A stretch of DNA of 64,000 nt, from NCBI GenBank assembly GCA_041661765.1, contig JBAZTV010000003.1, forward strand, positions 1,064 to 65,063. Reading direction: 5' to 3'. The notes under the pieces are model-generated. The model had not been told where the DNA came from, made no database searches, and saw nothing but the letters and a program-made list of their open reading frames with translations. This DNA is from Candidatus Shapirobacteria bacterium (GTDB lineage: Bacteria > Patescibacteriota > Microgenomatia > UBA12405). The position numbers and the translations under genes are program-made. Below are positions 1 to 64,000 of this stretch, in pieces; within the stretch, counting starts at the first letter, position 1; every line of letters begins with the position of its first letter.

Positions 1-260
1 GCTACAAGATGATCCAGTGTAATAATATCTATTATCACTACTGCAAGTACTTGGACAAGTCGTAGCTGTCGGATAATTATGGGAACAAGTACTTTGGCTA
101 CAAGATGATCCAGTGTAATAATATCTATTATCACTACTGCAAGTACTTGGACAAGTCGTAGCTGTCGGATAATTATGGGAACAAGTTATTGTTCCACAGC
201 TTCCATCATCTACGGTTCTCTCACTACTGCTACAAGTACTCAAACAAGTACCTGCTGCTG
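1..260 (-). repeat. 96-bp tandem direct repeat (copy 1 at 1-96, copy 2 at 97-~186, degenerate copies beyond); encodes 32-aa Cys-containing protein repeats; array probably continues off the window
   Basis: 1-96 and 97-186 are near-identical by eye; the minus-strand translation repeats QSTCSHNYPTATTCPSTCSSDNRYYYTGSSCS. Confidence 0.8.
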
Positions 261-696
261 GACAAATCTTACAACAATAACCTATATTACTACAACTAGT
301 ACAAGTATCTGTAATAATTGCTTTTGAGGGAGAGACACAAGAATTTTGAGACAAAGTACCTTCATAAGGAGGATAGATACAATATTTTAATGAACTACCA
401 GCACACCATCGTCCATAAACGTTGCAATCTCCGCTAACACAAGAAGCACTACAAGCACTGTTGTCGTTGATATTATAACAACCAAGAGTTTCACAAGACA
501 TTGCTCCACTAGCAGGACAAAACGTAGTAGTACAAGAACTCCCAATATTTATCCATCCTGAACTAGTACAACGATATACCGCACCAGTAGATGGTAAACA
601 AGAAACTTCTCCAACAGTGTAAGGTTTATGAGTCTCGTTATTAGTGCAATCAGCTAAAATATTTTTATTAAAAAGTGTTATTAATAAAAAAAACAT
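1..696 (-). CDS. Partial (3' end off window) secreted Cys-rich repeat protein. Minus-strand ATG at 696-694; N-terminal hydrophobic signal-like segment MFFLLITLFNKNILA, then a Cys-rich region and 32-aa tandem repeats
   Basis: Manually translated the whole minus frame from 696 to 1 with no stop; missed by the ORF track because it is open at the window edge. Confidence 0.6.
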   Translation of the reverse strand, partial: MFFLLITLFNKNILADCTNNETHKPYTVGEVSCLPSTGAVYRCTSSGWINIGSSCTTTFCPASGAMSCETLGCYNINDNSACSASCVSGDCNVYGRWCAGSSLKYCIYPPYEGTLSQNSCVSPSKAIITDTCTSCSNIGYCCKICPAAGTCLSTCSSSERTVDDGSCGTITCSHNYPTATTCPSTCSSDNRYYYTGSSCSQSTCSHNYPTATTCPSTCSSDNRYYYTGSSCS

Positions 697-723
697 TAAT
701 AAAAAATATGTTAACTTTTTCAT

Positions 724-1911
724 TTATTCTGACAATAAACCAACAATTAATCCATTTTCATAAATACCTCTCTCAAAATCATTTTCATTTAATCTTGTAA
801 TAAAACCATTTTCCCAACTATTTTCAATTTCAGAATCTTTTAAACTTGTTAAGTAATTGTTTTTATAATTTAAAAATTTTTTATCATTAGTTTCCTTATA
901 TAAATTACTTGCCAACATTGCACAATCCAAAGAATTTTTATTTGAATACCAATTAAAAATCTTTTTGGCTAATTCGCTATAATTTTTATTTTCTTCTAAT
1001 TGATTTAAGTCTAGTGCCGACCTTCCAATTTTACAAGCCAGTTCATCTCTGTTTAGTATTGTAGGATCAATAAGATATAAATCTAGAATAATATCAAAAA
1101 TTAAATATGACTTCCTCGTGTATTCTTCACTTAAAATTAATTTATTTCTATAAATATATTCCGAGGTGTAATTTGCATGTTCATTTAAATTAACGTTTTT
1201 AATTAAATCAGTATACTGATCAGAACTATAATTAAAATTATCTGTGTCTGAATCTAAAATTGTCTTTATTTTTTTATTCAAACTTAATTTAATTTCATCA
1301 GTTCTTTTATTGTATTTTTTATAGTCAATACTATCTGGATATTCAATTTTTATACAAATACTATCAAGCTTTTTTTTATCTATTTCAGTTAAATCATTAT
1401 TTACTTTGATCTCCATCAGTAATTTACAGCCAAATTTATTAGTACCAATTGATGGATTCTTTTTTCTATCATCATAATTATTAATATCGTTTTTAATTGT
1501 ATTTAAAATATTTTGGTCTTTAGTTTCCAAATAATATTTATTCATACCCCACATAACCGCTATACCGGAATAGCTACTTTTCTCCTTTTTTTGACAATTA
1601 TTTGGTTCATCTATTAAACATTTTTGACTAAACCAATACATCCCTCGCTCGTCACGCTCACCATCTAACCAATCAATAACTGATTTTACTATTTCTGAAT
1701 TAGATGCTTCAACTGCATCCTGATTAGTTGTTAAAGTTTTATTTACACTAGTTTTATTAATATCTTTTTTCACATACAAATATGTACCACCAATAATCAA
1801 AACCAAAACTCCCAAAACAATTAATATAAAATATAAAAACTTAAGCACCTTAATTCTTCCTATTGGCAAAGCCAATTTCGAGCAGCTATTTTTACTCAAA
1901 TCATCGGTCAT
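724..1911 (-). CDS. Hypothetical membrane-anchored protein (N-terminal TM helix, large extracytoplasmic domain)
   Basis: 395-aa ORF; hydrophobic segment ILIVLGVLVLIIGGTYLYV near the N-terminus; no recognisable catalytic motif. Confidence 0.5.
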   Translation of the reverse strand: MTDDLSKNSCSKLALPIGRIKVLKFLYFILIVLGVLVLIIGGTYLYVKKDINKTSVNKTLTTNQDAVEASNSEIVKSVIDWLDGERDERGMYWFSQKCLIDEPNNCQKKEKSSYSGIAVMWGMNKYYLETKDQNILNTIKNDINNYDDRKKNPSIGTNKFGCKLLMEIKVNNDLTEIDKKKLDSICIKIEYPDSIDYKKYNKRTDEIKLSLNKKIKTILDSDTDNFNYSSDQYTDLIKNVNLNEHANYTSEYIYRNKLILSEEYTRKSYLIFDIILDLYLIDPTILNRDELACKIGRSALDLNQLEENKNYSELAKKIFNWYSNKNSLDCAMLASNLYKETNDKKFLNYKNNYLTSLKDSEIENSWENGFITRLNENDFERGIYENGLIVGLLSE

Positions 1912-1971
1912 CTACGATAAATATATATAAATAGATAGGTAAAGTAAAGACCTCTAAAAAAATTACTGTTT

Positions 1972-2544
1972 TTAGTTTCTCAAAATTACATCAATTGAAA
2001 ATGATCTAGTCGTTCCACTAGATAAACCAAATACCCCCGCTCCTAAATTAAAATTAAATTTAACTTTAGACAACTGTAAAGAGGGGAGAGTAGAACAAGT
2101 TACAAATCCATCACAATTTTCTAAATACAAATCATTATTTTTTTGAAACAAATAAATTGTTGTTCCTACATCTTTTTTCCCCGAAATCGAAGCAATTTTA
2201 TAACTATTAGTACCAGAATCATAAAGACAAGAAATGGTTGTTTTCTCCCCATCTTTAACATTAGTCATCACCATAGAAGTGCCACCGCCCACTGGACAAT
2301 TAAAATTAGAATCCGCTCCATTATAACCACTACTATTAGCATTCAAAATATTTTTTTTGAGTTCATTCAAAATCCAACTACCATTCTGATTAATTTTATC
2401 AGTCGCTTTATTTTTACTTTGCGAACTAAAAACTCCCGACATTATTCCACTTATCGATCCAATTATAATCATAATCAAACTAATTACTATTAAAATTTCA
2501 ATGAATGTAAAACCTGTCTGCCGACAGGCATGGCCTTTTTTCAT
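1972..2544 (-). CDS. Type IV pilin-like / pseudopilin protein (prepilin N-terminus GFTFIEILIV)
   Basis: Class III signal peptide motif G|FTFIE with Glu+5 and a hydrophobic N-terminal helix. Confidence 0.6.
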   Translation of the reverse strand: MKKGHACRQTGFTFIEILIVISLIMIIIGSISGIMSGVFSSQSKNKATDKINQNGSWILNELKKNILNANSSGYNGADSNFNCPVGGGTSMVMTNVKDGEKTTISCLYDSGTNSYKIASISGKKDVGTTIYLFQKNNDLYLENCDGFVTCSTLPSLQLSKVKFNFNLGAGVFGLSSGTTRSFSIDVILRN

Positions 2545-2930
2545 AATCCTTTTCTCAAAAAAACTCTTTCAACAGATAACCTTTGAGAATCTCCCCATGT
2601 TATTGTAAAAATAATTTTACAACTATTATTATCGCAATTATCATATGTAGTATCATACGAATAACCAGAAAAATCAGTGTTAGATTGATTAGTGATATTA
2701 GTATGGCTTGGTGCATTCCAAAAACTGAGAATATTATTTTCATCTTTAAAATAATTAACCTTATCTTCAATTAACAATTGAGACAATTCTATTGCTTTTT
2801 GCCTCTCTGAAGCTATTCTTTTAGCCTTAGCCGTAACCACCATCAACATCACCACTCCCACCAACACTAAAATTACAATTCCCATCGAAAAAATTACTTC
2901 AACTAAACTTTGCCCTTTATTATTTTTCAT
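2541..2930 (-). CDS. Minor pilin/pseudopilin (prepilin motif GQSLVEVIFS)
   Basis: N-terminal G|QSLVEV followed by a hydrophobic helix; small size. Confidence 0.55.
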   Translation of the reverse strand: MKNNKGQSLVEVIFSMGIVILVLVGVVMLMVVTAKAKRIASERQKAIELSQLLIEDKVNYFKDENNILSFWNAPSHTNITNQSNTDFSGYSYDTTYDNCDNNSCKIIFTITWGDSQRLSVERVFLRKGL

Positions 2931-3393
2931 AAATTAATCCTGATTCATCAATTTTAATATTTTTAGTTGCACCCACACCATTAATAATAATACTAGCCGT
3001 TCCACCAATTGATCTACCATCAGTAACACTAAATCTAATTATTCCTGTTCCGCCTGGGCCATAAAAAGTTACTCCCACTCCTTTTGGAGTAATATCTTTT
3101 GAAAAAATGGTTTCAATATAAGAAATATCATCTTCCTTGTAAGATTCCATTTCCATCAATCCATCACTATTAATTTTTACGAATAATCTGTTTCCATCGC
3201 CCGTAAATTGATTAGTAGCAGCATAATTTCTGGCAAATCTCAAATTAGATATTAACTCTTGTCTAGTCGATTCTACTTTTTGATTTTCAAAAAAATTATT
3301 CAAAGACACTGTACCAAAACCCACCACCAACATCCCAATCGTTATTGCTATCAATAATTCAATTAAAGTAAAACCAAAACTATTTTTTTTCAT
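2920..3393 (-). CDS. Minor pilin/pseudopilin (GspH/FimT-like; leader MKKNSFG|FTLIELL)
   Basis: Canonical prepilin cleavage motif with Glu+5. Confidence 0.65.
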   Translation of the reverse strand: MKKNSFGFTLIELLIAITIGMLVVGFGTVSLNNFFENQKVESTRQELISNLRFARNYAATNQFTGDGNRLFVKINSDGLMEMESYKEDDISYIETIFSKDITPKGVGVTFYGPGGTGIIRFSVTDGRSIGGTASIIINGVGATKNIKIDESGLIYEK

Positions 3394-3798
3394 TTACGGA
3401 TTAGTCACAGTATAATCACCAGTTTCTTCTAAAGTTGCAGTAATAGTATAAGTATAACCCGAATGGGTATAATCATAATCTTGATTAGTTTTCGGATCCT
3501 TAGGCAAATTTTGAAGATAACTAGGAACTAAAGATGACGAAAGCGCCGGATAAGAAGTCCCCACATTTTGTCTATACAATTCCAACGCTATTCTTATTTT
3601 TTCCAAATCAGCCATTCTTCTATTATCCCTAGCTTTTTTGCTGGTTCCACTATAACTAACCATTCCTACTACAGTTAATACTGCAATTATCGTTACCGTC
3701 ACAATCAACTCAATCAAAGTAAAGCCTGAATTACCTTCCTTTTTAAGGGAGGTCCTTGAACGAAGTGAAAGGGGTGGGTTTGTTCCTTGATTTTTCAT
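3394..3798 (-). CDS. Pilin/pseudopilin (GspG-like) with an elongated 25-aa leader peptide that is encoded by an inserted G-rich repeat element
   Basis: Leader ...PPLSLRSRTSLKKEGNSG|FTLIELIV; KARDNRR..DL motif typical of GspG/PilA N-domains. Confidence 0.65.
   Translation of the reverse strand: MKNQGTNPPLSLRSRTSLKKEGNSGFTLIELIVTVTIIAVLTVVGMVSYSGTSKKARDNRRMADLEKIRIALELYRQNVGTSYPALSSSLVPSYLQNLPKDPKTNQDYDYTHSGYTYTITATLEETGDYTVTNP
3745..3781 (+). repeat. G-rich hairpin element copy R1 (AAGGGAGGT-ccttgaacgaagtgaaagg-GGTGGGTTT)
   Basis: Shares AAGGGAGG...GGGTTT flanks and an internal hairpin with 8 other copies; lies in the prepilin leader coding region. Confidence 0.7.
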
Positions 3799-3808
3799 AT
3801 CTTTTAAA

Positions 3809-3845
3809 CCCTCCTTTCCTCAAGGGAGGGTAGGGTGGGTTTTTA
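3809..3845 (+). repeat. Degenerate G-rich element copy R2 (CCCTCC-loop-GGGAGGG tagGGTGGGTTTTT). On the minus strand it reads as a stem-loop plus T-run, a terminator-like structure downstream of pilin 3843..4292
   Basis: Stem CCCTCC/GGGAGG followed by GGGTTTTT. Confidence 0.5.
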
Positions 3846-4292
3846 TTGTTGATTTTTTACACAAAAATAACCTTTTGGAGACACGTTAAATTGACAACTA
3901 ACATTAGCATTAGAATTAGCACTATTTTCCATTGCAACACAAATACAATATCCACTTGCGTTACAATCAGTAGCACAACTATAATCTTCACCTTTAGGAC
4001 CACTTGGATAACTCTCTAAAACAACAACACCACTAGCCGGAGACCACTGATCCCCAGAACTATAAGTAGTTGGGTAAGAATACGCATTTTGAGAATAATA
4101 TTGTTCAGCTGCTGTCTGTATTAATTTTAAATCTTCTATTCTTCTTACATCTCTAGTTTTCTTCTGAGCTCCAGAATAAGCCACCGACACTATCGCCGTC
4201 AAAATTCCAATAATCGAAATCACTATCAACAACTCAAATAATGAAAACCCGATTTGCCAATATATATAATCTCTTTTTTTTTCAATACTCAT
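3843..4292 (-). CDS. Type IV pilin-like protein (leader ...YWQIG|FSLFELLIV), Cys-rich C-terminal domain
   Basis: Prepilin motif plus KKTRDVRR..DL N-domain signature. Confidence 0.6.
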   Translation of the reverse strand: MSIEKKRDYIYWQIGFSLFELLIVISIIGILTAIVSVAYSGAQKKTRDVRRIEDLKLIQTAAEQYYSQNAYSYPTTYSSGDQWSPASGVVVLESYPSGPKGEDYSCATDCNASGYCICVAMENSANSNANVSCQFNVSPKGYFCVKNQQ

Positions 4293-4849
4293 TATAATTT
4301 AGTCTCGTCAAAACCTGAAGTAAGAGCAGAATTAGGACTAGAAATACCATAACAATAGGTTACACTATTAGACACAAAAGCAGATTTACATTGAGAATCA
4401 CTTTTATTTTCCAAATTAGCAAAAAGATAGAAGGTTTTATTATCAGTCTTATGTCTATAAGAATATATATAAGGGTCCACATTTTTTGGATCTTTTGGCA
4501 TTTCCGCCATATAAACAATTCCTCCAGGACCAGTCAAACCAACACTACTTCCCAAAAAAGCATCTGAATTTAAATCCGGCAAAACTCCATTATCATTGTA
4601 ATACATAATCAAAGCTTTTGACAACGCATCTAACTCAGTTTTTCTTTGAGTATCCCGAGCTTTCTTTTGAGCCCCAGAAAAGGCCACCGCTCCAATCATT
4701 GTCAAAATTCCAATAATCGAAATCACCACCAATAATTCTACTAAAGTAAAACCAAAATTAAATCCTCCTTTTTTAAGGGAGGTCTTTGAACGAAGTGAAA
4801 AGAGTGGTTTTGTTCTTTGATTTTTATTTTTCATATTTTTAATTTCCAC
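4292..4849 (-). CDS. Type IV pilin-like protein with a ~25-30 aa leader (alternative start at 4834) that contains a repeat-element-encoded segment KPLFSLRSKTSLKKGG before G|FTLVELL
   Basis: Prepilin motif; AQKKARDTQRK..L signature. Confidence 0.65.
   Translation of the reverse strand: MEIKNMKNKNQRTKPLFSLRSKTSLKKGGFNFGFTLVELLVVISIIGILTMIGAVAFSGAQKKARDTQRKTELDALSKALIMYYNDNGVLPDLNSDAFLGSSVGLTGPGGIVYMAEMPKDPKNVDPYIYSYRHKTDNKTFYLFANLENKSDSQCKSAFVSNSVTYCYGISSPNSALTSGFDETKL
4775..4811 (+). repeat. G-rich hairpin element copy R3 (AAGGGAGGT-ctttgaacgaagtgaaaaga-GTGGTTTT)
   Basis: Near-identical to R1, with a compensatory stem change (CCTT/AAGG becomes TCTTT/AAAGA). Confidence 0.7.
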
Positions 4850-5291
4850 AAACCATAAAAACCTTATCTTCTGTTACACCAACACCACATTTCACCTGAG
4901 AATCAGTATCATCACTTCCAGCCCCAGTCTCCAAAGCCGCTTTTAACCTAAAAGTATCACCACTAGAATCCATATAAGCATAACTATAACCAATATTTTC
5001 CATCGACGGCATATAAGTTTTACCAACTGATTCATTTAAACAAGTAGAGTTATAAACACCAACTTCATCATCACAACCCGTAGTCGGATAAGACTGATTA
5101 TCATTATAATACATTCTCAACGCAGATTTAATCGAATTCAAATCCTGAATTTTTTGAGCATCTTTAGCTCTCTCTCTCATCCCCATAAAATTCACCACCA
5201 AAACAGCTGTCAAAATTCCAATAATCGAAATCACCACCAATAATTCAATTAAACTAAAACCACTATTATTTTGTTGTTTCATTTGTTTCAT
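4839..5291 (-). CDS. Type IV pilin-like protein (start MKQMKQQNNSG|FSLIELLVV); the ORF-track N-terminal extension is probably not translated
   Basis: Prepilin motif at internal Met 85 of the listed ORF; ERAKDAQK..DL signature. Confidence 0.6.
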   Translation of the reverse strand: MKQMKQQNNSGFSLIELLVVISIIGILTAVLVVNFMGMRERAKDAQKIQDLNSIKSALRMYYNDNQSYPTTGCDDEVGVYNSTCLNESVGKTYMPSMENIGYSYAYMDSSGDTFRLKAALETGAGSDDTDSQVKCGVGVTEDKVFMVCGN

Positions 5292-5718
5292 TAACGTTAT
5301 TAATATCAGTATAACAATATTTAATTCCATTGCACAAGTATTTATTTTCTTTACAATCAGTGTCATTTTTATTTTCAAATTCAGCAGACATTTTAAAAGA
5401 AACACCATCACTTCCAATCTCATAACAATATTCTTTATCTCCATGTTTTTCCCTTGGCACTGAATTTGCATATGTATAACCATTATCAACAAAACTCTTT
5501 CCCCAAAGACTATTAACCAATTCATTACTCGGCAACTTTCCATAATCAGTAAAATAAAGTTTAATTACTTTAGAAAATTCATTCAAATCAGATCTCCTTT
5601 GTAAATCTCTAGATTTTGCCTGGGCTAAATCAAATTGTTTACAAGTTATAAAAGACAAAATTCCAACCACTGTCACTATTATTAATAATTCCAAACAAGT
5701 CTTTTTTTTCATAAACAC
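5266..5718 (-). CDS. Pilin-like protein with an atypical N-terminus (MFMKKKTCLELLIIVTVVG; no canonical Gly-Phe cleavage site)
   Basis: Hydrophobic N-helix plus AKSRDLQRRSDL N-domain signature. Confidence 0.45.
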   Translation of the reverse strand: MFMKKKTCLELLIIVTVVGILSFITCKQFDLAQAKSRDLQRRSDLNEFSKVIKLYFTDYGKLPSNELVNSLWGKSFVDNGYTYANSVPREKHGDKEYCYEIGSDGVSFKMSAEFENKNDTDCKENKYLCNGIKYCYTDINNVNETNETTK

Positions 5719-6407
5719 TCATCACCACAACAACTAACTTGACATTTACTTAAACAATCACCGCTATCAATTGACACATAAAAACAATTATCACCACTAC
5801 AACCACCACTTCTACTTTCACAACTACCACCCACACTACCTACTAAACAGGAACTAGTATCACAATCTGGATTTATATAATTCTCATACCATACAATGTT
5901 TGGACTCGACACCCCATAGTTAACTTTATTTTTAGTTATACCAGTTAAAAGTATATCTGTTCGTATATACCAATCTTTCGGAATGTCATCATCTTCCTTG
6001 TTTTCTAAATTAGTCATCACCCTAAATTTATTTGTTTCCGCAATTACCATATAAGGATTTCCGTCTGGATCACACGGCCACGGAGACAAATATTGGGAAA
6101 AATTAATACTATTACTATGACAATTTGATTTTATATTCCAATTACTAATATCTTGCGGATAATATCCCTTATCATTAAAATATTCCTCAAAAGCCTGTTT
6201 AATTCTATTTAGATCTTTTTTCCTCTGCGAATCTCTACTCTTATTCACCGGATTAATCATCACAAAAGCTCCAATCATTATTATCGCTATCATAATAACA
6301 ATTGTCATTACTATTAAAATTTCCACCAAAGTAAAACCTAAATTACGTCGCCCTATCAAGGGAGATGTCCCGACTTGTCGGGACAGAGGGTTTATTCCTT
6401 TTTTCAT
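5709..6407 (-). CDS. Type IV pilin-like protein; true start is probably the ATG at 6407 (MKKGINPLSRQVGTSPLIGRRNLG|FTLVEIL). The 24-aa leader is encoded by repeat copy R4; very Cys-rich C-terminus
   Basis: Prepilin motif; start overlaps the pilD stop (TAATG); leader region coincides with the repeat element. Confidence 0.6.
   Translation of the reverse strand: MKKGINPLSRQVGTSPLIGRRNLGFTLVEILIVMTIVIMIAIIMIGAFVMINPVNKSRDSQRKKDLNRIKQAFEEYFNDKGYYPQDISNWNIKSNCHSNSINFSQYLSPWPCDPDGNPYMVIAETNKFRVMTNLENKEDDDIPKDWYIRTDILLTGITKNKVNYGVSSPNIVWYENYINPDCDTSSCLVGSVGGSCESRSGGCSGDNCFYVSIDSGDCLSKCQVSCCGDECL
6358..6393 (+). repeat. G-rich hairpin element copy R4 (AAGGGAGA-TGTCCCGACttGTCGGGACA-GAGGGTTTA)
   Basis: Perfect 9-bp hairpin between the conserved G-rich flanks. 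Confidence 0.75.
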
Positions 6408-7237
6408 TACTGTATTAATTTTACAATTAAATCTCCCCACCACCAAGCCACCAAAATTCCTAAAATCATAAACGGACCAAAAGGGACTTGTGTTTTCCTA
6501 TCCGCTTTTTTAAAAATCATCAATATTAACCCCAAAATTGCCCCAACAACAAAAGCCACATAAAAGGCTATTATCGTTTTAGGATATCCTAAAAACAATC
6601 CCATAAACAAAGCCAACTTAACATCTCCCATCCCCATTCCACTACCTTTAGTTATCAAATTTAAAATTAATAAAAACCCACTAGCCACCAACGCTGATAG
6701 TATTTGTTGTAAGGGCAGACCGATGTGTCTGCCCCACATATCGCCCAGCAGAAAAACAATTGCACATCCAATTAAAATTACTGTCGAAAAATCCGGCAAA
6801 ATCATATATTTTAAATCAAATACCGCACTAAAAACCAAGAAAACAATAATCAAAAAACCTAAAATTAACTGTAGTAGAGACGTTGCATGCAACGTCTCTA
6901 CGAAATTAAACCTAAAAACTAAAAAAAACAATACAAATAAAATCCCCATAACTAATTCCACAACAGGGTAGGAGAGTGGTAATTTTTTATAGCAACATTT
7001 TGTTTTACCTTTTAAAATCAACCAAGAAATCACTGGCACATTTTCATACCAATTCAATTGTCTACCACAATAATCACAAAACGATCTTTTCTCATTTATG
7101 TAGGGGCTAACCCTTGTGTCCGCCCTTTTAATTTTTAAAATTTTATAATTTACAGCCGTCCTATAAACCAACATATTCACAAAACTCCCAAAACATAAAC
7201 CCAAAACAAAAATAATAATTCCAATTAACATTTCCAT
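6407..7237 (-). CDS. pilD: Prepilin peptidase (A24 family, PilD-like) with an in-frame REP-like palindrome insertion
   Basis: N-terminal CDYCGRQ...C..KCC zinc-binding motif, multiple TM helices, GMGDVKL motif; insertion encodes VETLHATSLLQ. Confidence 0.8.
   Translation of the reverse strand: MEMLIGIIIFVLGLCFGSFVNMLVYRTAVNYKILKIKRADTRVSPYINEKRSFCDYCGRQLNWYENVPVISWLILKGKTKCCYKKLPLSYPVVELVMGILFVLFFLVFRFNFVETLHATSLLQLILGFLIIVFLVFSAVFDLKYMILPDFSTVILIGCAIVFLLGDMWGRHIGLPLQQILSALVASGFLLILNLITKGSGMGMGDVKLALFMGLFLGYPKTIIAFYVAFVVGAILGLILMIFKKADRKTQVPFGPFMILGILVAWWWGDLIVKLIQ
6874..6901 (+). repeat. REP-like palindrome GTAGAGACG-ttgcatgcaa-CGTCTCTAC, in frame inside pilD
   Basis: Perfect 9-bp stem with terminal GTAG/CTAC; same family as 15872, 33299, 41917, 41995, 63605. 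Confidence 0.8.
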
Positions 7238-7276
7238 ATCTCATTCTAACAAAAATTAAAGGCTTCTCCCTTTTTT

Positions 7277-7315
7277 AAGGGGAGATGTCCCGATTTATCG
7301 GGACAGAGAGGTTTT
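7277..7315 (+). repeat. G-rich hairpin element copy R5 (AAGGGGAGA-TGTCCCGATttATCGGGACA-GAGAGGTTTT), intergenic between pilD and pilA
   Basis: Same as R4 but with a compensatory C/G to T/A change that keeps the stem. Confidence 0.75.
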
Positions 7316-7323
7316 CTCCAATC

Positions 7324-7349
7324 AAAAACCCCGCCATCAAGCGGGGTTT
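7324..7349 (-). terminator. Rho-independent terminator hairpin AAACCCCGC-catcaa-GCGGGGTTT downstream of the major pilin gene (palindromic, could act bidirectionally)
   Basis: 9-bp GC-rich stem; T-run follows on the minus strand. Confidence 0.6.
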
Positions 7350-7371
7350 AAAGTTTATTCTTAATTCTTTA

Positions 7372-8088
7372 TTAAGGAACACATTTAAACAAAGATGTTG
7401 CAACAGTTTCAAAATCCCATGGAGATACAGGATAACCAGTAGTTTGGTCAAACACTGCAGCATCAGTATTAATAACTCTAGTTAAAGAAGTTACATTTGC
7501 ACCAGTCATAGTAGGTTTATAAAGTACAGTATCAACTGTACCAGCTCTATTTGCTTTTGCCTTCGGGATATAACAAACAAGAACTGAATTACCCTCCGCA
7601 GTCCCAAGCTTATTAATAACCAAATAATTAGTTCCATCATCAACAAATTTGGGATCAGCACTAGAAAGTGAAGTATATCCCTTAATCAAAAATGAATCTT
7701 TTAACTCATCCTTTACTACTAAAGCCCCCCGTTGATTATAACTACTACACAAAGAAGTAGGAGTTTGTAAAAGAGGGTCAATGCTATTAGTAGAACATAA
7801 ACCAGCTCCCACCATATTACTAGATCCAACCCATGCAGTATCAGCAGAAGCGACCGCACCACTATTAGTGTCCATCCAAGGATAAGTAAATTTAACAGTA
7901 TAATACCTTTCATAAGCATTCATAACTTCAGCTGCATCATTCTGTGCAGTCGCATCCTTCGCCTTATTCGATTGTTCAATTGGATTAATAGTCGCCAACA
8001 CAGCCACCGACAAAATTGCAATCAACGCTATAACAATTAAAAGTTCCACTAAGGTAAAACCTCTCATTTTACTTATCTTATTTTTCAT
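7372..8088 (-). CDS. pilA: Major type IV pilin (PilA-like), leader MKNKISKMRG|FTLVELLIV
   Basis: Canonical prepilin motif; largest pilin; followed by its own terminator; immediately downstream of pilC. Confidence 0.7.
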   Translation of the reverse strand: MKNKISKMRGFTLVELLIVIALIAILSVAVLATINPIEQSNKAKDATAQNDAAEVMNAYERYYTVKFTYPWMDTNSGAVASADTAWVGSSNMVGAGLCSTNSIDPLLQTPTSLCSSYNQRGALVVKDELKDSFLIKGYTSLSSADPKFVDDGTNYLVINKLGTAEGNSVLVCYIPKAKANRAGTVDTVLYKPTMTGANVTSLTRVINTDAAVFDQTTGYPVSPWDFETVATSLFKCVP

Positions 8089-8166
8089 TTATTTTAATAA
8101 ATATTTAATTCTATTTAATTCATTATTCACCACTAAAATTACGATGTCAAGTTGTTGTTTTTTAAA

Positions 8167-9378
8167 TTACATACTCGATGTCAAATTATAGATTGGCATC
8201 AAAACCGCCACCACTAAAAAAGCCACACCTATCCCCAACAAAATCATAATTATCGGCTCAATTGCTGAAGTCAATGATTTAACCGATTGTTCCGCCTCAG
8301 CCGAAAAATAATCTGATACTTTTAAAAGTACACTATCTAATTTTCCCGTTGCTTCGCCTGTCGCCACCATCTGGTTTACAATTACCGGAAAAACTCCTGT
8401 TTCTTCAAAAGAATTCGCAATCGAAAAACCTTTTTGAACTCTTTCAGATATTTTTAAATACGCCCCTCTAAAAAGTTCATTTGCCGACACACTTGAAACA
8501 ATTCTTAAAGCATCAACTAAAGAAATTCCTGCCGATAAAAGCATTGACAAAGTCCTAATAGTATCTGCCAAAACAGTTTTTTGGCTTAAGGGTCCGATAA
8601 TTGGAATTTTTAATTTATAAATATCCACCTTTAATCTAAACTTAGCATTTCTATCTCCAATCTTAAAAAGTACAAAAAAACCAAAAATTAAAAATGGAAT
8701 TAAAAACCAAAATTTAACTATAAAATCAGATGTTGCCATTAAGGCTTGGGTTGATGCTGGCATTTTTGCATCAAAATCCTCATACAAAGACATCATTTTT
8801 GGAATCACAAAAATCATCATTATAATAACCACAATAATCATACCTACAACCACAATTGCCGGATAAATCATTGCTCCTTTAACCTTACCGGAAAATTCAT
8901 TTTGTTTTTCCAAATTATCAGCTAATTTAACCAATACTTCCTCCAAAACCCCACCTTCTTCACCAGCTTCAATCGAAGCAATATATGCCTCACCAAAATT
9001 TTTTTTATACCTTCCTAAACCATCTGCCAAAGTATGCCCTCCTTGAACCGTTGCCAAAGTATATTCCAAAATTTCAAACATCAAGCTTTTTTTATCAGAT
9101 TGACTTTTCAAAAGCGATAAAGCATCGGTTAAAACTAGACCAGAAGTCATCATTGTTGATAACTGTCTAGTAAAATTAGTAATTTGTTTCAAATTAATTT
9201 TTGAAAAAATCTTTTTATACATCTCATTTATAATCGAAGTACTTTCAACAACTACCGACAATGGTACTAACCCTCCACCTTTTATTGATTCCACAGCTGA
9301 ATTCTTGTCTTGCGATTCCAAAAACCCCTTAATTGTTTTTCCATTCCAATCTTTAGCTTTATAAAAAAATTTCGTCAT
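8167..9378 (-). CDS. pilC: Type IV pilus platform protein PilC (GspF family)
   Basis: 403 aa; duplicated GspF domain; three TM segments. Confidence 0.8.
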   Translation of the reverse strand: MTKFFYKAKDWNGKTIKGFLESQDKNSAVESIKGGGLVPLSVVVESTSIINEMYKKIFSKINLKQITNFTRQLSTMMTSGLVLTDALSLLKSQSDKKSLMFEILEYTLATVQGGHTLADGLGRYKKNFGEAYIASIEAGEEGGVLEEVLVKLADNLEKQNEFSGKVKGAMIYPAIVVVGMIIVVIIMMIFVIPKMMSLYEDFDAKMPASTQALMATSDFIVKFWFLIPFLIFGFFVLFKIGDRNAKFRLKVDIYKLKIPIIGPLSQKTVLADTIRTLSMLLSAGISLVDALRIVSSVSANELFRGAYLKISERVQKGFSIANSFEETGVFPVIVNQMVATGEATGKLDSVLLKVSDYFSAEAEQSVKSLTSAIEPIIMILLGIGVAFLVVAVLMPIYNLTSSM

Positions 9379-10442
9379 ATTTTTTGACGTCCTAATTTAC
9401 CCTGTAGTTCAATTGCATTATTTGCATAAGTCATGGCCACTTCTTCCGAAACTTTTCCTTCCAAGACCAATTTAGCCATATATGCATCAAAACTTATCAT
9501 CCCAATATCAGCACCAGTCTGAATAATATTATCAATCATAAAAGATTTTCCTTCCCTTATTACATTTCGAACCGCCGGTGTGGCAATTAAAATTTCAAAA
9601 ACAGGAATTCTACCACCAGCAATTGCTGGCACTAATCTTTGAGAAACAATTGCTGTAATTACTGTTGCCAACTGAACTCTGATCTGATCCTTTGATCCAA
9701 TTGGAAAAACATCCACAATCCTATCAATTGTCTGTGCCGCTGAATTTGTATGTAAAACCGAAAAAACTAAATGTCCTGTTTCAGCAATCGTTAAAGCCGA
9801 AGACGTCGATTCTAAATCCCTCATTTCACCTAAAAACACCACATTTGGATCCTGCCTTAAACAAGACCTTAATGCTAAACCAAAACTATTTGTGTCTCCC
9901 CCCATTTCTCTTTGTGAAATTATCGCTTTTTCTGGCTTAATTAAATACTCAACCGGATCCTCAATCGTCACAATATGCCCACCCTTAGTCCTATTAATTT
10001 CCTCCAGTATTGCCGCCACTGTCGTTGATTTACCATGTCCAGTTGGACCAGTAACTAATATAAAACCTTGTTTATATTTAATAAAATCTCTTAAAATACT
10101 TGGAATACTTAATTCCTCAAAATCAGGTATTTTTGAAGAAATTAACCTCAAAGCACAAGCAGGGTCACCTTTTTGTAAATAAACATTCGCCCTAAAACGA
10201 ACCCCAACTGCCTCAAATGAAAAATCCAATTCTTTTTCTTTTTTAAAAATTTCTAATTGTTCCTCATTTAAAAGCGATAAAACCATTTCCATTATTTCTT
10301 TATTCGTTGTTTTTTCAAAACCAAACACATTTAAAAGCTCTCCATCAACCCTAATTTTTGGAGATACGTCTGAAATTAAATGAACATCCGAAGCCTTATA
10401 ATCAACTGCATATTTTAAAATTTCCTCCATTTTTATGTTCAT
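9375..10442 (-). CDS. pilT: Type IV pilus retraction ATPase PilT
   Basis: 355 aa; Walker A GPTGHGKST; PilT/GspE family architecture. Confidence 0.75.
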   Translation of the reverse strand: MNIKMEEILKYAVDYKASDVHLISDVSPKIRVDGELLNVFGFEKTTNKEIMEMVLSLLNEEQLEIFKKEKELDFSFEAVGVRFRANVYLQKGDPACALRLISSKIPDFEELSIPSILRDFIKYKQGFILVTGPTGHGKSTTVAAILEEINRTKGGHIVTIEDPVEYLIKPEKAIISQREMGGDTNSFGLALRSCLRQDPNVVFLGEMRDLESTSSALTIAETGHLVFSVLHTNSAAQTIDRIVDVFPIGSKDQIRVQLATVITAIVSQRLVPAIAGGRIPVFEILIATPAVRNVIREGKSFMIDNIIQTGADIGMISFDAYMAKLVLEGKVSEEVAMTYANNAIELQGKLGRQKI

Positions 10443-10460
10443 ACTTTTGTTTTTAATTTT

Positions 10461-12200
10461 TTAATATTGAGCAACTCTAATAACTTCATCCATACTTGTC
10501 ACTCCTTCTAAAACCTTTACATATCCATCTTCTTTCATTGATAACATTCCTTCTTCCATCGCCAATCTCTGGATATCTGAAGCCGACGCTTTACCAACTA
10601 TTAACTTACTTATTTTTTCACTAATCGGCATCACCTCATAAATAGCAATTCTTCCTAAATATCCAGTATTATTACATTTTTCACAACCAACAATTTTAGG
10701 CAACATCATTTTCTTTCCTTCTTTTTTAAATTTATCCTCAATCATATTATAAATAGGACCCAAAGTTTTTTTAAGTTCTTCTAATTTATCTGGCGGTATT
10801 TCCATTTCACTTACACAAGTTTTACAAACTTTTCTTAAAACTCTTTGCCCCACCACACAATTCAAAGACGATACTAATAAAAACGGCTCCGCTCCCATAT
10901 CTAAAAGTCTTGGAGGCACACCTGAAGCGTCATTAGTATGTAGTGTTGAAAAAACTAAATGACCAGTCAAGGCAGCATTAATAGCCAAATCTGCCGTTTC
11001 TGAATCACGAATTTCTCCCACCATAATTATGTTAGGATCTTGACGTAAAAATGATCTCAACGCCGAAGCAAAAGTCAAACCAGCCTGGACATTCACCTGA
11101 ACCTGATTTACACCTTTCATTTGATATTCCACTGGATCCTCAACTGTCACCACATTAACCTTCGATGTTGCCACAATATCTAAAATCGAATATAAAGTTG
11201 TTGTTTTACCAGATCCAGTTGGACCACAAATAATAATAATTCCATGAGGTCTCTGAATCGCATTCATTAAATTTTTTAAAGCCAATCCTCTCAGCCCCAA
11301 ATCTTGCAATGTTGGCACTTTTTGAGATTTTTTAAGTAAACGCATAACCACTTTTTCACCGTAAGTTGTCGGTAAGGTTGATATACGTAAATCAACATCA
11401 TTACCATCAGTCGTAAAGAAAAATCTTCCGTCTTGAGGTATTCTTTTTTCATCAATTTTTAAACCAGACAAAATTTTAATTCTTGATATTACCGCGTCAT
11501 GAACGTTTCTTGGTAATAAATATTTTTCCTGCAAAATTCCGTCAATTCTATACCTAATCCTAACACTATCTTCCTGTGGTTCAATATGAACATCAGAAGC
11601 TCTTGATTTAACAGCGTATTCCAAAATTGTTGTTACTATTTTCGATACTGGTGCTTCTACTGTCACTTTTTCTTCAGCTAATTTCATTATTTTTTCTTCA
11701 TCTTTTCTTTCATCCAAAGCCCTTGTCACCTCTGAAGTAATATTTTTCTCCCTGATATATTTTTCTTTAACGAAAGAAACAATCTGTTTTTCCAAAGCAA
11801 TTGCAACACCCACTTTTAAACCCGTTTTCTTTTCTAAAAATTCAATAGTCTCCAAATCTAACGGATTAACCATGGCCACTGACAAAATCTTATTCTTTGT
11901 ATCTAGATTATAGGGGACTATTTTATATTTTCGGGCCACACTCTCTGGTACCAAAGTTAAAGCTTCTGGTGAAAATCCAATCGTTTCTAAATCGACAAAT
12001 GGTACTCTTAAAAAATCCGCTTTCGCCTTAATAAAATCTACATCTGAAACAAATCTCAACGCCTTAATTACTTCTTCTTCTGTCTCTCCAGTTTTTAACT
12101 GTCTCAACTTAATTTCCTCTACCTTTTCTTGATTAATTAATCCTTTTTCCAAAAGGACTCCCTTTAAATTCTTATATATTTTTGAGGCAAAATCATTCAT
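10461..12200 (-). CDS. pilB: Type IV pilus assembly ATPase PilB (GspE family)
   Basis: 579 aa; N-terminal GspE_N domain; Walker A GPTGSGKTTT; tetracysteine CKTC...CEKC. Confidence 0.8.
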   Translation of the reverse strand: MNDFASKIYKNLKGVLLEKGLINQEKVEEIKLRQLKTGETEEEVIKALRFVSDVDFIKAKADFLRVPFVDLETIGFSPEALTLVPESVARKYKIVPYNLDTKNKILSVAMVNPLDLETIEFLEKKTGLKVGVAIALEKQIVSFVKEKYIREKNITSEVTRALDERKDEEKIMKLAEEKVTVEAPVSKIVTTILEYAVKSRASDVHIEPQEDSVRIRYRIDGILQEKYLLPRNVHDAVISRIKILSGLKIDEKRIPQDGRFFFTTDGNDVDLRISTLPTTYGEKVVMRLLKKSQKVPTLQDLGLRGLALKNLMNAIQRPHGIIIICGPTGSGKTTTLYSILDIVATSKVNVVTVEDPVEYQMKGVNQVQVNVQAGLTFASALRSFLRQDPNIIMVGEIRDSETADLAINAALTGHLVFSTLHTNDASGVPPRLLDMGAEPFLLVSSLNCVVGQRVLRKVCKTCVSEMEIPPDKLEELKKTLGPIYNMIEDKFKKEGKKMMLPKIVGCEKCNNTGYLGRIAIYEVMPISEKISKLIVGKASASDIQRLAMEEGMLSMKEDGYVKVLEGVTSMDEVIRVAQY

Positions 12201-12221
12201 AGTATATAATCATAATACGCT

Positions 12222-12860
12222 ATGAATCTCTTTCCATCAACATTAATTATCAGCAAAAAAAATGAAACTATCGACTCGAAAATCGACCAGTTGTGTTCTG
12301 ATTTAGGACATAAAATTAATCAAAACAATCCTGATATTTTATTAATCAATCAGATTTCTGGGTGGGGAATTGACCAAATCAGAAAAATTAATAATTTTCT
12401 TTATCAAAAACCATTTTCTCATCAAAGCAAAATTATCATCATTTTGGAAGCTCAAAATCTAAACACTGAATCTCAAAACGCCTTATTAAAAATTTTAGAG
12501 GAACCGGGCAAAGAAAATTATATAATTCTTGCTACTAACAAAATCAAAAGTATTTTACCCACCATTATTTCCCGCTGCCAGACCATCAAACTAATTTCTT
12601 TTTCTAAAAAAGATATTTCTCAAAAAATAAAAATTACTGGAAATCTTCAAAAAGATTTAACTTTATCTGAAACTCTTGGCAAAAATAAAGAAGATATTTT
12701 ACCCCTACTCGAAAACCAACTTTATTTTTACCAACAAGAATTAATTAAAAATCCAAGTCAAAAAAACGCCTATCCCATTGAAAAAATTATTAAAGCCATT
12801 CAGATGATTAACGCCAACGTAGACCCTCGAAATGCCCTTGATTATGTTTTTATAATTTAA
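12222..12860 (+). CDS. holB: DNA polymerase III delta-prime-like clamp loader subunit
   Basis: No Walker A; SRC motif (IISRCQ); AAA+ lid-like region; about 212 aa. Confidence 0.5.
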   Translation: MNLFPSTLIISKKNETIDSKIDQLCSDLGHKINQNNPDILLINQISGWGIDQIRKINNFLYQKPFSHQSKIIIILEAQNLNTESQNALLKILEEPGKENYIILATNKIKSILPTIISRCQTIKLISFSKKDISQKIKITGNLQKDLTLSETLGKNKEDILPLLENQLYFYQQELIKNPSQKNAYPIEKIIKAIQMINANVDPRNALDYVFII

Positions 12861-12899
12861 TCAATTTCCGCATTTTCCCCTTATTGATTTTTAAAAAAG

Positions 12900-12908
12900 T
12901 GTTATAAT
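12900..12908 (+). promoter_or_regulatory. Extended -10 element TGTTATAAT about 9 nt upstream of the fic ATG
   Basis: TGnTATAAT match; no good -35. Confidence 0.35.
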
Positions 12909-12917
12909 CTTACTTAG

Positions 12918-14051
12918 ATGTTTTACCCCATCTTTTCAATCAATAATCAAATTCTAAAAAATATTGGTGCCATCGAAGGTGCTAAAGCTATTATTGATGA
13001 AGCCCCATTAATTCCTGCATACGAAAAACAATTTCAACAAGAAGCAATTGTTCGTACTGTCCATTTCGGCACCCGCATCGAAGGAAATGATTTAACTTAT
13101 CAAGAAGTCGCAAAACTAGTTGAAGGTCAAAAAATCACCGCCACCGAACGTGACATTCAAGAAGTTATAAACTATCGCAATGTTGTCTCTTATCTCGAAG
13201 AACTTTGGTCTCTTTACGATGCCAACATGCCACTTCCTGAAGAAAAAACCGTTCCTGCTTTTTCCGACAATAAAAATCGACCATTTTTCTACAGTGAAAC
13301 TATCATTAAAAGAATTCACCAATTAACCACTGCTAAAATTATTCCAGAACTCGATTGTGGTAAATATCGTCATCAACAAGTCGTTTTAAAAAACACTCGC
13401 ACTGGCGAAATTGCCCATCGACCACCTCCAGCCATTGAAGTTCCTTATTTAATCGCCGATTTTATTGATTGGTTTAATGGTCATTCTTCCAGGGAAATCC
13501 ATCCTGCTATTCGTGCCGCTATTTCCCAATACATTTTAGTTGCCATTCATCCTTTCATTGAAGGCAATGGTCGTGTCAGTCGTGCTTTCGCCATGCTGCC
13601 TCTTTATGTTGAAGGTTATGACATTCGCCGTCTTTTTTCTCTTGAAGAATATTTCGATCGCAACGCAGAAATTTATTACAACACTCTTCAAAGCACTCAT
13701 GAACTTTCTTCTGATATTTTCAAAAGAGATCTAACCAATTGGATTAGCTATTTTACAGAGGCTGTTGCCATAGAATTATCCCGTGTTAAGGCAAAAGTTC
13801 AATCTCTTTCCAGAGACATCAAATTAAAACAAAAACTTGGTGGCAAACAAATTCATTTAACCGAGCGACAAATTAAATTAGTTGAATATATGCAACAATT
13901 CGGTGGGCTTCGCATGCCCGATGCCCAACAACTTCTTCCTATGGTTTCCGACGACACCATCTGGCGTGATCTCAAAAAATTAGTCGACAGTGGAGCAGTC
14001 GAAAAACGCGGTTCCACCAAAGGCGCCTACTACTGTCTCGCCAACGCCTAA
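12918..14051 (+). CDS. fic: Fic family protein (AMPylase-type Fic motif) with a C-terminal winged-helix domain
   Basis: HPFIEGNGRVSR matches HxFx(D/E)GNGRxxR; upstream TRIEGN looks like an inhibitory-helix glutamate. Confidence 0.8.
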   Translation: MFYPIFSINNQILKNIGAIEGAKAIIDEAPLIPAYEKQFQQEAIVRTVHFGTRIEGNDLTYQEVAKLVEGQKITATERDIQEVINYRNVVSYLEELWSLYDANMPLPEEKTVPAFSDNKNRPFFYSETIIKRIHQLTTAKIIPELDCGKYRHQQVVLKNTRTGEIAHRPPPAIEVPYLIADFIDWFNGHSSREIHPAIRAAISQYILVAIHPFIEGNGRVSRAFAMLPLYVEGYDIRRLFSLEEYFDRNAEIYYNTLQSTHELSSDIFKRDLTNWISYFTEAVAIELSRVKAKVQSLSRDIKLKQKLGGKQIHLTERQIKLVEYMQQFGGLRMPDAQQLLPMVSDDTIWRDLKKLVDSGAVEKRGSTKGAYYCLANA

Positions 14052-14083
14052 ATCCTCTTTGTTTTTTAGTTTATAATAATTCC

Positions 14084-16135
14084 ATGATCAATCTTGATTC
14101 TCCCGAATTAAAAAATATTTCTCCCGAAAAATTGGGTGAACTTCTAATCGAAGCCAAAAAAGCTTACTACACCGACAGCAAGCCCATCATGGATGATCAC
14201 ACCTACGATATTCTCGAAGACATATTGCGAAAAATTAATCCTTATCATCGGATTTTTACTAAAATCGGCAGTTCCCATTTCAATAGCGGTTTTGACAAAA
14301 AAAAGCATTCCATGCCCATGGGCTCCCAAAACAAAGTCAATAAAATCGACGATCTCGTTCACTATTTTGAATTAAAGAAAGTTTTACCCCTCCTTGTCAA
14401 AGGAGGGGATAGGGGTGGATTGGTCGTTCAACCAAAATGTGACGGCATTTCCTTAGAAATTGAATATAAAAATGGTAAATTAGTTGATGCTATCACTCGC
14501 GGCGACGGCGAAATAGGAGATGTTATCACCCAAAATGTTGTCAAAATGAAAAATTTTGTCCAAGAATTCAAGGACAATTTTTCCGGCTCAGTCCGTTGCG
14601 AAATCGTAATGCTCGAAAAAGATTTTCAAAAATTAAATGAAATAATAAAAAACCGCCCTATCTCGGCCACAGGCCGATCCGCCTCTGGCGGAAAGGGAGG
14701 TGTCCCCGCCACAGCGGGGACGGAGGGTTTCTACAGTAACTCTCGCAATGCCGTCTCTGGTATCTCACAGCGCCTTGACGGCAAATTTTCTGAACTCTGT
14801 AGTCTTTATGCTGTCGACATTTATAGCCTCCCTGTCAAGGGAGGTGCCCAAAGGGCGGAGGGTTTCAAAACCGAACAAGAAAAAATTGATTTTCTAAAAC
14901 ATCATGGCTTCACTACTGTTGAAGATCTTCATTGTCAAAATTTTGACCAAATCGAAAAAATCTACCAAGAATTTTTAATTAAAAAAAGAAAAAATTATCC
15001 TTTTGAAATCGACGGTCTCGTCATTAAAATTAACGATACTGAAATACAACATCGTCTAGGTTCTAAAAATAATCGTCCCAAAGGTCAAGTGGCCTACAAA
15101 TTTCCATCTCGCTCCAGTCAAACGAGAATTATTAATATCAATTGGCAAGTTGGTCCAATGGGAACAATTACTCCTGTCGCCGAAGTCGATCCCATCGAAA
15201 TTTCCGGCGCCATCATTACCTTTGCCTCGCTGGCCAATTACGATTTAATCAAAGAAAAAAATATTAATATTAATGACATCGTTGAAATTCAAAGAAGAGG
15301 AGATGTTATCCCTCACATTGAAAACGTCATTACCAAAATTAATCCCGGCCACATCGTCGCTCCCACAGTTTGTCCTTCTTGTGGCACCAAATTAATCATC
15401 GATAATAAATTTTTGCGCTGTCCTAATATTAAAAATTGTCCTACTCAAATTCTCGGTTCTCTTAAATTATTTTGTAGCACTTTAGAAATTAAAGGTATCT
15501 CCGAAAAAACCATCGACAAACTTTATAAAGAAAAATTAATTCGCCTTCCGGGTGATTTTTATGACCTAAAAGTTTCCTATTTTGAAAAACTTTTTGGCCT
15601 TGGCCACAAATCGGGGACCAATATCATTAAAGAAATCCAAAATAAAAGAAAACTATCATTAAAACAAATTTTTGACGCCGCAATTATTCCCAACTTTAGT
15701 TCTCAACGAATTGTTCAACTGATTAATGCTGGTTTCGATACTCCTGAAAAAATTTTAAATATCACCATCGATCAGCTCGAAGCACTTCCCGGAATTCAAA
15801 TTACTTTGGCTAAAAAAATCTATCAAGGCATCCAAGACCGCCGCGATTTTATTATATCCATTCTTGCTCATGTAGAGACGCCCCGCCGGGACGTCTCTAC
15901 ATCAAACAAACTAAACAACCTATCTTTTGCCATCACCGGCGCTCTTAATAAACCCAGAAAAGAAATTGAAGATCAAATCATTTCTCTCGGTGGTCAATTA
16001 GTTTCCTCTATTTCTAAAAATACTAACTATTTGATTACTAACGAAACCGAATCCAATTCCAGTAAATTTTTAAACGCTAAAAAATTTGGAACCAAAATAA
16101 TTTCTGAATCTGATTTTGAATTATTAGCAGTCTAG
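14084..16135 (+). CDS. ligA: NAD-dependent DNA ligase LigA carrying three in-frame repeat-element insertions
   Basis: KxDG adenylation motif (KCDGISLE), Zn finger C..C...C..C, HhH and BRCT regions; insertions SATGRSASGGKGGVPATAGTEGF, PVKGGAQRAEGF and HVETPRRDVSTS. Confidence 0.85.
   Translation: MINLDSPELKNISPEKLGELLIEAKKAYYTDSKPIMDDHTYDILEDILRKINPYHRIFTKIGSSHFNSGFDKKKHSMPMGSQNKVNKIDDLVHYFELKKVLPLLVKGGDRGGLVVQPKCDGISLEIEYKNGKLVDAITRGDGEIGDVITQNVVKMKNFVQEFKDNFSGSVRCEIVMLEKDFQKLNEIIKNRPISATGRSASGGKGGVPATAGTEGFYSNSRNAVSGISQRLDGKFSELCSLYAVDIYSLPVKGGAQRAEGFKTEQEKIDFLKHHGFTTVEDLHCQNFDQIEKIYQEFLIKKRKNYPFEIDGLVIKINDTEIQHRLGSKNNRPKGQVAYKFPSRSSQTRIININWQVGPMGTITPVAEVDPIEISGAIITFASLANYDLIKEKNININDIVEIQRRGDVIPHIENVITKINPGHIVAPTVCPSCGTKLIIDNKFLRCPNIKNCPTQILGSLKLFCSTLEIKGISEKTIDKLYKEKLIRLPGDFYDLKVSYFEKLFGLGHKSGTNIIKEIQNKRKLSLKQIFDAAIIPNFSSQRIVQLINAGFDTPEKILNITIDQLEALPGIQITLAKKIYQGIQDRRDFIISILAHVETPRRDVSTSNKLNNLSFAITGALNKPRKEIEDQIISLGGQLVSSISKNTNYLITNETESNSSKFLNAKKFGTKIISESDFELLAV
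14661..14730 (+). repeat. G-rich element copy R6, long form with two hairpins (CCGCCtctGGCGG and GTCCCCGC-caca-GCGGGGAC), in frame in ligA
   Basis: Its 5' extension is homologous to R9 with a compensatory stem change. Confidence 0.75.
14827..14865 (+). repeat. G-rich element copy R7 (CCTCCCTgtcaAGGGAGGTGCCCaaaGGGCGGAGGGTTT), in frame in ligA
   Basis: Near-identical to R8. Confidence 0.75.
15872..15900 (+). repeat. REP-like palindrome GTAGAGACG-ccccgccggga-CGTCTCTAC, in frame in ligA
   Basis: 9-bp stem with GTAG/CTAC termini. Confidence 0.8.
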
Positions 16136-16150
16136 TGAATCGACTGCTAA
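16124..16150 (+). terminator. Hairpin TTAGCAGTC-N9-GACTGCTAA spanning the ligA stop codon; possible terminator or attenuator
   Basis: Perfect 9-bp inverted repeat; weak T-tract downstream. Confidence 0.3.
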
Positions 16151-16250
16151 TATAAGCCTGGTTTTTACTTTTTCCTATCTTTAGGTATAAATAAGTATCA
16201 ATATATATCTAAATACTATATATATACTATTATATATATCAATTTATCAA

Positions 16251-16259
16251 TGCTAAAAT
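16251..16259 (+). promoter_or_regulatory. Extended -10 TGCTAAAAT, 5 nt upstream of the pth ATG (candidate leaderless transcript)
   Basis: TGn-TAAAAT in an AT-rich intergenic region. Confidence 0.3.
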
Positions 16260-16264
16260 AGACT

Positions 16265-16798
16265 ATGAAACTAATCGTCGGTCTCGGTAACCCAGATAAA
16301 AAATATCAAAACACTCGCCATAATTTAGGCCAAAAAATTATTATTGATTTTGTACGGGCGTGGCGTGACACGCCCTTTATAACCAAATCAAACCTCTCCG
16401 CTCAAATTTACGAAATCGGACAGGGGACTAATAAAACAATTTTTGCCATCCCCACTGAATACATGAACAATTCAGGAATCACCGTCCAAAAAATCTCTCA
16501 ATTTTATAAAATTTCTCCCTTAAATATTTATGTCATCCATGATGATCTTGATTTAGAGGTAGGAGATTATAAAGTTCAATTTGATCGTGGTCCAGCCGGC
16601 CACAATGGCATTAAGTCTATTATTGAAAACTTAGGTACCCAACAGTTTAATCGCATTAGAATCGGTATCGGCAAGTCTCAAAATAATATTCCCGTTGAAG
16701 ACTATGTCCTCCAGCCATTTTCCTCTGAAGAAAAAGATACAATCAATACTCTAACTCCTGAAATATTTGAAGAAATTAAAAATATTTTGGGCTCATAG
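16265..16798 (+). CDS. pth: Peptidyl-tRNA hydrolase
   Basis: N-terminal MKLIVGLGNP...Y...RHN signature. Confidence 0.85.
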   Translation: MKLIVGLGNPDKKYQNTRHNLGQKIIIDFVRAWRDTPFITKSNLSAQIYEIGQGTNKTIFAIPTEYMNNSGITVQKISQFYKISPLNIYVIHDDLDLEVGDYKVQFDRGPAGHNGIKSIIENLGTQQFNRIRIGIGKSQNNIPVEDYVLQPFSSEEKDTINTLTPEIFEEIKNILGS

Positions 16799-16859
16799 TT
16801 AAACGGTATAACGCGTCATTCGCATTGACGTATTCTGGGTTCAATTCCCAGTGGGTCCA
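16789..16859 (+). tRNA. tRNA-Ala (anticodon CGC), 71 nt, G3:U70 present, CCA not encoded; 5' end overlaps the last codons of pth
   Basis: Manual cloverleaf: acceptor GGGCUCA/UGGGUCC, D-stem GUUA/UAAC, anticodon stem CGUCA/UGACG with loop UUCGCAU, T-arm CUGGG-UUCAAUU-CCCAG. Confidence 0.75.
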
Positions 16860-16861
16860 CT

Positions 16862-18391
16862 ATGGTAAAAATCGTTTTAAAATCAGTCGTTAAATCAGTC
16901 GGCCACGGGATTAAAAATGACCCCGAAATTAAACGCATCTACAACAAATATCCAAAAACTTTTAGATTTATCAAAAACAGACTTACCATTAATGAAAAAT
17001 ATGGTCTCTATTTAACCATTGGTAGCCTGATTACTTTATTTTTCATTTACTTATTCTTTAAAGTTATTCAAAGCTATATCGGACAAGAAGCTTTAATTCG
17101 CGCCGACCTAAGAATCATAAATCTCATCAGTCATTTTCGTACCCCTGAGCTAAACCAATTCATGCTTTTTATCACTTATCTAGCTCAAGGAGAAATCATT
17201 GCCATTGCTGTTATTTTTTCCCTAATAATTTTATTCTTACTTCGCAAATGGTCTTATCTTCGCAGTCTTTTAGTTTTTGTGGTCGGAGGAGAATTGTTTG
17301 TCTGGGTTATTAAAAACATTGTCGACCGCCAACGACCACCATTATCCGAAGCCTTAGTTACTGAAACCAGTTATAGTTTCCCTAGCGGTCACAGTTTCAT
17401 TGCCATCGCTTTTTACGGTCTTATTGTTTTTTTTCTTTTCGACAGTCTCAAAAAAAAATATCTCAAAATCATTAGTCTAATCTTAGGAATTATTTTAGTA
17501 ATTTTAATCGGCACTTCCAGAATTTATCTTGGCGCTCACTGGCCATCAGATGTCCTGGCCAGCTATGCCTCGAGTCTGGCTTGGCTTTCCATTATTATTA
17601 CCATCACTCATATCAAGAAAAAATTTCATCCCAAAATTATCCAATCACCCCGTTTATCATCTAAAACCATTTCTAAAATTAGTATCCTACTAATAATAAT
17701 CTTTTCTTTTATTGTTTATCTCTTTTATCAAAACCATCCACTTAAAAATATAACCGTCGCTCCAATTTCTAAAACAATTATCGAAACCAACGAAATTGAC
17801 ACTAAATTATTTACAACCTTACCTAAAATCAGTGAAACCATCACTGCCGCTCCGGCCGAACCGATAAATATTATTATCGTTACTAATAAAAAAGTTTTAA
17901 ATAAAGCCTTCATTAATTCCGGCTGGTTTTTATTAGATCAGATTAATCCCAAAACTAGTCTAAAAATTATTAGTTCTATTATCAAAAAACAATCTTACCC
18001 TCAAACACCTGGCCTTCCAGTTTTTTGGGACACTCGTTCCAATGATATTGGTTTTGGTAAACCTACCTCAGAAAATTTAGCCAATTCTCGCCAACACATT
18101 CATTTTTGGGAAACCAATTTCATCACCTCCGATAATCAGTTGATTTGGGTCGGTACTGCTCATTTTGATGAAGAGATAAAAACTATCGGTAAACTAATTT
18201 TACCCATTCACACTACTGACAAAATGGTCGACAAAGAACGAGAAGAGATTAAAAATAATTTAGAACAAAATGGTTTCTTAAAATCATTCGAAAAAATTAA
18301 TCTCACCGGTCTAGCTTATGGATCCAAAAAAAGTGGAAATAATTTTCTTACCGACGGCCAAGCTTATATTTTATACCTCAAAGACAAATGA
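16862..18391 (+). CDS. PAP2-family phosphatase (membrane) fused to a C-terminal LssY-like domain
   Basis: PAP2 motifs RP...PSGH...SRIYLGAHWPSD; several TM helices; ~250-aa C-terminal extension. Confidence 0.65.
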   Translation: MVKIVLKSVVKSVGHGIKNDPEIKRIYNKYPKTFRFIKNRLTINEKYGLYLTIGSLITLFFIYLFFKVIQSYIGQEALIRADLRIINLISHFRTPELNQFMLFITYLAQGEIIAIAVIFSLIILFLLRKWSYLRSLLVFVVGGELFVWVIKNIVDRQRPPLSEALVTETSYSFPSGHSFIAIAFYGLIVFFLFDSLKKKYLKIISLILGIILVILIGTSRIYLGAHWPSDVLASYASSLAWLSIIITITHIKKKFHPKIIQSPRLSSKTISKISILLIIIFSFIVYLFYQNHPLKNITVAPISKTIIETNEIDTKLFTTLPKISETITAAPAEPINIIIVTNKKVLNKAFINSGWFLLDQINPKTSLKIISSIIKKQSYPQTPGLPVFWDTRSNDIGFGKPTSENLANSRQHIHFWETNFITSDNQLIWVGTAHFDEEIKTIGKLILPIHTTDKMVDKEREEIKNNLEQNGFLKSFEKINLTGLAYGSKKSGNNFLTDGQAYILYLKDK

Positions 18392-18681
18392 CCAAAAACC
18401 AACCAACCGCAATTGGCGATCAACTATTTAAATTTAAAGAAACTTTAGATCAGCGTAAAAAATATATCAAGAATGAATTTCAATCATACGGTCTTGAACT
18501 AGCCAAAGAATTAGGTGACTGGAAAAATCGTTCTCTTTATATTCGTTTATCCAAAACCATGGATCGTCAAATTTTAGAAACAGCCAGATATTTTGTCAAA
18601 GACCAAAACCCAGGTGCCATTAAAACTCCATATAAGCTCTTTATGTGGAAACTTCGCCAGATTAAAGAAAGTAAATTATAG
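18388..18681 (+). CDS. Hypothetical small protein
   Basis: 97-aa ORF with a 4-nt overlap to the upstream gene. Confidence 0.35.
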   Translation: MTKNQPTAIGDQLFKFKETLDQRKKYIKNEFQSYGLELAKELGDWKNRSLYIRLSKTMDRQILETARYFVKDQNPGAIKTPYKLFMWKLRQIKESKL

Positions 18682-18695
18682 TATAATTCCAATAT

Positions 18696-19736
18696 ATGTC
18701 TTTTTTTAAAAAAAATTTTAAGAAAATAATTATTATTACTGTAATTTTACTTATAATTACAGGTGTAACTATTAAAGTCAGATCAACCGGAAACAAAGCT
18801 CAAACTTTCGATATTAAAAAAGAAACCACCATTTCTCCGACTAGACAAAACATAAAAGAAGAAATTACCCTAACAGGATCTATCGATGCCACCTCCAAAG
18901 CCAATCTTCAATTTCAAACAAGCGGACAACTTGCTTGGATTGGAGTTAAAGTAGGGGATAAAGTAAAAAAATATCAAGCCATCGCTAGCCTAAATAAAGA
19001 AGTACTAAAAAAACAGCTTCAATCCGATTTTAATAATTACAAAACAGCTGCTTCTAATTTTTACGATAAAGCCGATGAATATAAAGACTCCGCTCTCACT
19101 ACCGAAGTTAGAAGAATTCTTGAACGCAATCAAAATACTTTAGATAATTCTGTCATCAATTACGAACTTCAAGATTTAGCTATTAAATACGCCACCTTAG
19201 TTTCACCTATTGCTGGTGTAGTCGTTGATATCGAGCAGCCAAATAGTGGTGTTAATATCACTCCCAGTAGTGCTTCTTTCGTCATTATCGATCCAAACAG
19301 TCTTTATTTCAGATCAAAAATTGATCAAGAAGATGTTTCAAAAATAAAAGTTGGAGATAAAACAACTATTAAATTAGACAGTTTTCCAGAAAAAACATTT
19401 GAATCAGAAATAGAATATATTGCTTTTACCCCAATTACTGGAGAATCAAATACTATATATGAAGTTAGATTTAAGTTTCCAAAAGAAAACGACAATCTTC
19501 AATATCGTCTTGGTATGGATGGAGATGCTGTTATTTCTCTAAGAGAAGTTGAAAATGCTTTAACTATTCCGATAGAATCACTCCATCAAGAAAATGACCA
19601 GATCTACGTCTTTGTAAAAGAAAATAATAATACTAATATGTCTAAAAAATACGTTAAAACTGGTATTGAAACTGATACTTTTGTTGAAATTTTAGAAGGA
19701 CTTTCCGAAAATGACCAAATCGTCATCTCTAAATAA
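18696..19736 (+). CDS. Efflux transporter periplasmic adaptor (HlyD/MacA family)
   Basis: N-terminal TM, coiled-coil and biotinyl-like beta-barrel segments. Confidence 0.65.
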   Translation: MSFFKKNFKKIIIITVILLIITGVTIKVRSTGNKAQTFDIKKETTISPTRQNIKEEITLTGSIDATSKANLQFQTSGQLAWIGVKVGDKVKKYQAIASLNKEVLKKQLQSDFNNYKTAASNFYDKADEYKDSALTTEVRRILERNQNTLDNSVINYELQDLAIKYATLVSPIAGVVVDIEQPNSGVNITPSSASFVIIDPNSLYFRSKIDQEDVSKIKVGDKTTIKLDSFPEKTFESEIEYIAFTPITGESNTIYEVRFKFPKENDNLQYRLGMDGDAVISLREVENALTIPIESLHQENDQIYVFVKENNNTNMSKKYVKTGIETDTFVEILEGLSENDQIVISK

Positions 19737-20406
19737 TTCTAAAACCATTTTGGAATTAAAAAATGTTTTTAAAACTTATTTTTCTAATGAAGATCTTTTT
19801 TATGCCCTTAAAAATGTTTCTTTTAAAATTAACGAAGGTGATTTTATTTCTATTACCGGTCCATCTGGATCCGGAAAATCAACCCTAATGCACATTATCG
19901 GTTTATTAGACAACCCCACTTCTGGTGAAGTTCTTTTAAATAGAAAAAATATTTCTCAACTTCCCGAAAAAAAATTAGCCCAAATCAGAAACGTTACTCT
20001 TGGTTTTGTTTTTCAACAATTTAATTTATTAGCTAAAACTTCATCTTTAGAAAATGTTATTTTACCTTTGGTTTATTCCGATGTACCCCAAAAAGACAGA
20101 AATCAAATGGGTATAAAAATGCTAACCAAAGTTGGCCTTCAAGATAAATTTAAAAACACTCCAAATCAACTCTCTGGTGGTCAACAACAACGTGTGGCTA
20201 TTGCCAGAGCATTAATAAATAATCCTCAAATAATTTTAGCCGACGAACCAACTGGAAATCTCGACAGTAAATCTGGTGCCGCCATCATGAAATTTCTCCA
20301 CCAATTAAACAAAGAGGGGAAAACTATTGTTTTTGTCACTCATGACTCAGACCTTGCTAAACAAGCTAAAAAAATTATTATTATTAAAGACGGTCAAATA
20401 ATTTAA
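19711..20406 (+). CDS. ABC transporter ATP-binding protein (MacB/LolD-like)
   Basis: Walker A GPSGSGKST, signature LSGGQQQRVAIARAL, Walker B ILADEPT. Confidence 0.85.
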   Translation: MTKSSSLNNSKTILELKNVFKTYFSNEDLFYALKNVSFKINEGDFISITGPSGSGKSTLMHIIGLLDNPTSGEVLLNRKNISQLPEKKLAQIRNVTLGFVFQQFNLLAKTSSLENVILPLVYSDVPQKDRNQMGIKMLTKVGLQDKFKNTPNQLSGGQQQRVAIARALINNPQIILADEPTGNLDSKSGAAIMKFLHQLNKEGKTIVFVTHDSDLAKQAKKIIIIKDGQII

Positions 20407-20408
20407 TT

Positions 20409-21626
20409 ATGCTTAAACCTTCATTTAACGAATTACTTCGCTCAAGTGTCCGCTCTATTTTAAAAAATAAAAGTCGAACTATTTTAACTTCTCTTGGAAT
20501 TATTATTGGTGTCACTTCAGTAATTCTCTTAACCTCAATTGGTAATGGTCTTAAAGGTTATATCACTAAACAGTTTGATTCTTTAGGAGCAAATTCCATT
20601 TATGTTATGCCTGGAAAAGTCTTTAATGACAATGGCGGATTCAGTAATAGTGGGGGGATGATGACTACCAGTTTCACTCAAAAAGATATTAGTTCGTTAA
20701 AAAGAGAAATAAAAGATGTCGAAATTATTCCTGTTAATGCTGTATTTACTGACATTAGCTCGTCTCAAGCAACTAAAAAATCAATCGAAATAGATGGTGC
20801 TACTGAAGGTTTTGGTAAAGCCACTAATCTTATCCCTTCCAATGAAAATGGTCGTTGGTTTACAAAAGAAGAAGAAGAAAAAAATACCCCTGTTATTGTT
20901 TTAGGGTACAAATTAGCCCAAGATCTTTTTCCCAAATCTAGTGCTCTAGGTAAAAAAGTAATAGTTAAAGGTAAAAATCTTAAAGTTATTGGTATTGTTG
21001 ATAAAAAAGGTGCATCAATGGGTGGACCAAGTATAGATGATCAAGCATACGTTCCTTTATCTATTGCTTTTAATTTTTCTGGAAATGAAAATATAAATAC
21101 TATTTTGGTTAAAACAATCAATAAAGAGGTAATTGAAAAAACAAAAAAAGATATTACTAAAGTTATGTTAAAAAAATATGACTCAGATGCTTTTTCTGTT
21201 TTTGATAGTTCTCAACTTTTGAATTCAATAAATTCAATTATTAATATTCTTACTATCGGTCTTAGTGGCATCGCTGCTATTTCCCTTGTTGTCGGCGGTA
21301 TCGGCATTATGAACATAATGTTAGTTTCTGTCACCGAACGCACCAGAGAAATTGGTCTTAGAAAAGCCATTGGCGCTTCTCCAAATGCCATTTTAATTCA
21401 ATTTTTAATCGAGGCTGTTATTTTATCTTGTTTTGGTGGAATAATAGGCATTATTATTGGATTTTTAGGAACGTTAGCTATTAATCCATTTTTTCCCGCC
21501 AAAATCACCTTATCCTCTGTTCTATTAGCTTTTGGTGTTTCATCAGCTGTCGGTATCATATTTGGAGTTGCTCCAGCCAGAAAAGCCTCCAAACTTTCCC
21601 CAATCGAAGCCCTTAGATACGAATAG
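20409..21626 (+). CDS. ABC transporter permease (FtsX/MacB family)
   Basis: N-terminal TM, large periplasmic domain, C-terminal FtsX-like 3-TM bundle. Confidence 0.7.
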   Translation: MLKPSFNELLRSSVRSILKNKSRTILTSLGIIIGVTSVILLTSIGNGLKGYITKQFDSLGANSIYVMPGKVFNDNGGFSNSGGMMTTSFTQKDISSLKREIKDVEIIPVNAVFTDISSSQATKKSIEIDGATEGFGKATNLIPSNENGRWFTKEEEEKNTPVIVLGYKLAQDLFPKSSALGKKVIVKGKNLKVIGIVDKKGASMGGPSIDDQAYVPLSIAFNFSGNENINTILVKTINKEVIEKTKKDITKVMLKKYDSDAFSVFDSSQLLNSINSIINILTIGLSGIAAISLVVGGIGIMNIMLVSVTERTREIGLRKAIGASPNAILIQFLIEAVILSCFGGIIGIIIGFLGTLAINPFFPAKITLSSVLLAFGVSSAVGIIFGVAPARKASKLSPIEALRYE

Positions 21627-21650
21627 TTTTATTTTGCTATTATTAATAAA

Positions 21651-22214
21651 GTGAAACAAAATTTACTGTTTGATTTATTGCCAACAATTATTGTTTTTTT
21701 TATAGTTTCTATTTTTTGGGTTATTTTTGGAATTTCCAATATTGAAATACTCTACCTATTAATTGGCCTAATTTTAGGACATATCTTTCTCGATCTCGAT
21801 CATGTCATTTATTGGTTTTACCGAAAACCCAACACTGACGAAAGCCGAATTATAAAAAACACTCTCGAAAAAAAAGACTTTAAGTCATTTTTTAAATTAA
21901 TAAAAGCGGCCAGAACTAGTCATGATAATTTAATTTTCCATCATTATTTCTTCCAAGTTAGTATCAATTTGATTTCATTTTTTATTTTTATTTCTTCATC
22001 AAACATTTTTTGTCTTTCTTTTCTTTTATCCATCAATTTACATCTCTTAACCGACGAAATTCGAGACTATTTACGTAATCCAAAATTTCTTCAAAATTGG
22101 CTTTTTGCAAGGGAAGAAAAACAATTGTCAATAGAATCTCTTAAAAATTATTTAATAATTTTTATTATTCTCTTCTTTATTTTCCTATTCCTTCTTGTAA
22201 AATCTAAAACATGA
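21651..22214 (+). CDS. Hypothetical integral membrane protein
   Basis: Multiple hydrophobic helices; no recognisable motifs. Confidence 0.4.
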   Translation: MKQNLLFDLLPTIIVFFIVSIFWVIFGISNIEILYLLIGLILGHIFLDLDHVIYWFYRKPNTDESRIIKNTLEKKDFKSFFKLIKAARTSHDNLIFHHYFFQVSINLISFFIFISSSNIFCLSFLLSINLHLLTDEIRDYLRNPKFLQNWLFAREEKQLSIESLKNYLIIFIILFFIFLFLLVKSKT

Positions 22215-22732
22215 TTATGTCATCACCTCAACTTTTCGATGATGCTAAAAAATTTTTATCTCAACATCAACAAGATTTATTGAGCGATGTTGAAACCGTT
22301 CTCCAAAGAATTGATTCTGTTGACAATATCCACGATTATTCTTTTTTTGTTGCTCCAATTTCCAAAGCTTACGAAGGATTTTTGAAAGATTTTTTCCTTA
22401 AAATAGGTATTATTTCTGAAAATGACTACGAAAGTGATCGTTTTAGGGTTGGTAAAACTTTAAACCCATCTCTTCGTTATAAAAGATTTTCCGTTTTTCA
22501 AAAGTTAGCCGATATTCACAATGATGGTGAAGAATTAGCCGAAGATCTCTGGACCGCCTGGAAGTTCGGTCGAAATGAAATTTTTCATTATTTTCCCAAT
22601 ACATCTCAAGATTTAACTTTAATACAAGCCCAAGAAAGAATCGATTTACTTTTAAAAACAATTATTAAAGCAGGGGAGTTTTTAGTCAAAAACAAAGAAA
22701 TTATTCGTCAATCTCAATCAACTTATTATTAA
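22211..22732 (+). CDS. Hypothetical protein with a possible HEPN-type Rx4H motif (RNEIFH)
   Basis: Rx4-6H motif near the C-terminus; 4-nt start/stop overlap with the upstream membrane protein. Confidence 0.3.
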   Translation: MIMSSPQLFDDAKKFLSQHQQDLLSDVETVLQRIDSVDNIHDYSFFVAPISKAYEGFLKDFFLKIGIISENDYESDRFRVGKTLNPSLRYKRFSVFQKLADIHNDGEELAEDLWTAWKFGRNEIFHYFPNTSQDLTLIQAQERIDLLLKTIIKAGEFLVKNKEIIRQSQSTYY

Positions 22733-23489
22733 AATTCAAAGGCACTGGTATTTTTTCAGCACTCCCTGGTACGTCAAAAATTAAAGTTGGACAAGCTAAT
22801 CCAGAAAGTTTCCTTCTCAACTCTGTCATAATCTCTATTTCTTTCTTTAACGGTACTATAAAATGTTCTATTCCTTCAATCTTATTGCACTGATAGATAT
22901 TGTAAGGTCTAACGCCAAGTTTAATTAGCCTAGAAAAAAGTTTTTCTAAAACTTCAAACGAATCATTTACTCCTTTTAAAAACACTGATTGAGAATATAA
23001 AATTACACCTGTCTTTCTAATTTTTTTAATAGCCAATTCAACTTTTGAATTTAATTCTTTGTAATGATTAATATGAATTGAAAGATAAATTATTTGTTTA
23101 TATTGTTGTCTTAAAATTTTTAAAAACTCCTCTGATACCAATAATGGAGCAGTAATCACCGCTCGAGTGTGAATTCTAAAAATTTTGATTTGGTCCAAAA
23201 CTTTTAATTTTTTAATTAAATAATCTAATAAATCTACCATCATCAACGGTTCACCACCCGAAAAAATCACTTCTGTAATTTCCTTATGTTGGATAATATA
23301 TTCCACAATTTTATCAATATCCTTTTTATTTAATACTTCTCTATTTTCCTCTTTTTTCCACTTCCTATAACAAAATTCACATTCCACTGGACATTTTAAA
23401 GTTAACTCAATTAAAACCCTGTTTTCATATCTCCTAATTAGGCCTTTGGTTGGGGTATATTTGTCTTCTTTAAAAAGATCCCTGGTCAT
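22701..23489 (-). CDS. Radical SAM protein, KamA/EpmB-like (lysine 2,3-aminomutase family), unusually short at 262 aa
   Basis: CPVECEFCYRKW matches the KamA-family CxxxCxxC cluster context. Confidence 0.55.
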   Translation of the reverse strand: MTRDLFKEDKYTPTKGLIRRYENRVLIELTLKCPVECEFCYRKWKKEENREVLNKKDIDKIVEYIIQHKEITEVIFSGGEPLMMVDLLDYLIKKLKVLDQIKIFRIHTRAVITAPLLVSEEFLKILRQQYKQIIYLSIHINHYKELNSKVELAIKKIRKTGVILYSQSVFLKGVNDSFEVLEKLFSRLIKLGVRPYNIYQCNKIEGIEHFIVPLKKEIEIMTELRRKLSGLACPTLIFDVPGSAEKIPVPLNFNNKLIEIDE

Positions 23490-24633
23490 GGAGATATGTT
23501 ATCATACAACCATGAAAGAACTAGAGATTAATATTTCTAAAAATATTGATGCTAATATTGGATCAATCAACAGCCTCGAATTTCAAGAAAACGGAACTGA
23601 GCGTCTTAAAGGGTCATACACAAAATTAGTCAATAACAGCCAAGAAATTTTTGATCATTTAAAACAATCTATTCCCAATTTACTCGACCAAAATCCAAGC
23701 CGACTTTGCAGTCGTTATTTTGTCACCAAAAAAGGCATAGCCAATCTAACTTCTTTAATTGATGATCAAAGAATAGAAAAATTTTTACTTAAAGTCGAAG
23801 CTCAAATTCCTTTAGGTAAAATAGATCGATTAAATAACCAAGAAATTTTTTGGGTATGGGTGGGAGGTAACACTAAAAATCGAAACCTTGATCCAACTTT
23901 AGAAAAACAATTTTTAAAAGAAATCCATCAAAAATCAGAAATTCAATTAAAATCTCATATTGAACAAATCCCCAATAATTATCGTTTCGTTTTATTGGGA
24001 ACAAAAAAAAGGATAAGTCAACTTCAAACAAATGAGGTTCCAAAATTCGTTAAATTTGAAGAAATAACTAAAGATTACGCCACTCAAATTGCTAAATTAT
24101 ACAAAGACAGGATGCCTATCTATGTTGCTCCAAATGATGATCCTGAATATATTTTGAATACAGTAGCCGATAGTAATGAAACCGTCCTCTTGGTTGGAAT
24201 TAATACTCAAACCAATCAAATAGAAGCCGTCATGGCTAATGAATTTACTCAATATCCATTAGAAGACACTACTATCAACATTTGTGAATCAAATGATTGG
24301 ATTAAAAAAAGAGGTAGTGAAATACCAAAAGAAGTTTTATATACGGTTCTAAATATTGGTATGATTAATGCTATTAATCATCAAATCGACGGTATTGAAG
24401 TTGAATGTGTACCAGAAAGTATTAAACTTGCCAAAGAAGTTGGTGGTTTTGAAGCCACTAAATATTTTTTAAAACGAACCTCTTTTATGGTTACCGATGG
24501 TAAAAATATTGAAGCCAATGACACTACTATTCCTCCAGAATATAGAAAATTTAATTCACTTTTTTTATTCTATATCACTCCACCAACTCAATCTTGGCAA
24601 TTTTGGAAAGAATTAAGTCAAAAAACCACTTAA
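23488..24633 (+). CDS. Hypothetical protein (start likely ATG at 23488 or 23512, divergent from the kamA-like gene)
   Basis: Long ORF; no recognisable motifs. Confidence 0.4.
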   Translation: MEICYHTTMKELEINISKNIDANIGSINSLEFQENGTERLKGSYTKLVNNSQEIFDHLKQSIPNLLDQNPSRLCSRYFVTKKGIANLTSLIDDQRIEKFLLKVEAQIPLGKIDRLNNQEIFWVWVGGNTKNRNLDPTLEKQFLKEIHQKSEIQLKSHIEQIPNNYRFVLLGTKKRISQLQTNEVPKFVKFEEITKDYATQIAKLYKDRMPIYVAPNDDPEYILNTVADSNETVLLVGINTQTNQIEAVMANEFTQYPLEDTTINICESNDWIKKRGSEIPKEVLYTVLNIGMINAINHQIDGIEVECVPESIKLAKEVGGFEATKYFLKRTSFMVTDGKNIEANDTTIPPEYRKFNSLFLFYITPPTQSWQFWKELSQKTT

Positions 24634-25611
24634 AAAAGAAAAAACATTCTTACCAACGTCTTCATGGTAACCACCTTCTTGAACAATTACTGTTGGGCAA
24701 TTTAAAGATTCTATTTCTTTAGCCATATTTTGGTAATAATCATTTGTTAATTTAAAATCACCCAACAAGTCTTTTTTGTAGGTATCCAATCCTAAACTTA
24801 TAACTAAATATTTCGGGCCAAAAATTTTAATTTTTTCTAGAGCTTTTTTTAAAGCTTTAGAATAATCATTATCATTAGCACCCGAAGATAAAATTATATT
24901 TAAATTTTTATTTTCACCTAAACCCACACCAATTTCATCTTCAAAACCCCAATAATAAGGAAATTTATTTCGTGGATCTGCATGAATGGAAACAGTTAAA
25001 ACATCACCTCTATCATAAAAAATATCTTGCGTTCCGTTACCATGATGATAATCAATATCCAAAACAGCTACCGTTCCTAATTTTGACAAATATTGAGCTG
25101 CAATCGCTGCATTATTTAAATAACAAAAACCTCCCATTAAAGATTTCATTGCATGATGTCCTGATGGTCTAGTCAAAGCATAAACTATTTTATTTCCATC
25201 AACTACTTTTTTTGCTGCAGTATAAGCAACAGCCGCACTAGACAAAATACTAGTAAAAATATTTTTAGAAACCGGAGTATAGATATCTAAGCTAAATCTC
25301 CCTAATTTAGGTAAAAAACTCGATAACTCACGTTTTTTATCATGCCAAAAATCAGTCGGAAAATGATATGCCTCATCAATAATTGATTTATCTAAATCTC
25401 CCAAAAAATCCACATAATCTGAATCATGGATTTCTTTAATAAATTCTGTTTCTAAATTTTCCGGACCAAATTCAACACCTATATTTTTTTTCTTTAACTC
25501 ACTTAATATATTGTCTATTCTTTTAACTTGATCAAAATGTTCCTCATTCCATAATAAAACTGGACTATATTTTTTATTTTCCAAACTGTAAATAATTGGA
25601 ATTTTATTCAT
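24613..25611 (-). CDS. Histone deacetylase-family amidohydrolase (HDAC/AcuC/acetylpolyamine amidohydrolase-like)
   Basis: VLDIDYHHGNGTQDIFY matches the HDAC zinc-site motif. Confidence 0.75.
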   Translation of the reverse strand: MNKIPIIYSLENKKYSPVLLWNEEHFDQVKRIDNILSELKKKNIGVEFGPENLETEFIKEIHDSDYVDFLGDLDKSIIDEAYHFPTDFWHDKKRELSSFLPKLGRFSLDIYTPVSKNIFTSILSSAAVAYTAAKKVVDGNKIVYALTRPSGHHAMKSLMGGFCYLNNAAIAAQYLSKLGTVAVLDIDYHHGNGTQDIFYDRGDVLTVSIHADPRNKFPYYWGFEDEIGVGLGENKNLNIILSSGANDNDYSKALKKALEKIKIFGPKYLVISLGLDTYKKDLLGDFKLTNDYYQNMAKEIESLNCPTVIVQEGGYHEDVGKNVFSFLSGFLT

Positions 25612-26620
25612 TACTACTATTTAAAATAGTAATAACTCTTAAATCTTGAATACTTTTTAAGTCAGCCAAAATCATAGCCAACCTATCCATTCCAATAGCG
25701 ATTCCTGCACATTTTGGTAATTTTTGTAAAATATCTATAAAATTATAATCTGGTTCTATTTTAATCATCTTTGTTTTTTCTCTAATTTGAATATCTTCTT
25801 CAAATCTTCTTCTATGTTCCTCTATATTAGTTTTTTCAGTGGAAGCATTACCGCAATTTCCCAATTCAATTCCCTCTATGTAAAATTCTAATCTTTCAGC
25901 AATGTTTTTTTCTTTATTATATTGAGCCGTAGCTGCTAATTCTCGTGGATATTCGTAAATAAAAGTCACTAAACCATCTTTTCCTAAATTTGGCTCCACT
26001 TCAATTCCGTAAATCTGAGACCAAACATCAGTATAATCCATTCCTTCAGTTCGATAACCTTTTTCCTTTGCTTGTCCAAAAAAAATCTTATGATTAAAAA
26101 TATCAGTTATTCCGGCATATTTTTTAAAAGCCTCAGCCACAGTAATTTTTTCATAAGTATTTAAGTTTATTTTTTTACCCTGATACTCCAATTCATTTTT
26201 ATTAAACATTTTTTTGGCCATAAACCTCAACATTTCCATCACATCTTCGATAATATCGAAATAATCACCATTTACCCGATAAAATTCCAACATTGTAAAT
26301 TCATAGGAATGTTTTTTTTCGACCGGCTCATTATTTCTAAAAGATTTTCCCAAAAAATAACAATTACCAATTCCTCCAACTATTAATCTTTTTAAAAACA
26401 ATTCTGGCGACGGAATTAGATACATTTCCTGTTTATCTTTATTAAATAAATTTTTAGTTTCAAAAATTTCCAAATAAGACTCTGGTATTAGTTTAGGTGA
26501 GAGTAGGGGAGTATCGATTTCTTCAAAATCATTTTTTTGCAAAAAAACACTTGCCAATCCTTTTATTTTCAAAAAAATCTGATGGTTTTTTAAATTATCA
26601 ATTTTACATTCAATTTCCAT
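25604..26620 (-). CDS. Class II aminoacyl-tRNA synthetase catalytic-core paralog, EpmA/PoxA-like (EF-P lysyl transferase) or AsnA-like; no anticodon-binding domain
   Basis: Motif 2 FRNEP...EFTMLEFY and motif 3 GIAIGMDRL; 338 aa. Confidence 0.55.
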   Translation of the reverse strand: MEIECKIDNLKNHQIFLKIKGLASVFLQKNDFEEIDTPLLSPKLIPESYLEIFETKNLFNKDKQEMYLIPSPELFLKRLIVGGIGNCYFLGKSFRNNEPVEKKHSYEFTMLEFYRVNGDYFDIIEDVMEMLRFMAKKMFNKNELEYQGKKINLNTYEKITVAEAFKKYAGITDIFNHKIFFGQAKEKGYRTEGMDYTDVWSQIYGIEVEPNLGKDGLVTFIYEYPRELAATAQYNKEKNIAERLEFYIEGIELGNCGNASTEKTNIEEHRRRFEEDIQIREKTKMIKIEPDYNFIDILQKLPKCAGIAIGMDRLAMILADLKSIQDLRVITILNSSNE

Positions 26621-26682
26621 AGGACCTATTATATCAATCTTATTATTATTGACATAAACATTAAATCTAGTAATATAAAGAC

Positions 26683-26874
26683 ATGATAAAAATTAATCTC
26701 GATCAAAATAAATGTATTGGTTGTAATACCTGTGTTTTAATGGATCCAGAAACTTTTGAAATGGATACCACTATATACAAGGCCAAAGTTAAAAAACAGC
26801 CAGAAATTATTACTGACAATATCAAGTCCGCTGTTGAGGCTTGTCCTGTCAGTGCCATTACTATCGAACAATAA
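26683..26874 (+). CDS. Small 4Fe-4S ferredoxin
   Basis: CIGCNTC ... ACPVSAI cysteine pattern; 63 aa. Confidence 0.6.
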   Translation: MIKINLDQNKCIGCNTCVLMDPETFEMDTTIYKAKVKKQPEIITDNIKSAVEACPVSAITIEQ

Positions 26875-26895
26875 ATTAATAATTTATAAAAAAAT

Positions 26896-27963
26896 ATGGT
26901 CAAAATCAAAAAATCAATTAAAGAAAATAGTTCTCCAAAAACTATAAAAGAATTAAATAAAATTTATATAAAAGTCCCTCTAATTGGGGTTATTCTGTTT
27001 CTACTACTATTAGTTGCTGCTTCTTTCGCTGCCGGATTCTCTTTAATGAAAATCAAAAATGGAGACAATCCATCAACAGTTACCGATACAAAATTAACCT
27101 CTGGTAATGTTTTTGATGCAGATAATACTGATAAACCAGAATTAGATTTTTATGTTATGAGTTTTTGCCCATACGGTAATCAAATGGAAACTACCCTTCG
27201 CCCTGTCTTTGACCTTCTTGGCGACAAAGTCACCATTAAGCCTCGTTATATTTTTGAAAAAATAGAAGGCGATTTAACTACCTACTGTAAAAACAGTAGT
27301 CCAGACGCAACCAATTGCGCTACTTATGTCAAAAATAGTAATGGTCAACTCAAAGATGTTGATGATTGTAAAAACCAAATTGCCGCTATGGTTAAAACCT
27401 GCAATAATGAAAGTCAATATTTAAAAATAGGTAATAACCTTTATTCATCCCTGCATGGTCGAGTTGAGGCAAATCAAGATGTTCGAGAACTTTGTGCCTA
27501 CAATTTAGCTGATAATAAAAAACTTTGGTGGGATTTTGTTAAAAACGTCAATGATAACTGCACAGTACAAAACGCTGATACTTGTTGGGAAGAGCAAGCC
27601 ACTAAAGCTGGTCTCGATGCCAATAAAATTACTGAGTGTTTCAACAAAGATGCTGCTAATTTAATTGAAGCAGAAATTGCTGATACTACTAAAAATAAAA
27701 TTTCTGGATCTCCAACTTTAATGATAGCTGACAAAGCTTTTCCTCCAACAATTGACAGTGCTTCAACTGACCAAAACATCAAAATTGGAAAAGAAGTTTT
27801 TACTTTAGCCAATACTCGCACTTCAAATGTGATTAAAGCTGCTCTTTGCACTGGTTTCAAAAATCAACCAAAAGAATGTAAGACTAAAATAGAAGAAGCA
27901 GTTGCTGCCAATGGCCAACCTGCTGCTGCAGTCGCTGCTGGCGGTGGTTGCGCCGCTCAATAG
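26896..27963 (+). CDS. Membrane-anchored Cys-rich extracytoplasmic protein (possible thioredoxin-fold, CPYG motif)
   Basis: N-terminal TM helix; many Cys; C-terminal Ala/Gly-rich tail. Confidence 0.3.
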   Translation: MVKIKKSIKENSSPKTIKELNKIYIKVPLIGVILFLLLLVAASFAAGFSLMKIKNGDNPSTVTDTKLTSGNVFDADNTDKPELDFYVMSFCPYGNQMETTLRPVFDLLGDKVTIKPRYIFEKIEGDLTTYCKNSSPDATNCATYVKNSNGQLKDVDDCKNQIAAMVKTCNNESQYLKIGNNLYSSLHGRVEANQDVRELCAYNLADNKKLWWDFVKNVNDNCTVQNADTCWEEQATKAGLDANKITECFNKDAANLIEAEIADTTKNKISGSPTLMIADKAFPPTIDSASTDQNIKIGKEVFTLANTRTSNVIKAALCTGFKNQPKECKTKIEEAVAANGQPAAAVAAGGGCAAQ

Positions 27964-27976
27964 TTTTTTGCAATTT

Positions 27977-28007
27977 AAAAACCCTCCGAAATTTCGGAGG
28001 GTTTTTT
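27977..28007 (+). terminator. Rho-independent terminator AAAACCCTCCGAAAT/ATTTCGGAGGGTTTTTT
   Basis: Perfect 13-bp palindrome followed by a T-run, right after the stop of 26896..27963. Confidence 0.8.
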
Positions 28008-28022
28008 GGTTATAATCTACCT

Positions 28023-28565
28023 ATGAAACTCAATTCCCATCAAATCCGCAAATCAAAAGTAGGGGATTCTTTAAAGCTACAAAAACAAATCAAAAGAAAT
28101 CCAATTGTTTTAGTTTTAGATAATGTCCTAGATACTTACAATATTGGCTCTTTTTTTCGTCTGGCCGATGCCTTAGCTGTCGAAAAAATTTGTCTTTGTG
28201 GTCCAGTAGTCACTCCACCAAACATAAAAATTCACCGAGCTTCAATTGGCACTTGGAAGTGGGTTCCCTGGGAACAATATCAAAACACAAAAGAATGTAT
28301 TGAAAAACTTAAAAAAGACGGTTATCAAATCATTGCCTGTGAACAAACCAAAGACAGTATTAATTATTTAGATGCCAAATATAAATTTCCAGTCGCCATA
28401 ATTGCTGGCAGTGAATCATTTGGAATCTCTAAAGATGTTTTAAAATTGGTTGATAAAGTAGTAGAAATACCTATGTTTGGGATAAATATCTCTCTAAACG
28501 TTTTAGTTGCCACTTCTGTTATCAGTTTTGATGTTGTATCTAAACTTACACATAAAAAAGCCTAA
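28023..28565 (+). CDS. SpoU/TrmH-family RNA 2'-O-methyltransferase (start at ATG 28023, after the terminator)
   Basis: NIGSFFRLADA motif and SPOUT fold-like C-terminus. Confidence 0.65.
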   Translation: MKLNSHQIRKSKVGDSLKLQKQIKRNPIVLVLDNVLDTYNIGSFFRLADALAVEKICLCGPVVTPPNIKIHRASIGTWKWVPWEQYQNTKECIEKLKKDGYQIIACEQTKDSINYLDAKYKFPVAIIAGSESFGISKDVLKLVDKVVEIPMFGINISLNVLVATSVISFDVVSKLTHKKA

Positions 28566-28642
28566 AGTAGGGCATTTTTTAAAAAATAATTTTATACAAT
28601 TTTATACAAAAATTTATCCTAAAGATAGGAATAATTTGCTTG

Positions 28643-30621
<1,979 letters not shown>

Positions 30622-30634
30622 GGGAGAAAAAAAT

Positions 30635-33283
30635 ATGGCTAGTAATATAGAAGATAAAATCCAAAACAAAACTCCATTTAATATTGGTAAGATTCTTGAT
30701 GTCGATCTTGTTCCTGAAATGGAAAAATCTTACCTCGATTATTCAATGAGTGTTATCGTTCAACGCGCTCTTCCAGACGTTCGGGACGGCATGAAACCGG
30801 TTCATCGTCGCATTATTTACGCCATGAATCAAGCCGGCATGACTCCCAGCAGTAAAAATGTAAAATCAGCCGCTGTTGTCGGTGATGTTTTAAAATCTTA
30901 TCATCCACACGGCGACATGTCTGTCTACATGGCTCTCGTTCGTATGGCCCAAGAATTTTCCCTTAGATATCCTCTGATCAAAGGTCAAGGAAACTTTGGT
31001 TCAATCGACGGCGATCCTCCAGCCGCCATGCGTTACACTGAAGTTAAAATGGATAAACTAACTGCTGAAATGGTCACTGACATCAATAAAAATACTGTCG
31101 AGATGATGCCAAACTACGACGCCTCAACTGAAGAGCCAACTGTTCTTCCAGCTAGAATTCCCAATCTTTTATTAAACGGTGCCGACGGTATTGCTGTTGG
31201 TATGGCCACTCGCATTCCACCTCATAATTTAAAGGAATTATGCCAGGCCATTGATTTTATTTTAGACAAAAGTCGTCTTGAAAGAATCGAATCCGAAGTT
31301 GAAATAAATAATCTTTTAATTCAACCCAAAACCACCATTGATTTAGTTTTAAAACCAATTTACGAACTAGAAAAAGAACATTTTAATTTTGAAACCAGTG
31401 CCACTGTCGAAGATTTAACTAAATTTGTTCAAGGCCCAGATTTTCCTACCTCAGGAGAAATTTACGGAAAAACCGGCATTCTTGAAATGTATGCCACTGG
31501 CCGTGGTAAATTTATTGTTCGCGGTAAAACCAATATAGAAGAAACCAAATCTGGTCGAATTAGAATCATTATTACTGAATTACCTTACCAAGTAAATAAG
31601 GCCGAATTTGTCAAAAAAATTGCTGATTTAGTTCGTGACAAAAAAATAATTGGCATCTCTGATCTTCGCGACGAATCCGATCGTCATGGTATTAGAGTTG
31701 TGGTTGAAATTAAAAAAATCGGCAGACCAAAGTCAGTTTTAAACAAACTCTTTAAATATACCGCTCTTCAATCATCTTATTCAGCCAATATGTTGGCTCT
31801 GGTTGACGGTGTTCCTCAAACTCTCAACTTACGTCAAATGTTACTTCTTTTCCTTCGACATCGAGAAACAGTTATTCGTCGTCGCACCATTTTTGATCTC
31901 AAAGGCATGATGATGCGTTCTCATATTCTCGAAGGTCTTAAAAAAGCACTCGATATCATCGACGAAATTATTAAAACCATTCGTGCTTCAAAAAGTACTG
32001 ATGAAGCTCGAGAAAATTTAATAACCAAATTTGAATTTACAGATCTTCAAGCCAATGCTATTCTTGAAATGCAACTTCGTAAACTCGCCGCCCTCGAACG
32101 TCAAAAACTCGAAGAAGAATTAAAGAATGTATTAGAGACAATCAATGAATTAACCGCAATCATCACCAAACCAGAAATTATGGTTGCTGTTCTAAAAAAA
32201 GAAAACAGTGAAATTATTGAAAAATATGGAGATGTTCGAAAAACTAAAATATTTGTTCGAGGTCTAGACGATTTTAGTGAAGAAGATTTAATTCCAAACG
32301 AAGCCGTTCTTATCGCTCTTACTAAAACAGGTTATATTAAACGAGTTGCCAAAGAAACCTATCATACTCAAAAACGCGGTGGTGTCGGTGTCGTTGGTAT
32401 GACCACTAAAAATGAAGACGAAATTGAATGTATGCTTTCCGTTGACACCCACGATGATCTCTTATTTTTCACCAACCGCGGTCGAGTTTTTAAAACCAAA
32501 GTTTGGGATGTTCAAGAAGGTAGTCGACAAGCCAAAGGTCAGGCAGTCGTCAATTTAATTAATACTATTCAAGGTGAAACTGTTCAAACAATTCTTCCTA
32601 TTAGTAAAAATACTAAAGCTAAGTTTATTTTACTTGCCACAAAAAATGGAGTTGTCAAAAAGACTTCTATTGATAAATTTAAAAATATTCGTCAAACCGG
32701 TTTAGCCGCCATCAAACTCGATCTCAATGATCAACTTACTTGGGCTAAACTAACCGAAGGTGATAACCAAATATTTTTAGTTACTAAAAATGGTAAATGT
32801 ATTCGTTTTGATGAAAGAGATTGTCGACCAATGGGTCGTCAAACTCGAGGTGTTCGAGGCATTCTTCTTAAAGAAGGTGACACCCTAGTTGGTATGGCTG
32901 TTGTCCCCAGTGTTATTGATAAAAAAGAAAAGGGGATTTTTAAACACCTTCTAGTTGTCACTGAAAATGGTGTCGGTAAAAGAACTGATGTCTATCTCTA
33001 CCCTTCCCAAAAACGAGGTGGTATCGGCATTAAAGTTGCCAATCTCAGTGTTAAATCCGGTAAAATCGCCGCCGCTCAAGTCGTTTCTGAAGTTGATGAA
33101 TTAGTTGTTCTTGTTTCCAAAAAAGCTATAACCATCAAACTACCATTAAAAAATATTCCCACCCTTAGTCGTAACACTAAAGGAGTTATCCTTATGCGTT
33201 TCAAATCCACCGATGACAAGCTAAATGCCATGACTATTATTGACAAAAATGATTCCGCCGTGGAAGACGAAAAAATCAAATAA
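30635..33283 (+). CDS. gyrA: DNA gyrase subunit A
   Basis: AMRYTEVKM active-site Tyr region; GyrA-box-like QKRGGVG in the C-terminal beta-pinwheel. Confidence 0.9.
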
Positions 33284-33298
33284 AATAAAATCTATTTG

Positions 33299-33332
33299 GT
33301 AGAGACGGTCCGAAATTTCGGACCGTCTCTAC
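33299..33332 (+). repeat. REP-like perfect 34-nt palindrome GTAGAGACGGTCCGAAATTTCGGACCGTCTCTAC, intergenic after gyrA (probably also a terminator)
   Basis: 17-bp perfect stem with GTAG/CTAC termini. Confidence 0.8.
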
Positions 33333-33541
33333 ATATTTTATTAATACTATAAGACATACACATTTAATAAGCACACATTAGCAGATAATATAAATAATTG
33401 CTAATACACCCCATATTTCTATTTTTGGCCTAAATTAGGGATAAATTCAACACTACTAAAGATAAACCGAATGAAAACAGTGCAGGGGAGTGATTTTTAT
33501 AAAAATGGCCTCACTATAGGGTATTAATATTACATGTGATC

Positions 33542-34480
33542 TTATTTATTACCACTATGAAATTTCTCATGAACTTCTCTTAATCTAGCATCTGTCACAT
33601 GGGTGTAAATTTGAGTCGTAGCAATATTTTTATGTCCCAAAAGTTCTTGGACTGATCTCAAATCCGCTCCAGATCGAAGCAGGTCAGTCGCCATTGAATG
33701 TCTTAAAGTATGAGGCGTCGCATCAACCGGTAAATTCGCCGTTTTTACATAATGCTTCACCAATCTTTGCACCGATCTAACCGTCAATCTAACTTTTTCT
33801 TCACTCGCTGGAATTTCATTTGGCCGCAAGACTCTACTAAACAGGGGTTTATATTTGTCCTCTCGACTCATTAAATATTTTGCGACATAATCAGCTGCTT
33901 GCCTAGAAATAAAAACCACTCTCGCTCGTCCACCTTTTCCAATCACTCCAAACTCTCTGGTTTTTAAATTAATTTGGTCACGATTCAAATGAACCAATTC
34001 CGAAACCCGCAATCCAGTTGAAAACAAAAGTTCTAAAATTGCTCTGTCTCTAAAACCATTTTTACTAGAGGGGATTGGCTGCACTAAAAGTCTCTCCATC
34101 TGTTGAGCATCTAAAAATTTTAATGAATGATCTTTAACTTTCGGCACATCCAATTTTTCTGGTTGAAGCACTTTGTAATCATTTTTAATCAACCATTTCA
34201 AAAATGACCTCAGGGCAATCACATAATAACCTTGCGTCACCAATTTCATTTCTCCCACAGTTCCCTTCTGTCTGGCCAAAAACAATCTAAACCTTCTCAC
34301 CATATCCGAAGTTATATCATTAATTGTATTTTTTTCATTTTCCTTTTTTCCTTCTGATAAAAACTTTGTCAAGACTTCTAAATAATGCTGATAATTTCTA
34401 ATCGTCAATCTTGAACAATTTTTTTCAATTTCCAGATGCTCTAAAAATCGCCTAATCAAAATATTCAAATCATTTTCCAT
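33542..34480 (-). CDS. Tyrosine site-specific recombinase (XerC/XerD family)
   Basis: C-terminal R..HxxR..Y catalytic signature (HTLRHSMAT...LGH...TQIYTHV). Confidence 0.8.
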   Translation of the reverse strand: MENDLNILIRRFLEHLEIEKNCSRLTIRNYQHYLEVLTKFLSEGKKENEKNTINDITSDMVRRFRLFLARQKGTVGEMKLVTQGYYVIALRSFLKWLIKNDYKVLQPEKLDVPKVKDHSLKFLDAQQMERLLVQPIPSSKNGFRDRAILELLFSTGLRVSELVHLNRDQINLKTREFGVIGKGGRARVVFISRQAADYVAKYLMSREDKYKPLFSRVLRPNEIPASEEKVRLTVRSVQRLVKHYVKTANLPVDATPHTLRHSMATDLLRSGADLRSVQELLGHKNIATTQIYTHVTDARLREVHEKFHSGNK

Positions 34481-35322
34481 AAACTATCTTATCATGATAC
34501 CAATTAAGAGGTAAAAGTAATCAGAAAATTTTTAATCTTCATTTCTAGGGGCTCTGGTGACGTCTTAGGTTCATTTTGCCTATCTTTAGGCACAATTATC
34601 AAAATCTCCTCTTTAAAATAGTACAGGGGAGTCAATCACCAAATTTTAAACCCAAAGACCATCTATAAAGCAGGCAAGTCAAATAGGGAATTTGTTTATT
34701 AATTAATTATTAAAAATAAATAAATAAAAGCATGATCCAAATAAAAGAAAAAATAAAAATTTTGAAAAAGACAAAAAACAGCACTCCCCCTACCTAACTC
34801 TTTAGTTAATGTCGCAAAAGATACATTGTGCGACATAGCATATTTAGCCACCTTCTGCTAGGAGATAGGAATAAAAACTCTTTTCCCTCTCTTAGTTATT
34901 TATTAATTAATAATTAATTCTCCATTATTAATTAATTGATAAATAACTCTTACTCCTCCCTCTTGGGCAGTCCTTTTTGATACATTCGGTAAAAAATAGG
35001 TTTTCCACATAGACTATATCACACTATATCACCTGCTCCGTGAAAACTATAGTATATTTCGTGAAAATATTATAGGATGTTTTATATTATAGGACTCCCC
35101 TCCGCCCTGCCCACCTGTTCTTAAAAAAAATTAAAAAACTATAAACTTTAAATTAAAATACCCGTTTTTTTAACCTAACTCTGGTTTTTTTATAGATTAA
35201 AAAAATAGTTCATTGCCTATCATCTACAATTTAAAAATTAATTCTAAACTCCCCTGTTTTAAGAACAAAAAACCATCAAATTATACCTATCTTTCCATTA
35301 AAAATAAATATAAAGTCGCTCT
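34481..35322. other. ~850-bp ORF-free AT-rich region with iteron-like direct repeats (ctatatcac x2, cgtgaaaaNta x2, tattatagg x2), inverted repeats (34897-34952; ATGTCGCA-N12-TGCGACAT at 34817-34844) and three CAGGGGAGT motifs; candidate replication origin, Xer/dif-like site or element boundary
   Basis: Read directly; none of the six-frame ORFs explains it (the one 79-aa ORF there has no support). Confidence 0.4.
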
Positions 35323-35384
35323 GTCTCAGCCAAAGGCTGATCGGCCTCTGGCCGAAAGGGAGGTGCCCGCATGGCGGAGGGTTT
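35323..35384 (+). repeat. G-rich element copy R9, long form (CGGCCtctGGCCG hairpin plus AAGGGAGGTGCCCgcatGGCGGAGGGTTTT), abutting the stop of the ABC exporter gene
   Basis: Homologous to R6 over ~60 nt. Confidence 0.75.
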
Positions 35385-37144
35385 TATTTTATAAACCCAC
35401 CCACTTGTATATTCCAAAGCCTTTTATAAACACCTTTTTCTTGTTTAATTAATTTTTCATGAATTCCTTCCTCAACAATCTTTTTATTATCTATAACTAC
35501 AATTCTATCCGCTTTTTTAATAGTAGATAATCTATGAGCAATTATAATCACCGTTTTATTTTTCATTAACGCATCCAATGATTCTTGTATAAATCTTTCT
35601 GATTCCGAATCTAAACTTGAAGTAGCCTCATCTAAAACCAATATTGGTGCGTTTCTTAAAATTGCCCTAGCAATAGCCACTCTTTGACGTTCACCACCAG
35701 AAAGCTTGATTCCTCTTTCCCCAACAAAAGTATCGTAACCAAAATGCAATTTACTTATAAATTCATCACAATGTGCCAATTTAGCCGCCCTAATTACTTC
35801 TTCATCAGTCGCATCAAACTTACCATATCGAATATTTTCCATCAAACTCCTGTGAAATAATATCGGATCTTGCGGCACTAAACTAATATTGTTTCTTAAA
35901 CTCTCTTGAGTAACCTGTGAAATATCCTGACCGTCAATCAATATTTTCCCTTTTTGTATTTCAAACATCCTTAATAATAATTTAGTTAGTGTCGTCTTTC
36001 CTGCACCAGATGTTCCTATCAATGCCACAGTTTCTTTTGCCTTAATTTCTAAACTAAAATCATCAATAATACTTTCGTCTTCTTCATAAGCAAAACCAAC
36101 ATTATTAAAATTTATTTTTCCAAACTTAACTTTCAAATCACTAGCATTTTTTGTATCAACAATTTCATGTGGAATATTCAAAATAACTGTCATCTCCTCA
36201 GCTTCAGCCAATTTTTCATATATCTTCATAATTATTTTACCAAAATCCCAAACCATCGACATCACAAATATAATATAAGTTTGTATTAATACAAAATCAC
36301 CAACAGTTATAACATCTCTACTCCAAAGTTTAATTGCAAAATAAAATATTCCTACTTCTAAAAACACCAGTAAAAGTGATTGTAAACCATAAAATCCTGA
36401 ACCTAACTCCCAAGCAAACACTCTCACTTTATGTAAATTATCTGCCAAATTAGAAAAACTATTGTTTTCCTTTTTATATCCGTTAAATAACTTTATATTA
36501 GCATTATTAGTTACCGTATCAGCCAAAAAACTACTTGTAGCCGTTTCTGCTTCACTTCTCTGAATATCAAATTTTAATTTATATTTAGTAAAAATCCAAT
36601 TAATTAATAAGAATAATATTATCCAAACCAATATTCCCAACCCCAAATAAATATTAATCTTAGCCAAAACAATAATAATAATTGATATTTTTATAAACGA
36701 TGGTAGTAACTGATAAAAAAATTGATCTGCTAGAACTTCAAAAGCACCAATAAAACTTTTAACTTTTTTAACAATAGAACCAGTAAAACTATTAGAAAAA
36801 TAAGCAAAAGAATGATAATGTAAATAAGAAAAGCATTCCTTGCTTAAATCTGTCATGATTTTTGACTCATAGAAATTTAAAATGAAGAATGCAACTCGCC
36901 AAAAAAACCACTTAAGTAATTTCAATACTGATATCACTAACAAAATCGAAAACAAACTTACGGTTAAAATATCTTTAGGCTGGTTTTCAGTTAAAACATT
37001 AAAAAAATTCTTAAAATATATAGGAATTATTGACTCTAATACTGAACCAGTAATAATTAAAAAACACAAACTAAAACTGAGCAATTTATAATTACCCATA
37101 TTCTTTAAATAATACTTAACTGTTTTTTTAGTGTTATCTTTCAT
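35384..37144 (-). CDS. ABC exporter, fused permease/ATPase (MsbA-like)
   Basis: 6-TM N-domain; Walker A GTSGAGKTT; LSGGERQRVAIARA; Walker B LVLDEATS. Confidence 0.85.
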   Translation of the reverse strand: MKDNTKKTVKYYLKNMGNYKLLSFSLCFLIITGSVLESIIPIYFKNFFNVLTENQPKDILTVSLFSILLVISVLKLLKWFFWRVAFFILNFYESKIMTDLSKECFSYLHYHSFAYFSNSFTGSIVKKVKSFIGAFEVLADQFFYQLLPSFIKISIIIIVLAKINIYLGLGILVWIILFLLINWIFTKYKLKFDIQRSEAETATSSFLADTVTNNANIKLFNGYKKENNSFSNLADNLHKVRVFAWELGSGFYGLQSLLLVFLEVGIFYFAIKLWSRDVITVGDFVLIQTYIIFVMSMVWDFGKIIMKIYEKLAEAEEMTVILNIPHEIVDTKNASDLKVKFGKINFNNVGFAYEEDESIIDDFSLEIKAKETVALIGTSGAGKTTLTKLLLRMFEIQKGKILIDGQDISQVTQESLRNNISLVPQDPILFHRSLMENIRYGKFDATDEEVIRAAKLAHCDEFISKLHFGYDTFVGERGIKLSGGERQRVAIARAILRNAPILVLDEATSSLDSESERFIQESLDALMKNKTVIIIAHRLSTIKKADRIVVIDNKKIVEEGIHEKLIKQEKGVYKRLWNIQVGGFIK

Positions 37145-37170
37145 CCTTAGTAAAATTGATTATATCCTAT

Positions 37171-38001
37171 TTAATCACCTGAAATTCCAGTCAGTATTAT
37201 TCCTAAAATAGTCGCTATTCCGACCCATACAAAAACTAACCAAGTCCTTTTAAATAATCTACCCCTTAATTCAGCATGTAATAAACCGTTTATTATATAA
37301 ACTATCATCACTAAATAAATTGATCCTTTAAAAATACCAATCGGCCAAAAACTTAAAATCAATGCTATTTCTGAGACCAAAAGTGATGGCATTAATATGT
37401 AATACCAAATGTTTTTATCCTTTCCATCATTAGCCAATTCTATTGTCACACTAAAAAATATATATAAAAAGATTATCATCGATATAATAAAAACGAACAG
37501 CATGTTTAACCAATAAACCAATTTAAAAGAGAATAAACTGTTAAACAAAAAAAATGAAGTCAACAATAATAAAATTAATCCAACAGTATAAGCAGCTCTA
37601 TATAAGGGTGGAGTCCTAAACCCAATTGCCACTAAAAACACATTTTCCACTAAAAACATAGCATAACAAATAAATCCAAAAAATAAACTGTACATTAAAC
37701 TTAAAAATAAATTTTGGGGTAATAAAATTGCAAATAAAGCAAAACCAATAAAAAAAGCAGTCGGCATTACCATCGACATCAAACGAATATATACACTCTT
37801 ATCAAATACAATTCCCAATCCAAACCAAAAACAAAAAATTATTAAAACAATACCTATAAATAACCCATAATAATGAGATTCATAAGGTAAACTTAAAAAA
37901 AAATAAAAACCAACTGACGCTAATAAAGATGAAATAAAATACTTAAATCTTTTTGACATTAGTATATTATACCTTCTTATAATCGAATCCCATAAAAACA
38001 T
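37171..38001 (-). CDS. Hypothetical polytopic membrane protein
   Basis: 8 or more hydrophobic helices. Confidence 0.45.
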   Translation of the reverse strand: MFLWDSIIRRYNILMSKRFKYFISSLLASVGFYFFLSLPYESHYYGLFIGIVLIIFCFWFGLGIVFDKSVYIRLMSMVMPTAFFIGFALFAILLPQNLFLSLMYSLFFGFICYAMFLVENVFLVAIGFRTPPLYRAAYTVGLILLLLTSFFLFNSLFSFKLVYWLNMLFVFIISMIIFLYIFFSVTIELANDGKDKNIWYYILMPSLLVSEIALILSFWPIGIFKGSIYLVMIVYIINGLLHAELRGRLFKRTWLVFVWVGIATILGIILTGISGD

Positions 38002-38668
38002 TTACCACATCATCATTTTCTTCCAATTCTTCCACCATATCCATAATTTTACCCACTTCTTCTTCTGAATTAAGCATAACTGGGTTATTTGATCTTAAAA
38101 CCAATTCTGACCTATTTATAGTTAAACCCATATCCTCTATCTTTTTTACTACACTATCCAAATCATTTGGCTCTACTAAAACAATATTCCCATCAAAATC
38201 AACTGCCCCAGCATCAATTAATTCCAATTGCTTTTCTTCAGGAATTTCACCATTCTGCTCCACAAAATCCAACTCTATCTCCCCTACTCTTTTAAATTGA
38301 AATAATACTGAGTTGTTATCCCCTAAACTTCCACCATAATTTCTAAAAATTAATTTAATTTCACCCAAAATTCTGTTTTTATTATCCGTTTCTAGTTCAA
38401 TCACAACTGGCACTCCAAAAGGACCATAACCTTCCATTGTCATTACTACCAAATTTGCTTTTCTTGACTCAAACTTAGCAATTAATCTATCAATATTTTC
38501 CTTTGGCATATTTACTTCTTTTGCTTTCTCAATCGCCGCCTTTAAACCCACTCCGTCTCTGATTGCTGTCAAAATATTTTTTGATGCTCTAGTAAAAACT
38601 GCACTTCTCTTTTTATCCTGCGCTCCCTTTCGATTTTTAATATTTGACCATTTAGAGTGACCTGACAT
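37967..38668 (-). CDS. YebC/PmpR-family transcriptional regulator
   Basis: N-terminal MSGHSKWSNIK...K signature. Confidence 0.8.
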   Translation of the reverse strand: MSGHSKWSNIKNRKGAQDKKRSAVFTRASKNILTAIRDGVGLKAAIEKAKEVNMPKENIDRLIAKFESRKANLVVMTMEGYGPFGVPVVIELETDNKNRILGEIKLIFRNYGGSLGDNNSVLFQFKRVGEIELDFVEQNGEIPEEKQLELIDAGAVDFDGNIVLVEPNDLDSVVKKIEDMGLTINRSELVLRSNNPVMLNSEEEVGKIMDMVEELEENDDVVNVFMGFDYKKV

Positions 38669-38671
38669 AAA

Positions 38672-39535
38672 TTAATTCCTATTTAAATAACTAGAGTATT
38701 TTATCATTGAAGCTAAATTATCACCAAAATATAATTCCAACTCATTTTCATTCAAAGTTTGATCATATTTTTTATCACAATCAAAAATTTTATTGATCAT
38801 TTTCCATCCATAATTTAAATCAACCTTATCTCCATAAACCATTAAACATTTATCTATTTTTCCTTCATTATTATCAGCCGAAATCACCGAAAATCCTGAC
38901 CATTCCAATCTTTTTGTCATAAAACCAGCCAAACCACTTTCACTGGTATTATTAAAAATTGACAACCTTAAATCCTCATTATTTAACCTATTTTCCGAAA
39001 AATCTCTAACCATAATCTCACTTAAAAATAATTCATTTTGATCTAAACTTCCATCTATTTTTTCCTCTTTCAAAAGCATTTTATCATAATTGATTCTGTA
39101 TTTTAACCAATTTAAAAATCCTAAATTATCAATCAAAACCGAATCTTTTTTCCAATCATTAACTGAATTCAAAACTAAAATCTTATCCGTTAAAAATCCA
39201 AAATTATACCAAAAAACATCCTTCATTAAATCTATTTTTTTCTCTTGTTCTAAAATATTTTTAACTTTTTTATTGTTATACCAAGACATTCCATATGGAA
39301 TCCAAATATCAACCTCAGGCCCCAAATTTAACACATTAATCATTTTTCGCTCATCAGAAATCGATACTAAAACAATTCCATCACTAGCAATTATTCCCAA
39401 TTTATAGTCTAAATTTTCACTTTTATCTCTCTTTTTCAAAAAACCAACTAAAATTAAAATTGCCAAAAATAATAATAAAACCAATCCTAACAATAATTTT
39501 AAATTCAGTATTTTTTTTGTTTTAGCATTCTTCAT
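38672..39535 (-). CDS. Membrane-anchored protein, possibly LytR-CpsA-Psr (LCP) family
   Basis: N-terminal TM; segment DGIVLVSISDERKMINVLNLGPEVDIWIP resembles the LCP core. Confidence 0.35.
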   Translation of the reverse strand: MKNAKTKKILNLKLLLGLVLLLFLAILILVGFLKKRDKSENLDYKLGIIASDGIVLVSISDERKMINVLNLGPEVDIWIPYGMSWYNNKKVKNILEQEKKIDLMKDVFWYNFGFLTDKILVLNSVNDWKKDSVLIDNLGFLNWLKYRINYDKMLLKEEKIDGSLDQNELFLSEIMVRDFSENRLNNEDLRLSIFNNTSESGLAGFMTKRLEWSGFSVISADNNEGKIDKCLMVYGDKVDLNYGWKMINKIFDCDKKYDQTLNENELELYFGDNLASMIKYSSYLNRN

Positions 39536-40196
39536 ATTTCTTTAAAATTTCAACCAAATCTTCAGGCAAATCTATTTCCACTTTCATTTCCTGATTACTA
39601 ATTGGATGTTCAAAAATTATTTTATACGCATGCAAAAATGGCCTTTTAAAACCATCAAGAACTTCCCCTCCATAAACTTTATCACCTACCAACGGCCATC
39701 TTAAATGACTCAAATGAACCCTAATTTGATGCGTTCTTCCAGTTTTTAAATCAATATCCAACAAACTATAAGTTTTTCCATTTTTTTTATATTTTTTAAT
39801 TAATTTAAATTTTGTTAATGCTCTTTTTCCTTCCTCATTGACCCCAAATTTAGCAAAAGAATATTTTGATCTGGCAATCGGCATATCTACTGTCCCCTCA
39901 AAAGAGGCGTCTCCACCTATTAAACAATAATATTTTTTAGTTAAACTTCTTTCTTTAAATTGCTTTTTTAAGCCCAAAAAAACCTCTTCATTTTTAGCCA
40001 CCAAAACTAATCCTGAAGTTCCTTTGTCTAATCTATGAATTATTCCATTTCTCGGTAAATTATTATGTCGAATTTCATGTAGATAATCTTCCAAAGTATT
40101 ACTTTCCTCTTTTTTTTCCTTAGTTGTCGTCATTAATGACGGTTTTTCTATCACTATAATATCTTTATCCTCAAAAATTATTTTGACTTTTTCCAT
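39522..40196 (-). CDS. RluA-family pseudouridine synthase
   Basis: HRLDKGTSGLVLVAKN catalytic Asp motif. Confidence 0.8.
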   Translation of the reverse strand: MEKVKIIFEDKDIIVIEKPSLMTTTKEKKEESNTLEDYLHEIRHNNLPRNGIIHRLDKGTSGLVLVAKNEEVFLGLKKQFKERSLTKKYYCLIGGDASFEGTVDMPIARSKYSFAKFGVNEEGKRALTKFKLIKKYKKNGKTYSLLDIDLKTGRTHQIRVHLSHLRWPLVGDKVYGGEVLDGFKRPFLHAYKIIFEHPISNQEMKVEIDLPEDLVEILKKYEEC

Positions 40197-40465
40197 AATA
40201 AATCAATTAAACAAAATAAAACTCCTATTCCAATTATCCAATCATTAATATTATTGTAAAGACCCGTTCCTAAAAAATTCCAATAATCACCAACATATCC
40301 AAACATTATTCTCTCAATTAAGTTTAAAAAACCCCCAATAAAGATAAACCAATACCATCGACCTTTTTTAATACTCAAAACCAAAAAAACAAAAACAAAA
40401 ATCACACTCAACGCAATAAAAAAAAACCCACTTATTCCAAAACTTATTCCATAATTTTTGACCAT
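40178..40465 (-). CDS. Truncated lipoprotein signal peptidase-like protein (LspA-like, 95 aa)
   Basis: NYGISFGI and NINDW resemble LspA conserved boxes; only 12 nt to the upstream gene, so there is no room for a longer N-terminus. Confidence 0.4.
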   Translation of the reverse strand: MVKNYGISFGISGFFFIALSVIFVFVFLVLSIKKGRWYWFIFIGGFLNLIERIMFGYVGDYWNFLGTGLYNNINDWIIGIGVLFCLIDLLWKKSK

Positions 40466-40477
40466 AAAACCAAAAAA

Positions 40478-40861
40478 TTAATTTTCGCTTTCTTTACTAC
40501 ATTTAATACAAGTTGTTGCTTCTGCCCTAACCGCCAACCTATCAGTATCAATCATTTTTCCACATTTTTCACAAATTCCATATTTACCTATTTTAATTCT
40601 AGTTAATGCAGTTCTAAATTGTGCAATCTGCCTGCTCAAAAATTTAGTCTTAATTTCATTATCAAAATGGCCAATTTGTTCATCAACATCCTCTTCTAAA
40701 GAATTCTCAGTAGTCCTATTTTCATCCAAAAAGGGATCGTCTTTTTTTAATTGTTTTTTTGTTCTTTTAAGCTTAACTAGTTCTTTTTCCAAAAATAACT
40801 TAATCGGCAACAACAATCGACTAGGAAAATTTAAAATTACTTTATCTTTTTTTTCTCTCAT
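40478..40861 (-). CDS. DksA/TraR-family C4 zinc-finger protein
   Basis: CEKCGKMI...CIKC four-cysteine motif; coiled-coil N-part. Confidence 0.7.
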   Translation of the reverse strand: MREKKDKVILNFPSRLLLPIKLFLEKELVKLKRTKKQLKKDDPFLDENRTTENSLEEDVDEQIGHFDNEIKTKFLSRQIAQFRTALTRIKIGKYGICEKCGKMIDTDRLAVRAEATTCIKCSKESEN

Positions 40862-40862
40862 A

Positions 40863-41528
40863 TTATCTCCTCTTATTAATCGTTAAAAAATTAAAAACCT
40901 CACCTAAGATACACAATTCCACCAAAGAAATCAAACTAATAACCCAATATAAAATTGAATAAAATATATTAAATTTAAAAAATACCCCTAAAAAACCAAG
41001 TAATAAAAAAGACAATGAAATAGTTGATAAAAAAGCAAAACCTTTTTTACCGCTTTTGTACCAAACAAAAGATCTATATTTCTTTTTTGTCAGTTTCACA
41101 AAAAACACCATTAAGATCAAAAGCAATAAATATGCACCAATTTTAAGATCAAATTTTGTTCTCAAAAACTCATCTGCCACCAAAAAAACCAACAATACTA
41201 AATTATTAATTAATCCATCTTCGCAAAAAGGTATAATTTTCCAATTGTTCATTTTAGAAAAAATAACACTAGTCGCTATCAAAGTTAAAAATCCACCAAC
41301 ATAATCCATCCCCGGTTTATTCCAAACCGAAAACCAACTCATCCAATTATCGTTCCAAACACCAAAATTAACCAATCCATAAATAATTCTTCCACCAACA
41401 AAAAAACTCAACAGAGCAATCCAAGAATAAGTCACAATTTTATCTTCTTCGTAATTTTCTCTTAAATTTCTCCAAGTCAAATAAGCAAAAAGTATTATCC
41501 CAAAAGTTCTTATAATTCCTAAACTCAT
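40863..41528 (-). CDS. lgt: Prolipoprotein diacylglyceryl transferase-like membrane protein
   Basis: GGRIIYG...W..W..PGMDYVGGF resembles the Lgt signature; adjacent to the lspA-like gene. Confidence 0.45.
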   Translation of the reverse strand: MSLGIIRTFGIILFAYLTWRNLRENYEEDKIVTYSWIALLSFFVGGRIIYGLVNFGVWNDNWMSWFSVWNKPGMDYVGGFLTLIATSVIFSKMNNWKIIPFCEDGLINNLVLLVFLVADEFLRTKFDLKIGAYLLLLILMVFFVKLTKKKYRSFVWYKSGKKGFAFLSTISLSFLLLGFLGVFFKFNIFYSILYWVISLISLVELCILGEVFNFLTINKRR

Positions 41529-41552
41529 AATCTATTTTACCATTATCTTTTT

Positions 41553-41635
41553 GTACCGAAGGAGGGACTTGAACCCCCATGATATTGCTATCACACGATT
41601 TTGAGTCGTGCGTGTCTACCATTCCACCACTCCGG
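41553..41635 (-). tRNA. tRNA-Leu (anticodon CAA), type II with long variable arm
   Basis: Manual cloverleaf on the reverse complement: acceptor GCCGGAG, anticodon stem CACGA/UCGUG with loop CUCAAAA, 16-nt variable arm, T-arm GGGGG-UUCAAGU-CCCUC. Confidence 0.75.
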
Positions 41636-41681
41636 CTTGAAAGTAAATCTATTATCTCACAACCAAAGCTATTTTTTAAGT

Positions 41682-41700
41682 TGTAGAGACCCCCTGTGGG
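41682..41700 (+). repeat. Partial REP (GTAGAGAC + CCCCtgtGGGG hairpin) at the 3' end of the RAYT gene
   Basis: Shares the GTAGAGAC head with the other REPs. Confidence 0.5.
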
Positions 41701-41916
41701 GCAATTTATAAAATTTATCTTTTTGCCAATTAATAGGATTATTGATTATATAATTTTTGATCATTAATAGTTCTTTTTCATCTTTAATGATTTGATCGTG
41801 GAAACGAGGTTGCCAAGCAAACCAAAGATTTTGATGGTTACAAATTGATTTTACTGAAGCTTTAAATAATTTTATAACTCTAGGAATAATCTGATTGGAT
41901 TTAATATTAATTTTTT

Positions 41917-41942
41917 GTAGAGACGCATTGAATGCGTCTCTT
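41917..41942 (+). repeat. REP-like palindrome GTAGAGACGCATT-ga-AATGCGTCTCT inside the RAYT gene
   Basis: 11-bp perfect stem, GTAG head. Confidence 0.8.
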
Positions 41943-41994
41943 GTATTATTATTTGTATTTTGTGTTGAATTATTGTTTGTATCCTGTGTTAGAC

Positions 41995-42019
41995 AGAGAC
42001 GCACACAGTGCGTCTCTAC
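41995..42019 (-). repeat. REP-like palindrome AGAGACGCAC-aca-GTGCGTCTCTAC (GTAG head on the minus strand), inverted relative to 41917; the two form a BIME-like doublet
   Basis: 10-bp perfect stem, CTAC tail on plus. Confidence 0.8.
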
Positions 42020-42350
42020 ATTTGTGTTAAGTGGTTGGTTTTTAATTTGAATTAATATATGCACATGGTTTGGCATAATTACCCATTCATGTAATTTAAT
42101 ATTTTTTCTTATTTTAAATGTTTTTAATAATTCAGATTTAGTAAAAATCACCACGTTTAGATAATTTCATTTTATTATCAATAATTTTTCCAAAAAAATT
42201 ATTATGGTTGTAAGTGCAGATGGTGATGAAATAATATCCAGGGGTGGAATAATTCCAATTTTGAAGACGAGAATATTTTAATTTAAATTTGTCGGCAAAT
42301 TTGGTTGGATTATCGACCACACATTATTGTAACAATTTTTACAAAATAAA

Positions 42351-42941
42351 CTATTTACCCCACTCCCATCCCAATTTATCCGGAATACTTCTGTATAGAA
42401 TACCTTTCTTTTTTGGCATTATTTGTCCTGATATTTTTTCTTTAGCTATCTTTAATAAAAACGTTTCCGAACCATTTGACTTAGGACATAAAGCCATGTC
42501 TAAATTTTTAGGATCTTTTTTAAATTCTCCAAGCAATTCACTAATAGTTTTATTATTATCTTTTGAAAAATAAATCTCTTTACTTATACTTTTAAATTCT
42601 GAATCTTCTATTAAATAGAATTCCTCATTTTTTAAACTCGGAACATAAGACAAGATATTATCTTCTGTCTTTAATAAATCCACAACAGAAAATCTGTCAT
42701 CAGATAATTCATAACTATGATGAAAATAGTTTTCTAAAAACTGATATTTTGCCAAAAGATTTTCTTTACCACCCAGTGACTTTATAATTTCTTCTTGACA
42801 TAATTTCTGAAGAGCTTTTCTTCCATTTAAATATGCAATTTTTTCATCTCTTGTTTCTACTTTATTTTCATTTTGAGATGGATTATAACCACCAAACTCA
42901 TCAATACTAACATTATAATCCATATTATTTTTTTCACTCAT
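42351..42941 (-). CDS. Hypothetical protein
   Basis: 196-aa ORF, no motifs recognised. Confidence 0.4.
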   Translation of the reverse strand: MSEKNNMDYNVSIDEFGGYNPSQNENKVETRDEKIAYLNGRKALQKLCQEEIIKSLGGKENLLAKYQFLENYFHHSYELSDDRFSVVDLLKTEDNILSYVPSLKNEEFYLIEDSEFKSISKEIYFSKDNNKTISELLGEFKKDPKNLDMALCPKSNGSETFLLKIAKEKISGQIMPKKKGILYRSIPDKLGWEWGK

Positions 42942-42963
42942 AATATGAGTATATCATTTTCTT

Positions 42964-44274
42964 TTATTGTTTTTTCTCCACATCAAAGAAACTCACTTGT
43001 TTACCATTAAAGTACAAATTAAAACTTCCGGTTGGACCATTTCTATGTTTTTCAATATTACAACTCACCATCTCACGAACTTCTTCATCTTCTCGATATA
43101 AAAAGAACACCACATCAGCATCCTGCTCAATACTTCCTGATTCTCTTAAATCAGACAATCGTGGTCGTCCTCCCCTCGCCTCCATGGCTCTTGACAATTG
43201 AGCCAATGCTAAAACCGGAACTTTTAATTCTCTTGCTAAGTTTTTTAATCCCTGAGAAATTTCCGAAACCTCTTGAACCCGATTATCTCGAGTACTTCCA
43301 TGCATTAATTGTAAATAATCCACAACAATAAGTTTAATTCCTTTATCCACCTGCAATCTTCTAGCCTTAGTTCTCAATTCTGTCACAGTTAAACCAGGTG
43401 TATCATCTATATAAAGCGGTGCTTCGGCTAATACACCCATTGCTTCCGACAAGGAATCAAAGTCATTAACCGACAACTGTCCCGTCTTCAATTTCCAAGC
43501 ATCAATTAATCCTTGTCTAACCAATAAACGATCCACTAGTTCTTCTTTGCTCATTTCCAATGAAAATATACAAACCGGCATTTTTTTTTCTACCGCCACA
43601 TAACGAGCAATATTCAAACCAAAAGCAGTTTTACCTACACCTGGCCGTGCCGCCAAAATCAACAAGTTACTATCTTGCATCCCCGCCAAAATGTTATCTA
43701 ACCCATTAAAACCACTCGGCACTCCCCTTAACCCTGTTCCCATTTTTTGCAATTCATCTAATCGATCAAAACTCGCTGTTAATACCTCTCTTAATGAAGT
43801 TGGAATCGATTTTAAATGTTTTTGTGATAAAGAAAAAATTTCCTGTTCGGCAATATCCAATAATTGGTCTGCTGGTAAACCAGGATCAAAAGCTTTTTCA
43901 CTAATTCTTCCCGCTGCCGAAATTAACTCTCTTTTAGCCGACAACGATTTAATAATATGTCCATAACTTTCCACATTTGCCGCCGTCGGCACTTCACTTG
44001 CCAATCTAGTTAAAAATCCTTTACCTCCAATCTTTTTTAAAATTTTAAACTCTTTTAATTTTTCCGCTACAGTCACAATATCAATCGGCATTCTCTCTTC
44101 ATACAACTTCATCATTGCCTCATAAATCTTGCCATAATTTGAATTGTAAAAATGTTCCGATCTCAAAAATTCAGACACTGCTAAAACTGCATCATTATCA
44201 ATTAAAATCGAACCCAATACACAAACCTCAGCCTCTTCTGAAGAGGGAGGTAACCTAATCACATCTGTTGTCAT
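42964..44274 (-). CDS. dnaB: Replicative DNA helicase DnaB
   Basis: Walker A ARPGVGKT in a RecA-like C-domain; DnaB N-domain. Confidence 0.9.
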   Translation of the reverse strand: MTTDVIRLPPSSEEAEVCVLGSILIDNDAVLAVSEFLRSEHFYNSNYGKIYEAMMKLYEERMPIDIVTVAEKLKEFKILKKIGGKGFLTRLASEVPTAANVESYGHIIKSLSAKRELISAAGRISEKAFDPGLPADQLLDIAEQEIFSLSQKHLKSIPTSLREVLTASFDRLDELQKMGTGLRGVPSGFNGLDNILAGMQDSNLLILAARPGVGKTAFGLNIARYVAVEKKMPVCIFSLEMSKEELVDRLLVRQGLIDAWKLKTGQLSVNDFDSLSEAMGVLAEAPLYIDDTPGLTVTELRTKARRLQVDKGIKLIVVDYLQLMHGSTRDNRVQEVSEISQGLKNLARELKVPVLALAQLSRAMEARGGRPRLSDLRESGSIEQDADVVFFLYREDEEVREMVSCNIEKHRNGPTGSFNLYFNGKQVSFFDVEKKQ

Positions 44275-44281
44275 AAAAATA

Positions 44282-44881
44282 TTATACCTTTTTTAATACC
44301 TTCAATTCCAAACCGTCTGGCAAATCATTTTTATCAACTTTTAAAGATTCAACTGCTTCCAATCCTTCTTGATCAACCTGATCCAAAAATTTATCTAAAT
44401 TAGTATTATCTTCATCATCATAACCAATCGGAATTAAATAATTTACACCCCATTTTTTGGCCCAACCCAAGACCGACTTTCCACTCAAATCATCTTTTAT
44501 TAAAACTGGAGCAAATAACACATCAGCTGAATTAATTTTTTCAATTCTTTTATCACTCAACGATTCATCTAAATCTCCCAAAAACACCACTTTAATTCCA
44601 TCAATATTAACAATAAAAAAAGTGTTTTCCCCACCAGCAGAATAACCATTTATTTCAACACCACCAACTTCATATTCTCCCGGAGCTCGAATTAAAATTT
44701 TATCACCACTAAAGCCCATTCCATCATACTTTTCCGCTGTAAATAAAAAAATTCTTGACGGATATTTAGCATCATCTCTTCTTTTTTCGCTCGGATTAAT
44801 TAAAATATTTTCCTTTTTACCTTTTAAATAAACTGAATTGTTTTCTAAAACTTTTATTTCCATATGGTTCAATTCTATCAC
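44282..44881 (-). CDS. Hypothetical protein (possibly a degenerate MBL-fold)
   Basis: 199 aa; no HxHxDH. Confidence 0.35.
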   Translation of the reverse strand: MIELNHMEIKVLENNSVYLKGKKENILINPSEKRRDDAKYPSRIFLFTAEKYDGMGFSGDKILIRAPGEYEVGGVEINGYSAGGENTFFIVNIDGIKVVFLGDLDESLSDKRIEKINSADVLFAPVLIKDDLSGKSVLGWAKKWGVNYLIPIGYDDEDNTNLDKFLDQVDQEGLEAVESLKVDKNDLPDGLELKVLKKV

Positions 44882-44919
44882 CTTAGTTCGATTTTTTGTG
44901 ATATGATCTATATCATCAG

Positions 44920-45369
44920 ATGATAAAAGAATATTTTATTGCCATTATCCTCGGCGCAATTTTAGGTTTCGGTGTCACCGGATCTTTTTTTGCCCTTCAT
45001 CAAAATAATACAAAACAAAATATCACCACAATTTCTCCTGTTCCCACCAATACACAAATGTCTACTCAAGTTTCTATTACCCCATCCATTTCTGAAAAAA
45101 AATCTTCCATCGATATCATTTCTCCAGAAAATAATACTGTTCTTTCCACTGCCAAAACTAATATTAAGGGTAATACTAAACCAAATAGCTTAATAATTAT
45201 TTCTACACCCTCCCAAACTTTCAGTGACAAAAGTAATTCCAATGGTGTTTTTAATATTAATATCGAACTTGACAGTGGTGTCAATTTCATTAAAATCAGT
45301 AGCATCGATTCAGATGACAACCAAGAGGAAACCGAATTGAATCTTACTTATTCAACTACCAAAATTTAA
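44920..45369 (+). CDS. Hypothetical membrane-anchored Ser/Thr-rich protein
   Basis: N-terminal TM; low-complexity extracellular part. Confidence 0.4.
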   Translation: MIKEYFIAIILGAILGFGVTGSFFALHQNNTKQNITTISPVPTNTQMSTQVSITPSISEKKSSIDIISPENNTVLSTAKTNIKGNTKPNSLIIISTPSQTFSDKSNSNGVFNINIELDSGVNFIKISSIDSDDNQEETELNLTYSTTKI

Positions 45370-45370
45370 T

Positions 45371-46087
45371 ATGTACTTACTTTTATCTTTTCTCCTATCT
45401 TTATTTTTTCCTAACCAAATATTTGCCAAAGAAGCCACTGCTACCGCTTCAACTTCAGATAAAAACTTAACCGAAGAGGTCCGAGAAATGGTCGCCAAAA
45501 GAGTAAAAGAAATTAAACAGAATGATACTAATAGTTCTTCTTTGACCACTCCAAAATCTATTACTGGCACTATCTCTAAAATCGAAAACAGTAAAATAAT
45601 AATCACTGATAAAAATGATTCAAAAACTATTACTTTCTCTGAAGATACTGTTTTTATTGATGTTAAAAAAAATAAAATCAAAATTGATAACCTTAAGTCT
45701 GGACAAGTAATTTTATCTATGGGTTATTACGATCAATACGACAATTTTGAAGCCAAAAGAATTGTTATTATTACTTCAGAATCTATTGAAAATAAAAATG
45801 AAATAATTTTTGGAAAGATTGCTGATATCTCTCAAACATCAAATGTCTTGATTTTAATCCCTATAAAAAACAAAAATACCCAATATCAAATAAAATCCGA
45901 CTCAAAAACCAAAATTGTTGATGAAAATGGAAACATTTTAACCATTAGTAAGTTAAAATCTGGTCAAAAAATTGTCGCCGTAATTCAACCAGATGCTAAA
46001 ATTGCCAACACTTTTAATGTTTCCCATATTATTACCTTCAATTCAAATTCCACTTCCAATTCTCCCACTCCAACTCCTAAAAAATAG
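45371..46087 (+). CDS. Hypothetical secreted protein (signal peptide MYLLLSFLLSLFFPNQIFA)
   Basis: Signal-peptide-like N-terminus; no motifs. Confidence 0.4.
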   Translation: MYLLLSFLLSLFFPNQIFAKEATATASTSDKNLTEEVREMVAKRVKEIKQNDTNSSSLTTPKSITGTISKIENSKIIITDKNDSKTITFSEDTVFIDVKKNKIKIDNLKSGQVILSMGYYDQYDNFEAKRIVIITSESIENKNEIIFGKIADISQTSNVLILIPIKNKNTQYQIKSDSKTKIVDENGNILTISKLKSGQKIVAVIQPDAKIANTFNVSHIITFNSNSTSNSPTPTPKK

Positions 46088-46146
46088 AATCATTCCTTTT
46101 TTTTAAAAACCATCAAAGCTTGATATAATAGTCAAGCAATTATCAT

Positions 46147-46224
46147 GGTGGTATTAGCTCAATTGGTTAGAGCGCAGCTCTGTGAAAGCTGAGGTTGCCG
46201 GTTCAAGTCCGGTATACCACCCCA
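46147..46224 (+). tRNA. tRNA-His (anticodon GTG) with encoded G-1 and 3' CCA
   Basis: G-1 + GUGGUAU acceptor pairing AUACCAC; anticodon stem CAGCU/AGCUG with loop CUGUGAA; T-arm GCCGG-UUCAAGU-CCGGU. Confidence 0.8.
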
Positions 46225-46262
46225 GATTTAAAAATTATCTTAAAATATACTTATAAACTAAA

Positions 46263-48356
46263 ATGAATTTAAATAAAATTTTTTATCCAAAATCAATTGC
46301 CATAATTGGAGCATCAACTCGAGAAGGAACTGTGGGTAATGATATTGTTAAGAATTTAGTTAATCAAAAATTTACAGGTAAAATTTATCCGATTAATCCA
46401 AAAACAGATACTCTTTATAATTTAGCGTGTTATCCAAGCGTAGGTCATATTGATGATGAAATTGATTTGGCGATCGTAGTAGTGCCAGCGATAATAGTAC
46501 CTGAAATGATGCAGGAAATTGCTAATAAAAATATTAAAGGAGTAATCATCATTTCAGCTGGTTTTAAAGAAATGGGGAGAATTGATTTAGAAAATAAAGT
46601 TAAAGAAATTTGTTTTAAAAATGATATTACTTTAATTGGTCCTAATTGTTTAGGAGTAATTAATCCAGAAATAAAAATGAATTCATCTTTTGCAATGTCC
46701 ATGCCAAATACGGGGAATTTAGCATTTTTGTCACAAAGCGGAGCCTTATGTACTGCAGTTTTAGATTGTGCTCAATCTTTAGGGATTGGTTTTTCAAAAT
46801 TTATTAGTGTAGGCAACAAAGCCTGCGTTGATGAGGTTGATTTTTTGGAATATTTTAGTGAAGACCAAAATACAAAAGTGATTGCCATTTATGCAGAACA
46901 ATTAACAAGAGCACAAGAATTAATTAAATCAGTTTTAAAATTAGCTAAAGAAAAACAAAAACCAATAATTTTAGTTAAAGCGGGTAAGACTAATGATGGA
47001 GCCAATGCTTCGGCTTCTCATACTGGAGCTTTAGGTGGTAGTGATGCAGCATATGAGGCCTTATTTAAACAAAGTGGCATTATCAGAGCTGAAAGTGTAT
47101 CTGAATTCTTTGATTTTATTCAAGTATTTACTAATAACCCCCTACCCCAAGGAAATAGGGTGGCAATTGTGACTAACGCTGGAGGTCCGGGAGTTTTAGC
47201 TACTGATGAGGCAATATTAAATAATTTAGTTTTGGTAAAATTAAGTGAAGAAACAAAAAATAATTTAAAGCAAAATTTACCGGAAGCAGCTAATGTAAAT
47301 AATCCAATAGACGTATTAGGTGATGCAAAGGCTGATAGATACAGAGCGGCAATGGAAACAGTAATTAAAGATGAAAAAGTGGATAGTGTAGTAGTAATTT
47401 TAACACCTCAATCAACGACTGAAATTGAAGCTACGGCTCAAATGTTGATCGAAACCAAAAAACAAAATAATAAACCCATTGTGGCTTGTTTTATGGGAGA
47501 AACAACTGTAATAAAAGCAGTGGAGATGATGAGAACAAATGGAATTAGTGTAATTAGTTTTCCAGAACAAGCAATAAAATCTTTAGCAGCACTAACTAAA
47601 TTTGCTGAAATTACTAGAGAAAATGAAATTGAACAATTTGAAAAAATAGATGTTGATAAACAAAAGGTAATAGAAATTTTTAATGAAGCACGTAGTCAAA
47701 ATATAACTAAATTTCCAGAAGCTCAAGCCTTGAAAATTTTAGAAGCGTATAAATTCCCTCTTTTAAAGAATAAAGTGGCTACCAATGCCAATGAAGCTAG
47801 TGAAATTGCTAAAGATTTTGGAACTAATTTGGCTATGAAAATAGTTTCTCAAGATATTTTACATAAAAGTGATATAGGTGGAGTGATACTGGATATTAAA
47901 GTAGAAGAGGCCGGAATTAAGTTTACTGAAATGGTAGAAAAAATTAAAACTAAATTACCAAATGCCAAAATTGAAGGTGTACTTTTAATGGAAATGGCGC
48001 CAAAAAATGGAGTTGAATTAATTTTAGGAGCAAAAAAAGACCCCGCTTTAGGACAAACGATAATGGTTGGTTTGGGGGGAATTTATGTGGAAGTGTTTAA
48101 AGATATAACTTTTGGAATTGTACCGATTAATAAAACTGATGCTAAAAAAATGATCGATAGTATTAAAGTTAAAAAATTATTTGAGGGAGTTCGAGGTGGA
48201 GTTGCGCTAGATGTTGAAGTATTAATCGAAACTTTAGGCCGATTATCCAAATTACTTTCAGATTTTCCAGAAATTGAAGAATTAGATATTAATCCCCTGT
48301 TGATATTACCACAAGGACAGGGAGTTAAAGTTTTGGACGCCAGAATTTTAATATGA
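46263..48356 (+). CDS. ADP-forming acetyl-CoA synthetase / NDP-forming acyl-CoA synthetase (alpha-beta fusion)
   Basis: N-terminal CoA-binding domain (IAIIGAS...G), succinyl-CoA-synthetase-like flavodoxin domain, C-terminal ATP-grasp; 697 aa. Confidence 0.65.
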   Translation: MNLNKIFYPKSIAIIGASTREGTVGNDIVKNLVNQKFTGKIYPINPKTDTLYNLACYPSVGHIDDEIDLAIVVVPAIIVPEMMQEIANKNIKGVIIISAGFKEMGRIDLENKVKEICFKNDITLIGPNCLGVINPEIKMNSSFAMSMPNTGNLAFLSQSGALCTAVLDCAQSLGIGFSKFISVGNKACVDEVDFLEYFSEDQNTKVIAIYAEQLTRAQELIKSVLKLAKEKQKPIILVKAGKTNDGANASASHTGALGGSDAAYEALFKQSGIIRAESVSEFFDFIQVFTNNPLPQGNRVAIVTNAGGPGVLATDEAILNNLVLVKLSEETKNNLKQNLPEAANVNNPIDVLGDAKADRYRAAMETVIKDEKVDSVVVILTPQSTTEIEATAQMLIETKKQNNKPIVACFMGETTVIKAVEMMRTNGISVISFPEQAIKSLAALTKFAEITRENEIEQFEKIDVDKQKVIEIFNEARSQNITKFPEAQALKILEAYKFPLLKNKVATNANEASEIAKDFGTNLAMKIVSQDILHKSDIGGVILDIKVEEAGIKFTEMVEKIKTKLPNAKIEGVLLMEMAPKNGVELILGAKKDPALGQTIMVGLGGIYVEVFKDITFGIVPINKTDAKKMIDSIKVKKLFEGVRGGVALDVEVLIETLGRLSKLLSDFPEIEELDINPLLILPQGQGVKVLDARILI

Positions 48357-49180
48357 TAAAGTACCATATGGTCGAAAAAAATACTTCAACTCCAGAAAAT
48401 TTAAATTCACTCAAAATTGAAACCATTAAATCAGGTAACAACGAAGTCTCCGTCTGTCCACAACGCGGTGGAATAATTACCTCTTTAAAATTAAATGGCA
48501 CTGAAATACTCTTTTTAAATCCAGAAAATTTTAATGACGTCAAAAATAATGTCCGAGGTGGTATCCCCATTCTTTTTCCCAACGCCGGTCCAATTACCAC
48601 CACCGATTCAGAATTTTCCAATTTAAAACAACACGGTTTTGCTAGAAATTCTTCAAAATGGAATTTTCAACAAACCACCAACGGATTCATTGAAAATTTA
48701 TCTTCAAACGAAGAAACATTAAAAGTCTATCCTTGTAAATTTAAACTTTCCATTATTGGAAAATTTGAGAAAGACGATTCTTTTACTCTCACTCAAGAAG
48801 TAAAAAATGAAGATAATAAAGAAATACCAGTTTCTTTCGGACTTCATCCTTATTTCAATGTTCCTACAAATCAAAAAAATAACATTGAATTTAATTTTCC
48901 AGGTGGTGAAATTATTAAAAATGAAACTGATAAATGGTCAAACGGTGGCACCACTTCCATTGATAATCCTCAAAAATTAGAAACTAAAATTCCAACAATT
49001 GGAACAATTACTCTTAACACCTCACCAGAATATCAACGAATTTGGACTTGGTCCATAAAAGATGAAAATTTTATCTGTATTGAACCAGTCATGCGCAATG
49101 TAAATGGTCTTGTTGAAAATCCAGAAAAAATCCAGCCCCAAGCCACTTTTTCCGCCAGTGTCAATTTTAAATTAAAATAA
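48353..49180 (+). CDS. Aldose 1-epimerase-family protein (mutarotase-like)
   Basis: HGFARN...W and LHPYFN motifs. Confidence 0.55.
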   Translation: MIKYHMVEKNTSTPENLNSLKIETIKSGNNEVSVCPQRGGIITSLKLNGTEILFLNPENFNDVKNNVRGGIPILFPNAGPITTTDSEFSNLKQHGFARNSSKWNFQQTTNGFIENLSSNEETLKVYPCKFKLSIIGKFEKDDSFTLTQEVKNEDNKEIPVSFGLHPYFNVPTNQKNNIEFNFPGGEIIKNETDKWSNGGTTSIDNPQKLETKIPTIGTITLNTSPEYQRIWTWSIKDENFICIEPVMRNVNGLVENPEKIQPQATFSASVNFKLK

Positions 49181-49281
49181 TATTTAAATCCCATAAACCC
49201 AACACAATTTGTTGATAAATCTTTTTTTTATTGTATAATCACGTGCTAGACTTTTTAAGTCATTTAGCACATTAAATTTTT

Positions 49282-49749
49282 GTGAAAGGTGGAATCCCGG
49301 TGAGTTTAAAACAACACCACGACGCCCTTTTAGATGGTCTACATCCAATCTTCCCAGAATCCATTAAAATAATAAATCAAATTTGCGGCAACAGAGAAGT
49401 AATACGTGGAATCGAATTCGAAAAAGTTAGTCAAACAATTGATGGATTTCTAAAAATTATACGACCCACCACTAGTGATGATTACTGTTGGTTTTGGGGA
49501 TTAGTTTTTAATATCCAAAATGAAGAAGTTATTATCACTTTTCCATGGGCTCAAGATTGGGATAAAAAAGACGGAATCCAACTTGATCGATCAATAGCCG
49601 TCTATATTAAAAAACCTTGGTTTCAGATTCTAGTTTTTAAATTCAAAAATAAACTTCATATTAAACAGTCAACCATCATTCTGACTAACGAAAATAAAAT
49701 TAACCAACTCATAAGCGAATTGGCTATTGGATTTCAAAAACCTAAATAA
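49282..49749 (+). CDS. Hypothetical protein (GTG start)
   Basis: 155-aa ORF. Confidence 0.35.
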   Translation: MKGGIPVSLKQHHDALLDGLHPIFPESIKIINQICGNREVIRGIEFEKVSQTIDGFLKIIRPTTSDDYCWFWGLVFNIQNEEVIITFPWAQDWDKKDGIQLDRSIAVYIKKPWFQILVFKFKNKLHIKQSTIILTNENKINQLISELAIGFQKPK

Positions 49750-49948
49750 AACTACCTATCAACAATCAATTTAAATCCCTCAAAATTTAATCATCACTAT
49801 TATTTAGTGACGACAATAATTTAATAGAGGGGCTTTTTTTTAAAAAACTTACTATTAATTATTTGACTTATTAAAAATTTTGAGTCACAAACGAAAATAT
49901 TTTGTCTTAAAACACGATTCCGATTTATTGGGATAAATAGTTATTACA

Positions 49949-51208
49949 ATGTTAAAATCAATTATGAATCAAATTAAACCACAAACATTAAAAGGCTTTC
50001 GTGATTTCCTTCCAAAGGAAATGGCAGTTCGTAATTATGTCAAAAATACTTTAATTGAAATTTTTGAAAAAAATGGCTTTTTACCTCTCGAAACTCCAGC
50101 ACTAGAATATGCCTCTGTTTTAAAAGGTAAATATAGTAATGAAACTGATGATAAATTAGGCTATTTTTTTAAAGACAATGGTGGTCGTGATATTGGTCTT
50201 CGTTACGATTTAACTGTCCCCACTGCCAAAGTTTTAGCTATCTATAATAATGAAATTCAGCTCCCATTTAAGCGATATCAAATACAACCAGTCTGGCGTG
50301 CCGAAAACACTCAACGAGGTCGTTACCGAGAATTTGTCCAATGTGATATAGATATTTTTGGTACCACCTCCGCCATCGCCGACGCCGAAATTATTTCCAT
50401 TATCTATATCGGCACCCAAAAATTAAATTTTAAAAACGCCATTATTAAAATCAACAGCCGGCCAATCCTTTTCGACATTTTGACTAAAAGCAACATCCAA
50501 AATAATCAAAATTCAATACTTCAATCAATCGATAAGTTGGACAAAATTGGTGAAGATGGAGTAAAAAAAGAACTCATTGACAAAGGTCTATCTAATACTC
50601 AAATTGATGACGTTTTTAAATACATCAAACTGGCTCAGCCAGACGACAATTTAAAACAAGTTTTTAACAATTTAAAAGCCTTAAACATCCCCGATAATGC
50701 CTATATTTTTGACCCAACTCTTGTCCGTGGTTGTGATTACTACACTGGCACTATTTTTGAAGTCTGTGTCACTGAGCCAAAAATGGGAGCCATCGGTGGC
50801 GGTGGTCGTTATGATAATTTAGTTTCCACTCTCGGTGGACCTCAAATTCCCGCCGTCGGTTTTGCTTTTGGTTTTGAAAGAGTAGTTGATGTTATTCAAG
50901 AATTAAATCTCCTTCCCCAAATCAATCGATCCAAAATTAAAATTTTAATTGCTAATTTTGGCCCAGAAACTGAAACTAATATTTTAAATTTAATTAGTAA
51001 GCTTCGTGATCAAAATATTCCCTTCATTATTTATCCCGATGCCGACAAGCTTGGCAAACAAATAAAATATGCCGATAATATGAGTATTCCTTATCTCGCT
51101 ATTATCGGTACTGACGAAGCCAAAAATAACCAAATTACTTTAAAAAATCTCACTACAACCGAACAAAAATCGGTTAGTTTTGATGAATTAGTTAATAAAT
51201 TAAAATAA
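49949..51208 (+). CDS. hisS: Histidine--tRNA ligase
   Basis: Class II motifs; RYQIQPVWRAENTQRGRYREF HisRS signature; anticodon-binding C-domain. Confidence 0.85.
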   Translation: MLKSIMNQIKPQTLKGFRDFLPKEMAVRNYVKNTLIEIFEKNGFLPLETPALEYASVLKGKYSNETDDKLGYFFKDNGGRDIGLRYDLTVPTAKVLAIYNNEIQLPFKRYQIQPVWRAENTQRGRYREFVQCDIDIFGTTSAIADAEIISIIYIGTQKLNFKNAIIKINSRPILFDILTKSNIQNNQNSILQSIDKLDKIGEDGVKKELIDKGLSNTQIDDVFKYIKLAQPDDNLKQVFNNLKALNIPDNAYIFDPTLVRGCDYYTGTIFEVCVTEPKMGAIGGGGRYDNLVSTLGGPQIPAVGFAFGFERVVDVIQELNLLPQINRSKIKILIANFGPETETNILNLISKLRDQNIPFIIYPDADKLGKQIKYADNMSIPYLAIIGTDEAKNNQITLKNLTTTEQKSVSFDELVNKLK

Positions 51209-51209
51209 A

Positions 51210-51249
51210 GCCGCCCTGTCAAGGGAGGTGCCCGAAGGGCGGAGGGTTT
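51210..51249 (+). repeat. G-rich element copy R8 (CCGCCCTgtcaAGGGAGGTGCCCgaaGGGCGGAGGGTTT) between hisS and the HAD gene; its GGAGGG tail sits 5 nt before the HAD ATG, so it may act as an RBS
   Basis: Near-identical to R7. Confidence 0.75.
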
Positions 51250-51251
51250 AT

Positions 51252-51845
51252 ATGATAAAAGTAATAATCTTTGACGTCGGTGGAGTTTATCTAAAAGGTA
51301 GTTTTATTGATTTTATAAACAAATCGCGAAAACTGCTTGGCATTGATAAAAAATTTTACACCGACAAAGAAATAATTTTTGATAAAGATTTTAATCGAGG
51401 AAAAATTTCAGCCGAAATTTGTTTTCAAAATTATTTTAGTGTTCCTATTTCTGATTCTCAAATGAAACAAATTATCAAAATCTGGACCACCACTTGGAAA
51501 CCAACTCTCTCAATGAAAAATTTAATTATCAAATTAAAGAAGAATTATCGATTAGCCATTCTTTCAAATTCTGATCCTCTCAATTCACCTAATTATTATA
51601 AAAAAGGTTTGTATCAATATTTTGATCCAATAATTTTATCCCATGAATTGGGAATTTTAAAACCAGATAAGAAAATTTATGAAATTACTATTAAAAAACT
51701 AAAAGTTAAATCAAATGAATGTATTTTTATTGATGATCAAGAAGATAATTTAAAACCAGCCAAAGATATGGGTATGACCACAATTTTATTCAAATCTCCT
51801 CTTCAATTAAAACAAGATTTAAAAAAACTTTTTATTAAACTTTAA
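51252..51845 (+). CDS. HAD-superfamily hydrolase (start at ATG 51252; the ORF-track N-extension is element-derived)
   Basis: Motif I IIFDVGGV; motif IV DD near the C-terminus. Confidence 0.65.
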   Translation: MIKVIIFDVGGVYLKGSFIDFINKSRKLLGIDKKFYTDKEIIFDKDFNRGKISAEICFQNYFSVPISDSQMKQIIKIWTTTWKPTLSMKNLIIKLKKNYRLAILSNSDPLNSPNYYKKGLYQYFDPIILSHELGILKPDKKIYEITIKKLKVKSNECIFIDDQEDNLKPAKDMGMTTILFKSPLQLKQDLKKLFIKL

Positions 51846-51852
51846 AATTAAA

Positions 51853-52092
51853 ATGACAGAAAAATTATCTAACAATATTTGTATTTGTTGTCTTCCGTTA
51901 AATTCTAACCCTCTATTAAAACAATTTATTAATGATGGAAAATTAAAATGTTCTTCAACTGTTTTTTGTGATCAAAGGATTCCTTTTACTTTTGATGAAA
52001 TAAACAACCAAGATATTGATTGTGTTGGTCCAAATAATCCAGATTGTCCCAAAAAACCTCTAGAAAACAAAAGTTATAAAAATTTGTTATAA
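51853..52092 (+). CDS. Small Cys-rich hypothetical protein
   Basis: 79 aa with CICC and multiple Cys pairs. Confidence 0.35.
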
Positions 52093-52100
52093 TATACCCT

Positions 52101-52358
52101 ATGAAACAAGGAATTCATCCTAAATATTTTGACGATTGCCAAGTTAATTGTGCTTGCGGCAATAAATTTACCACTGGCTCAACTTTAGAAAAAATTGACG
52201 TTGAAGTTTGTTCTAAATGTCATCCATTCTTTACTGGTCAACAAAAATTCGTTGACATCAAAGGAAGAATTGATAAATTTAACGAAAAGGTTAGTCAAGG
52301 TAAAAAATACGCTGCTGCTAAAGCTACTATTAAAAAAGCCGTCAAAAAATCAAACTAG
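52101..52358 (+). CDS. rpmE: 50S ribosomal protein L31
   Basis: MKQGIHPKY...C.C....CSKCHPF signature. Confidence 0.85.
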
Positions 52359-52425
52359 TTACTTTAAAAACCGTTTAAATTTTATAATTTGACGGTTTTT
52401 ATTTTATTAAAAATTTTAAATATCT

Positions 52426-53154
52426 ATGCCTACAATTAACCCCAACATTGCCATTATGGAATTTCACCCAGGTCCGGGAGGTCAAGAAGCGTCTTTATGG
52501 GCCCAAGATTTAATGAATATGTACATTCGCTACGCCGGAAAAGTTAATTGGAAAGTTAGCCAACTTGATGGTTTTATTATTCAAATTTCCGGTTTTGATG
52601 CTTATAACCAATTAAAATACGAAGCCGGCACTCATCGTGTCCAAAGAATTCCTATTACCGAAAAACGCGGTCGTCTTCAAACATCAACCGCCTCAATTGC
52701 AATTATGCCTAAAATTGATTCCAAAGAAGTTAATTTTAGAATGGAAGATGTCACCATCACCGCTTGTCGTGCCGGTGGTAACGGTGGACAGAATGTTAAT
52801 AAAGTATCTACAGCAGTCCATTTAGTTCACAAACCAACCGGTTTAATGTTTGACGTTAGAACCGAAAGATATCAACAACAAAACAGAGAAATCGCTCTTG
52901 AACTTCTTAAAAATAAACTTTGGCAAATTGAAGAGGAAAAACGTGCCTCTCAAGTTTCGGCTGGCCGAGCAAACATTAGTCAATCAACTAGAGCTGATAA
53001 AATTCGAACATATAATTACCCCAGAAATCAAATAAAAGACCATCGCATCGACAAATCTTTCAACAACTTAGACTCCATTGTGCAGGGCAATTTGGACGAT
53101 TTACTACTCGAACTCACCATCCTCGACCAACCAGAAACCGCCACAAAAGATTAA
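52426..53154 (+). CDS. Class I peptide chain release factor, RF1-type (PIT tripeptide), lacking N-terminal domain 1
   Basis: GGQ motif ([12 protein letters not shown]); [10 protein letters not shown] aligns to the RF1 PxT region; an in-frame upstream stop (TAA 52417-52419) precludes extension. Confidence 0.7.
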
Positions 53155-53899
53155 ACCTCATTCTTTCAAAATTAGTAATCTCTTGATCCTCAATTACCAC
53201 TCCAGTAAATCTTCCTTTTTTAAAAGATATAAACGCTACTTTATTATCCCAAAGCATATAATCAGTATCTGTACTATTTTCTCTTGGTATTGAAATTATT
53301 GTATTTAGTTTTGTTGAATATTTCTTTATATATTCTAAATCCCATTTAGAATCAGTTACAATTTCATTCGTTTCTATTCCCTTTTGAATTAATCTTTTTT
53401 CATAATTATCAATAAATTTTTCAAATTCAGAGTTAATAATTTGAGTCAAACAAAAAACCAAAATCTGCTTTGCTTCTAATGTTTCATTATAAATTTGTTT
53501 AATTGATTCCAAACCCTCATAAAATCTAACCTTAGAATTCAAATCAACAGTAGAATATAGTTTAATTTGAGGTAAAAATTCTTTGGCCAAATTAAACGCA
53601 TTTTCCGACTTTTCTTTTTCCTCTTTCAATAGATCAATTAATTTATCTGGATTTTGAGCCACTAAACTCCTTTTTTTTCCAAAGGGTGTCTCCATTACTA
53701 AACCCAAAAATTTTAGTCTTTCTAAAATTAGATAACAAGTACTTCTTGCCACCCCTATATTTTTCGAGATCTGATTAATAGTTGTCTTCCCATTAACCAA
53801 ACAATTTAAGTAAAAATCAGCCGATTTATCGTCTAATTTTAAATATTGAAAAACTGTTTTCAGTTCACTTTTAATCTTATCTTTTTCTATCATGACCAA
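53114..53899 (-). CDS. TrmB-like transcriptional regulator (N-terminal winged HTH)
   Basis: wHTH segment [22 protein letters not shown]; about 260 aa. Confidence 0.45.
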
Positions 53900-53996
53900 A
53901 TTATAACATAAATGTCGACGTTTATGACGATTTTTGTAGTTCCATTTATTTATAGATAAAATAGCCCATTATTTAATTTAATAACAAAAAAATAAT

Positions 53997-54773
53997 ATGA
54001 TAGAAATACAAAATTCAGATAGAAATGTCGCTTTTGCCGCGTACAAAATCGCTTTAAAAGAAGAAAGTCCACATGAAATTAATGGACAAAAATATCTAGC
54101 TAAACCACTAGAGTCAAGTGTTTTTATAAAAAAAATAAATAATTTATTATCAAATCCATCTGATCCATACACTACAATAGAAGAAAGTTTAAAATTCACT
54201 GCCAACAACTCAGAAACTTTTTGTGGCCTTAGCCCTGAAAATTATTACAAAAATAAAGAAGAACAAGAATCCATCATCAATGGAGCTGTCAGCGAATTAA
54301 CACAAATGATGGCTGTTTTAATTGAAAATGATTATAAAAATATAGTTATTCCACAACAATTAAAGAAAATATTTAGTGAAATTAAAAAGCCCACAGCAGA
54401 AAACATTATCAAAGGCACCAGAAGAGGTATGAAAACCGCTGAAAAATGTCACGCTTGTGAACAAGTCGACCCTATGGTTGGAGCCATGGTTCACACCGCT
54501 TCAGGAATATTAACAAAAATTATTAAAACAGGTTCAAATTTTATTAATTCAAATCCTGACTTAGCCAATCTTTGGAAAGATACATATTTTGAAGGAAGTA
54601 TCTCTGAATTAAGCAGTCCAAAAACAACTGGTATTGTTGATGTCTTGATAGTAATAACTGAAAGAAATAAAGAAAAATTTCCCAATATGGATAAGTTTTT
54701 TAGTTCCAATCTTAAATTAGAAGGATTTGAAGGAACTTATTACGACATGGTCAACATACCCGAATATCAATAA
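53997..54773 (+). CDS. Hypothetical protein
   Basis: 258-aa ORF. Confidence 0.4.
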   Translation: MIEIQNSDRNVAFAAYKIALKEESPHEINGQKYLAKPLESSVFIKKINNLLSNPSDPYTTIEESLKFTANNSETFCGLSPENYYKNKEEQESIINGAVSELTQMMAVLIENDYKNIVIPQQLKKIFSEIKKPTAENIIKGTRRGMKTAEKCHACEQVDPMVGAMVHTASGILTKIIKTGSNFINSNPDLANLWKDTYFEGSISELSSPKTTGIVDVLIVITERNKEKFPNMDKFFSSNLKLEGFEGTYYDMVNIPEYQ

Positions 54774-54775
54774 AC

Positions 54776-55495
54776 ATGATTATTGATAAAAATAACTCCG
54801 AGAGAAAAAAATTAGTTGATTTAATTCAACCTGAAAATAAAATTATTTTAGAAATTGGTTGTGGTGACGGCACAATCGCTAAATATATTTCCCCTCTTTG
54901 TCAAAAATATATTGGTATTGATGTCAATAAAAATATTATAGCTAAAGCCAAAAAAAATAACAAAAATAAAAATCTAATTTTTAATCAAACTTCTAGTAAA
55001 AACATTAAATTCCCAAACAATTCATTTGATACCGTCTTAATGCATTTATGCTTTCATGAGATCGCTGTTCAAAAACAAGGTTTAGTACTACAAGAAATTA
55101 ATCGAGTTCTTAAAAAAGGTGGCCAATTACTAATAGTTGACCCAACTGAACCACCAGATCAGGTTCAACAAATATTCAATGTTGCTTATAAAAACTTTCA
55201 ATATTTTGATCATTCAACTGTTGTAAAACATTCCATGTGGTCAATTAAAGAATCTATTTTCAATAAATTATTCAAAATAAATAAATTATCAAGTTATAAA
55301 GTTGACTGGAAATTTAATGATTTTAAAGAATTAATCGATTTCGTTATTAGTTGTTCCAAAGAAATTGTTTGGGATAAAAATAAAAAACAATTTTTAGAAA
55401 AAGAATTAATTAAAATTGCCAAACCAAAAAATAAAACCAATGCCATTATTATTTACGACAGTTTAACCATTAATAATTTAATAAATTTAAAATAA
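54776..55495 (+). CDS. Class I SAM-dependent methyltransferase
   Basis: Motif I ILEIGCGDG; motif post-I/II. Confidence 0.7.
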   Translation: MIIDKNNSERKKLVDLIQPENKIILEIGCGDGTIAKYISPLCQKYIGIDVNKNIIAKAKKNNKNKNLIFNQTSSKNIKFPNNSFDTVLMHLCFHEIAVQKQGLVLQEINRVLKKGGQLLIVDPTEPPDQVQQIFNVAYKNFQYFDHSTVVKHSMWSIKESIFNKLFKINKLSSYKVDWKFNDFKELIDFVISCSKEIVWDKNKKQFLEKELIKIAKPKNKTNAIIIYDSLTINNLINLK

Positions 55496-56095
55496 ATGCC
55501 AGCCATAATTAATTTTAAAATCTGTGATAATTCTGATGAATGTGGCGGTTTAACTGTTTGCCCAACTAAAGCCATAACTTGGGATAATATTAAAAAAACT
55601 CTTATTATCGATGAAAACAAATGTACTAATTGCGGTTTATGTGTCAAGGCTTGTCCTATTGGTGCTATTAAAGTCGCTGCCGATGTTGATTTTGAATTTA
55701 TTAAACAAAAATTTAAAAATGATACTCGAAAAACTTCAGATCTTTTTATTGATCGTTACGGTGCCCAATCCACTAATAAGACTTCTTTAATTTCTTATGC
55801 TTATTTTCAATCAATAATTAATAAAAAAAATCCAATGGCTTTTGAAGTTTTTAATTCAACTTCTACGATGTGTTTAATTAATTCTATTCCCATCCGTGAA
55901 TTATTCAAAAAAAACATTTTATATAATCGAATCGATACTAAAACTGATAAAACTTTAATTAACGGATATAAAATTAAAGAGCTACCATGTCTATTATTTT
56001 TCGAAAATAGCCAATTTAAAGATAAAATTGAAGGCTATTTTAACACTACCCAAAAAGAAATTTTATTGGAAAAAATAAAAAAAATTGGTTTTTAA
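55496..56095 (+). CDS. 4Fe-4S ferredoxin-domain protein with a C-terminal thioredoxin-like region
   Basis: CTNCGLCVKACP cluster motif plus a second Cys group. Confidence 0.45.
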   Translation: MPAIINFKICDNSDECGGLTVCPTKAITWDNIKKTLIIDENKCTNCGLCVKACPIGAIKVAADVDFEFIKQKFKNDTRKTSDLFIDRYGAQSTNKTSLISYAYFQSIINKKNPMAFEVFNSTSTMCLINSIPIRELFKKNILYNRIDTKTDKTLINGYKIKELPCLLFFENSQFKDKIEGYFNTTQKEILLEKIKKIGF

Positions 56096-57129
56096 CTCTC
56101 CTTTTTCTCCAAAGTCACATTTATTTTTTGTTCAGATTTGTCCCGCCAAACCATCACCTCAATCACCTGCCCGATCTTTTTCTTATTAATTACCTTAACC
56201 AAATCCCCACTGTCACTGTTCACTAATTTTTCTCCATCAATCGCCGTAATAATATCCCCAATTTTAATTCCGGCTTTACTGGCCGGGCTATTATCAGAAA
56301 TTTGTTGCACCCACGCCCCCGTCACCACTTTATTTTTCACTGCCTCCTCTTGAGTCACCATTTTATATCCCACCCCCAAATATGGCCGATCAAATTCTCC
56401 TGTTTGTTTAAAATAATTCAACGATTCTTTAATTAAATTTATCGGCAGAGCAAAACCAATATTTTGGCCATTAGCCGACACTGCCACATTAACCCCAATT
56501 ACTTGACCGCCGGAATTAAATAATGGGCCACCGGAATTTCCCGGATTAATGGCCGCGTCAGTTTGAATCACATTATCCAATTTTTCCGTATTTTCAGCTG
56601 ATCCAGCCACAATTCCTCTTCCTAGTCCAGAAACCACTCCCGTCGTCACTGTCGATCTAAATTCTCCCAAAGCTGTTCCAATCGCAATTACTGATTGTCC
56701 TACCTTCAACTTATCTGAATCACCCAAATTAACTGCACTTAAACCAGTTTTTTTCACCCTAAGAATGGCCAAATCATTCAATGGATCTCTGTAAATATTT
56801 TCAACCTCCACCACTTCATCCTTACCAATTATCACTTTATATTTAAGCGTCATGTCCACCACCACATGTTTATTAGTCACAATTAAACCATCACTACTAA
56901 CAATAAAACCACTACCCACATCTTGATTACCACCATCAGTCTTTTCCATCGAAATCGTTACCACACTTGGAGTTGCATCTTCCACCACGGTTGTCACCAC
57001 CGATTCTTCGTCTATAATTTCTTTTTTATTAATTATCTCTGTTTTACCATCAAATTTATTAATTAAATTGAAACTCGAAAGCATCACCACTATCCCCAGA
57101 ATTAATCCCACCAATATCCCTTTTTTCAT
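56092..57129 (-). CDS. HtrA/DegP-family serine protease with PDZ domain
   Basis: GNSGGPLFN catalytic Ser motif; His/Asp upstream; C-terminal PDZ. Confidence 0.85.
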   Translation of the reverse strand: MKKGILVGLILGIVVMLSSFNLINKFDGKTEIINKKEIIDEESVVTTVVEDATPSVVTISMEKTDGGNQDVGSGFIVSSDGLIVTNKHVVVDMTLKYKVIIGKDEVVEVENIYRDPLNDLAILRVKKTGLSAVNLGDSDKLKVGQSVIAIGTALGEFRSTVTTGVVSGLGRGIVAGSAENTEKLDNVIQTDAAINPGNSGGPLFNSGGQVIGVNVAVSANGQNIGFALPINLIKESLNYFKQTGEFDRPYLGVGYKMVTQEEAVKNKVVTGAWVQQISDNSPASKAGIKIGDIITAIDGEKLVNSDSGDLVKVINKKKIGQVIEVMVWRDKSEQKINVTLEKKES

Positions 57130-57133
57130 AAAA

Positions 57134-58342
57134 TTATTTTAAGAGTATTTCAATTGCCTTCTCTAATTGTGTATCAGTTTTAGCATCATCAGCAATCTTT
57201 ACCTCCACATCCGGCATTATTCCTTCCTTGTGAATATTTTTTCCGCTTGGCAATAACCATTTGGCAATTGTCACATGTAAACCACTACCATCAGAAAAAT
57301 CTTCCGGCTGTTGCACTGTTCCTTTACCAAAACTTTTTAATCCCACCAATTTTGCTCTATTATAATCTTTAAGTGCTCCAGCTAAAATTTCCGATGCCGA
57401 AGCCGATCCCCCATTTATTAATACCACCAATTTATCGTCCAATAAATTTCCTCTACCTGCTTCAACATTATATTTCTCCTCACTACCATCATAAGATTTT
57501 TGTGTCACAATCGTGCCCTCTTTTATAAAATCAGAAGCCACTAAAACACTAGCCTGTAAATATCCACCTGGATTATTTCTCAAATCCAACACAATTCCGC
57601 CAAAATTTCCTTTAGCTTTTTCTGCATTAATTTCTTCTACTTTTTTAAGCCAATCAGTAAATAATGTCTCAGTAAATTGATTTATTCGCACCCAAGCCAC
57701 TTTCTTTCCATCTTGTTCTTTCCACTCCAAAGTTATATTTGGTACCACAATTTTATCTCTTTTTAAAACCACGTCAAAATAATCGCTTTTACCCTCTCTA
57801 TACATTTTTAAAGTCACTTCAGTTCCAATTTTTCCTCTAATCAAACTCACCGCATCATCTAAGGCAATATCTGTTGTATCTTTATCGACATTATTCACTT
57901 TGTCGGTTATATGTAAAATTAAATCACCAGCCTTTACCCCCGCTTTCTCTGCTGGAGTACCTACCAATGGTGACATCACTGCCAATGTTTTATCTTTATA
58001 TCCTAAAGAAATCCCCACCCCACCAAACTCTCCAGCTAATGTCTCATTTGTACTTTTATTTTCATCAGGAGTCAAAAATACCGTATATGGATCATCTAAT
58101 GCTGCCACCATTCCCTTAACCGCCCCATATTCCATATTTTTATCCACCAACTTATCTTTTTCCAAAAACGTTTGATTTAATTGATTTTTAACCTTCCACA
58201 TTAAAGTCAAATTCAAGTTATCACCAACACCACTAGTCACCACACCAGCCGTTTCCCTTCCAATTTTGAAGCTAACTAAAGAAACAACCGATAATAACGC
58301 TAAAATTATAAAAAGATTTCTTATATTTCTAAATTTCATCAT
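57134..58342 (-). CDS. C-terminal processing (S41, tail-specific) peptidase
   Basis: PDZ plus GKSFGKGTVQ and S41 catalytic region. Confidence 0.8.
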   Translation of the reverse strand: MMKFRNIRNLFIILALLSVVSLVSFKIGRETAGVVTSGVGDNLNLTLMWKVKNQLNQTFLEKDKLVDKNMEYGAVKGMVAALDDPYTVFLTPDENKSTNETLAGEFGGVGISLGYKDKTLAVMSPLVGTPAEKAGVKAGDLILHITDKVNNVDKDTTDIALDDAVSLIRGKIGTEVTLKMYREGKSDYFDVVLKRDKIVVPNITLEWKEQDGKKVAWVRINQFTETLFTDWLKKVEEINAEKAKGNFGGIVLDLRNNPGGYLQASVLVASDFIKEGTIVTQKSYDGSEEKYNVEAGRGNLLDDKLVVLINGGSASASEILAGALKDYNRAKLVGLKSFGKGTVQQPEDFSDGSGLHVTIAKWLLPSGKNIHKEGIMPDVEVKIADDAKTDTQLEKAIEILLK

Positions 58343-59089
58343 CTATTCTAACACTAATAATAGTCTATCCATCTTAGCATTTACTAAGATCTTCTTTTTC
58401 TTTCCCAAATTTTCTTTCATAAATTCATTCCAAATTTGTTCTTCTAATCTCAATACTGGAACATCCATATCAACTTCTTTAACCTCATCATTATTCTTTA
58501 CCACCACAGCCTTAACTCCAACCACCTGGGCTTTCAATAAAAACGCTCTATTTAAATTAGTAGTAAATAAAATATTATCATCCATTTCGTAATCTAAAAA
58601 TTTTACCTCATCAATAATCTTAACTTCACCTTCTCCCCAAGCTTTCAATCCATTTAACCCTTGACCCTCATACTCTTTAGCTTTAAATTCTAAAACTAAC
58701 TTTCCATCTTCTATTTTTCCAACTCTAGCCTCAATTGGCGAAAAAATTTCTCTTTCTTCATCTTCAACTTTTTCTATTTTTAAATTTTTAAATTCATCAA
58801 AACCCAAACAAACACCCGTCAATGGAAAACAAATTTTATTTTTAAAAAATCCTATTTCATAAAAAATTTCCCCCTCTTGAACCATTTTTTCTTTAAAAAA
58901 GTTGTCCAATTCTCCTCTCTTTCTTTCACTCATTTTCGCCAAATCTCCACTGTAACTAAAAGTCTCTACCACATGACTATTAAAAATAGCCAATTTTTGA
59001 CCCACATCAACTTTATCCCCAACCTCAACTAAAAGCTTTGCCTTAGCCGGCAATTTAATAACCCATGTCCCTTTATCTTTAATGCTCAT
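58343..59089 (-). CDS. Hypothetical protein (N-terminal biotinyl/lipoyl-like hybrid barrel segment)
   Basis: 248-aa ORF. Confidence 0.35.
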   Translation of the reverse strand: MSIKDKGTWVIKLPAKAKLLVEVGDKVDVGQKLAIFNSHVVETFSYSGDLAKMSERKRGELDNFFKEKMVQEGEIFYEIGFFKNKICFPLTGVCLGFDEFKNLKIEKVEDEEREIFSPIEARVGKIEDGKLVLEFKAKEYEGQGLNGLKAWGEGEVKIIDEVKFLDYEMDDNILFTTNLNRAFLLKAQVVGVKAVVVKNNDEVKEVDMDVPVLRLEEQIWNEFMKENLGKKKKILVNAKMDRLLLVLE

Positions 59090-59100
59090 TATTTAATTAT

Positions 59101-59129
59101 AACCAAAAAACCCCGCCAATGCGGGGTTT
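59101..59129 (-). terminator. Terminator hairpin AAACCCCGC-caat-GCGGGGTTT (same stem as the pilA terminator at 7324..7349)
   Basis: 9-bp GC stem; T-run on the minus strand. Confidence 0.6.
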
Positions 59130-59140
59130 AAAATTTCTCT

Positions 59141-59170
59141 CAAAAAACAAGTCCCTCTTGTCAAAGAGGG
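59141..59170 (-). terminator. Terminator hairpin CCCTCTT-gtca-AAGAGGG plus T-run, downstream of rpsR
   Basis: 7-bp stem followed by TTTTTT on the minus strand. Confidence 0.6.
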
Positions 59171-59183
59171 ATTTAGGGAGATT

Positions 59184-59435
59184 TTATTGAGTTGTAAAAG
59201 GCAATAAAGCCAAATGCCTTGCTTGTTTAATAGCCTTCATTAATTTTCTTTGATGTTTGGCACAAGTTCCACTAAATTGAGATCCCACAATTCTCGATCT
59301 AGCCGACAAAAATTCTCTCATTTTTTCATAATCTTGCCAAGTCGGAACACTGTTAATTTTACAAAAAGAACAACCTTTCTCTCGCCCTCTTCTTTTTGCT
59401 GCTAATATATTATCTTTTTTACTTTTCTTTATCAT
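59184..59435 (-). CDS. rpsR: 30S ribosomal protein S18
   Basis: CxFC...RxxxG...RRQL-like S18 core. Confidence 0.85.
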   Translation of the reverse strand: MIKKSKKDNILAAKRRGREKGCSFCKINSVPTWQDYEKMREFLSARSRIVGSQFSGTCAKHQRKLMKAIKQARHLALLPFTTQ

Positions 59436-59444
59436 ATCTTCTCC

Positions 59445-59972
59445 TTAAAAAGGCATTTCATCACCTTTCTTTTCTTCAGTAATCAAAATTTCTCCTTCCT
59501 TTTTATTATCATCCACGATTGGAATTTCTCCCAAATCATCCGGAATAACAATATCTTCAATTGGAGACCCTTGGCTTCCAACTGATAAATCTGTACCACC
59601 AAAGTCACCAGAAACATCATGGTCACCAGTATTACCCTTATTATCAAGAATGATCATATCATCAATAATAATTTCAGCAATTTGTTTTTTATTATTCTCT
59701 TGATCAACAAAATCTCTATATTGAATTCTTCCATCAACATAAACTCTTCGACCTTTAGACAAAAGTTGTGAACAAAGCTCAGCCAACTTATTCCAAGCTA
59801 CAATTCGATGAAATTGAGCATCTTCTTTTCGCTCACCCTGCTTAGTTACCCAAACTCTATTGGTAGCTAAACCAAAAGAAACCACCGCCATACCAGCTGG
59901 TGTATATCTTAACTCTGGATCACGAGTTAAATTTCCTATTAACATTACTCTATTGAGACATCTACTTGGCAT
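59445..59972 (-). CDS. ssb: Single-stranded DNA-binding protein
   Basis: OB-fold N-domain (NRVMLIGNLTRDPELRYT); acidic C-terminal tail ending MPF. Confidence 0.85.
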   Translation of the reverse strand: MPSRCLNRVMLIGNLTRDPELRYTPAGMAVVSFGLATNRVWVTKQGERKEDAQFHRIVAWNKLAELCSQLLSKGRRVYVDGRIQYRDFVDQENNKKQIAEIIIDDMIILDNKGNTGDHDVSGDFGGTDLSVGSQGSPIEDIVIPDDLGEIPIVDDNKKEGEILITEEKKGDEMPF

Positions 59973-59985
59973 AAGTTTTCTCCTA

Positions 59986-60276
59986 TTACTTTTTCAAAAT
60001 TAAATAACGAATAACATTTATTTCTCTGTCTAATAAAAGATTAAACTCTTTTATTTTTAAAGTTTCCTTAGATTCCACATCCAAAACCCAAAAATCACCC
60101 TTATTATGATTTTGAATTTCATAAGCCAAATCTTTAAGACCCATGTGATCTTTGTTTAAGATTTCTGCCTTATTGCTTTCTAACCAAGAATAAGCTTTAG
60201 TTAAAACCTTCTCCTTGTCTTCGGTTTTTGGACTTAAAACCAAAATAATTTGATATTGATATTTATTTCCTTTCAT
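59986..60276 (-). CDS. rpsF: 30S ribosomal protein S6
   Basis: Size and position in the rpsF-ssb-rpsR operon; S6-like sequence. Confidence 0.75.
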   Translation of the reverse strand: MKGNKYQYQIILVLSPKTEDKEKVLTKAYSWLESNKAEILNKDHMGLKDLAYEIQNHNKGDFWVLDVESKETLKIKEFNLLLDREINVIRYLILKK

Positions 60277-60314
60277 GAACTAAATAGATTAACATATTAA
60301 GCGCAATTTGACAA

Positions 60315-61715
60315 TTACGTTATTGGTCTTATTTTACAGGTATTTCCTAAATCTTCAACTAGATAACCTTTATTTTTAATAATTTCCCTTAATTTGTCAG
60401 ACTCCGTCCAATTCTTATTCTCTCTTGCCTTTTGCCTTTCATCTGCTAATTTTGCAATTTCTTCCGGAATCTTTTCCTCCTCAACTCTTTTATCTAAATT
60501 TAATCCTAAAACTTTATCAAAATCTAAAATAGTTGCATATCTTTTTTCAAAACTCAAATCTGAGTCTAATAATTCTGAAATAATTGCCAGTACTTCTGGT
60601 ATAGCTAAATCATTACTAATTGCTTCAATAAATCTATTTTTATAATCTTCATCAATAATATCTAAATTTGGTTCAATATTTCCTTTTTTAAAACCTTCTT
60701 TCCATAAAAATAAAATATTTTTTATTTTATTTAAACGATTTTCGGATACTTTTAAATTTTCTAATGAAAATTCAATTCCTTTTCTATAATGAGAACCTAA
60801 CACCATATATCTAAAAGCCATTGGATCAAAACCCATTTCTTTTAAATCAAAAATTGTGTAAAGCCCACCACTCGACTTACTAATTTTTTCTCCTTTAAAA
60901 GAAATAAAAGCATTATGCATCCAGTAATGAGCCGTGTTATGGCCAAAAGCCGCAAAAGATTGAGCAACTTCATTAGTATGATGAACTGGAATATGATCCT
61001 CCCCACCAGTATGAATATCAAAAATATCACCTAAATATTTAGTCGACATGGCTGTGCATTCAACATGCCACCCCGGAAATCCCATCCCCCAAGGACTTTC
61101 CCATTCCATTTGTCTTTTTTCATCCTTGGGACTAAATTTCCACAAAGCAAAGTCGCTTGGATTTTTCTTTTCCTCATTAATTTCCACCCTCACCCCTTCT
61201 CTTATTTTTTTCAAATCTAAATTGGCAAATTTTCCATAATCAATAAACTTAGACGTGTCAAAATAAATTCCATCACTTATTTTATAAGTAAAACCATTAT
61301 TCTCAATTTTTTTGATTAAATCAATTTGCTCCTGAATATGATCTGTTGCTCTTGGCATTTTCCAAGGCAATTCTATATTTAATTCTTTTAAATTTTCCAA
61401 AAATTCATTTTCATATTTCTTAGCAATTTCCCAAACCGTCAATCCTTCCTTTTTAGAACCTTTTTCCATCTTATCTTCACCACTATCCGCATCCGAAGTT
61501 AAATGACCAACATCTGTAATATTTATTACATTATTAACTCTATATCCTAAATACTTAAAAGTTCGCGTCAAAACATCCCAACAAACATAAGCATACATAT
61601 TACCAATATGTGGACTGGAATAAACTGTCGGTCCACAAGAATAAATCCCTACCTCATTTTTTTTAATAGGCTTAAATTCTTCTTTTTGTCTAATTAGAGT
61701 ATTATAAATTTTCAT
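60315..61715 (-). CDS. cysS: Cysteine--tRNA ligase
   Basis: HIGN (SSPHIGNMYAY) and KMSKS-type (KISKSSGG) motifs; zinc-binding Cys. Confidence 0.85.
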   Translation of the reverse strand: MKIYNTLIRQKEEFKPIKKNEVGIYSCGPTVYSSPHIGNMYAYVCWDVLTRTFKYLGYRVNNVINITDVGHLTSDADSGEDKMEKGSKKEGLTVWEIAKKYENEFLENLKELNIELPWKMPRATDHIQEQIDLIKKIENNGFTYKISDGIYFDTSKFIDYGKFANLDLKKIREGVRVEINEEKKNPSDFALWKFSPKDEKRQMEWESPWGMGFPGWHVECTAMSTKYLGDIFDIHTGGEDHIPVHHTNEVAQSFAAFGHNTAHYWMHNAFISFKGEKISKSSGGLYTIFDLKEMGFDPMAFRYMVLGSHYRKGIEFSLENLKVSENRLNKIKNILFLWKEGFKKGNIEPNLDIIDEDYKNRFIEAISNDLAIPEVLAIISELLDSDLSFEKRYATILDFDKVLGLNLDKRVEEEKIPEEIAKLADERQKARENKNWTESDKLREIIKNKGYLVEDLGNTCKIRPIT

Positions 61716-62200
61716 TATTTATCAATTTTACCCTTATATTCACTAGTTTGTGACATTTGAGTCTGGTCGGGTTGTTGTGTTTTTCTTTTATTTCCACCTT
61801 TGTCTTTATGATGTTTCGATGGTTGTATCAATTCAAGATTAGCCATTTGATTTTGTCTTTCCATTTCTCTTTGTCTTTTTAAATTTTCCAATTCAATATT
61901 TCCTTTTTCTTCTTCCTCCTTTTCTTGTTGTCGTCTTAATTTTTCCATTTCATTTTCCACATTTCGTCCTTGTCCGCCAAAACCTTGACGAAGACGAGAC
62001 ATTTCTTCTTGCTTTTTATTTTCATCTTCTGCCTTTCTTTGGGCTATTTCTTGATCATTCAATGGCTTAATATCTCCCAAAAGTTCCCGTGCCGTAATTA
62101 CTGATCCAGCAATTTTCCCCGTTTCTTCCACTAATTTCTCCGCCGTCTCCACCCCTAATTGCCCCAACCCTTTTTTAAAATCATTTATAACCTGATTCAT
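61715..62200 (-). CDS. Hypothetical charged coiled-coil protein
   Basis: Glu/Arg/Gln-rich low-complexity ORF. Confidence 0.35.
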   Translation of the reverse strand: MNQVINDFKKGLGQLGVETAEKLVEETGKIAGSVITARELLGDIKPLNDQEIAQRKAEDENKKQEEMSRLRQGFGGQGRNVENEMEKLRRQQEKEEEEKGNIELENLKRQREMERQNQMANLELIQPSKHHKDKGGNKRKTQQPDQTQMSQTSEYKGKIDK

Positions 62201-62206
62201 AATTTA

Positions 62207-62812
62207 TTATATCTCCCTTCGTCCTTCCATGGCTCTACTCAAAGTTGCCTGATCAGCATACTCCAAATCAGCTCCCATCGGTAAACCGCTACCAATTCGA
62301 GAAATTTTAATATTTTCTTTAGCTAAATTTTCAATTTTTTTCTTAATATATAAAGCCGTTGCTTCACCTTCCATTGTTGGATTAGTCGCCAAAATAATTT
62401 CCATATCGGTTTCAACCCTATTAATAAGTTCTCCAATTTTTAAATCATCTGGACCTACGTGTTCCAAAGGATTCACCACTCCACCTAATACATGATAAAT
62501 ACCATTAAATCCGCCAATTTTTTCAATTGCCATCACATCAATCGCTCTTTCCACTACACAAATAATTTTTCTATTTCTCTTTTCATCTTCACAAATAGAG
62601 CATAACTCTCCCTCACAGACCGAAAAACATTCCTTGCAAATCTTTACTTCTTTTTTGATTGCCAGAAGTGATCTAGCTATTTCCATTACATAAGACTCTG
62701 GAGTATTCAGTAAGTAAAACACCAATCTACTGGCACTTTTAGGCCCAATTCCCGGCAATCTTTCAAACGCCGCAATTAAATTTTTAATACTCTTTGGTAA
62801 TTCTGCTGCCAT
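62207..62812 (-). CDS. recR: Recombination protein RecR
   Basis: HhH N-terminus; C4 zinc finger CKEC...CSIC; Toprim. Confidence 0.85.
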   Translation of the reverse strand: MAAELPKSIKNLIAAFERLPGIGPKSASRLVFYLLNTPESYVMEIARSLLAIKKEVKICKECFSVCEGELCSICEDEKRNRKIICVVERAIDVMAIEKIGGFNGIYHVLGGVVNPLEHVGPDDLKIGELINRVETDMEIILATNPTMEGEATALYIKKKIENLAKENIKISRIGSGLPMGADLEYADQATLSRAMEGRREI

Positions 62813-62820
62813 TAGAAAAT

Positions 62821-63069
62821 TTAAAATAATCCTTCAAGTCCACCCATATCTTTCATTCTTTTCGCCGCCATTTCCTGAGATTTTTTTAAAGCCTTATTAA
62901 TAGTGTCCACTAAGATTTTATTTTCCACTCCATTCACTGACAAAAACTTAATTTTTTGATCTCCAGTTACAACTACTTTAACTCCACTTTCTTCAACTTC
63001 AATTGATTCTGCTTCAATTGCTTTTTTCAATTTATAAGCCTGAGCTAACATTTTTGTTTTATCAAACAT
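62821..63069 (-). CDS. YbaB/EbfC-family nucleoid-associated protein
   Basis: About 82 aa, upstream of recR (conserved dnaX-ybaB-recR order). Confidence 0.5.
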   Translation of the reverse strand: MFDKTKMLAQAYKLKKAIEAESIEVEESGVKVVVTGDQKIKFLSVNGVENKILVDTINKALKKSQEMAAKRMKDMGGLEGLF

Positions 63070-63116
63070 AATTTAAATTAATTTTTAATTTTCTCTATTA
63101 TAACTTAAAAAATAAA

Positions 63117-64000
63117 TCAACCGAATATCTCTTTTGCCACATCATAAATGTCTCCACCACCAGCTTTGTCACCTTTATTCTCCGCCAACTGATCACTAAC
63201 GCATTCCATTGGTGTATCGTTTTTAATTACTAACGGTTGTCTTTTATTTTTTGCTAAAACACATTCAAAACCCAAATCCACTCCAAAAACCTTAGAAATC
63301 CCCTCTTCCACTATTTTTCTATTTTTACTTTCTTCCAATCGATCTTTATGAAACGGATAAAAAACTTCCAACAATAAAATATTTCCCTTAATTGATTTTG
63401 GTTTAGTTGCTCTCAAGAACGCTTCAACTGCATAATTAAACGGTTTAACCGCCACCAACAAACTTCCCCATTTTTCCTCTATTGTTTCCAATTCCAAAGA
63501 ACAAATATGTTGTGAATCTTGCATAGATGCATTGCAAGGTGTCTCTATAATTTCTACTTCATTTACAATCTGCCTTACAGTTTCCTTTTTATCCGTTTTT
63601 TTTTGTAGAGACGCCATGCTTGGCGTCTCTACCTCAGTAATAATAATTTTTTCATCAATTTCTGATTTTTTTTTAAAATTTTCTTGACTGCGATTTGTCT
63701 CCCCAAATTCCACCACTGCCAATTCCATTGGCAATTGATCAATTTCCACATCTTTTTCAATTTTAGATGCCTTCACTAAAAGATTCATAAAAAATTCCGA
63801 TTCTTCTAAATTAACTCCACCCATTTTTTTCTCTCCAATTCCATAAAACGCCAGAATTTTTTTTTGAAAAAAAATCATTAATTTCAACCTAAAACTAGAA
63901 AAATCCACTCCGTCAGTTGCCATTTTTTCCAACTTTTCTAAAATTAACTTTATCTCTCCATTATTCAAATCTTTATCAAAATCTTCCTCATTATAACTAC
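63117..64000 (-). CDS. Partial gene (5' end off window, in frame to position 64000); possibly the C-terminal part of DnaX. Contains one intact and one degenerate in-frame REP
   Basis: Synteny with ybaB-recR; ORF-track start is a TTG and the frame stays open upstream. Confidence 0.35.
   Translation of the reverse strand, partial: SYNEEDFDKDLNNGEIKLILEKLEKMATDGVDFSSFRLKLMIFFQKKILAFYGIGEKKMGGVNLEESEFFMNLLVKASKIEKDVEIDQLPMELAVVEFGETNRSQENFKKKSEIDEKIIITEVETPSMASLQKKTDKKETVRQIVNEVEIIETPCNASMQDSQHICSLELETIEEKWGSLLVAVKPFNYAVEAFLRATKPKSIKGNILLLEVFYPFHKDRLEESKNRKIVEEGISKVFGVDLGFECVLAKNKRQPLVIKNDTPMECVSDQLAENKGDKAGGGDIYDVAKEIFG
63523..63548 (+). repeat. Degenerate REP remnant ATAGATGCATTGCAAGGTGTCTCTAT (compare the 6874 copy)
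   Basis: Loop ttgcatgcaa-like and eroded stem. Confidence 0.4.
63605..63632 (+). repeat. REP-like palindrome GTAGAGACGCCA-tgct-TGGCGTCTCTAC, in frame inside 63117..64000
   Basis: 12-bp perfect stem with GTAG/CTAC termini. Confidence 0.8.

What the first reader, a model, noticed from the sequence alone, without database searches (positions are those of the whole stretch)
33333..35322. Tyrosine recombinase gene flanked by ORF-free, iteron-rich DNA with repeated CAGGGGAGT motifs
About 200 bp downstream and about 850 bp upstream of the xerC/D-like gene are non-coding and AT-rich. There are tandem direct repeats at 35010-35092 (ctatatcac x2, cgtgaaaaNta x2, tattatagg x2). A near-perfect inverted repeat, GTTATTTATTAATTAAT...ATTAATTAATTGATAAATAAC, lies at 34897-34952. 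A hairpin ATGTCGCA-N12-TGCGACAT lies at 34817-34844. The 9-mer CAGGGGAGT occurs three times: 33483, 34622, and inverted at 35249. Possible interpretations are a dif-like or Xer-dependent integrative element boundary, a plasmid-derived or chromosomal origin with iterons, or an unannotated structured RNA.
Basis: seen in the sequence. Interest (0 to 1): 0.6.

Follow-up and report, generated by a model that had tools for sequence, protein, structure and literature searches.

The report
dif site beside its Xer gene
The "hairpin" upstream of the recombinase gene is most likely the chromosome's dif site, where the adjacent Xer recombinase separates fused sister chromosomes, and it lies in a genome with no GC-skew turning point, so it gives a first landmark for finding where replication starts and ends in these bacteria.

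Summary
The window is from a Candidatus Shapirobacteria genome (Microgenomates, CPR).

- **Not a mobile element.** The xer gene (33542-34480, minus strand) is a core gene in conserved synteny in about 45 species.
- **The hairpin is a dif site.** It is a 28-bp, 11+6+11 site at 34809-34836 (ATGTCGCACAA TGTATC TTTTGCGACAT). It is nearly invariant, single-copy and co-oriented with xer in 73 of 81 species loci. Filamentous-phage-like contigs carry the same core.
- **Other motifs.** GGGGAGT boxes are conserved and point towards dif. The direct repeats at 35001-35094 are a conserved array that includes a DnaA-box consensus; its function is unknown. The AT-rich palindrome is lineage-specific.
- **Not RNA.** No Rfam match and no covariation.
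- **No skew inflection, but this does not refute dif.** One strand is strongly C-rich across all 64 kb (fourfold-site skew -0.6 to -0.8). This matches the monotonic skew published for other Microgenomates, where origin and terminus were proposed to be adjacent.

An origin next to dif is not excluded (about 0.25).

The parts
33542..34480 (-). xer: a 312-aa Xer-family tyrosine recombinase. It is the only one in the window and is a core chromosomal gene.
   Evidence: Pfam Phage_integrase 3.7e-42 plus SAM-like N-domain. NCBIfam XerC 242.7, XerD 239.1 and XerA 215.8 bits, all below the equivalog cut-offs. Best solved relative is E. coli XerD 1a0p, 1.3e-38, with the conserved active-site stretches aligned (GLRVSEL, GKG, H-x-LRH, LLGH, IYTHV). 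phmmer finds no second copy in the window. Orthologues at 50-95% identity in 80 species, most of them in conserved synteny.
34809..34836 (-). dif-type Xer core site. On the minus strand it reads ATGTCGCACAA (arm, 34836-34826), TGTATC (6-bp central region, 34825-34820), TTTTGCGACAT (arm, 34819-34809).
   Evidence: Unique in the 64 kb at up to 6 mismatches. Found in 73 of 81 species loci in the same orientation relative to xer. Positions 3-12 and 17-26 are nearly invariant; positions 1-2, 27-28 and the inner 4 bp of the central region vary. Positions 3 and 26 covary G-C/T-A in 48 of 48 distinct sites. 20 of 28 identical to the Thiobacillus denitrificans dif listed in PMC2731167, and the same conservation pattern as described there. 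The exact core is carried by Zot-encoding inovirus-like contigs.
35001..35094 (-). Conserved array of short repeats, about 165-285 bp from dif. It contains TCCTATAAT x2, TTTTCACG x2 (21 bp apart), GATATAGT x2 (10 bp apart) and a DnaA-box-like 9-mer (TTTTCCACA on the plus strand, 35001-35009; a perfect TTATCCACA in many relatives). Function unknown.
   Evidence: Coordinates. Conservation profile and alignment. Constant offsets from dif in Shapirobacteria and presence in Woesebacteria-like genomes. The TCCTATAAT copies change number and orientation between lineages, which fits protein sites rather than RNA. Within 450 bp of dif in 95 Microgenomates loci, TTTTCAC points towards dif 152 times and away 11 times.
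34977..34985 (-). AATGTATCA: a degenerate inverted third copy of the GATATAG motif (CTATATCA in most relatives).
   Evidence: Alignment. GATATAGT on the opposite strand at about -150 to -163 from dif in many loci.
35094..35103 (-). G-rich box GGAGGGGAGT upstream of the repeat array, pointing towards dif.
   Evidence: Conserved as GGGGAGT or GGGAAGT at -255 to -286 from dif in most Shapirobacteria.
35248..35256 (-). CAGGGGAGT box, pointing towards dif.
   Evidence: GGGGAGT at about -396 to -429 from dif in about 20 relatives.
34783..34790 (-). G-rich box GGGGGAGT, 19 bp beyond the dif arm. It is the one box that points away from dif.
   Evidence: GGGGAG is nearly invariant at +47 from the dif start. 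It is complementary to the box at 34624-34635, but that 6-bp pairing has essentially no covariation.
34739..34780 (-). T-tract region at the start of the AT-rich spacer (about 34640-34780). Many relatives have four tandem heptamers (ATTTNNA) here.
   Evidence: Alignment A1, columns 44-78. The segment +60 to +195 from dif is about 10 points more AT-rich than the flanking genes in most loci.
34624..34635 (+). CAGGGGAGTCAA (TTGACTCCCCTG on the xer strand): a G-rich box pointing back towards dif. It is duplicated in tandem in some relatives.
   Evidence: Conserved at about +200 from dif.
34548..34592 (-). Probable xer promoter/operator block: the palindrome TGCCTAAAGATAGGCA (34577-34592) and the conserved box GACGTCACCAGAGCCCC (34548-34564).
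   Evidence: Conservation. CCTAAAGATAGG occurs exactly three times in the window, the others upstream of gyrB (28618) and pth (16174). Present 74-143 bp upstream of xer in 27 of 45 Shapirobacteria loci.
33483..33491 (+). CAGGGGAGT box about 50 bp beyond the xer stop, pointing towards dif.
   Evidence: GGGGAGT on that strand at about +1325 to +1350 from dif in about 20 relatives.
34894..34948 (.). AT-rich near-palindrome between the repeat array and dif. Real, but specific to this lineage and probably not functional.
   Evidence: 25-nt arms, 88%. The best inverted-repeat arm in this interval is 16 nt here against 4-11 nt in the Shapirobacteria relatives, with one distant locus (L078) at 15. Poorly conserved columns.
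33299..33332 (.). Perfect 17+17 palindrome: a bidirectional terminator between the convergent gyrA and xer genes.

Best explanation
The region is the chromosome dimer resolution module of a Shapirobacteria genome: a housekeeping Xer recombinase gene and its cognate 28-bp dif site 328 bp upstream.

Shown:
- xer is a core, syntenic gene, not an element integrase.
- The 'hairpin' at 34809-34836 is an 11+6+11 site resembling canonical dif.
- It is conserved far more strongly than anything around it, is single-copy where it can be seen, and keeps a fixed orientation relative to xer.
- The same core is carried by filamentous-phage-like contigs, the class of element known to integrate at dif through host Xer proteins.

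Inferred mechanism:
- Because both arms are almost identical (GTCGCACAA and GTCGCAAAA), and the protein scores equally as XerC, XerD and XerA, one recombinase probably binds both arms.
- Four subunits would synapse the two dif copies of a dimeric chromosome. Strands would be exchanged at the edges of the 6-bp central region, giving two monomers.

The other flagged features:
- The GGGGAGT boxes are conserved and, with one exception, point towards dif from both sides. My reading, at about 0.35, is that they are KOPS-like signals that load or orient an FtsK-type translocase towards dif.
- The direct repeats at 35001-35094 are a conserved, phased array of protein-binding-type sites on one side of dif. 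Their role is not established. Candidates are accessory or architectural sequences (as in cer and psi), a promoter/operator cluster, or origin or fork-arrest functions.
- The block at 34548-34592 is probably the xer promoter/operator.
- The site is not at a GC-skew switch because these genomes have same-sign strand asymmetry on both sides of it.
For: Gene:
- Xer family membership and aligned active-site motifs.
- Only one copy in the window.
- Synteny in about 45 Shapirobacteria species, and partly in other Microgenomates.

Site:
- 11+6+11 architecture, as defined for dif (PMC5357621).
- 73 of 81 species loci carry it, giving 48 distinct 28-mers. Inner arms are invariant; outer ends and the central 4 bp vary between lineages. 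This is the pattern reported for proteobacterial dif.
- 20 of 28 identical to a listed beta-proteobacterial dif.
- It stays in the same noncoding module upstream of xer even where another gene lies between it and xer (L003, L005, L007 and Woesebacteria-like loci).
- A recombinase gene linked to its site is the known arrangement for XerS/difSL and XerH/difH.

Use in nature:
- 34 IMG/VR contigs carry the exact core. Two of the four contigs I scanned encode a Zot-like protein; none has Microgenomates synteny genes, and one (L086) has a weak Xer-like match.
- Four of them have a second site 5.3-5.9 kb away, in direct orientation, sharing the left arm and central region only.
- In long chromosomal contigs the site abuts homologues of a roughly 300-aa protein of those contigs, or a G2P-type Rep.

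G-boxes:
- CAGGGGAGT 4 against 0.14 expected, all four pointing towards dif. GGGGAGT 7 of 8 towards dif.
- Conserved offsets. Towards:away counts of 45:1 for GGGAGTC and 92:27 for GGGGAGT in 95 loci.
- Polarity of G runs flips at dif although the fourfold-site skew does not.

Skew context: and PMC7143001.
Against: - No GC-skew switch within 30 kb either side, whereas known dif sites track the skew shift point (PMC3025954). This is explained, but not proven, by lineage-wide same-sign asymmetry. Whole-genome skew for this organism could not be examined.
- Single copy per genome, absence of a second Xer paralogue and presence of FtsK could not be tested, because only 64 kb plus 13-kb loci were readable.
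- The hosts of the phage-like contigs are unknown, their central region (ATAT) differs from the GTAT of Shapirobacteria, and the integrated state was not resolved.
- The G-box at +47 points the wrong way for a pure KOPS model. The counts across species are phylogenetically non-independent, and in the window the related GGGAAGT shows no polarity switch.
- There is no biochemical evidence of any kind.
Confidence: 0.8

Rival explanations
1. Origin/terminus junction. This reading is compatible with dif being real. The repeat array (DnaA box, phased TTTTCAC, GATATAGT and TCCTATAAT sites), together with the AT-rich heptamer tract bracketed by GC-rich boxes, would be the replication origin or a polar fork barrier. 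Replication would run essentially one way round the chromosome and end next to where it began, which places dif beside the origin.
For: - Same-sign, very strong strand asymmetry on both sides of the site. In the window, fourfold-site skew on the plus strand is -0.59 to -0.80 for genes of both orientations. Pooled over Shapirobacteria loci, the strand component is +0.62 left and +0.52 right of the site; in Woesebacteria-like loci it is +0.17 and +0.11.
- Monotonic whole-genome skew, and an explicit 'origin and terminus close together / unidirectional theta' hypothesis, are published for related Microgenomates, with no origin or dif identified (PMC7143001).
- If dif marks the terminus, as it does elsewhere, and there is no skew switch, then the origin should be close by.
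- Conserved perfect TTATCCACA in many species at -165 to -190, iteron-like phased repeats and a conserved AT-rich tract with tandem heptamers.
- gyrB, gyrA, dnaB, holB, ligA and dnaX all lie within the window.
Against: - Only one DnaA-box consensus, and no enrichment of DnaA boxes in the window (25 against 22.8 expected).
- No dnaA or dnaN in the window or in the 80 genome loci.
- No DnaA-trio pattern by eye.
- dif lies between the box and the AT-rich tract.
- Genes do not diverge from the site.
- Whole-genome monotonic skew has not been shown for this organism; a mid-replichore position would give the same local picture.
Confidence: 0.25
2. The repeat array is a promoter/operator cluster. It would drive xer, the accessory gene inserted in some strains, or a transcript crossing dif, and would have no direct role in recombination or replication.
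For: - TGATATAGT x2 fits an extended -10 element (TGnTATAAT) and TCCTATAAT x2 contains TATAAT, all on the xer strand. The promoter scan picks TGGGCA-16-TATAAT at 35113-35086.
- The repeated TTTTCAC and TATAGG half-sites look like operators.
- A separate palindrome shared with the gyrB and pth upstream regions shows that regulator sites exist in this intergenic region.
Against: - The array is more than 500 bp from the xer start, with a second promoter-like block much nearer (34548-34602).
- It is retained where another gene separates it from xer.
- In the 2.3-kb region scanned, promoter-like matches are no more frequent than in shuffles (10 against 9.0).
- No expression data.
Confidence: 0.3
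3. The 28-bp palindrome is an operator for a dimeric transcription factor, or an RNA or ssDNA hairpin, and not a recombination site.
For: - It is an inverted repeat upstream of a gene.
- The arm positions 3 and 26 covary, which a hairpin would also produce.
Against: - The 12 'loop' nucleotides are as conserved as the stem.
- Positions 7 and 22 form C·A in 17 of 48 distinct sites, so it is a poor hairpin.
- An 11+6+11 layout with a lineage-variable central 4 bp is the signature of a tyrosine-recombinase core.
- The same core is on phage-like contigs and at phage/host junctions.
- It occurs at converging gene junctions, without xer, in other lineages.
Confidence: 0.05
4. xer is the integrase of an integrated mobile element, an IMEX or an integron-like cassette platform, and the non-coding DNA is its attachment region.
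For: - Variable gene content next to the module. An ABC transporter, a PTA_PTB gene or nothing lies upstream of it. A 279-291 aa gene lies between it and xer in L003, L005 and L007.
- Logan contigs break 2 nt beyond the site.
Against: - xer and both flanks are syntenic in about 45 species.
- There is one site per locus, with no flanking repeat.
- The integron-integrase model scores 101 bits against a cut-off of 265.
- The contig breaks are explained by the site being identical across co-occurring strains and species.
- No phage or plasmid genes are adjacent.
Confidence: 0.03
5. The 900-bp gap encodes a large structured non-coding RNA.
For: - A long ORF-free region of 650-1100 bp conserved in compact genomes.
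- Conserved blocks.
- A possible long-range pairing GGGGGAGU/ACUCCCCU.
Against: - No Rfam match even at E up to 10.
- RNAalifold on 33 sequences finds only a 6-bp helix, with a covariation term of -0.15 kcal/mol.
- Motifs change copy number and orientation between lineages.
- The conserved blocks are separated by unalignable AT-rich DNA.
Confidence: 0.05

Closest known systems
XerCD/dif of Proteobacteria and Firmicutes (E. coli dif, B. subtilis CodV-RipX/dif)
   Same: A 28-bp site with two 11-bp arms and a 6-bp central region. It is 20 of 28 identical to a listed beta-proteobacterial dif. It has the same conservation gradient: inner arms most conserved, outer ends variable, central region conserved within lineages but not between them. 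The recombinase is closest to XerD among solved structures.
   Different: Apparently one recombinase and nearly symmetric arms, instead of distinct XerC and XerD arms. The gene is linked to the site. The site is not at a GC-skew shift point.
XerS/difSL (streptococci, lactococci) and XerH/difH (Helicobacter, Campylobacter)
   Same: A single recombinase whose gene lies next to its site, forming one genetic module.
   Different: A different recombinase subfamily: the XerS model scores 134.6 bits against a cut-off of 267, and XerH in the PDB matches at only 2e-11. difSL is 31 bp with an 11-bp central region, and the difH arms are unrelated in sequence. Those sites lie at the terminus skew switch.
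Archaeal XerA/dif
   Same: A single recombinase acting on a 28-bp, near-palindromic 11+6+11 site. The XerA model scores 215.8 bits, just below its cut-off of 220, and XerA structures are among the best matches. From memory (Duggin et al. 2011), Sulfolobus dif lies outside the fork-fusion zones, so a dif away from a skew switch has a precedent.
   Different: This is a bacterial lineage, the score is below the equivalog cut-off, and gene-site linkage with a conserved flanking array is not a described XerA feature.
KOPS / FtsK-orienting polar sequences (GGGNAGGG in E. coli; other G-rich purine motifs in Bacillus and Lactococcus, PMC3384302)
   Same: Short G-rich purine motifs whose orientation converges on dif from both sides.
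   Different: The motif is GGGGAGT-like and clustered within about 1.4 kb of dif in non-coding DNA. One conserved copy points the wrong way. Genome-wide skew of the motif and the presence of FtsK are untested.
Accessory sequences of the plasmid Xer sites cer and psi
   Same: A one-sided block of roughly 150-280 bp of protein-binding sites next to a Xer core site (for cer).
   Different: This is chromosomal, the binding proteins are unknown, the spacing to the core varies by about 20 bp between species, and no ArgR, PepA or ArcA-type sites were recognised.
IMEX elements (CTXphi, VGJphi, TLCphi) that integrate at dif
   Same: Small Zot-encoding contigs carry the exact core. Some have a second site sharing only one arm plus the central region, as expected after Xer-mediated integration.
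   Different: These elements are not in the window and their hosts are unidentified. Their central region differs from that of Shapirobacteria.
One-directional GC skew in Microgenomates (Ch65, Collierbacteria, Beckwithbacteria; Kadnikov et al. 2020)
   Same: A strong excess of C over G on one strand regardless of gene orientation.
   Different: That paper located no origin, terminus, dif or Xer. Here the asymmetry is documented only for 64 kb and for 13-kb loci in another order of the same class.

Membership tests
Xer/dif chromosome dimer resolution system | Xer-family tyrosine recombinase with the conserved catalytic residues | tested here: met
   Pfam and NCBIfam hits. The alignment to XerD 1a0p shows GLRVSEL, GKG, H-x-LRH, LLGH and IYTHV aligned.
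Xer/dif chromosome dimer resolution system | Core site of two roughly 11-bp inverted arms around a 6-8 bp central region | tested here: met
   ATGTCGCACAA TGTATC TTTTGCGACAT at 34809-34836. Definition.
Xer/dif chromosome dimer resolution system | Single occurrence per chromosome | tested here: inconclusive
   Unique in the 64-kb window and in the 13-kb loci, apart from one degenerate extra copy in L064. Whole genomes were not readable.
Xer/dif chromosome dimer resolution system | Location at the replication terminus / GC-skew shift point | tested here: not met
   No sign change within 30 kb either side, nor in about 60 relatives. The criterion may not apply, because related genomes have monotonic skew.
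Xer/dif chromosome dimer resolution system | Recombination at the site by the cognate recombinase | not testable with these tools
   Indirect evidence only: phage-like contigs carry the core, and hybrid second sites exist.
Xer/dif chromosome dimer resolution system | Polar FtsK-orienting motifs converging on the site | tested here: inconclusive
   GGGGAGT points towards dif in 7 of 8 copies in the window, and there is strong local polarity across loci. But numbers are small, the data are not independent, and one conserved copy is contrary. FtsK was not found in the DNA I could read.
XerS/difSL or XerH/difH single-recombinase modules | Recombinase gene adjacent to its site | tested here: met
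   328 bp apart here. Within 0.3-1.6 kb in the loci that carry the site.
XerS/difSL or XerH/difH single-recombinase modules | Recombinase belongs to the XerS or XerH family, and the site has the difSL or difH layout | tested here: not met
   XerS model 134.6 bits against a cut-off of 267. XerH in the PDB matches at 2e-11, against 1e-38 for XerD. The central region is 6 bp, not 11 bp.
Integrated mobile element / IMEX boundary | Integrase and cargo absent from relatives, bounded by two attachment sites | tested here: not met
   Conserved synteny in about 45 species and a single site.
Integron | IntI-type integrase with attI and attC cassettes | tested here: not met
   Integron integrase models score 101 and 70.9 bits against cut-offs of 265 and 435. 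There is no cassette array.
Bacterial oriC | Cluster of DnaA boxes next to an AT-rich unwinding element | tested here: inconclusive
   One conserved consensus box and an AT-rich tract. The other repeats are not DnaA boxes, and there is no enrichment in the window.
Bacterial oriC | Linkage to dnaA/dnaN and a cumulative GC-skew minimum | tested here: not met
   No dnaA or dnaN in the window or loci, and no skew extremum. Skew is uninformative if replication runs one way.
Iteron plasmid origin | Iterons next to a Rep initiator gene | tested here: not met
   No rep gene. The neighbours are gyrA, xer and an ABC transporter.
Known structured RNA families | Match to a covariance model, or covarying helices | tested here: not met
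   Rfam gathering and E up to 10 both negative. RNAalifold covariation term -0.15.

The most novel reading that the evidence does not exclude
The 600-bp module is the origin/terminus junction of a chromosome that is replicated essentially in one direction. The conserved repeat array (DnaA box plus phased iteron-like sites), together with the GC-clamped AT-rich heptamer tract, would fire or arrest replication. dif and its recombinase gene would sit immediately beside it, because the chromosome finishes replicating where it started. This would supply the missing origin and terminus landmarks for the monotonic-skew Microgenomates genomes reported in 2020.
Probability: 0.25. Interest if true: 0.85.

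Novelty: new variant of a known kind. Interest (0 to 1): 0.6.

Why it matters
I found no paper on dif or Xer in the Candidate Phyla Radiation. This module gives a searchable, highly conserved dif consensus, GTCG(C/T)ACAAT-N4-CTTTT(G/A)CGAC, for a large uncultured clade. It also suggests that filamentous-phage-like elements exploit that site.

More importantly, Microgenomates genomes with one strand uniformly C-rich have no skew-defined origin or terminus. The only published explanation I found is that the two lie close together (PMC7143001). A dif site is the best sequence-level marker of where chromosomes finish segregating, so its position turns that hypothesis into concrete tests:
- read-coverage profiles across this locus;
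- the distance from dif to dnaA in closed genomes;
- DnaA or Xer binding to the adjacent conserved array.

If dif proves to be mid-chromosome in a normally replicating genome, that would itself be an exception to the rule that dif tracks the terminus.

Tried and rejected
- **Known RNA families.** Rfam at gathering scores over the whole window, and at E up to 10 over 33200-35500, gave only three tRNAs elsewhere. The same search on 12 unrelated dif loci gave only one tRNA.
- **Structured leader RNA.** RNAalifold on 33 species gave one 6-bp helix with no covariation. The apparent GGGGAGT/ACTCCCC to GGGAAGT/ACTTCCC covariation dissolved once all copies were listed. The boxes are a repeated motif family with tandem duplications.
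- **GC-skew inflection as a test of origin or terminus.** None was found. Fourfold-site analysis showed why the test cannot discriminate here.
- **DnaA-box cluster.** Not enriched. No DnaA, DnaN or FtsK signature motifs in the window or the 80 loci, and none in the Pfam annotation of 47 window ORFs.
- **Mobile-element or integron reading.** Rejected on synteny and integrase scores.
- **Pseudogene remnant.** The gap is conserved as non-coding DNA in dozens of species, with no ORF.
- **A DnaA-like box as a general companion of dif.** In non-Microgenomates loci the TTATCCACA and G-rich block flanking the site turned out to belong to integrated phage-like DNA.
- **KOPS-type polarity over the whole window.** The numbers are too small and are confounded by gene orientation.
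- **Logan contig breaks exactly at the site.** I considered these as evidence of rearrangement. They are better explained by the 31-mer being shared between co-occurring strains.
- **Resolving the integrated state of the phage-like contigs L107 and L112.** Left unresolved.
- **Literature on Ch104b, or on follow-up work on unidirectional replication.** Nothing found.


Full report
**What is there**

The window has about 31% G+C. Around the finding it reads as follows:
- gyrB (28678-30621, plus strand) and gyrA (30635-33283, plus strand);
- a perfect 17+17 palindromic terminator (33299-33332);
- a 258-bp gap;
- a 312-aa tyrosine recombinase gene (33542-34480, minus strand);
- a 903-bp stretch with no ORF of 60 aa or more (34481-35383);
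- an ABC transporter gene (35384-37144, minus strand).

The three pairs of direct repeats are unique to 35013-35094 in the whole window. The AT-rich inverted repeat has 25-nt arms at 34894-34918 and 34924-34948. CAGGGGAGT occurs four times against 0.14 expected. The 'hairpin' is at 34809-34836, eight bases from the stated position.

**Origin of the sequence, and the status of xer**

The exact protein is found on contigs from several samples that are identical to the window. A 97.6%-identical strain (L003) carries an extra 279-aa gene between the non-coding region and xer.

A scan of species-representative genomes returned 80 loci, the closest labelled Candidatus Shapirobacteria.
- In about 45 species the order PsiU-p287-YebC-DUF5656-[variable]-xer, followed on the opposite strand by gyrA-gyrB-SpoU-DsbA, is conserved. 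Looser versions persist in Woesebacteria-like and other Microgenomates genomes.
- xer is therefore a core chromosomal gene, not the integrase of an element.
- It scores almost equally as XerC (242.7 bits), XerD (239.1) and archaeal XerA (215.8), all below the equivalog cut-offs.
- Its best solved relative is E. coli XerD, with the active-site motifs aligned.
- It is the only such gene in the window.

**The non-coding region is conserved, and its core is a dif site**

An ORF-free gap of 650-1100 bp lies immediately upstream of xer in most of the Shapirobacteria loci, whatever the upstream gene. BLAST and a 44-species alignment show conserved blocks separated by unalignable AT-rich DNA. By far the most conserved block is 34809-34836.

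On the xer strand it reads ATGTCGCACAA TGTATC TTTTGCGACAT: two 11-bp arms and a 6-bp centre. This is the defining layout of dif (PMC5357621).
- It occurs in the same orientation in 73 of 81 species loci, counting the window.
- Among 48 distinct versions, positions 3-12 and 17-26 are almost invariant. The outer two positions of each arm, and the inner four of the centre, vary between lineages.
- Positions 3 and 26 change together (G-C or T-A) in 48 of 48 versions.
- One asymmetry (C at position 9, T at position 20) is almost fixed (44 of 48 versions) and gives the site a polarity.
- This is the same pattern described for 161 proteobacterial dif sites. The sequence is 20 of 28 identical to the Thiobacillus denitrificans dif in that table (PMC2731167).
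- The site stays in the same noncoding module upstream of xer even where another gene lies between them. That gene is a 279-291 aa gene in L003, L005 and L007, and an NT5C-like gene in Woesebacteria-like genomes.
- Linkage of a single recombinase gene to its site is already known for XerS/difSL and XerH/difH.

**Independent support from mobile elements**

Searching public collections for GTCGYACAAT-N4-CTTTTRCGAC gave two sets of hits.
- More than 120 metagenome contigs. About a third have Microgenomates synteny. The rest come from other lineages without an adjacent xer, often with genes converging on the site.
- 34 IMG/VR contigs. These are mostly 4-11 kb. None carries Microgenomates synteny genes, and one (L086) has a weak Xer-like match. 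Two of the four I scanned encode a Zot-like protein, the assembly ATPase of filamentous phages.

Further details point to integration:
- Four of the viral contigs have a second site 5.3-5.9 kb away in direct orientation. It shares the left arm and centre but not the right arm.
- In long chromosomal contigs, including one of 830 kb, the site abuts a homologue of the roughly 300-aa protein of these elements, or a G2P-type rolling-circle Rep.
- Filamentous phages integrating at dif through host Xer proteins are the classic IMEX case.

I did not resolve the integrated structures or identify the hosts. This is supportive evidence, not proof.

**The repeated G-rich motif**

GGGGAGT boxes recur at fixed offsets from dif across species. 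On the xer strand they lie at about -420 and -265. On the opposite strand they lie at about +205 and about +1345, just beyond the xer stop.
- All of these point towards dif. The exception is a nearly invariant box at +47.
- In the window, 7 of 8 GGGGAGT copies and 4 of 4 CAGGGGAGT copies point towards dif.
- Within 450 bp of dif in 95 Microgenomates loci, GGGAGTC is 45 towards and 1 away, and GGGGAGT is 92 towards and 27 away.
- Runs of G switch strand preference at dif even though neutral-site skew does not.

This is the arrangement of FtsK-orienting KOPS motifs. I hold that reading at about one in three. The numbers in one genome are small, the cross-species counts are not independent, GGGAAGT shows no switch in the window, and FtsK was not found in the DNA I could read.

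**The direct repeats**

The segment 35001-35094 is a conserved array. In order it contains:
- a G-rich box;
- TCCTATAAT copies;
- two TTTTCAC sites 21-23 bp apart, with a TATAGG-type half-site between them;
- two GATATAGT sites 10 bp apart, plus an inverted third copy;
- TGTGGA(A/T)AA, which in many species is the exact complement of the DnaA-box consensus.

A recognisable version of the array, with the paired TTTTCAC sites, is present in most of the Woesebacteria-like loci examined. The TCCTATAAT copies change number and orientation between lineages. That argues for protein-binding sites and against RNA structure.

I cannot assign a function. The candidates are accessory or architectural sequences like those of cer and psi, a promoter/operator cluster (TGATATAGT fits an extended -10 element), or origin or fork-arrest functions.

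Nearer to xer, the palindrome CCTAAAGATAGG is shared exactly with the gyrB and pth upstream regions and is conserved upstream of xer in 27 of 45 species. It is probably part of the xer promoter/operator.

**What it is not**

- Rfam finds nothing.
- A 33-species consensus fold of the dif-to-xer segment gives one 6-bp helix with no covariation.
- Integron, iteron-plasmid and integrated-element readings each fail defining tests.

**GC skew**

There is none. But the reason is unusual.
- At fourfold-degenerate sites the plus strand has a G-C skew of -0.59 to -0.80. This holds for genes of both orientations and on both sides of the site, across all 64 kb.
- The same holds in every Shapirobacteria locus.
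- Pooled, the strand component is +0.62 left and +0.52 right of dif in Shapirobacteria. In Woesebacteria-like genomes it is +0.17 and +0.11.
- Kadnikov et al. (PMC7143001) reported a near-linear cumulative skew over whole closed Microgenomates chromosomes. They proposed that origin and terminus lie close together, or that replication is unidirectional. They identified neither origin nor terminus, and the paper never mentions dnaA or Xer.
- I found no later paper on this, and none on dif in the CPR.

Known dif sites track the skew shift point (PMC3025954). A dif with same-sign skew on both sides in about 60 species therefore has two possible explanations. Either dif is mid-replichore in this clade, or the terminus and the origin are both here.

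The second reading fits the conserved DnaA box, the iteron-like array and the AT-rich heptamer tract. Against it are the single DnaA box, the lack of DnaA-box enrichment and the absence of dnaA nearby. I put it at about 0.25. It does not compete with the dif assignment.

**Verdict**

The finding is a real, conserved chromosomal Xer-dif module. It is a new variant of a known system in an unstudied phylum. It comes with conserved flanking elements of unknown function, in a genomic context that makes the open question about replication in these bacteria directly testable.

Noticed in passing
window 1-64000: Extreme strand asymmetry. At fourfold-degenerate sites the plus strand has a G-C skew of -0.59 to -0.80 for genes of either orientation over the whole window. 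All Shapirobacteria loci show the same. This matches the whole-genome monotonic skew published for other Microgenomates (PMC7143001).
   Followed up: yes
window 46263-48356 (+): One gene, an ADP-forming acetyl-CoA synthetase-like protein with ATP-grasp_5 and CoA-binding domains, has the opposite skew: coding-strand fourfold skew +0.21, against about -0.8 for the other plus-strand genes. It lies next to tRNA-His and could be a recent acquisition or an inversion.
   Followed up: no
window 35302-35383; copies at 14640-14705 and 51221-51259: A GC-rich repeat element of about 65-80 nt in an AT-rich genome. The copy after the ABC transporter gene folds strongly (-38.6 kcal/mol, z -4.7). The copy at 14640-14705 lies inside the ligA ORF, which is reminiscent of palindromic elements that insert in frame.
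   Followed up: partly
window 28618-28629 (+), 34579-34590 (-), 16174-16185 (-): The palindrome CCTAAAGATAGG (CCTA-N4-TAGG) occurs exactly three times, upstream of gyrB, xer and pth. Counting copies with up to 2 mismatches gives 13 against 4.4 expected. It is conserved upstream of xer in 27 of 45 relatives and upstream of gyrB in 8 of 36. It may be a shared operator.
   Followed up: partly
L003 339-1236; L005 and L007 5107-5982 (corresponds to window about 34491-34501): Close relatives carry a 279-291 aa gene between the dif module and xer. It has no Pfam or NCBIfam match and contains a FGVFDGATG motif. In the window, 11 nt stand in its place.
   Followed up: partly
L085-L118 (IMG/VR contigs); L107 2195 and 7608; L112 2062 and 7494; L096; L114: Small inovirus-like contigs carry the exact dif core; two of the four scanned encode a Zot-like protein. 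Four contigs have a second hybrid site 5.3-5.9 kb away in direct orientation. The hosts and the integration state are unresolved.
   Followed up: partly
L188 4491-5819 (830-kb contig), L164, L161, L177, L154, L237, L232: In other lineages the site abuts a conserved region of about 400 bp (TTATCCACA, CCCCTACT, GAAC-N7-GAAC) and a roughly 300-aa gene homologous to one on the inovirus-like contigs. In L232 it abuts a G2P-type Rep. These are probably integrated or degraded elements at dif.
   Followed up: partly
L064 3832-3855: A second, degenerate site (GTCGTACAATCGCCCTTTTAAGAG) lies about 920 bp upstream of the true dif in direct orientation. It could be the footprint of a small integrated element.
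   Followed up: no
L054-L079, just after the second TTTTCAC: Woesebacteria-like arrays contain (A/T)3-4 GCGAC(A/G)(T/C), which resembles an isolated dif half-site, and a CCGAA-N5-6-CCGAA direct repeat. Neither is present in Shapirobacteria.
   Followed up: no
window 34739-34780 and alignment A1 columns 44-78: Directly after the G-box beside dif, many species have four tandem heptamers (for example ATTTTCA ATTTTCA ATTTACA ATTTTCA). In the window this is a looser series of T tracts.
   Followed up: partly
window 41669-42154 (-): A short ORF with a partial IS200-like Y1 transposase match lies next to tRNA-Leu (41553-41636).
   Followed up: no

Follow-up and report, generated by a model that had tools for sequence, protein, structure and literature searches.

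The locus analysed here is a member of TnpA_REP subclass 2.4 (RAYT Group 4) in a bacterium of the candidate phyla radiation (CPR), Candidatus Shapirobacteria, and its arrangement, with REP palindromes inside the transposase gene itself, has been known since 2018. Very probably it represents a subclass 2.4 REPtron, in which the gene of an HUH/Y1 single-stranded DNA endonuclease is accompanied by its cognate 28-29-nt REPs, in a copy that is likely to have been inactivated recently. Throughout this work, the window refers to the whole stretch of DNA analysed, 64 kb in length, and all coordinates are positions within it.

Two overlapping minus-strand ORFs were found to be the halves of a single RAYT/TnpA_REP gene, in agreement with the original prediction. 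The 5' fragment (42138-42320), an ORF of 60 aa with a GTG start, carries the N-terminal conserved motif and the first strand (YSTPGYYFITICT), and the 3' fragment (41669-42154), an ORF of 161 aa that contains WQPRFHDQIIKDEKELLMIKNYIINNP, carries VIMPNHVHILI, the REP-encoded linker, WQ and YIINNP. On the same strand, the PNHVH codons occupy 42059-42073 (HVH, 42059-42067), the WQ codons 41810-41815 and the YIINNP motif 41735-41752, with the codon of the catalytic Tyr at 41750-41752. The two frames overlap at GGTGATTTTTACTAA; the first terminates as GGT GAT TTT TAC TAA and the second continues as ...IFTKSELLKTFKIRKNIKLHEWVIMPNHVH. The predicted frameshift near 42138-42154 is real in the deposited sequence and was located to a T5 run on the coding strand (42143-42147), which in alignment is longer by exactly one base than in the two closest intact relatives (loci L082 and L083). 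Because of this frameshift the 5' fragment stops at the TAA of 42138-42140. Removal of one T from the run gives a fused protein of 216 aa, about 95% of the length of which aligns with orthologues of 185-243 aa. The gene is present once in the 64-kb window, and its neighbours are a 196-aa ORF and, directly downstream and outside the element, a tRNA-Leu(CAA) gene (41553-41636, minus strand).

Homology searches place the fused ORF among the transposases of this family. It matched the Pfam Y1_Tnp model at 2e-6 over the HUH part only, and the NCBIfam equivalog model NF047646 (REP_Tyr_transpos) at E = 5.5e-15 with 55.5 bits, which is under the 80-bit cut-off of a model that appears to be tuned to proteobacterial RAYTs. 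As this score falls below the cut-off, the protein is named a RAYT on the strength of its subclass motifs and its fold. A database search with the fusion returned 3283 homologues from Shapirobacteria and other bacteria, those with names being called transposase or RayT; the best was an ORF of a Candidatus Shapirobacteria MAG identical to the 161-aa fragment, and after it came unsplit proteins of 185-243 aa, including several under the name RayT. In an alignment of 36 sequences the invariant residues included H85 and H87 of PNHVH, W169 and Q170 of WQPRFHD, and Y190, I191 and N194 of YIINNP, and every invariant residue is retained in the window protein.

The predicted structure agrees with this placement. 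AlphaFold modelled the core of the fusion with pLDDT values of 87-97, and residues 98-138, which are exactly the REP-encoded stretch, fall below 50. This stretch is placed between the strand 85-92 and the next helices (129-141 and 144-162), and the linker after the HUH strand is likewise gap-rich in the alignment. The best PDB match found by Foldseek was 4ER8_A, the E. coli TnpA_REP in complex with a REP hairpin (E = 6.6e-7, probability 1.00), followed by the TnpA proteins of ISDra2 and IS608, and a profile search of PDB sequences gave the 4ER8 TnpA_REP as its sole match.

Subclass 2.4, which corresponds to RAYT Group 4 of Bertels et al. (2017, PMC5581495), is defined by the motifs NH[IFV]H, WQ and YIxNNP and by a highly variable insert between beta3 and alphaC, and its REPs are 'double-foot', with GT[AG]G at the 5' end and C[TC]AC at the 3' end (PMC6006769). 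For this subclass, tnpA_REP genes have been reported to contain in-frame REPs in the stretch that separates the HuH motif from the Tyr motif (Quentin et al., 2018, BMC Genomics 19:475, PMC6006769). The locus in the window shows all of these features, namely PNHVH, WQ and YIINNP, a variable insert, double-foot REPs and in-frame internal REPs, and its protein is close in length to the subclass median of about 194 aa. In addition, a single copy in 64 kb at a conserved chromosomal locus resembles the housekeeping-like inheritance of the subclass. It differs in that the gene is frameshifted and so lacks an intact ORF, a difference that bears on function and not on family origin, in having no flanking REP upstream, and in that the REPs, few in number here, are mostly placed in frame within housekeeping genes. 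No CPR host lineage is named in the main text of PMC6006769, and a literature search on RAYTs with CPR or Patescibacteria found nothing relevant.

Two in-frame hairpins, both foreseen in the original prediction, lie between the HUH motif and the WQ/Tyr region of the gene. On the coding strand, hairpin A (41995-42020, minus strand) reads TGTAGAGACGCAC-TGT-GTGCGTCTCT and encodes VETHCVRL, and hairpin B (41916-41941, minus strand) reads AGAGACGCATT-C-AATGCGTCTCTACA and encodes RDAFNASLQ; on the plus strand these are AGAGACGCACACAGTGCGTCTCTACA, with a stem of 10 bp, and TGTAGAGACGCATTGAATGCGTCTCT, with a stem of 11 bp, respectively. The GTAG and CTAC feet ascribed to them are present, but one to each hairpin: A has only the 5' GTAG, because a 27-nt in-frame deletion has removed its 3' CTAC, and the sole foot of B is the 3' CTAC (coding strand). 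Between the hairpins is an AT-rich spacer (41942-41994, minus strand) that codes for Asn, Thr and Gln and differs in length among orthologues; this region holds a 24-nt tandem duplication (41941-41964 and 41965-41988, 83% identical). Hairpins and spacer together form a block of 105 nt, or 35 codons, in which the reading frame is kept. As single-stranded DNA the block is predicted to fold at -22.3 kcal/mol (z = -7.1 against shuffles) into two local hairpins.

The two internal units bear some likeness to a REPIN (Bertels & Rainey, 2011, PMC3116915), being an inverted doublet with 26-nt arms that are 88% mutually complementary across a 53-nt spacer. Their inverted orientation is trivial, however, since each REP is itself palindromic, and the other copies in the 64-kb window are all singlets. 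A long REPIN-type hairpin formed from both internal REPs was considered and rejected, the predicted fold favouring the two local hairpins instead.

A third, partial palindrome at the 3' end of the gene was also borne out. It is a degenerate half-REP (41682-41702; plus strand TGTAGAGACCCCCTGTGGGGC) that overlaps the end of the RAYT gene and gives rise to a C-terminal extension, LPHRGSLQLKK, absent from most orthologues. No REP was found upstream of the gene, and downstream there is only this half-copy, so that the classical picture of a gene 'flanked by REPs' is incomplete here. An Rfam scan of the whole window recovered three tRNAs only, the hairpins matching no known RNA family.

The internal palindromes belong to a dispersed family, as had been proposed. 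The foot GTAGAGACGC, with at most one mismatch, has 13 occurrences in the window where 0.51 would be expected, a number reached in none of 100 shuffles, and three of the seven foot-bearing units of the window lie in the 652-bp RAYT gene (binomial P = 3.6e-5). Outside the gene there are four further full GTAGAGACG...CGTCTCTAC palindromes and one degenerate copy. Neither finding that would have counted against the original prediction, a lack of similarity of the fusion to IS200/RAYT proteins or a lack of GTAG palindromes beyond the gene, was thus made within these 64 kb.

Three of the four full REPs outside the RAYT gene are in frame within interdomain linkers of housekeeping proteins. In the gene of an A24 prepilin peptidase (6407-7237, minus strand), the double-foot REP GTAGAGACGTTGCATGCAACGTCTCTAC (6874-6901) encodes VETLHATSLL at residues 113-122, between the A24_N (11-107) and Peptidase_A24 (129-237) domains. 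In LigA (14084-16135, plus strand), GTAGAGACGCCCCGCCGGGACGTCTCTAC (15872-15900) encodes VETPRRDVST at residues 597-606, between the HhH (543-585) and BRCT (606-676) domains. In dnaX, GTAGAGACGCCATGCTTGGCGTCTCTAC (63605-63632) encodes VETPSMASLQ in the linker ahead of the DnaX_C domain, and the same linker holds the degenerate copy (63522-63548, minus strand; coding ATAGAGACACCTTGCAATGCATCTATG), which encodes IETPCNASM. The fourth, a double-foot REP of 34 nt with a perfect 17-bp stem (33299-33332), is intergenic; it lies 16 nt past the gyrA stop and is flanked by gyrA and a convergent XerC/D-like integrase gene.

The LigA site could be followed in other Shapirobacteria, whose LigA genes have a REP at the same position with the same feet and a different paired core (CCCCGCCGGGA / CCAGATCTGG / CACCATGGCG). 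In one lineage the site is occupied by an AT-rich remnant of equal length. Fast turnover of the cores was considered and not upheld, as the excess over a flank divergence of 17-24% was not significant by a rough estimate when paired core changes were scored as single events; no special diversification mechanism is therefore claimed.

The internal position of the palindromes is a feature of the family. Loci encoding relatives were collected (80 in total) from Shapirobacteria, other CPR, Chloroflexota, Cyanobacteria, Bacteroidota, Gammaproteobacteria, Clostridia and others, and hairpins with stems of 9 bp or more were counted in the 72 with an uninterrupted HUH-W linker. A hairpin was present in this linker in 58 of the 72 (81%), across many phyla, and absent from 14. 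The HUH-W linker had 4.5 hairpins per kb, the remaining gene 0.93 and distant flanks 0.62. In many relatives a GTAG...CTAC palindrome of 28-29 nt lies some 270-340 nt inside the gene, and its foot is very often GTAGAGACG, as in the window; several relatives also have REP copies just upstream and downstream of the gene. The arrangement first noticed in the window is therefore real but not peculiar to this gene, being a published hallmark of subclass 2.4 (PMC6006769). This 9-nt foot and the 28-29-nt unit reappear in Cyanobacteria, Bacteroidota and Chloroflexota as well as in Shapirobacteria; a full-text literature search for the string GTAGAGACG gave only unrelated papers, judged by their titles and abstracts.

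The linker peptides of the orthologues (VETHCVRL, VETPRGASLQ, RDAYNASLQ and CRDVLQNVST) derive from one DNA palindrome read in two frames. The GTAG was read in the VET frame 36 times, in the RD frame seven times and as xxG-TAG never. The last frame would create a TAG stop and is impossible, so only two frames are open and the argument that all frames are used is weakened accordingly. Amongst 56 GTAGAGAC..GTCTCTAC REPs, the core was 12-13 nt long in 52; there were 40 distinct cores, with 94% of core positions paired. Such near-uniform length and pairing in spite of 40 different sequences indicate a constraint on structure and size.

The closest relatives bear on the age of the internal REPs. 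At L082 there is an intact orthologue of 226 aa with 76% protein identity to the window RAYT, in a gene order common to both: Lactamase_B_3, DnaB, RAYT, tRNA-Leu(CAA), a 221-aa membrane protein, DksA-like, LspA-like and pseudouridine synthase. The shared order DnaB - RAYT - tRNA-Leu(CAA) marks a conserved chromosomal position. The internal hairpins of the two loci are identical at 49 of 50 nt, compared with 419 of 506 (83%) in the coding cores. Near-identical hairpins in this intact, syntenic relative indicate that the internal REPs are old and vertically inherited; the original description of a gene invaded by its own palindromes thus holds for the presence of the REPs but not as a recent event. 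At L083 the loop of hairpin A is inverted. A complete double-foot REP lies just past the stop codon at L082, where the window has its half-copy at the corresponding place, and the 27-nt in-frame deletion of the window is defined relative to this locus. By the aligned sequences, the frameshift and the 27-nt deletion are specific to the lineage of the window.

By analogy with the E. coli TnpA_REP, the intact protein would bind a REP hairpin on single-stranded DNA and read its GTAG foot, and cleavage and rejoining would proceed through the Tyr of YIINNP and a metal held by HVH. The cognate REP has the architecture GTAGAGACG - variable paired core - CGTCTCTAC, and such activity would maintain or spread the REPs. 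As is typical of the subclass, the internal REPs sit in a surface loop after the HUH strand; a loop of this kind would tolerate any peptide, and it may thus shelter the REP while holding it in genetic linkage with the enzyme. In the window, the one-base insertion in T5 and the 27-nt deletion, which clipped a REP foot, most likely reflect a recently inactivated copy, and the REPs would persist as inherited hairpins, several of them as 10-codon modules in the interdomain linkers of housekeeping genes.

The E. coli system (TnpA_REP/RayT with its REP/BIME sequences, PDB 4ER8; Messing et al., 2012, PMC3479197; Ton-Hoang and colleagues) is among the closest known. The two share the HUH/Y1 fold, the GTAG tetranucleotide at the hairpin foot as the recognition element, and a single chromosomal copy. 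The E. coli protein, however, belongs to subclass 2.2 (DHLH/WE/YIHYNP), is only about 15% identical to the window protein and has a C-terminal extension of its own that the latter is missing. Its REPs also differ, having one foot and bulges, and being extragenic with none inside the gene.

Whether the internal hairpins do more than ride in a tolerant loop may also be asked. They may be functional cis elements, either autoregulatory binding sites on the gene or mRNA or protected master copies that renew the genomic REPs, although this is considered rather unlikely. The hairpins are far more conserved than the surrounding codons in the syntenic pair, so that a functional role is possible though unproven, and they occupy the same position in most relatives across phyla. 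The same DNA motif is moreover kept in two frames (VET... and RD...), pointing to a constraint on the nucleic acid and not on the peptide. Against this, gene conversion among REPs, or RAYT-driven homogenisation with no role for the gene, could explain the conservation, the linker hairpin is missing from 14 of the surveyed relatives, and Quentin et al. view the insert as a peripheral and probably neutral extension (PMC6006769). A little less likely again is the putative role of the internal REPs as a selected part of the system, as protected reference copies of the substrate and possibly an autoregulatory site. If this were so, the REP family of gene-dense CPR genomes would survive mainly as 10-codon linker modules, retained over long periods at fixed orthologous sites with their paired cores turning over.

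For the frameshift, recent lineage-specific inactivation is the most likely reading; as all invariant residues of the family are kept, the lesion must be recent if the gene is dead. An error of sequencing or assembly in the homopolymer, with the gene really encoding an intact and active RAYT of 216 aa, is a doubtful alternative, on a par with the cis elements considered above. It would fit a lesion of a single base in a T run, the full set of invariant residues and a fused protein that is modelled confidently as a complete HUH domain. An identical split gene is present in a second deposited assembly (GCA_041665705.1; 100% identity over 6486 nt), but as the two may share reads this is not independent evidence for the frameshift. 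On the other side, T5 is a short homopolymer, and GyrA (882 aa), LigA (683 aa) and the other long genes of the window are intact, so that a generally indel-prone assembly is unlikely. Divergence is also unusually high in the codons near the site (GDF where GEI is conserved), and the 27-nt deletion that removes a REP foot constitutes a second lesion-like change. Recent inactivation therefore remains the preferred interpretation.

Other transposases are known to be regulated by translational frameshifting, and a programmed event here, by a +1 ribosomal slip on UUU-U or by transcriptional slippage, would yield full-length RAYT at a low, regulated level. The passage from first to second frame is indeed +1, and UUU UAC permits re-pairing of tRNA-Phe on UUU. 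Such a shift is needed in none of the 35 aligned orthologues, however, including the two closest relatives, which are in frame at the site; the A site next to the slippery codon holds neither a stop nor a rare codon, and efficient transcriptional slippage would require a longer run. With all orthologues in frame and a canonical slippery or stall context absent, a programmed frameshift was rejected as highly improbable. Equally implausible is an autonomous IS200/IS605 insertion sequence with the hairpins as subterminal transposon ends instead of REPs, for although the HUH/Y1 fold and Pfam family are the same, the fusion scored 17.6 bits with the NCBIfam IS200 model (cut-off 55), the window has a single copy, at the same chromosomal position as in a relative at 76% identity, no tnpB is present, the hairpins lie within the ORF and not at its ends, and the same palindromes also occur scattered with no accompanying gene.

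Short palindromes in frame within functional genes have precedents. Replication and repair genes, the one for DNA ligase among them, have been described as containing in-frame GTAG REPs (Di Nocera et al., 2013, PMC3733652), and the REPs of the window resemble these intragenic GTAG/CGTC REPs as well as the Rickettsia palindromic elements (RPEs). They differ from both in being a compact unit of about 10 codons in a small, AT-rich CPR genome. RPEs exceed this length, and no RAYT is known for them.

The locus adds a CPR example to the domesticated HUH transposases that carry substrate hairpins inside their own coding sequence. The RAYT with internal REPs opens no new mechanism here. In practical terms, the REPs appear to be a source of broken or chimeric contigs when metagenomes are assembled. 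They also account for the recurrent peptides VETxxxxSLQ, RDxxxASLQ and CRDVxxxVST in CPR proteins.

A 9-nt REP foot, GTAGAGACG, and a unit length of 28-29 nt are common to RAYT loci of very distant phyla among the fetched loci encoding RAYT relatives (L001-L080; e.g., L004, L014, L032 and L006). The foot was found in CPR, Chloroflexota, Cyanobacteria, Bacteroidota and Gammaproteobacteria, whose RAYT proteins share only about 30-40% identity, while other members of this set have the alternative feet GTAGGGAC or GTAGGGGC.

Within the LigA ORF (14084-16135, plus strand), a REP occupies the HhH-BRCT linker (15872-15900), and the orthologous site is also occupied in other Shapirobacteria, based on comparison with the loci L086, L087 and L088. 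The feet of these linker REPs are identical and the paired cores differ (CCCCGCCGGGA, CCAGATCTGG and CACCATGGCG). At the L088 site an AT-rich stretch of equal length, encoding VIIKNLSLE, is apparently a decayed REP. L087 is a 909-nt JGI contig in which the LigA reading frame stops shortly past the REP, similarity to the window drops to 52% downstream of it, and LigA has unrelated neighbours on both sides (upstream, ribosomal L24; downstream, a fragment of a D-Ala-D-Ala ligase); this contig looks like an assembly chimera or a break at the REP repeat. The LigA adenylation domain of the window is recognized as two separate Pfam stretches, and the adenylation region carries a low-complexity Gly/Ser/Ala-rich segment (rpisatgrsasggkggvpatagtegf) that looks like an insertion.

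Hairpin A, one of the internal REPs of the RAYT gene (41995-42020), has its loop and innermost stem inverted relative to L083, a close relative, with GCACTGTGTGC set against GCACACAGTGC. A flip of this kind is the expected outcome of template switching mediated by a hairpin or cruciform. A 196-aa ORF (42351-42941, minus strand) with no match in Pfam separates dnaB from the RAYT gene. The L082 locus, otherwise syntenic, lacks this ORF, and there the RAYT gene directly follows dnaB with a slight overlap of the two.

Other palindromes were also observed in the window. A second set of GC-rich hairpins, based on CCCTCC...GGAGGG (3808-3831, 14387-14408, 27977-28006 and 59149-59174), may represent another in-frame palindromic element or family; the hairpin at 14387-14408 is inside the LigA ORF. 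The otherwise unlike palindromes at 27977-28006 and 33299-33332 share a central 14 nt, TCCGAAATTTCGGA; one palindrome has an AAACCC foot and the other has GTAGAGACGG. The A24 prepilin peptidase gene (6407-7237) is bracketed by a near-identical hairpin pair (6366-6385 and 7286-7305) reading TGTCCCGA(C/T)TT(G/A)TCGGGACA, and terminator-like hairpins, AAACCCCGC..GCGGGGTTT, are located at 7326-7349 and 59108-59129.

Follow-up and report, generated by a model that had tools for sequence, protein, structure and literature searches.

Here, we report that a 64-kb stretch of Candidatus Shapirobacteria DNA (the window, by which we mean all 64,000 nucleotides analysed) encodes a peptide chain release factor that consists of domains 2, 3, and 4 of RF1 and lacks domain 1. 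Judged by its sequence, the product of the ORF at 52426-53154 is an RF1. We consider it very probable that the gene is the ordinary prfA of Shapirobacteria (Microgenomates, Candidate Phyla Radiation [CPR]) from which the ∼105 residues of domain 1 have been deleted in place, and that its product terminates translation independently of RF3. To our knowledge, every textbook RF1 and RF2 contains domain 1, and we know of evidence for its dispensability only from engineered truncations in Escherichia coli. The Shapirobacteria protein thereby appears to be a natural minimal, tRNA-shaped version of a core translation factor.

A first-pass annotation of this DNA had described an ORF that combines the GGQ loop with an RF1-type PxT-like tripeptide (PIT), lacks domain 1, and begins near E. 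coli RF1 residue ∼110. Pfam, the prfA models, and the PDB alignments all bear out this description. Using Pfam, the PCRF family matched only with profile positions 101 to 194 of 194 (E = 2.4e-29), leaving positions 1 to 100 without a counterpart, and the RF-1 family matched in full (E = 1e-30). The two NCBIfam prfA models cover the protein from positions 106 to 343 of 347 and 114 to 351 of 361, with positions 1 to 105 and 1 to 113, respectively, unmatched, and the RF1 chains in the PDB align to it from residue 87 (T. maritima), ∼105 (T. thermophilus), and 111 (E. coli). In our alignment, in which the E. coli RF1 sequence serves as a guide to numbering only, the N-terminus MPTINPN lies opposite E. 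coli D104-P105-D106; because of this pairing, we place the start of the protein exactly at the boundary between domains 1 and 2. An AF2 model (pLDDT 81.6) superimposes on ribosome-bound RF1 with a TM score of 0.70 over 240 residues, the best fit being to RF1 of T. thermophilus and E. coli in the open form that it adopts on the ribosome.

The reading frame is closed directly before the start codon, the codons in frame ahead of the ATG being TAA-ATA-TCT, and the spacer between rpmE and the RF1 gene is 67 nt long (Table 1). The TAA 9 nt upstream, rpmE, and the hairpin-bearing spacer together leave no room for ∼100 extra N-terminal codons or a prfB-style frameshift, and the open frame upstream of the RF ORF spans only 0 to 25 codons across 70 related loci. 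We therefore rejected a longer N-terminus or a frameshift, in agreement with what the first-pass annotation had argued from the window.

Table 1. Positions of the short RF1 gene, its decoding and catalytic motifs, and its upstream elements in the window
Feature	Position	Strand	Remark
rpmE (bL31), upstream neighbour of the RF1 gene	52101..52358	+	Pfam Ribosomal_L31, E = 1.7e-29
Hairpin (52365-52401) followed by a U-rich tract, rpmE-RF1 spacer	52365..52409	+	Terminator-like
In-frame TAA closing the frame 9 nt before the ATG of the RF1 ORF	52417..52419	+	Read from the sequence
prfA ortholog (RF1 domains 2, 3, and 4; domain 1 absent)	52426..53154	+	242 aa
Tip of helix α5, G16-P-G-G-Q-E21 (E. coli G118-E123)	52471..52488	+	Reads the first stop-codon base
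PxT tripeptide anticodon, P76-I77-T78	52651..52659	+	P and T invariant in 120 of 120 homologs
Gln85, equivalent to His197 of E. coli RF1 (His193 in T. thermophilus)	52678..52680	+	
Catalytic GGQ of domain 3, G120-G121-Q122	52783..52791	+	Invariant

The identity of the protein as RF1 follows from profile scores and structural matches. The prfA models scored 266.7 bits (NF001859) and 262 bits (TIGR00019), compared with 190.8 bits for prfB (TIGR00020), 63 bits for PrfH (TIGR03072), and 43 bits for ArfB (NF006718). The prfA scores stay below the curated equivalog cut-offs of 400 and 423.25 bits, respectively, only because ∼105 profile positions have nothing to match. Similarly, RF1 chains in the PDB were matched with E = 1e-60 versus 1e-38 for RF2, and an assignment to prfB is countered by the tripeptide, which is PIT with no SPF, and by a TIGR00020 cut-off of 370 bits.

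The roles of the α5 tip, the PxT tripeptide, and the Gln and Thr residues in reading the stop codon are those that we take from published RF1-ribosome structures. In the α5 tip, G16, P17, G18, G19, and E21 are invariant among 62 aligned members of the clade and kept in 119 of 120 sequences; the N-terminal "GGQ" within PGPGGQEA is part of this tip (GTGGDE in E. coli) and not the catalytic loop. The middle residue of the PxT tripeptide is V, I, E, A, L, S, or T among the 120 homologs, all of which have Q73 and T86, the equivalents of Q185 and T198, as well as the equivalents of Glu191 and Arg195. The catalytic GGQ sits within an invariant block of 11 residues. Based on these residues, the protein is predicted to be specific for UAA and UAG. 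The position of His197, which is reportedly important in E. coli RF1, is occupied by Gln in 94 and by His in 26 of the 120 clade sequences, whereas 118 of 125 other RF1 representatives have His there. Because 78% of the clade has Gln at this position, RF1 activity is not to be assumed, and we treat release activity as a prediction.

Over the shared part, the window protein is 37 to 39% identical to the RF1 proteins of E. coli, T. thermophilus, and T. maritima, and it shares with canonical RF1 (PrfA; TIGR00019/NF001859) domains 2 to 4, the PxT tripeptide, the G..E pattern of the α5 tip, the Q185/T198 equivalents, the GGQ, and the length of the switch loop. It differs from canonical RF1 in the missing ∼105 residues of domain 1, in the exchange of His197 for Gln in most of the clade, and in domain 4, where the clade has NYPRNQ[IV]KDHR rather than NFPQGRVTDHR.

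The first-pass annotation had proposed checking whether other genomes of the lineage share the truncation, and they do. Among 5.8 billion proteins searched, we found 120 clusters that are 65 to 92% identical to the query and all 226 to 251 aa long, several of them with the names Candidatus Shapirobacteria or Patescibacteria; the label given by NCBI to relatives of the short RF1 is "peptide chain release factor-like protein." When species-representative genomes were scanned, they yielded the 70 related loci, mostly from Shapirobacteria metagenome-assembled genomes (MAGs), and at ∼60 of these loci, representing ∼60 Shapirobacteria species genomes, the RF ORF has 231 to 253 aa. A separate gene call on an 823,611-bp JGI contig gave an RF1 of 236 aa in the same gene context. 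An alignment of 62 members with 64 to 91% identity to the window protein has 75 invariant columns, all decoding and catalytic residues among them, arguing that the gene is under purifying selection.

Some records met in these searches are irregular. The loci L001, L005, L006, L008 to L011, and others come from MAGs titled "uncultured Gammaproteobacteria," "Pseudomonadales," and, in one case, "Candidatus Methanoperedens" and carry L31-RF1 loci of the Shapirobacteria type at 83 to 95% identity; evidently, these titles are wrong. Three protein entries (P0121, P0126, and P0218) are RF1s of 477 and 481 aa that contain an internal tandem duplication and a chimera of RF2 and RF1 with 376 aa; all are most likely assembly artefacts.

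The gene lies at the orthologous position of prfA. An L31 homolog directly precedes the RF gene in 68 of the 70 loci, and the gene order is HisRS-L31-RF-(variable insert)-HtrA-CtpA, with HisRS, L31, HtrA, and CtpA present in 59, 68, 66, and 61 of the 70 loci, respectively. This order includes a Woesebacteria-labelled MAG (L067) with an RF1 of 231 aa, and its L31-RF-HtrA-CtpA part is present in Cerribacteria (L062), the RF1 of which has 306 aa. The rpmE-prfA position is common to L062 and L064 to L066, with RF1s of 306 to 318 aa.

All recovered Microgenomates RF1s that are related to the window protein have a shortened domain 1 or none; they come from Amesbacteria, the Woesebacteria-labelled MAG, and Cerribacteria. 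In a library of representatives at 50% identity, the nearest clusters have 232 to 256 aa (no domain 1) and 303 or 331 aa (partial domain 1), and release factors of 350 to 366 aa rank only after these short and partial clusters; an annotated Candidatus Amesbacteria RF1 of 256 aa is among the short representatives. In a rough neighbour-joining (NJ) tree, which as a distance tree is not to be over-read, the Shapirobacteria clade groups with RF1s that have 15 to 85 residues ahead of the α5-tip motif, compared with ∼115 to 125 in ordinary RF1s. One short representative (P0125; 232 aa) falls among full-length RF1s, outside the short group. On the simplest reading of these comparisons, domain 1 would have been eroded stepwise and in place in Microgenomates, with the loss complete in Shapirobacteria.

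Three other explanations of the short gene have to be weighed against that of a prfA with an in-place deletion. The gene could be an artefact of a misassigned start codon or of faulty assembly, or it could be a decaying pseudogene, and databases do contain contig-end RF1 fragments besides the duplicated and chimeric release factors described above. However, the recurrence of an identical architecture in 120 clusters and in ∼60 independent species genomes, with contigs as long as 823 kb, speaks against an artefact, as do the in-frame stop and rpmE just upstream, while the strong purifying selection on RF1 speaks against a pseudogene, making this explanation hardly conceivable. It is also highly unlikely that domain 1 is supplied in trans, i.e., that a separate small protein makes the contact to the L11 stalk or RF3. 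Gene splitting is known in reduced genomes, and the DNA examined for this comprised 64 kb and the 12-kb flanks of relatives; however, tblastn with domain 1 of five related or reference RF1s was blank in the window and in ∼60 Shapirobacteria loci, while the same searches do find the partial domain 1 in L062 and L065, and no conserved unannotated ORF lies beside the RF1 gene. More generally, no gene is conserved specifically beside the short RF1 in the 70 loci.

The remaining alternative is that the gene is an extra, specialised paralog, i.e., a PrfH- or ArfB-like rescue factor or a non-canonical terminator, that exists beside a normal full-length prfA. ArfB (YaeJ, ICT1) has ∼140 aa and no codon-recognition domains, and its basic C-terminal tail probes the empty mRNA channel. 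It shares the homologous GGQ domain with the window protein, which, in contrast, has 242 aa with complete domains 2 and 4. PrfH (RFH), which is paired with RtcB2, is more similar in that it likewise lacks domain 1 (PMC1586002), has the GGQ, and is of similar size, and the search for a second prfA reached partial genomes of the lineage. Nevertheless, the suggestion of the first-pass annotation that the protein might be a PrfH-like rescue factor did not hold. Both rescue-factor models remain far below their cut-offs (63 versus 166.65 bits for PrfH and 43 versus 100 bits for ArfB, in contrast to 262 to 267 bits for prfA), the PrfH model covering only residues 99 to 198 and the ArfB model only residues 100 to 135. 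In PrfH, conserved residues of the decoding region differ from those of RF1 and RF2, and an rtcB-like gene is always located upstream in the same orientation (PMC1586002). In contrast, the window protein has the PxT tripeptide, its RF1 codon-reading residues are invariant, and its upstream neighbour is rpmE, in the position that it shares with partially truncated orthologs; no rtcB was found among the annotated window ORFs, in the 70 related loci, or in 20 kb of context on the 823-kb contig. Moreover, neither the 64-kb window nor ∼0.75 Mb of related loci contain a second release-factor homolog. Altogether, we regard a paralog as quite unlikely.

We suggest that the prfA product without domain 1 acts as a routine UAA/UAG terminator that binds to the ribosomal A site as a core of domains 2 to 4. 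Domains 2 and 4 would recognise UAA and UAG in the decoding centre using the α5 tip, the PxT tripeptide, and the Q185/T198 equivalents, and domain 3 would place the GGQ in the peptidyl-transferase centre, where peptidyl-tRNA would be hydrolysed. Because an RF1 without domain 1 can engage neither RF3 nor the L11 stalk in the usual way, it would have to dissociate from the ribosome on its own.

The closest functional model for this protein is an engineered E. coli RF1 truncation, reportedly the work of Mora, Zavialov, Ehrenberg, and Buckingham in 2003. According to the passage on domain 1 in PMC1586002, which summarises Mora et al. (2003), codon-specific release in vitro proceeds without domain 1, and a truncated RF1 is functional in vivo; the stimulation of nucleotide exchange on RF3, in contrast, depends on domain 1. 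By analogy with these experiments, the Shapirobacteria protein is best read as a canonical RF1 that would work without RF3. Like the engineered variant, it has domains 2 to 4 only; unlike that variant, which is an artificial deletion in a host with RF3, it is natural, fixed, and lineage-wide. RF3 was not found by Pfam annotation of ∼60 window ORFs, nor were RF2, PrmC, and RtcB. We presume that the lineage lacks RF3.

Of 191 bacterial genomes, 72 lack RF3, and most of these are small, with Bacillus, Mycoplasma, and Chlamydia among the RF3-less bacteria, and weaker binding of class-I release factors has been proposed as a compensation for its absence (PMC1780047). When E. coli lacks RF3, the dwell time on the ribosome at 20 °C is 66 s for RF1 compared with 38 s for RF2 (PMC10287982). 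The loss of domain 1 may weaken binding and quicken the departure of RF1. The RF1 proteins of many RF3-less bacteria, including Bacillus, Mycoplasma, and Chlamydia, are described as being of normal length; consequently, a missing RF3 is not by itself enough to account for the loss of domain 1.

The use of TAG, which ends 9 of 66 window ORFs and 113 of 630 ORFs in related loci, speaks for a need for RF1. TGA ends 8 of 66 window ORFs, including those for a pilT-type ATPase (Pfam T2SSE; 9375-10442) and an acyl-CoA synthetase, and, in the Shapirobacteria loci, 71 of 630 ORFs. Given this use of TGA, an RF2 activity should exist. We scanned metagenomes for RF2 using a designed alignment (A3), the sole conserved part of which is the RF2-specific SPF segment and the first row of which carries domain 3 of the Shapirobacteria RF1, such that matches are ranked by likeness to that domain. 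Among the matches listed, low-GC RF2 genes encode a domain 3 with a 28-residue signature of the window protein. Protein searches with the RF2 of locus L243 and a consensus/chimeric sequence as queries yielded 203 full-length Microgenomates RF2s, the named ones being from Roizmanbacteria, the "Microgenomates group," or Patescibacteria; by exact look-up, two further matches are from Beckwithbacteria and WS6. All 203 have kept domain 1, the SPF tripeptide, and RQTSF in one contiguous ORF (median 336 aa), and nearly all have the tip motif at residues 105 to 108. None of the 203 is named Shapirobacteria, and their flanking genes gave no link to the genomes with the short RF1. Going by these sequences, the combination of a truncated RF1 and an intact RF2 is supported at the level of Microgenomates as a group rather than of a single genome.

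The Microgenomates RF2s resemble the window protein in the domain 3 signature (GGQNVNKV[SA] and 19 further residues) and in having Gln at the His position, and they differ from it in having SPF instead of PxT and in retaining domain 1. The two domains 3 are identical at 37 to 45 of 68 positions, with no lineage-specific signal.

We also noted several features of the RF2 genes themselves. At L243:3548-4555 and in L198 and L202, RF2 is encoded by one ORF of ∼336 aa with no +1 frameshift site, and its N-terminal domain is ∼30 residues shorter than that of E. coli RF2. A domain 3 signature of 27 residues is common to Microgenomates RF2 and RF1. The RF2 equivalent of the His residue is Gln (RQTSF) in 203 of 203 Microgenomates RF2s (P0289 to P0500), and the exchange of His for Gln in both factors of Microgenomates may be a parallel change. 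On viral contigs, the DNA pattern HTSF...GGQNVNK detected only RF2-like genes of large IMG/VR contigs. Many of these contigs (86 to 570 kb; L071 to L079 and L080 to L196) encode RF2-like proteins with the atypical segment HRLIRNSPFN..ARHTSF, and the same large contigs also encode RF1-like proteins; one of them (L076) carries a 294-aa ORF with a shortened N-terminus.

Tentatively, we raise the possibility that termination in Microgenomates is asymmetric and free of RF3, with RF1 as a tRNA-sized core and RF2 with domain 1, and that the loss is adaptive rather than neutral erosion, although we lean against it. The loss of domain 1 would then lower the hold of RF1 on the post-termination ribosome, and recycling after UAG and UAA would proceed without RF3 or the L11 stalk. 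If RF2 of the same cells keeps domain 1, this would bear on the older idea that domain 1 is more important for RF2 than for RF1.

In the open-access literature on release factors, truncation, and prfC in CPR, Patescibacteria, and Microgenomates, we found no description of a CPR release factor without domain 1, and release factors go unmentioned in the papers that deal with CPR ribosomes and ribosome biogenesis. The short RF1 sequences are already public, annotated as "RF1" or "release factor-like protein," and the latter pipeline label could be misread as the absence of prfA. Given that the dispensability of domain 1 was known from laboratory truncations, the short RF1 is notable rather than shocking. 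Nevertheless, a lineage in which an RF1 without domain 1 is fixed represents a natural experiment, suggesting that core termination needs only domains 2 to 4. It also offers a test case for how class-I factors are recycled without RF3, a question left open in PMC1780047, and it adds one more reduction of the translation machinery in CPR to the described losses of ribosomal proteins and rRNA segments.

The hairpin in the rpmE-RF1 spacer has a predicted RNA fold of −13.2 kcal/mol (z = −3.2 versus shuffles). It was missed by a simple terminator scan because its stem has too few G-C pairs, and an Rfam search of the RF1 locus matched no family. Since this terminator-like hairpin precedes the RF gene, the latter may have its own transcription start. 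At the other end, the 3′ end of the RF1 gene overlaps by 41 nt with an ORF for a TrmB-like regulator (53114-53899, minus strand), which has a TGA stop codon. Together with the ORFs at 53997-56095, the regulator gene forms the insert between RF1 and HtrA, which few relatives share (e.g., L024). Upstream, HisRS and rpmE, which adjoin each other in relatives, are separated by an insertion (51228-52092) with an HAD hydrolase and a Cys-rich ORF of 79 aa; the Cys-rich ORF had no Pfam match and no homolog in the 70 related loci.

Farther away in the window, a type IV pilus cluster on the minus strand (724-12200) contains ∼9 pilin-like ORFs with the N-terminal methylation motif, together with genes for a prepilin peptidase, a PilC-like protein, and two secretion ATPases. 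A minus-strand ORF at 25604-26620 encodes a 338-aa protein consisting of the catalytic core of a class II (Asp/Lys/Asn-type) aminoacyl-tRNA synthetase without the anticodon-binding domain, which may be an EpmA/GenX- or AsnA-like enzyme. Finally, a 161-aa ORF on the minus strand (41669-42154), in which only residues 8 to 39 match the IS200-like Y1 transposase, is probably a transposase remnant.
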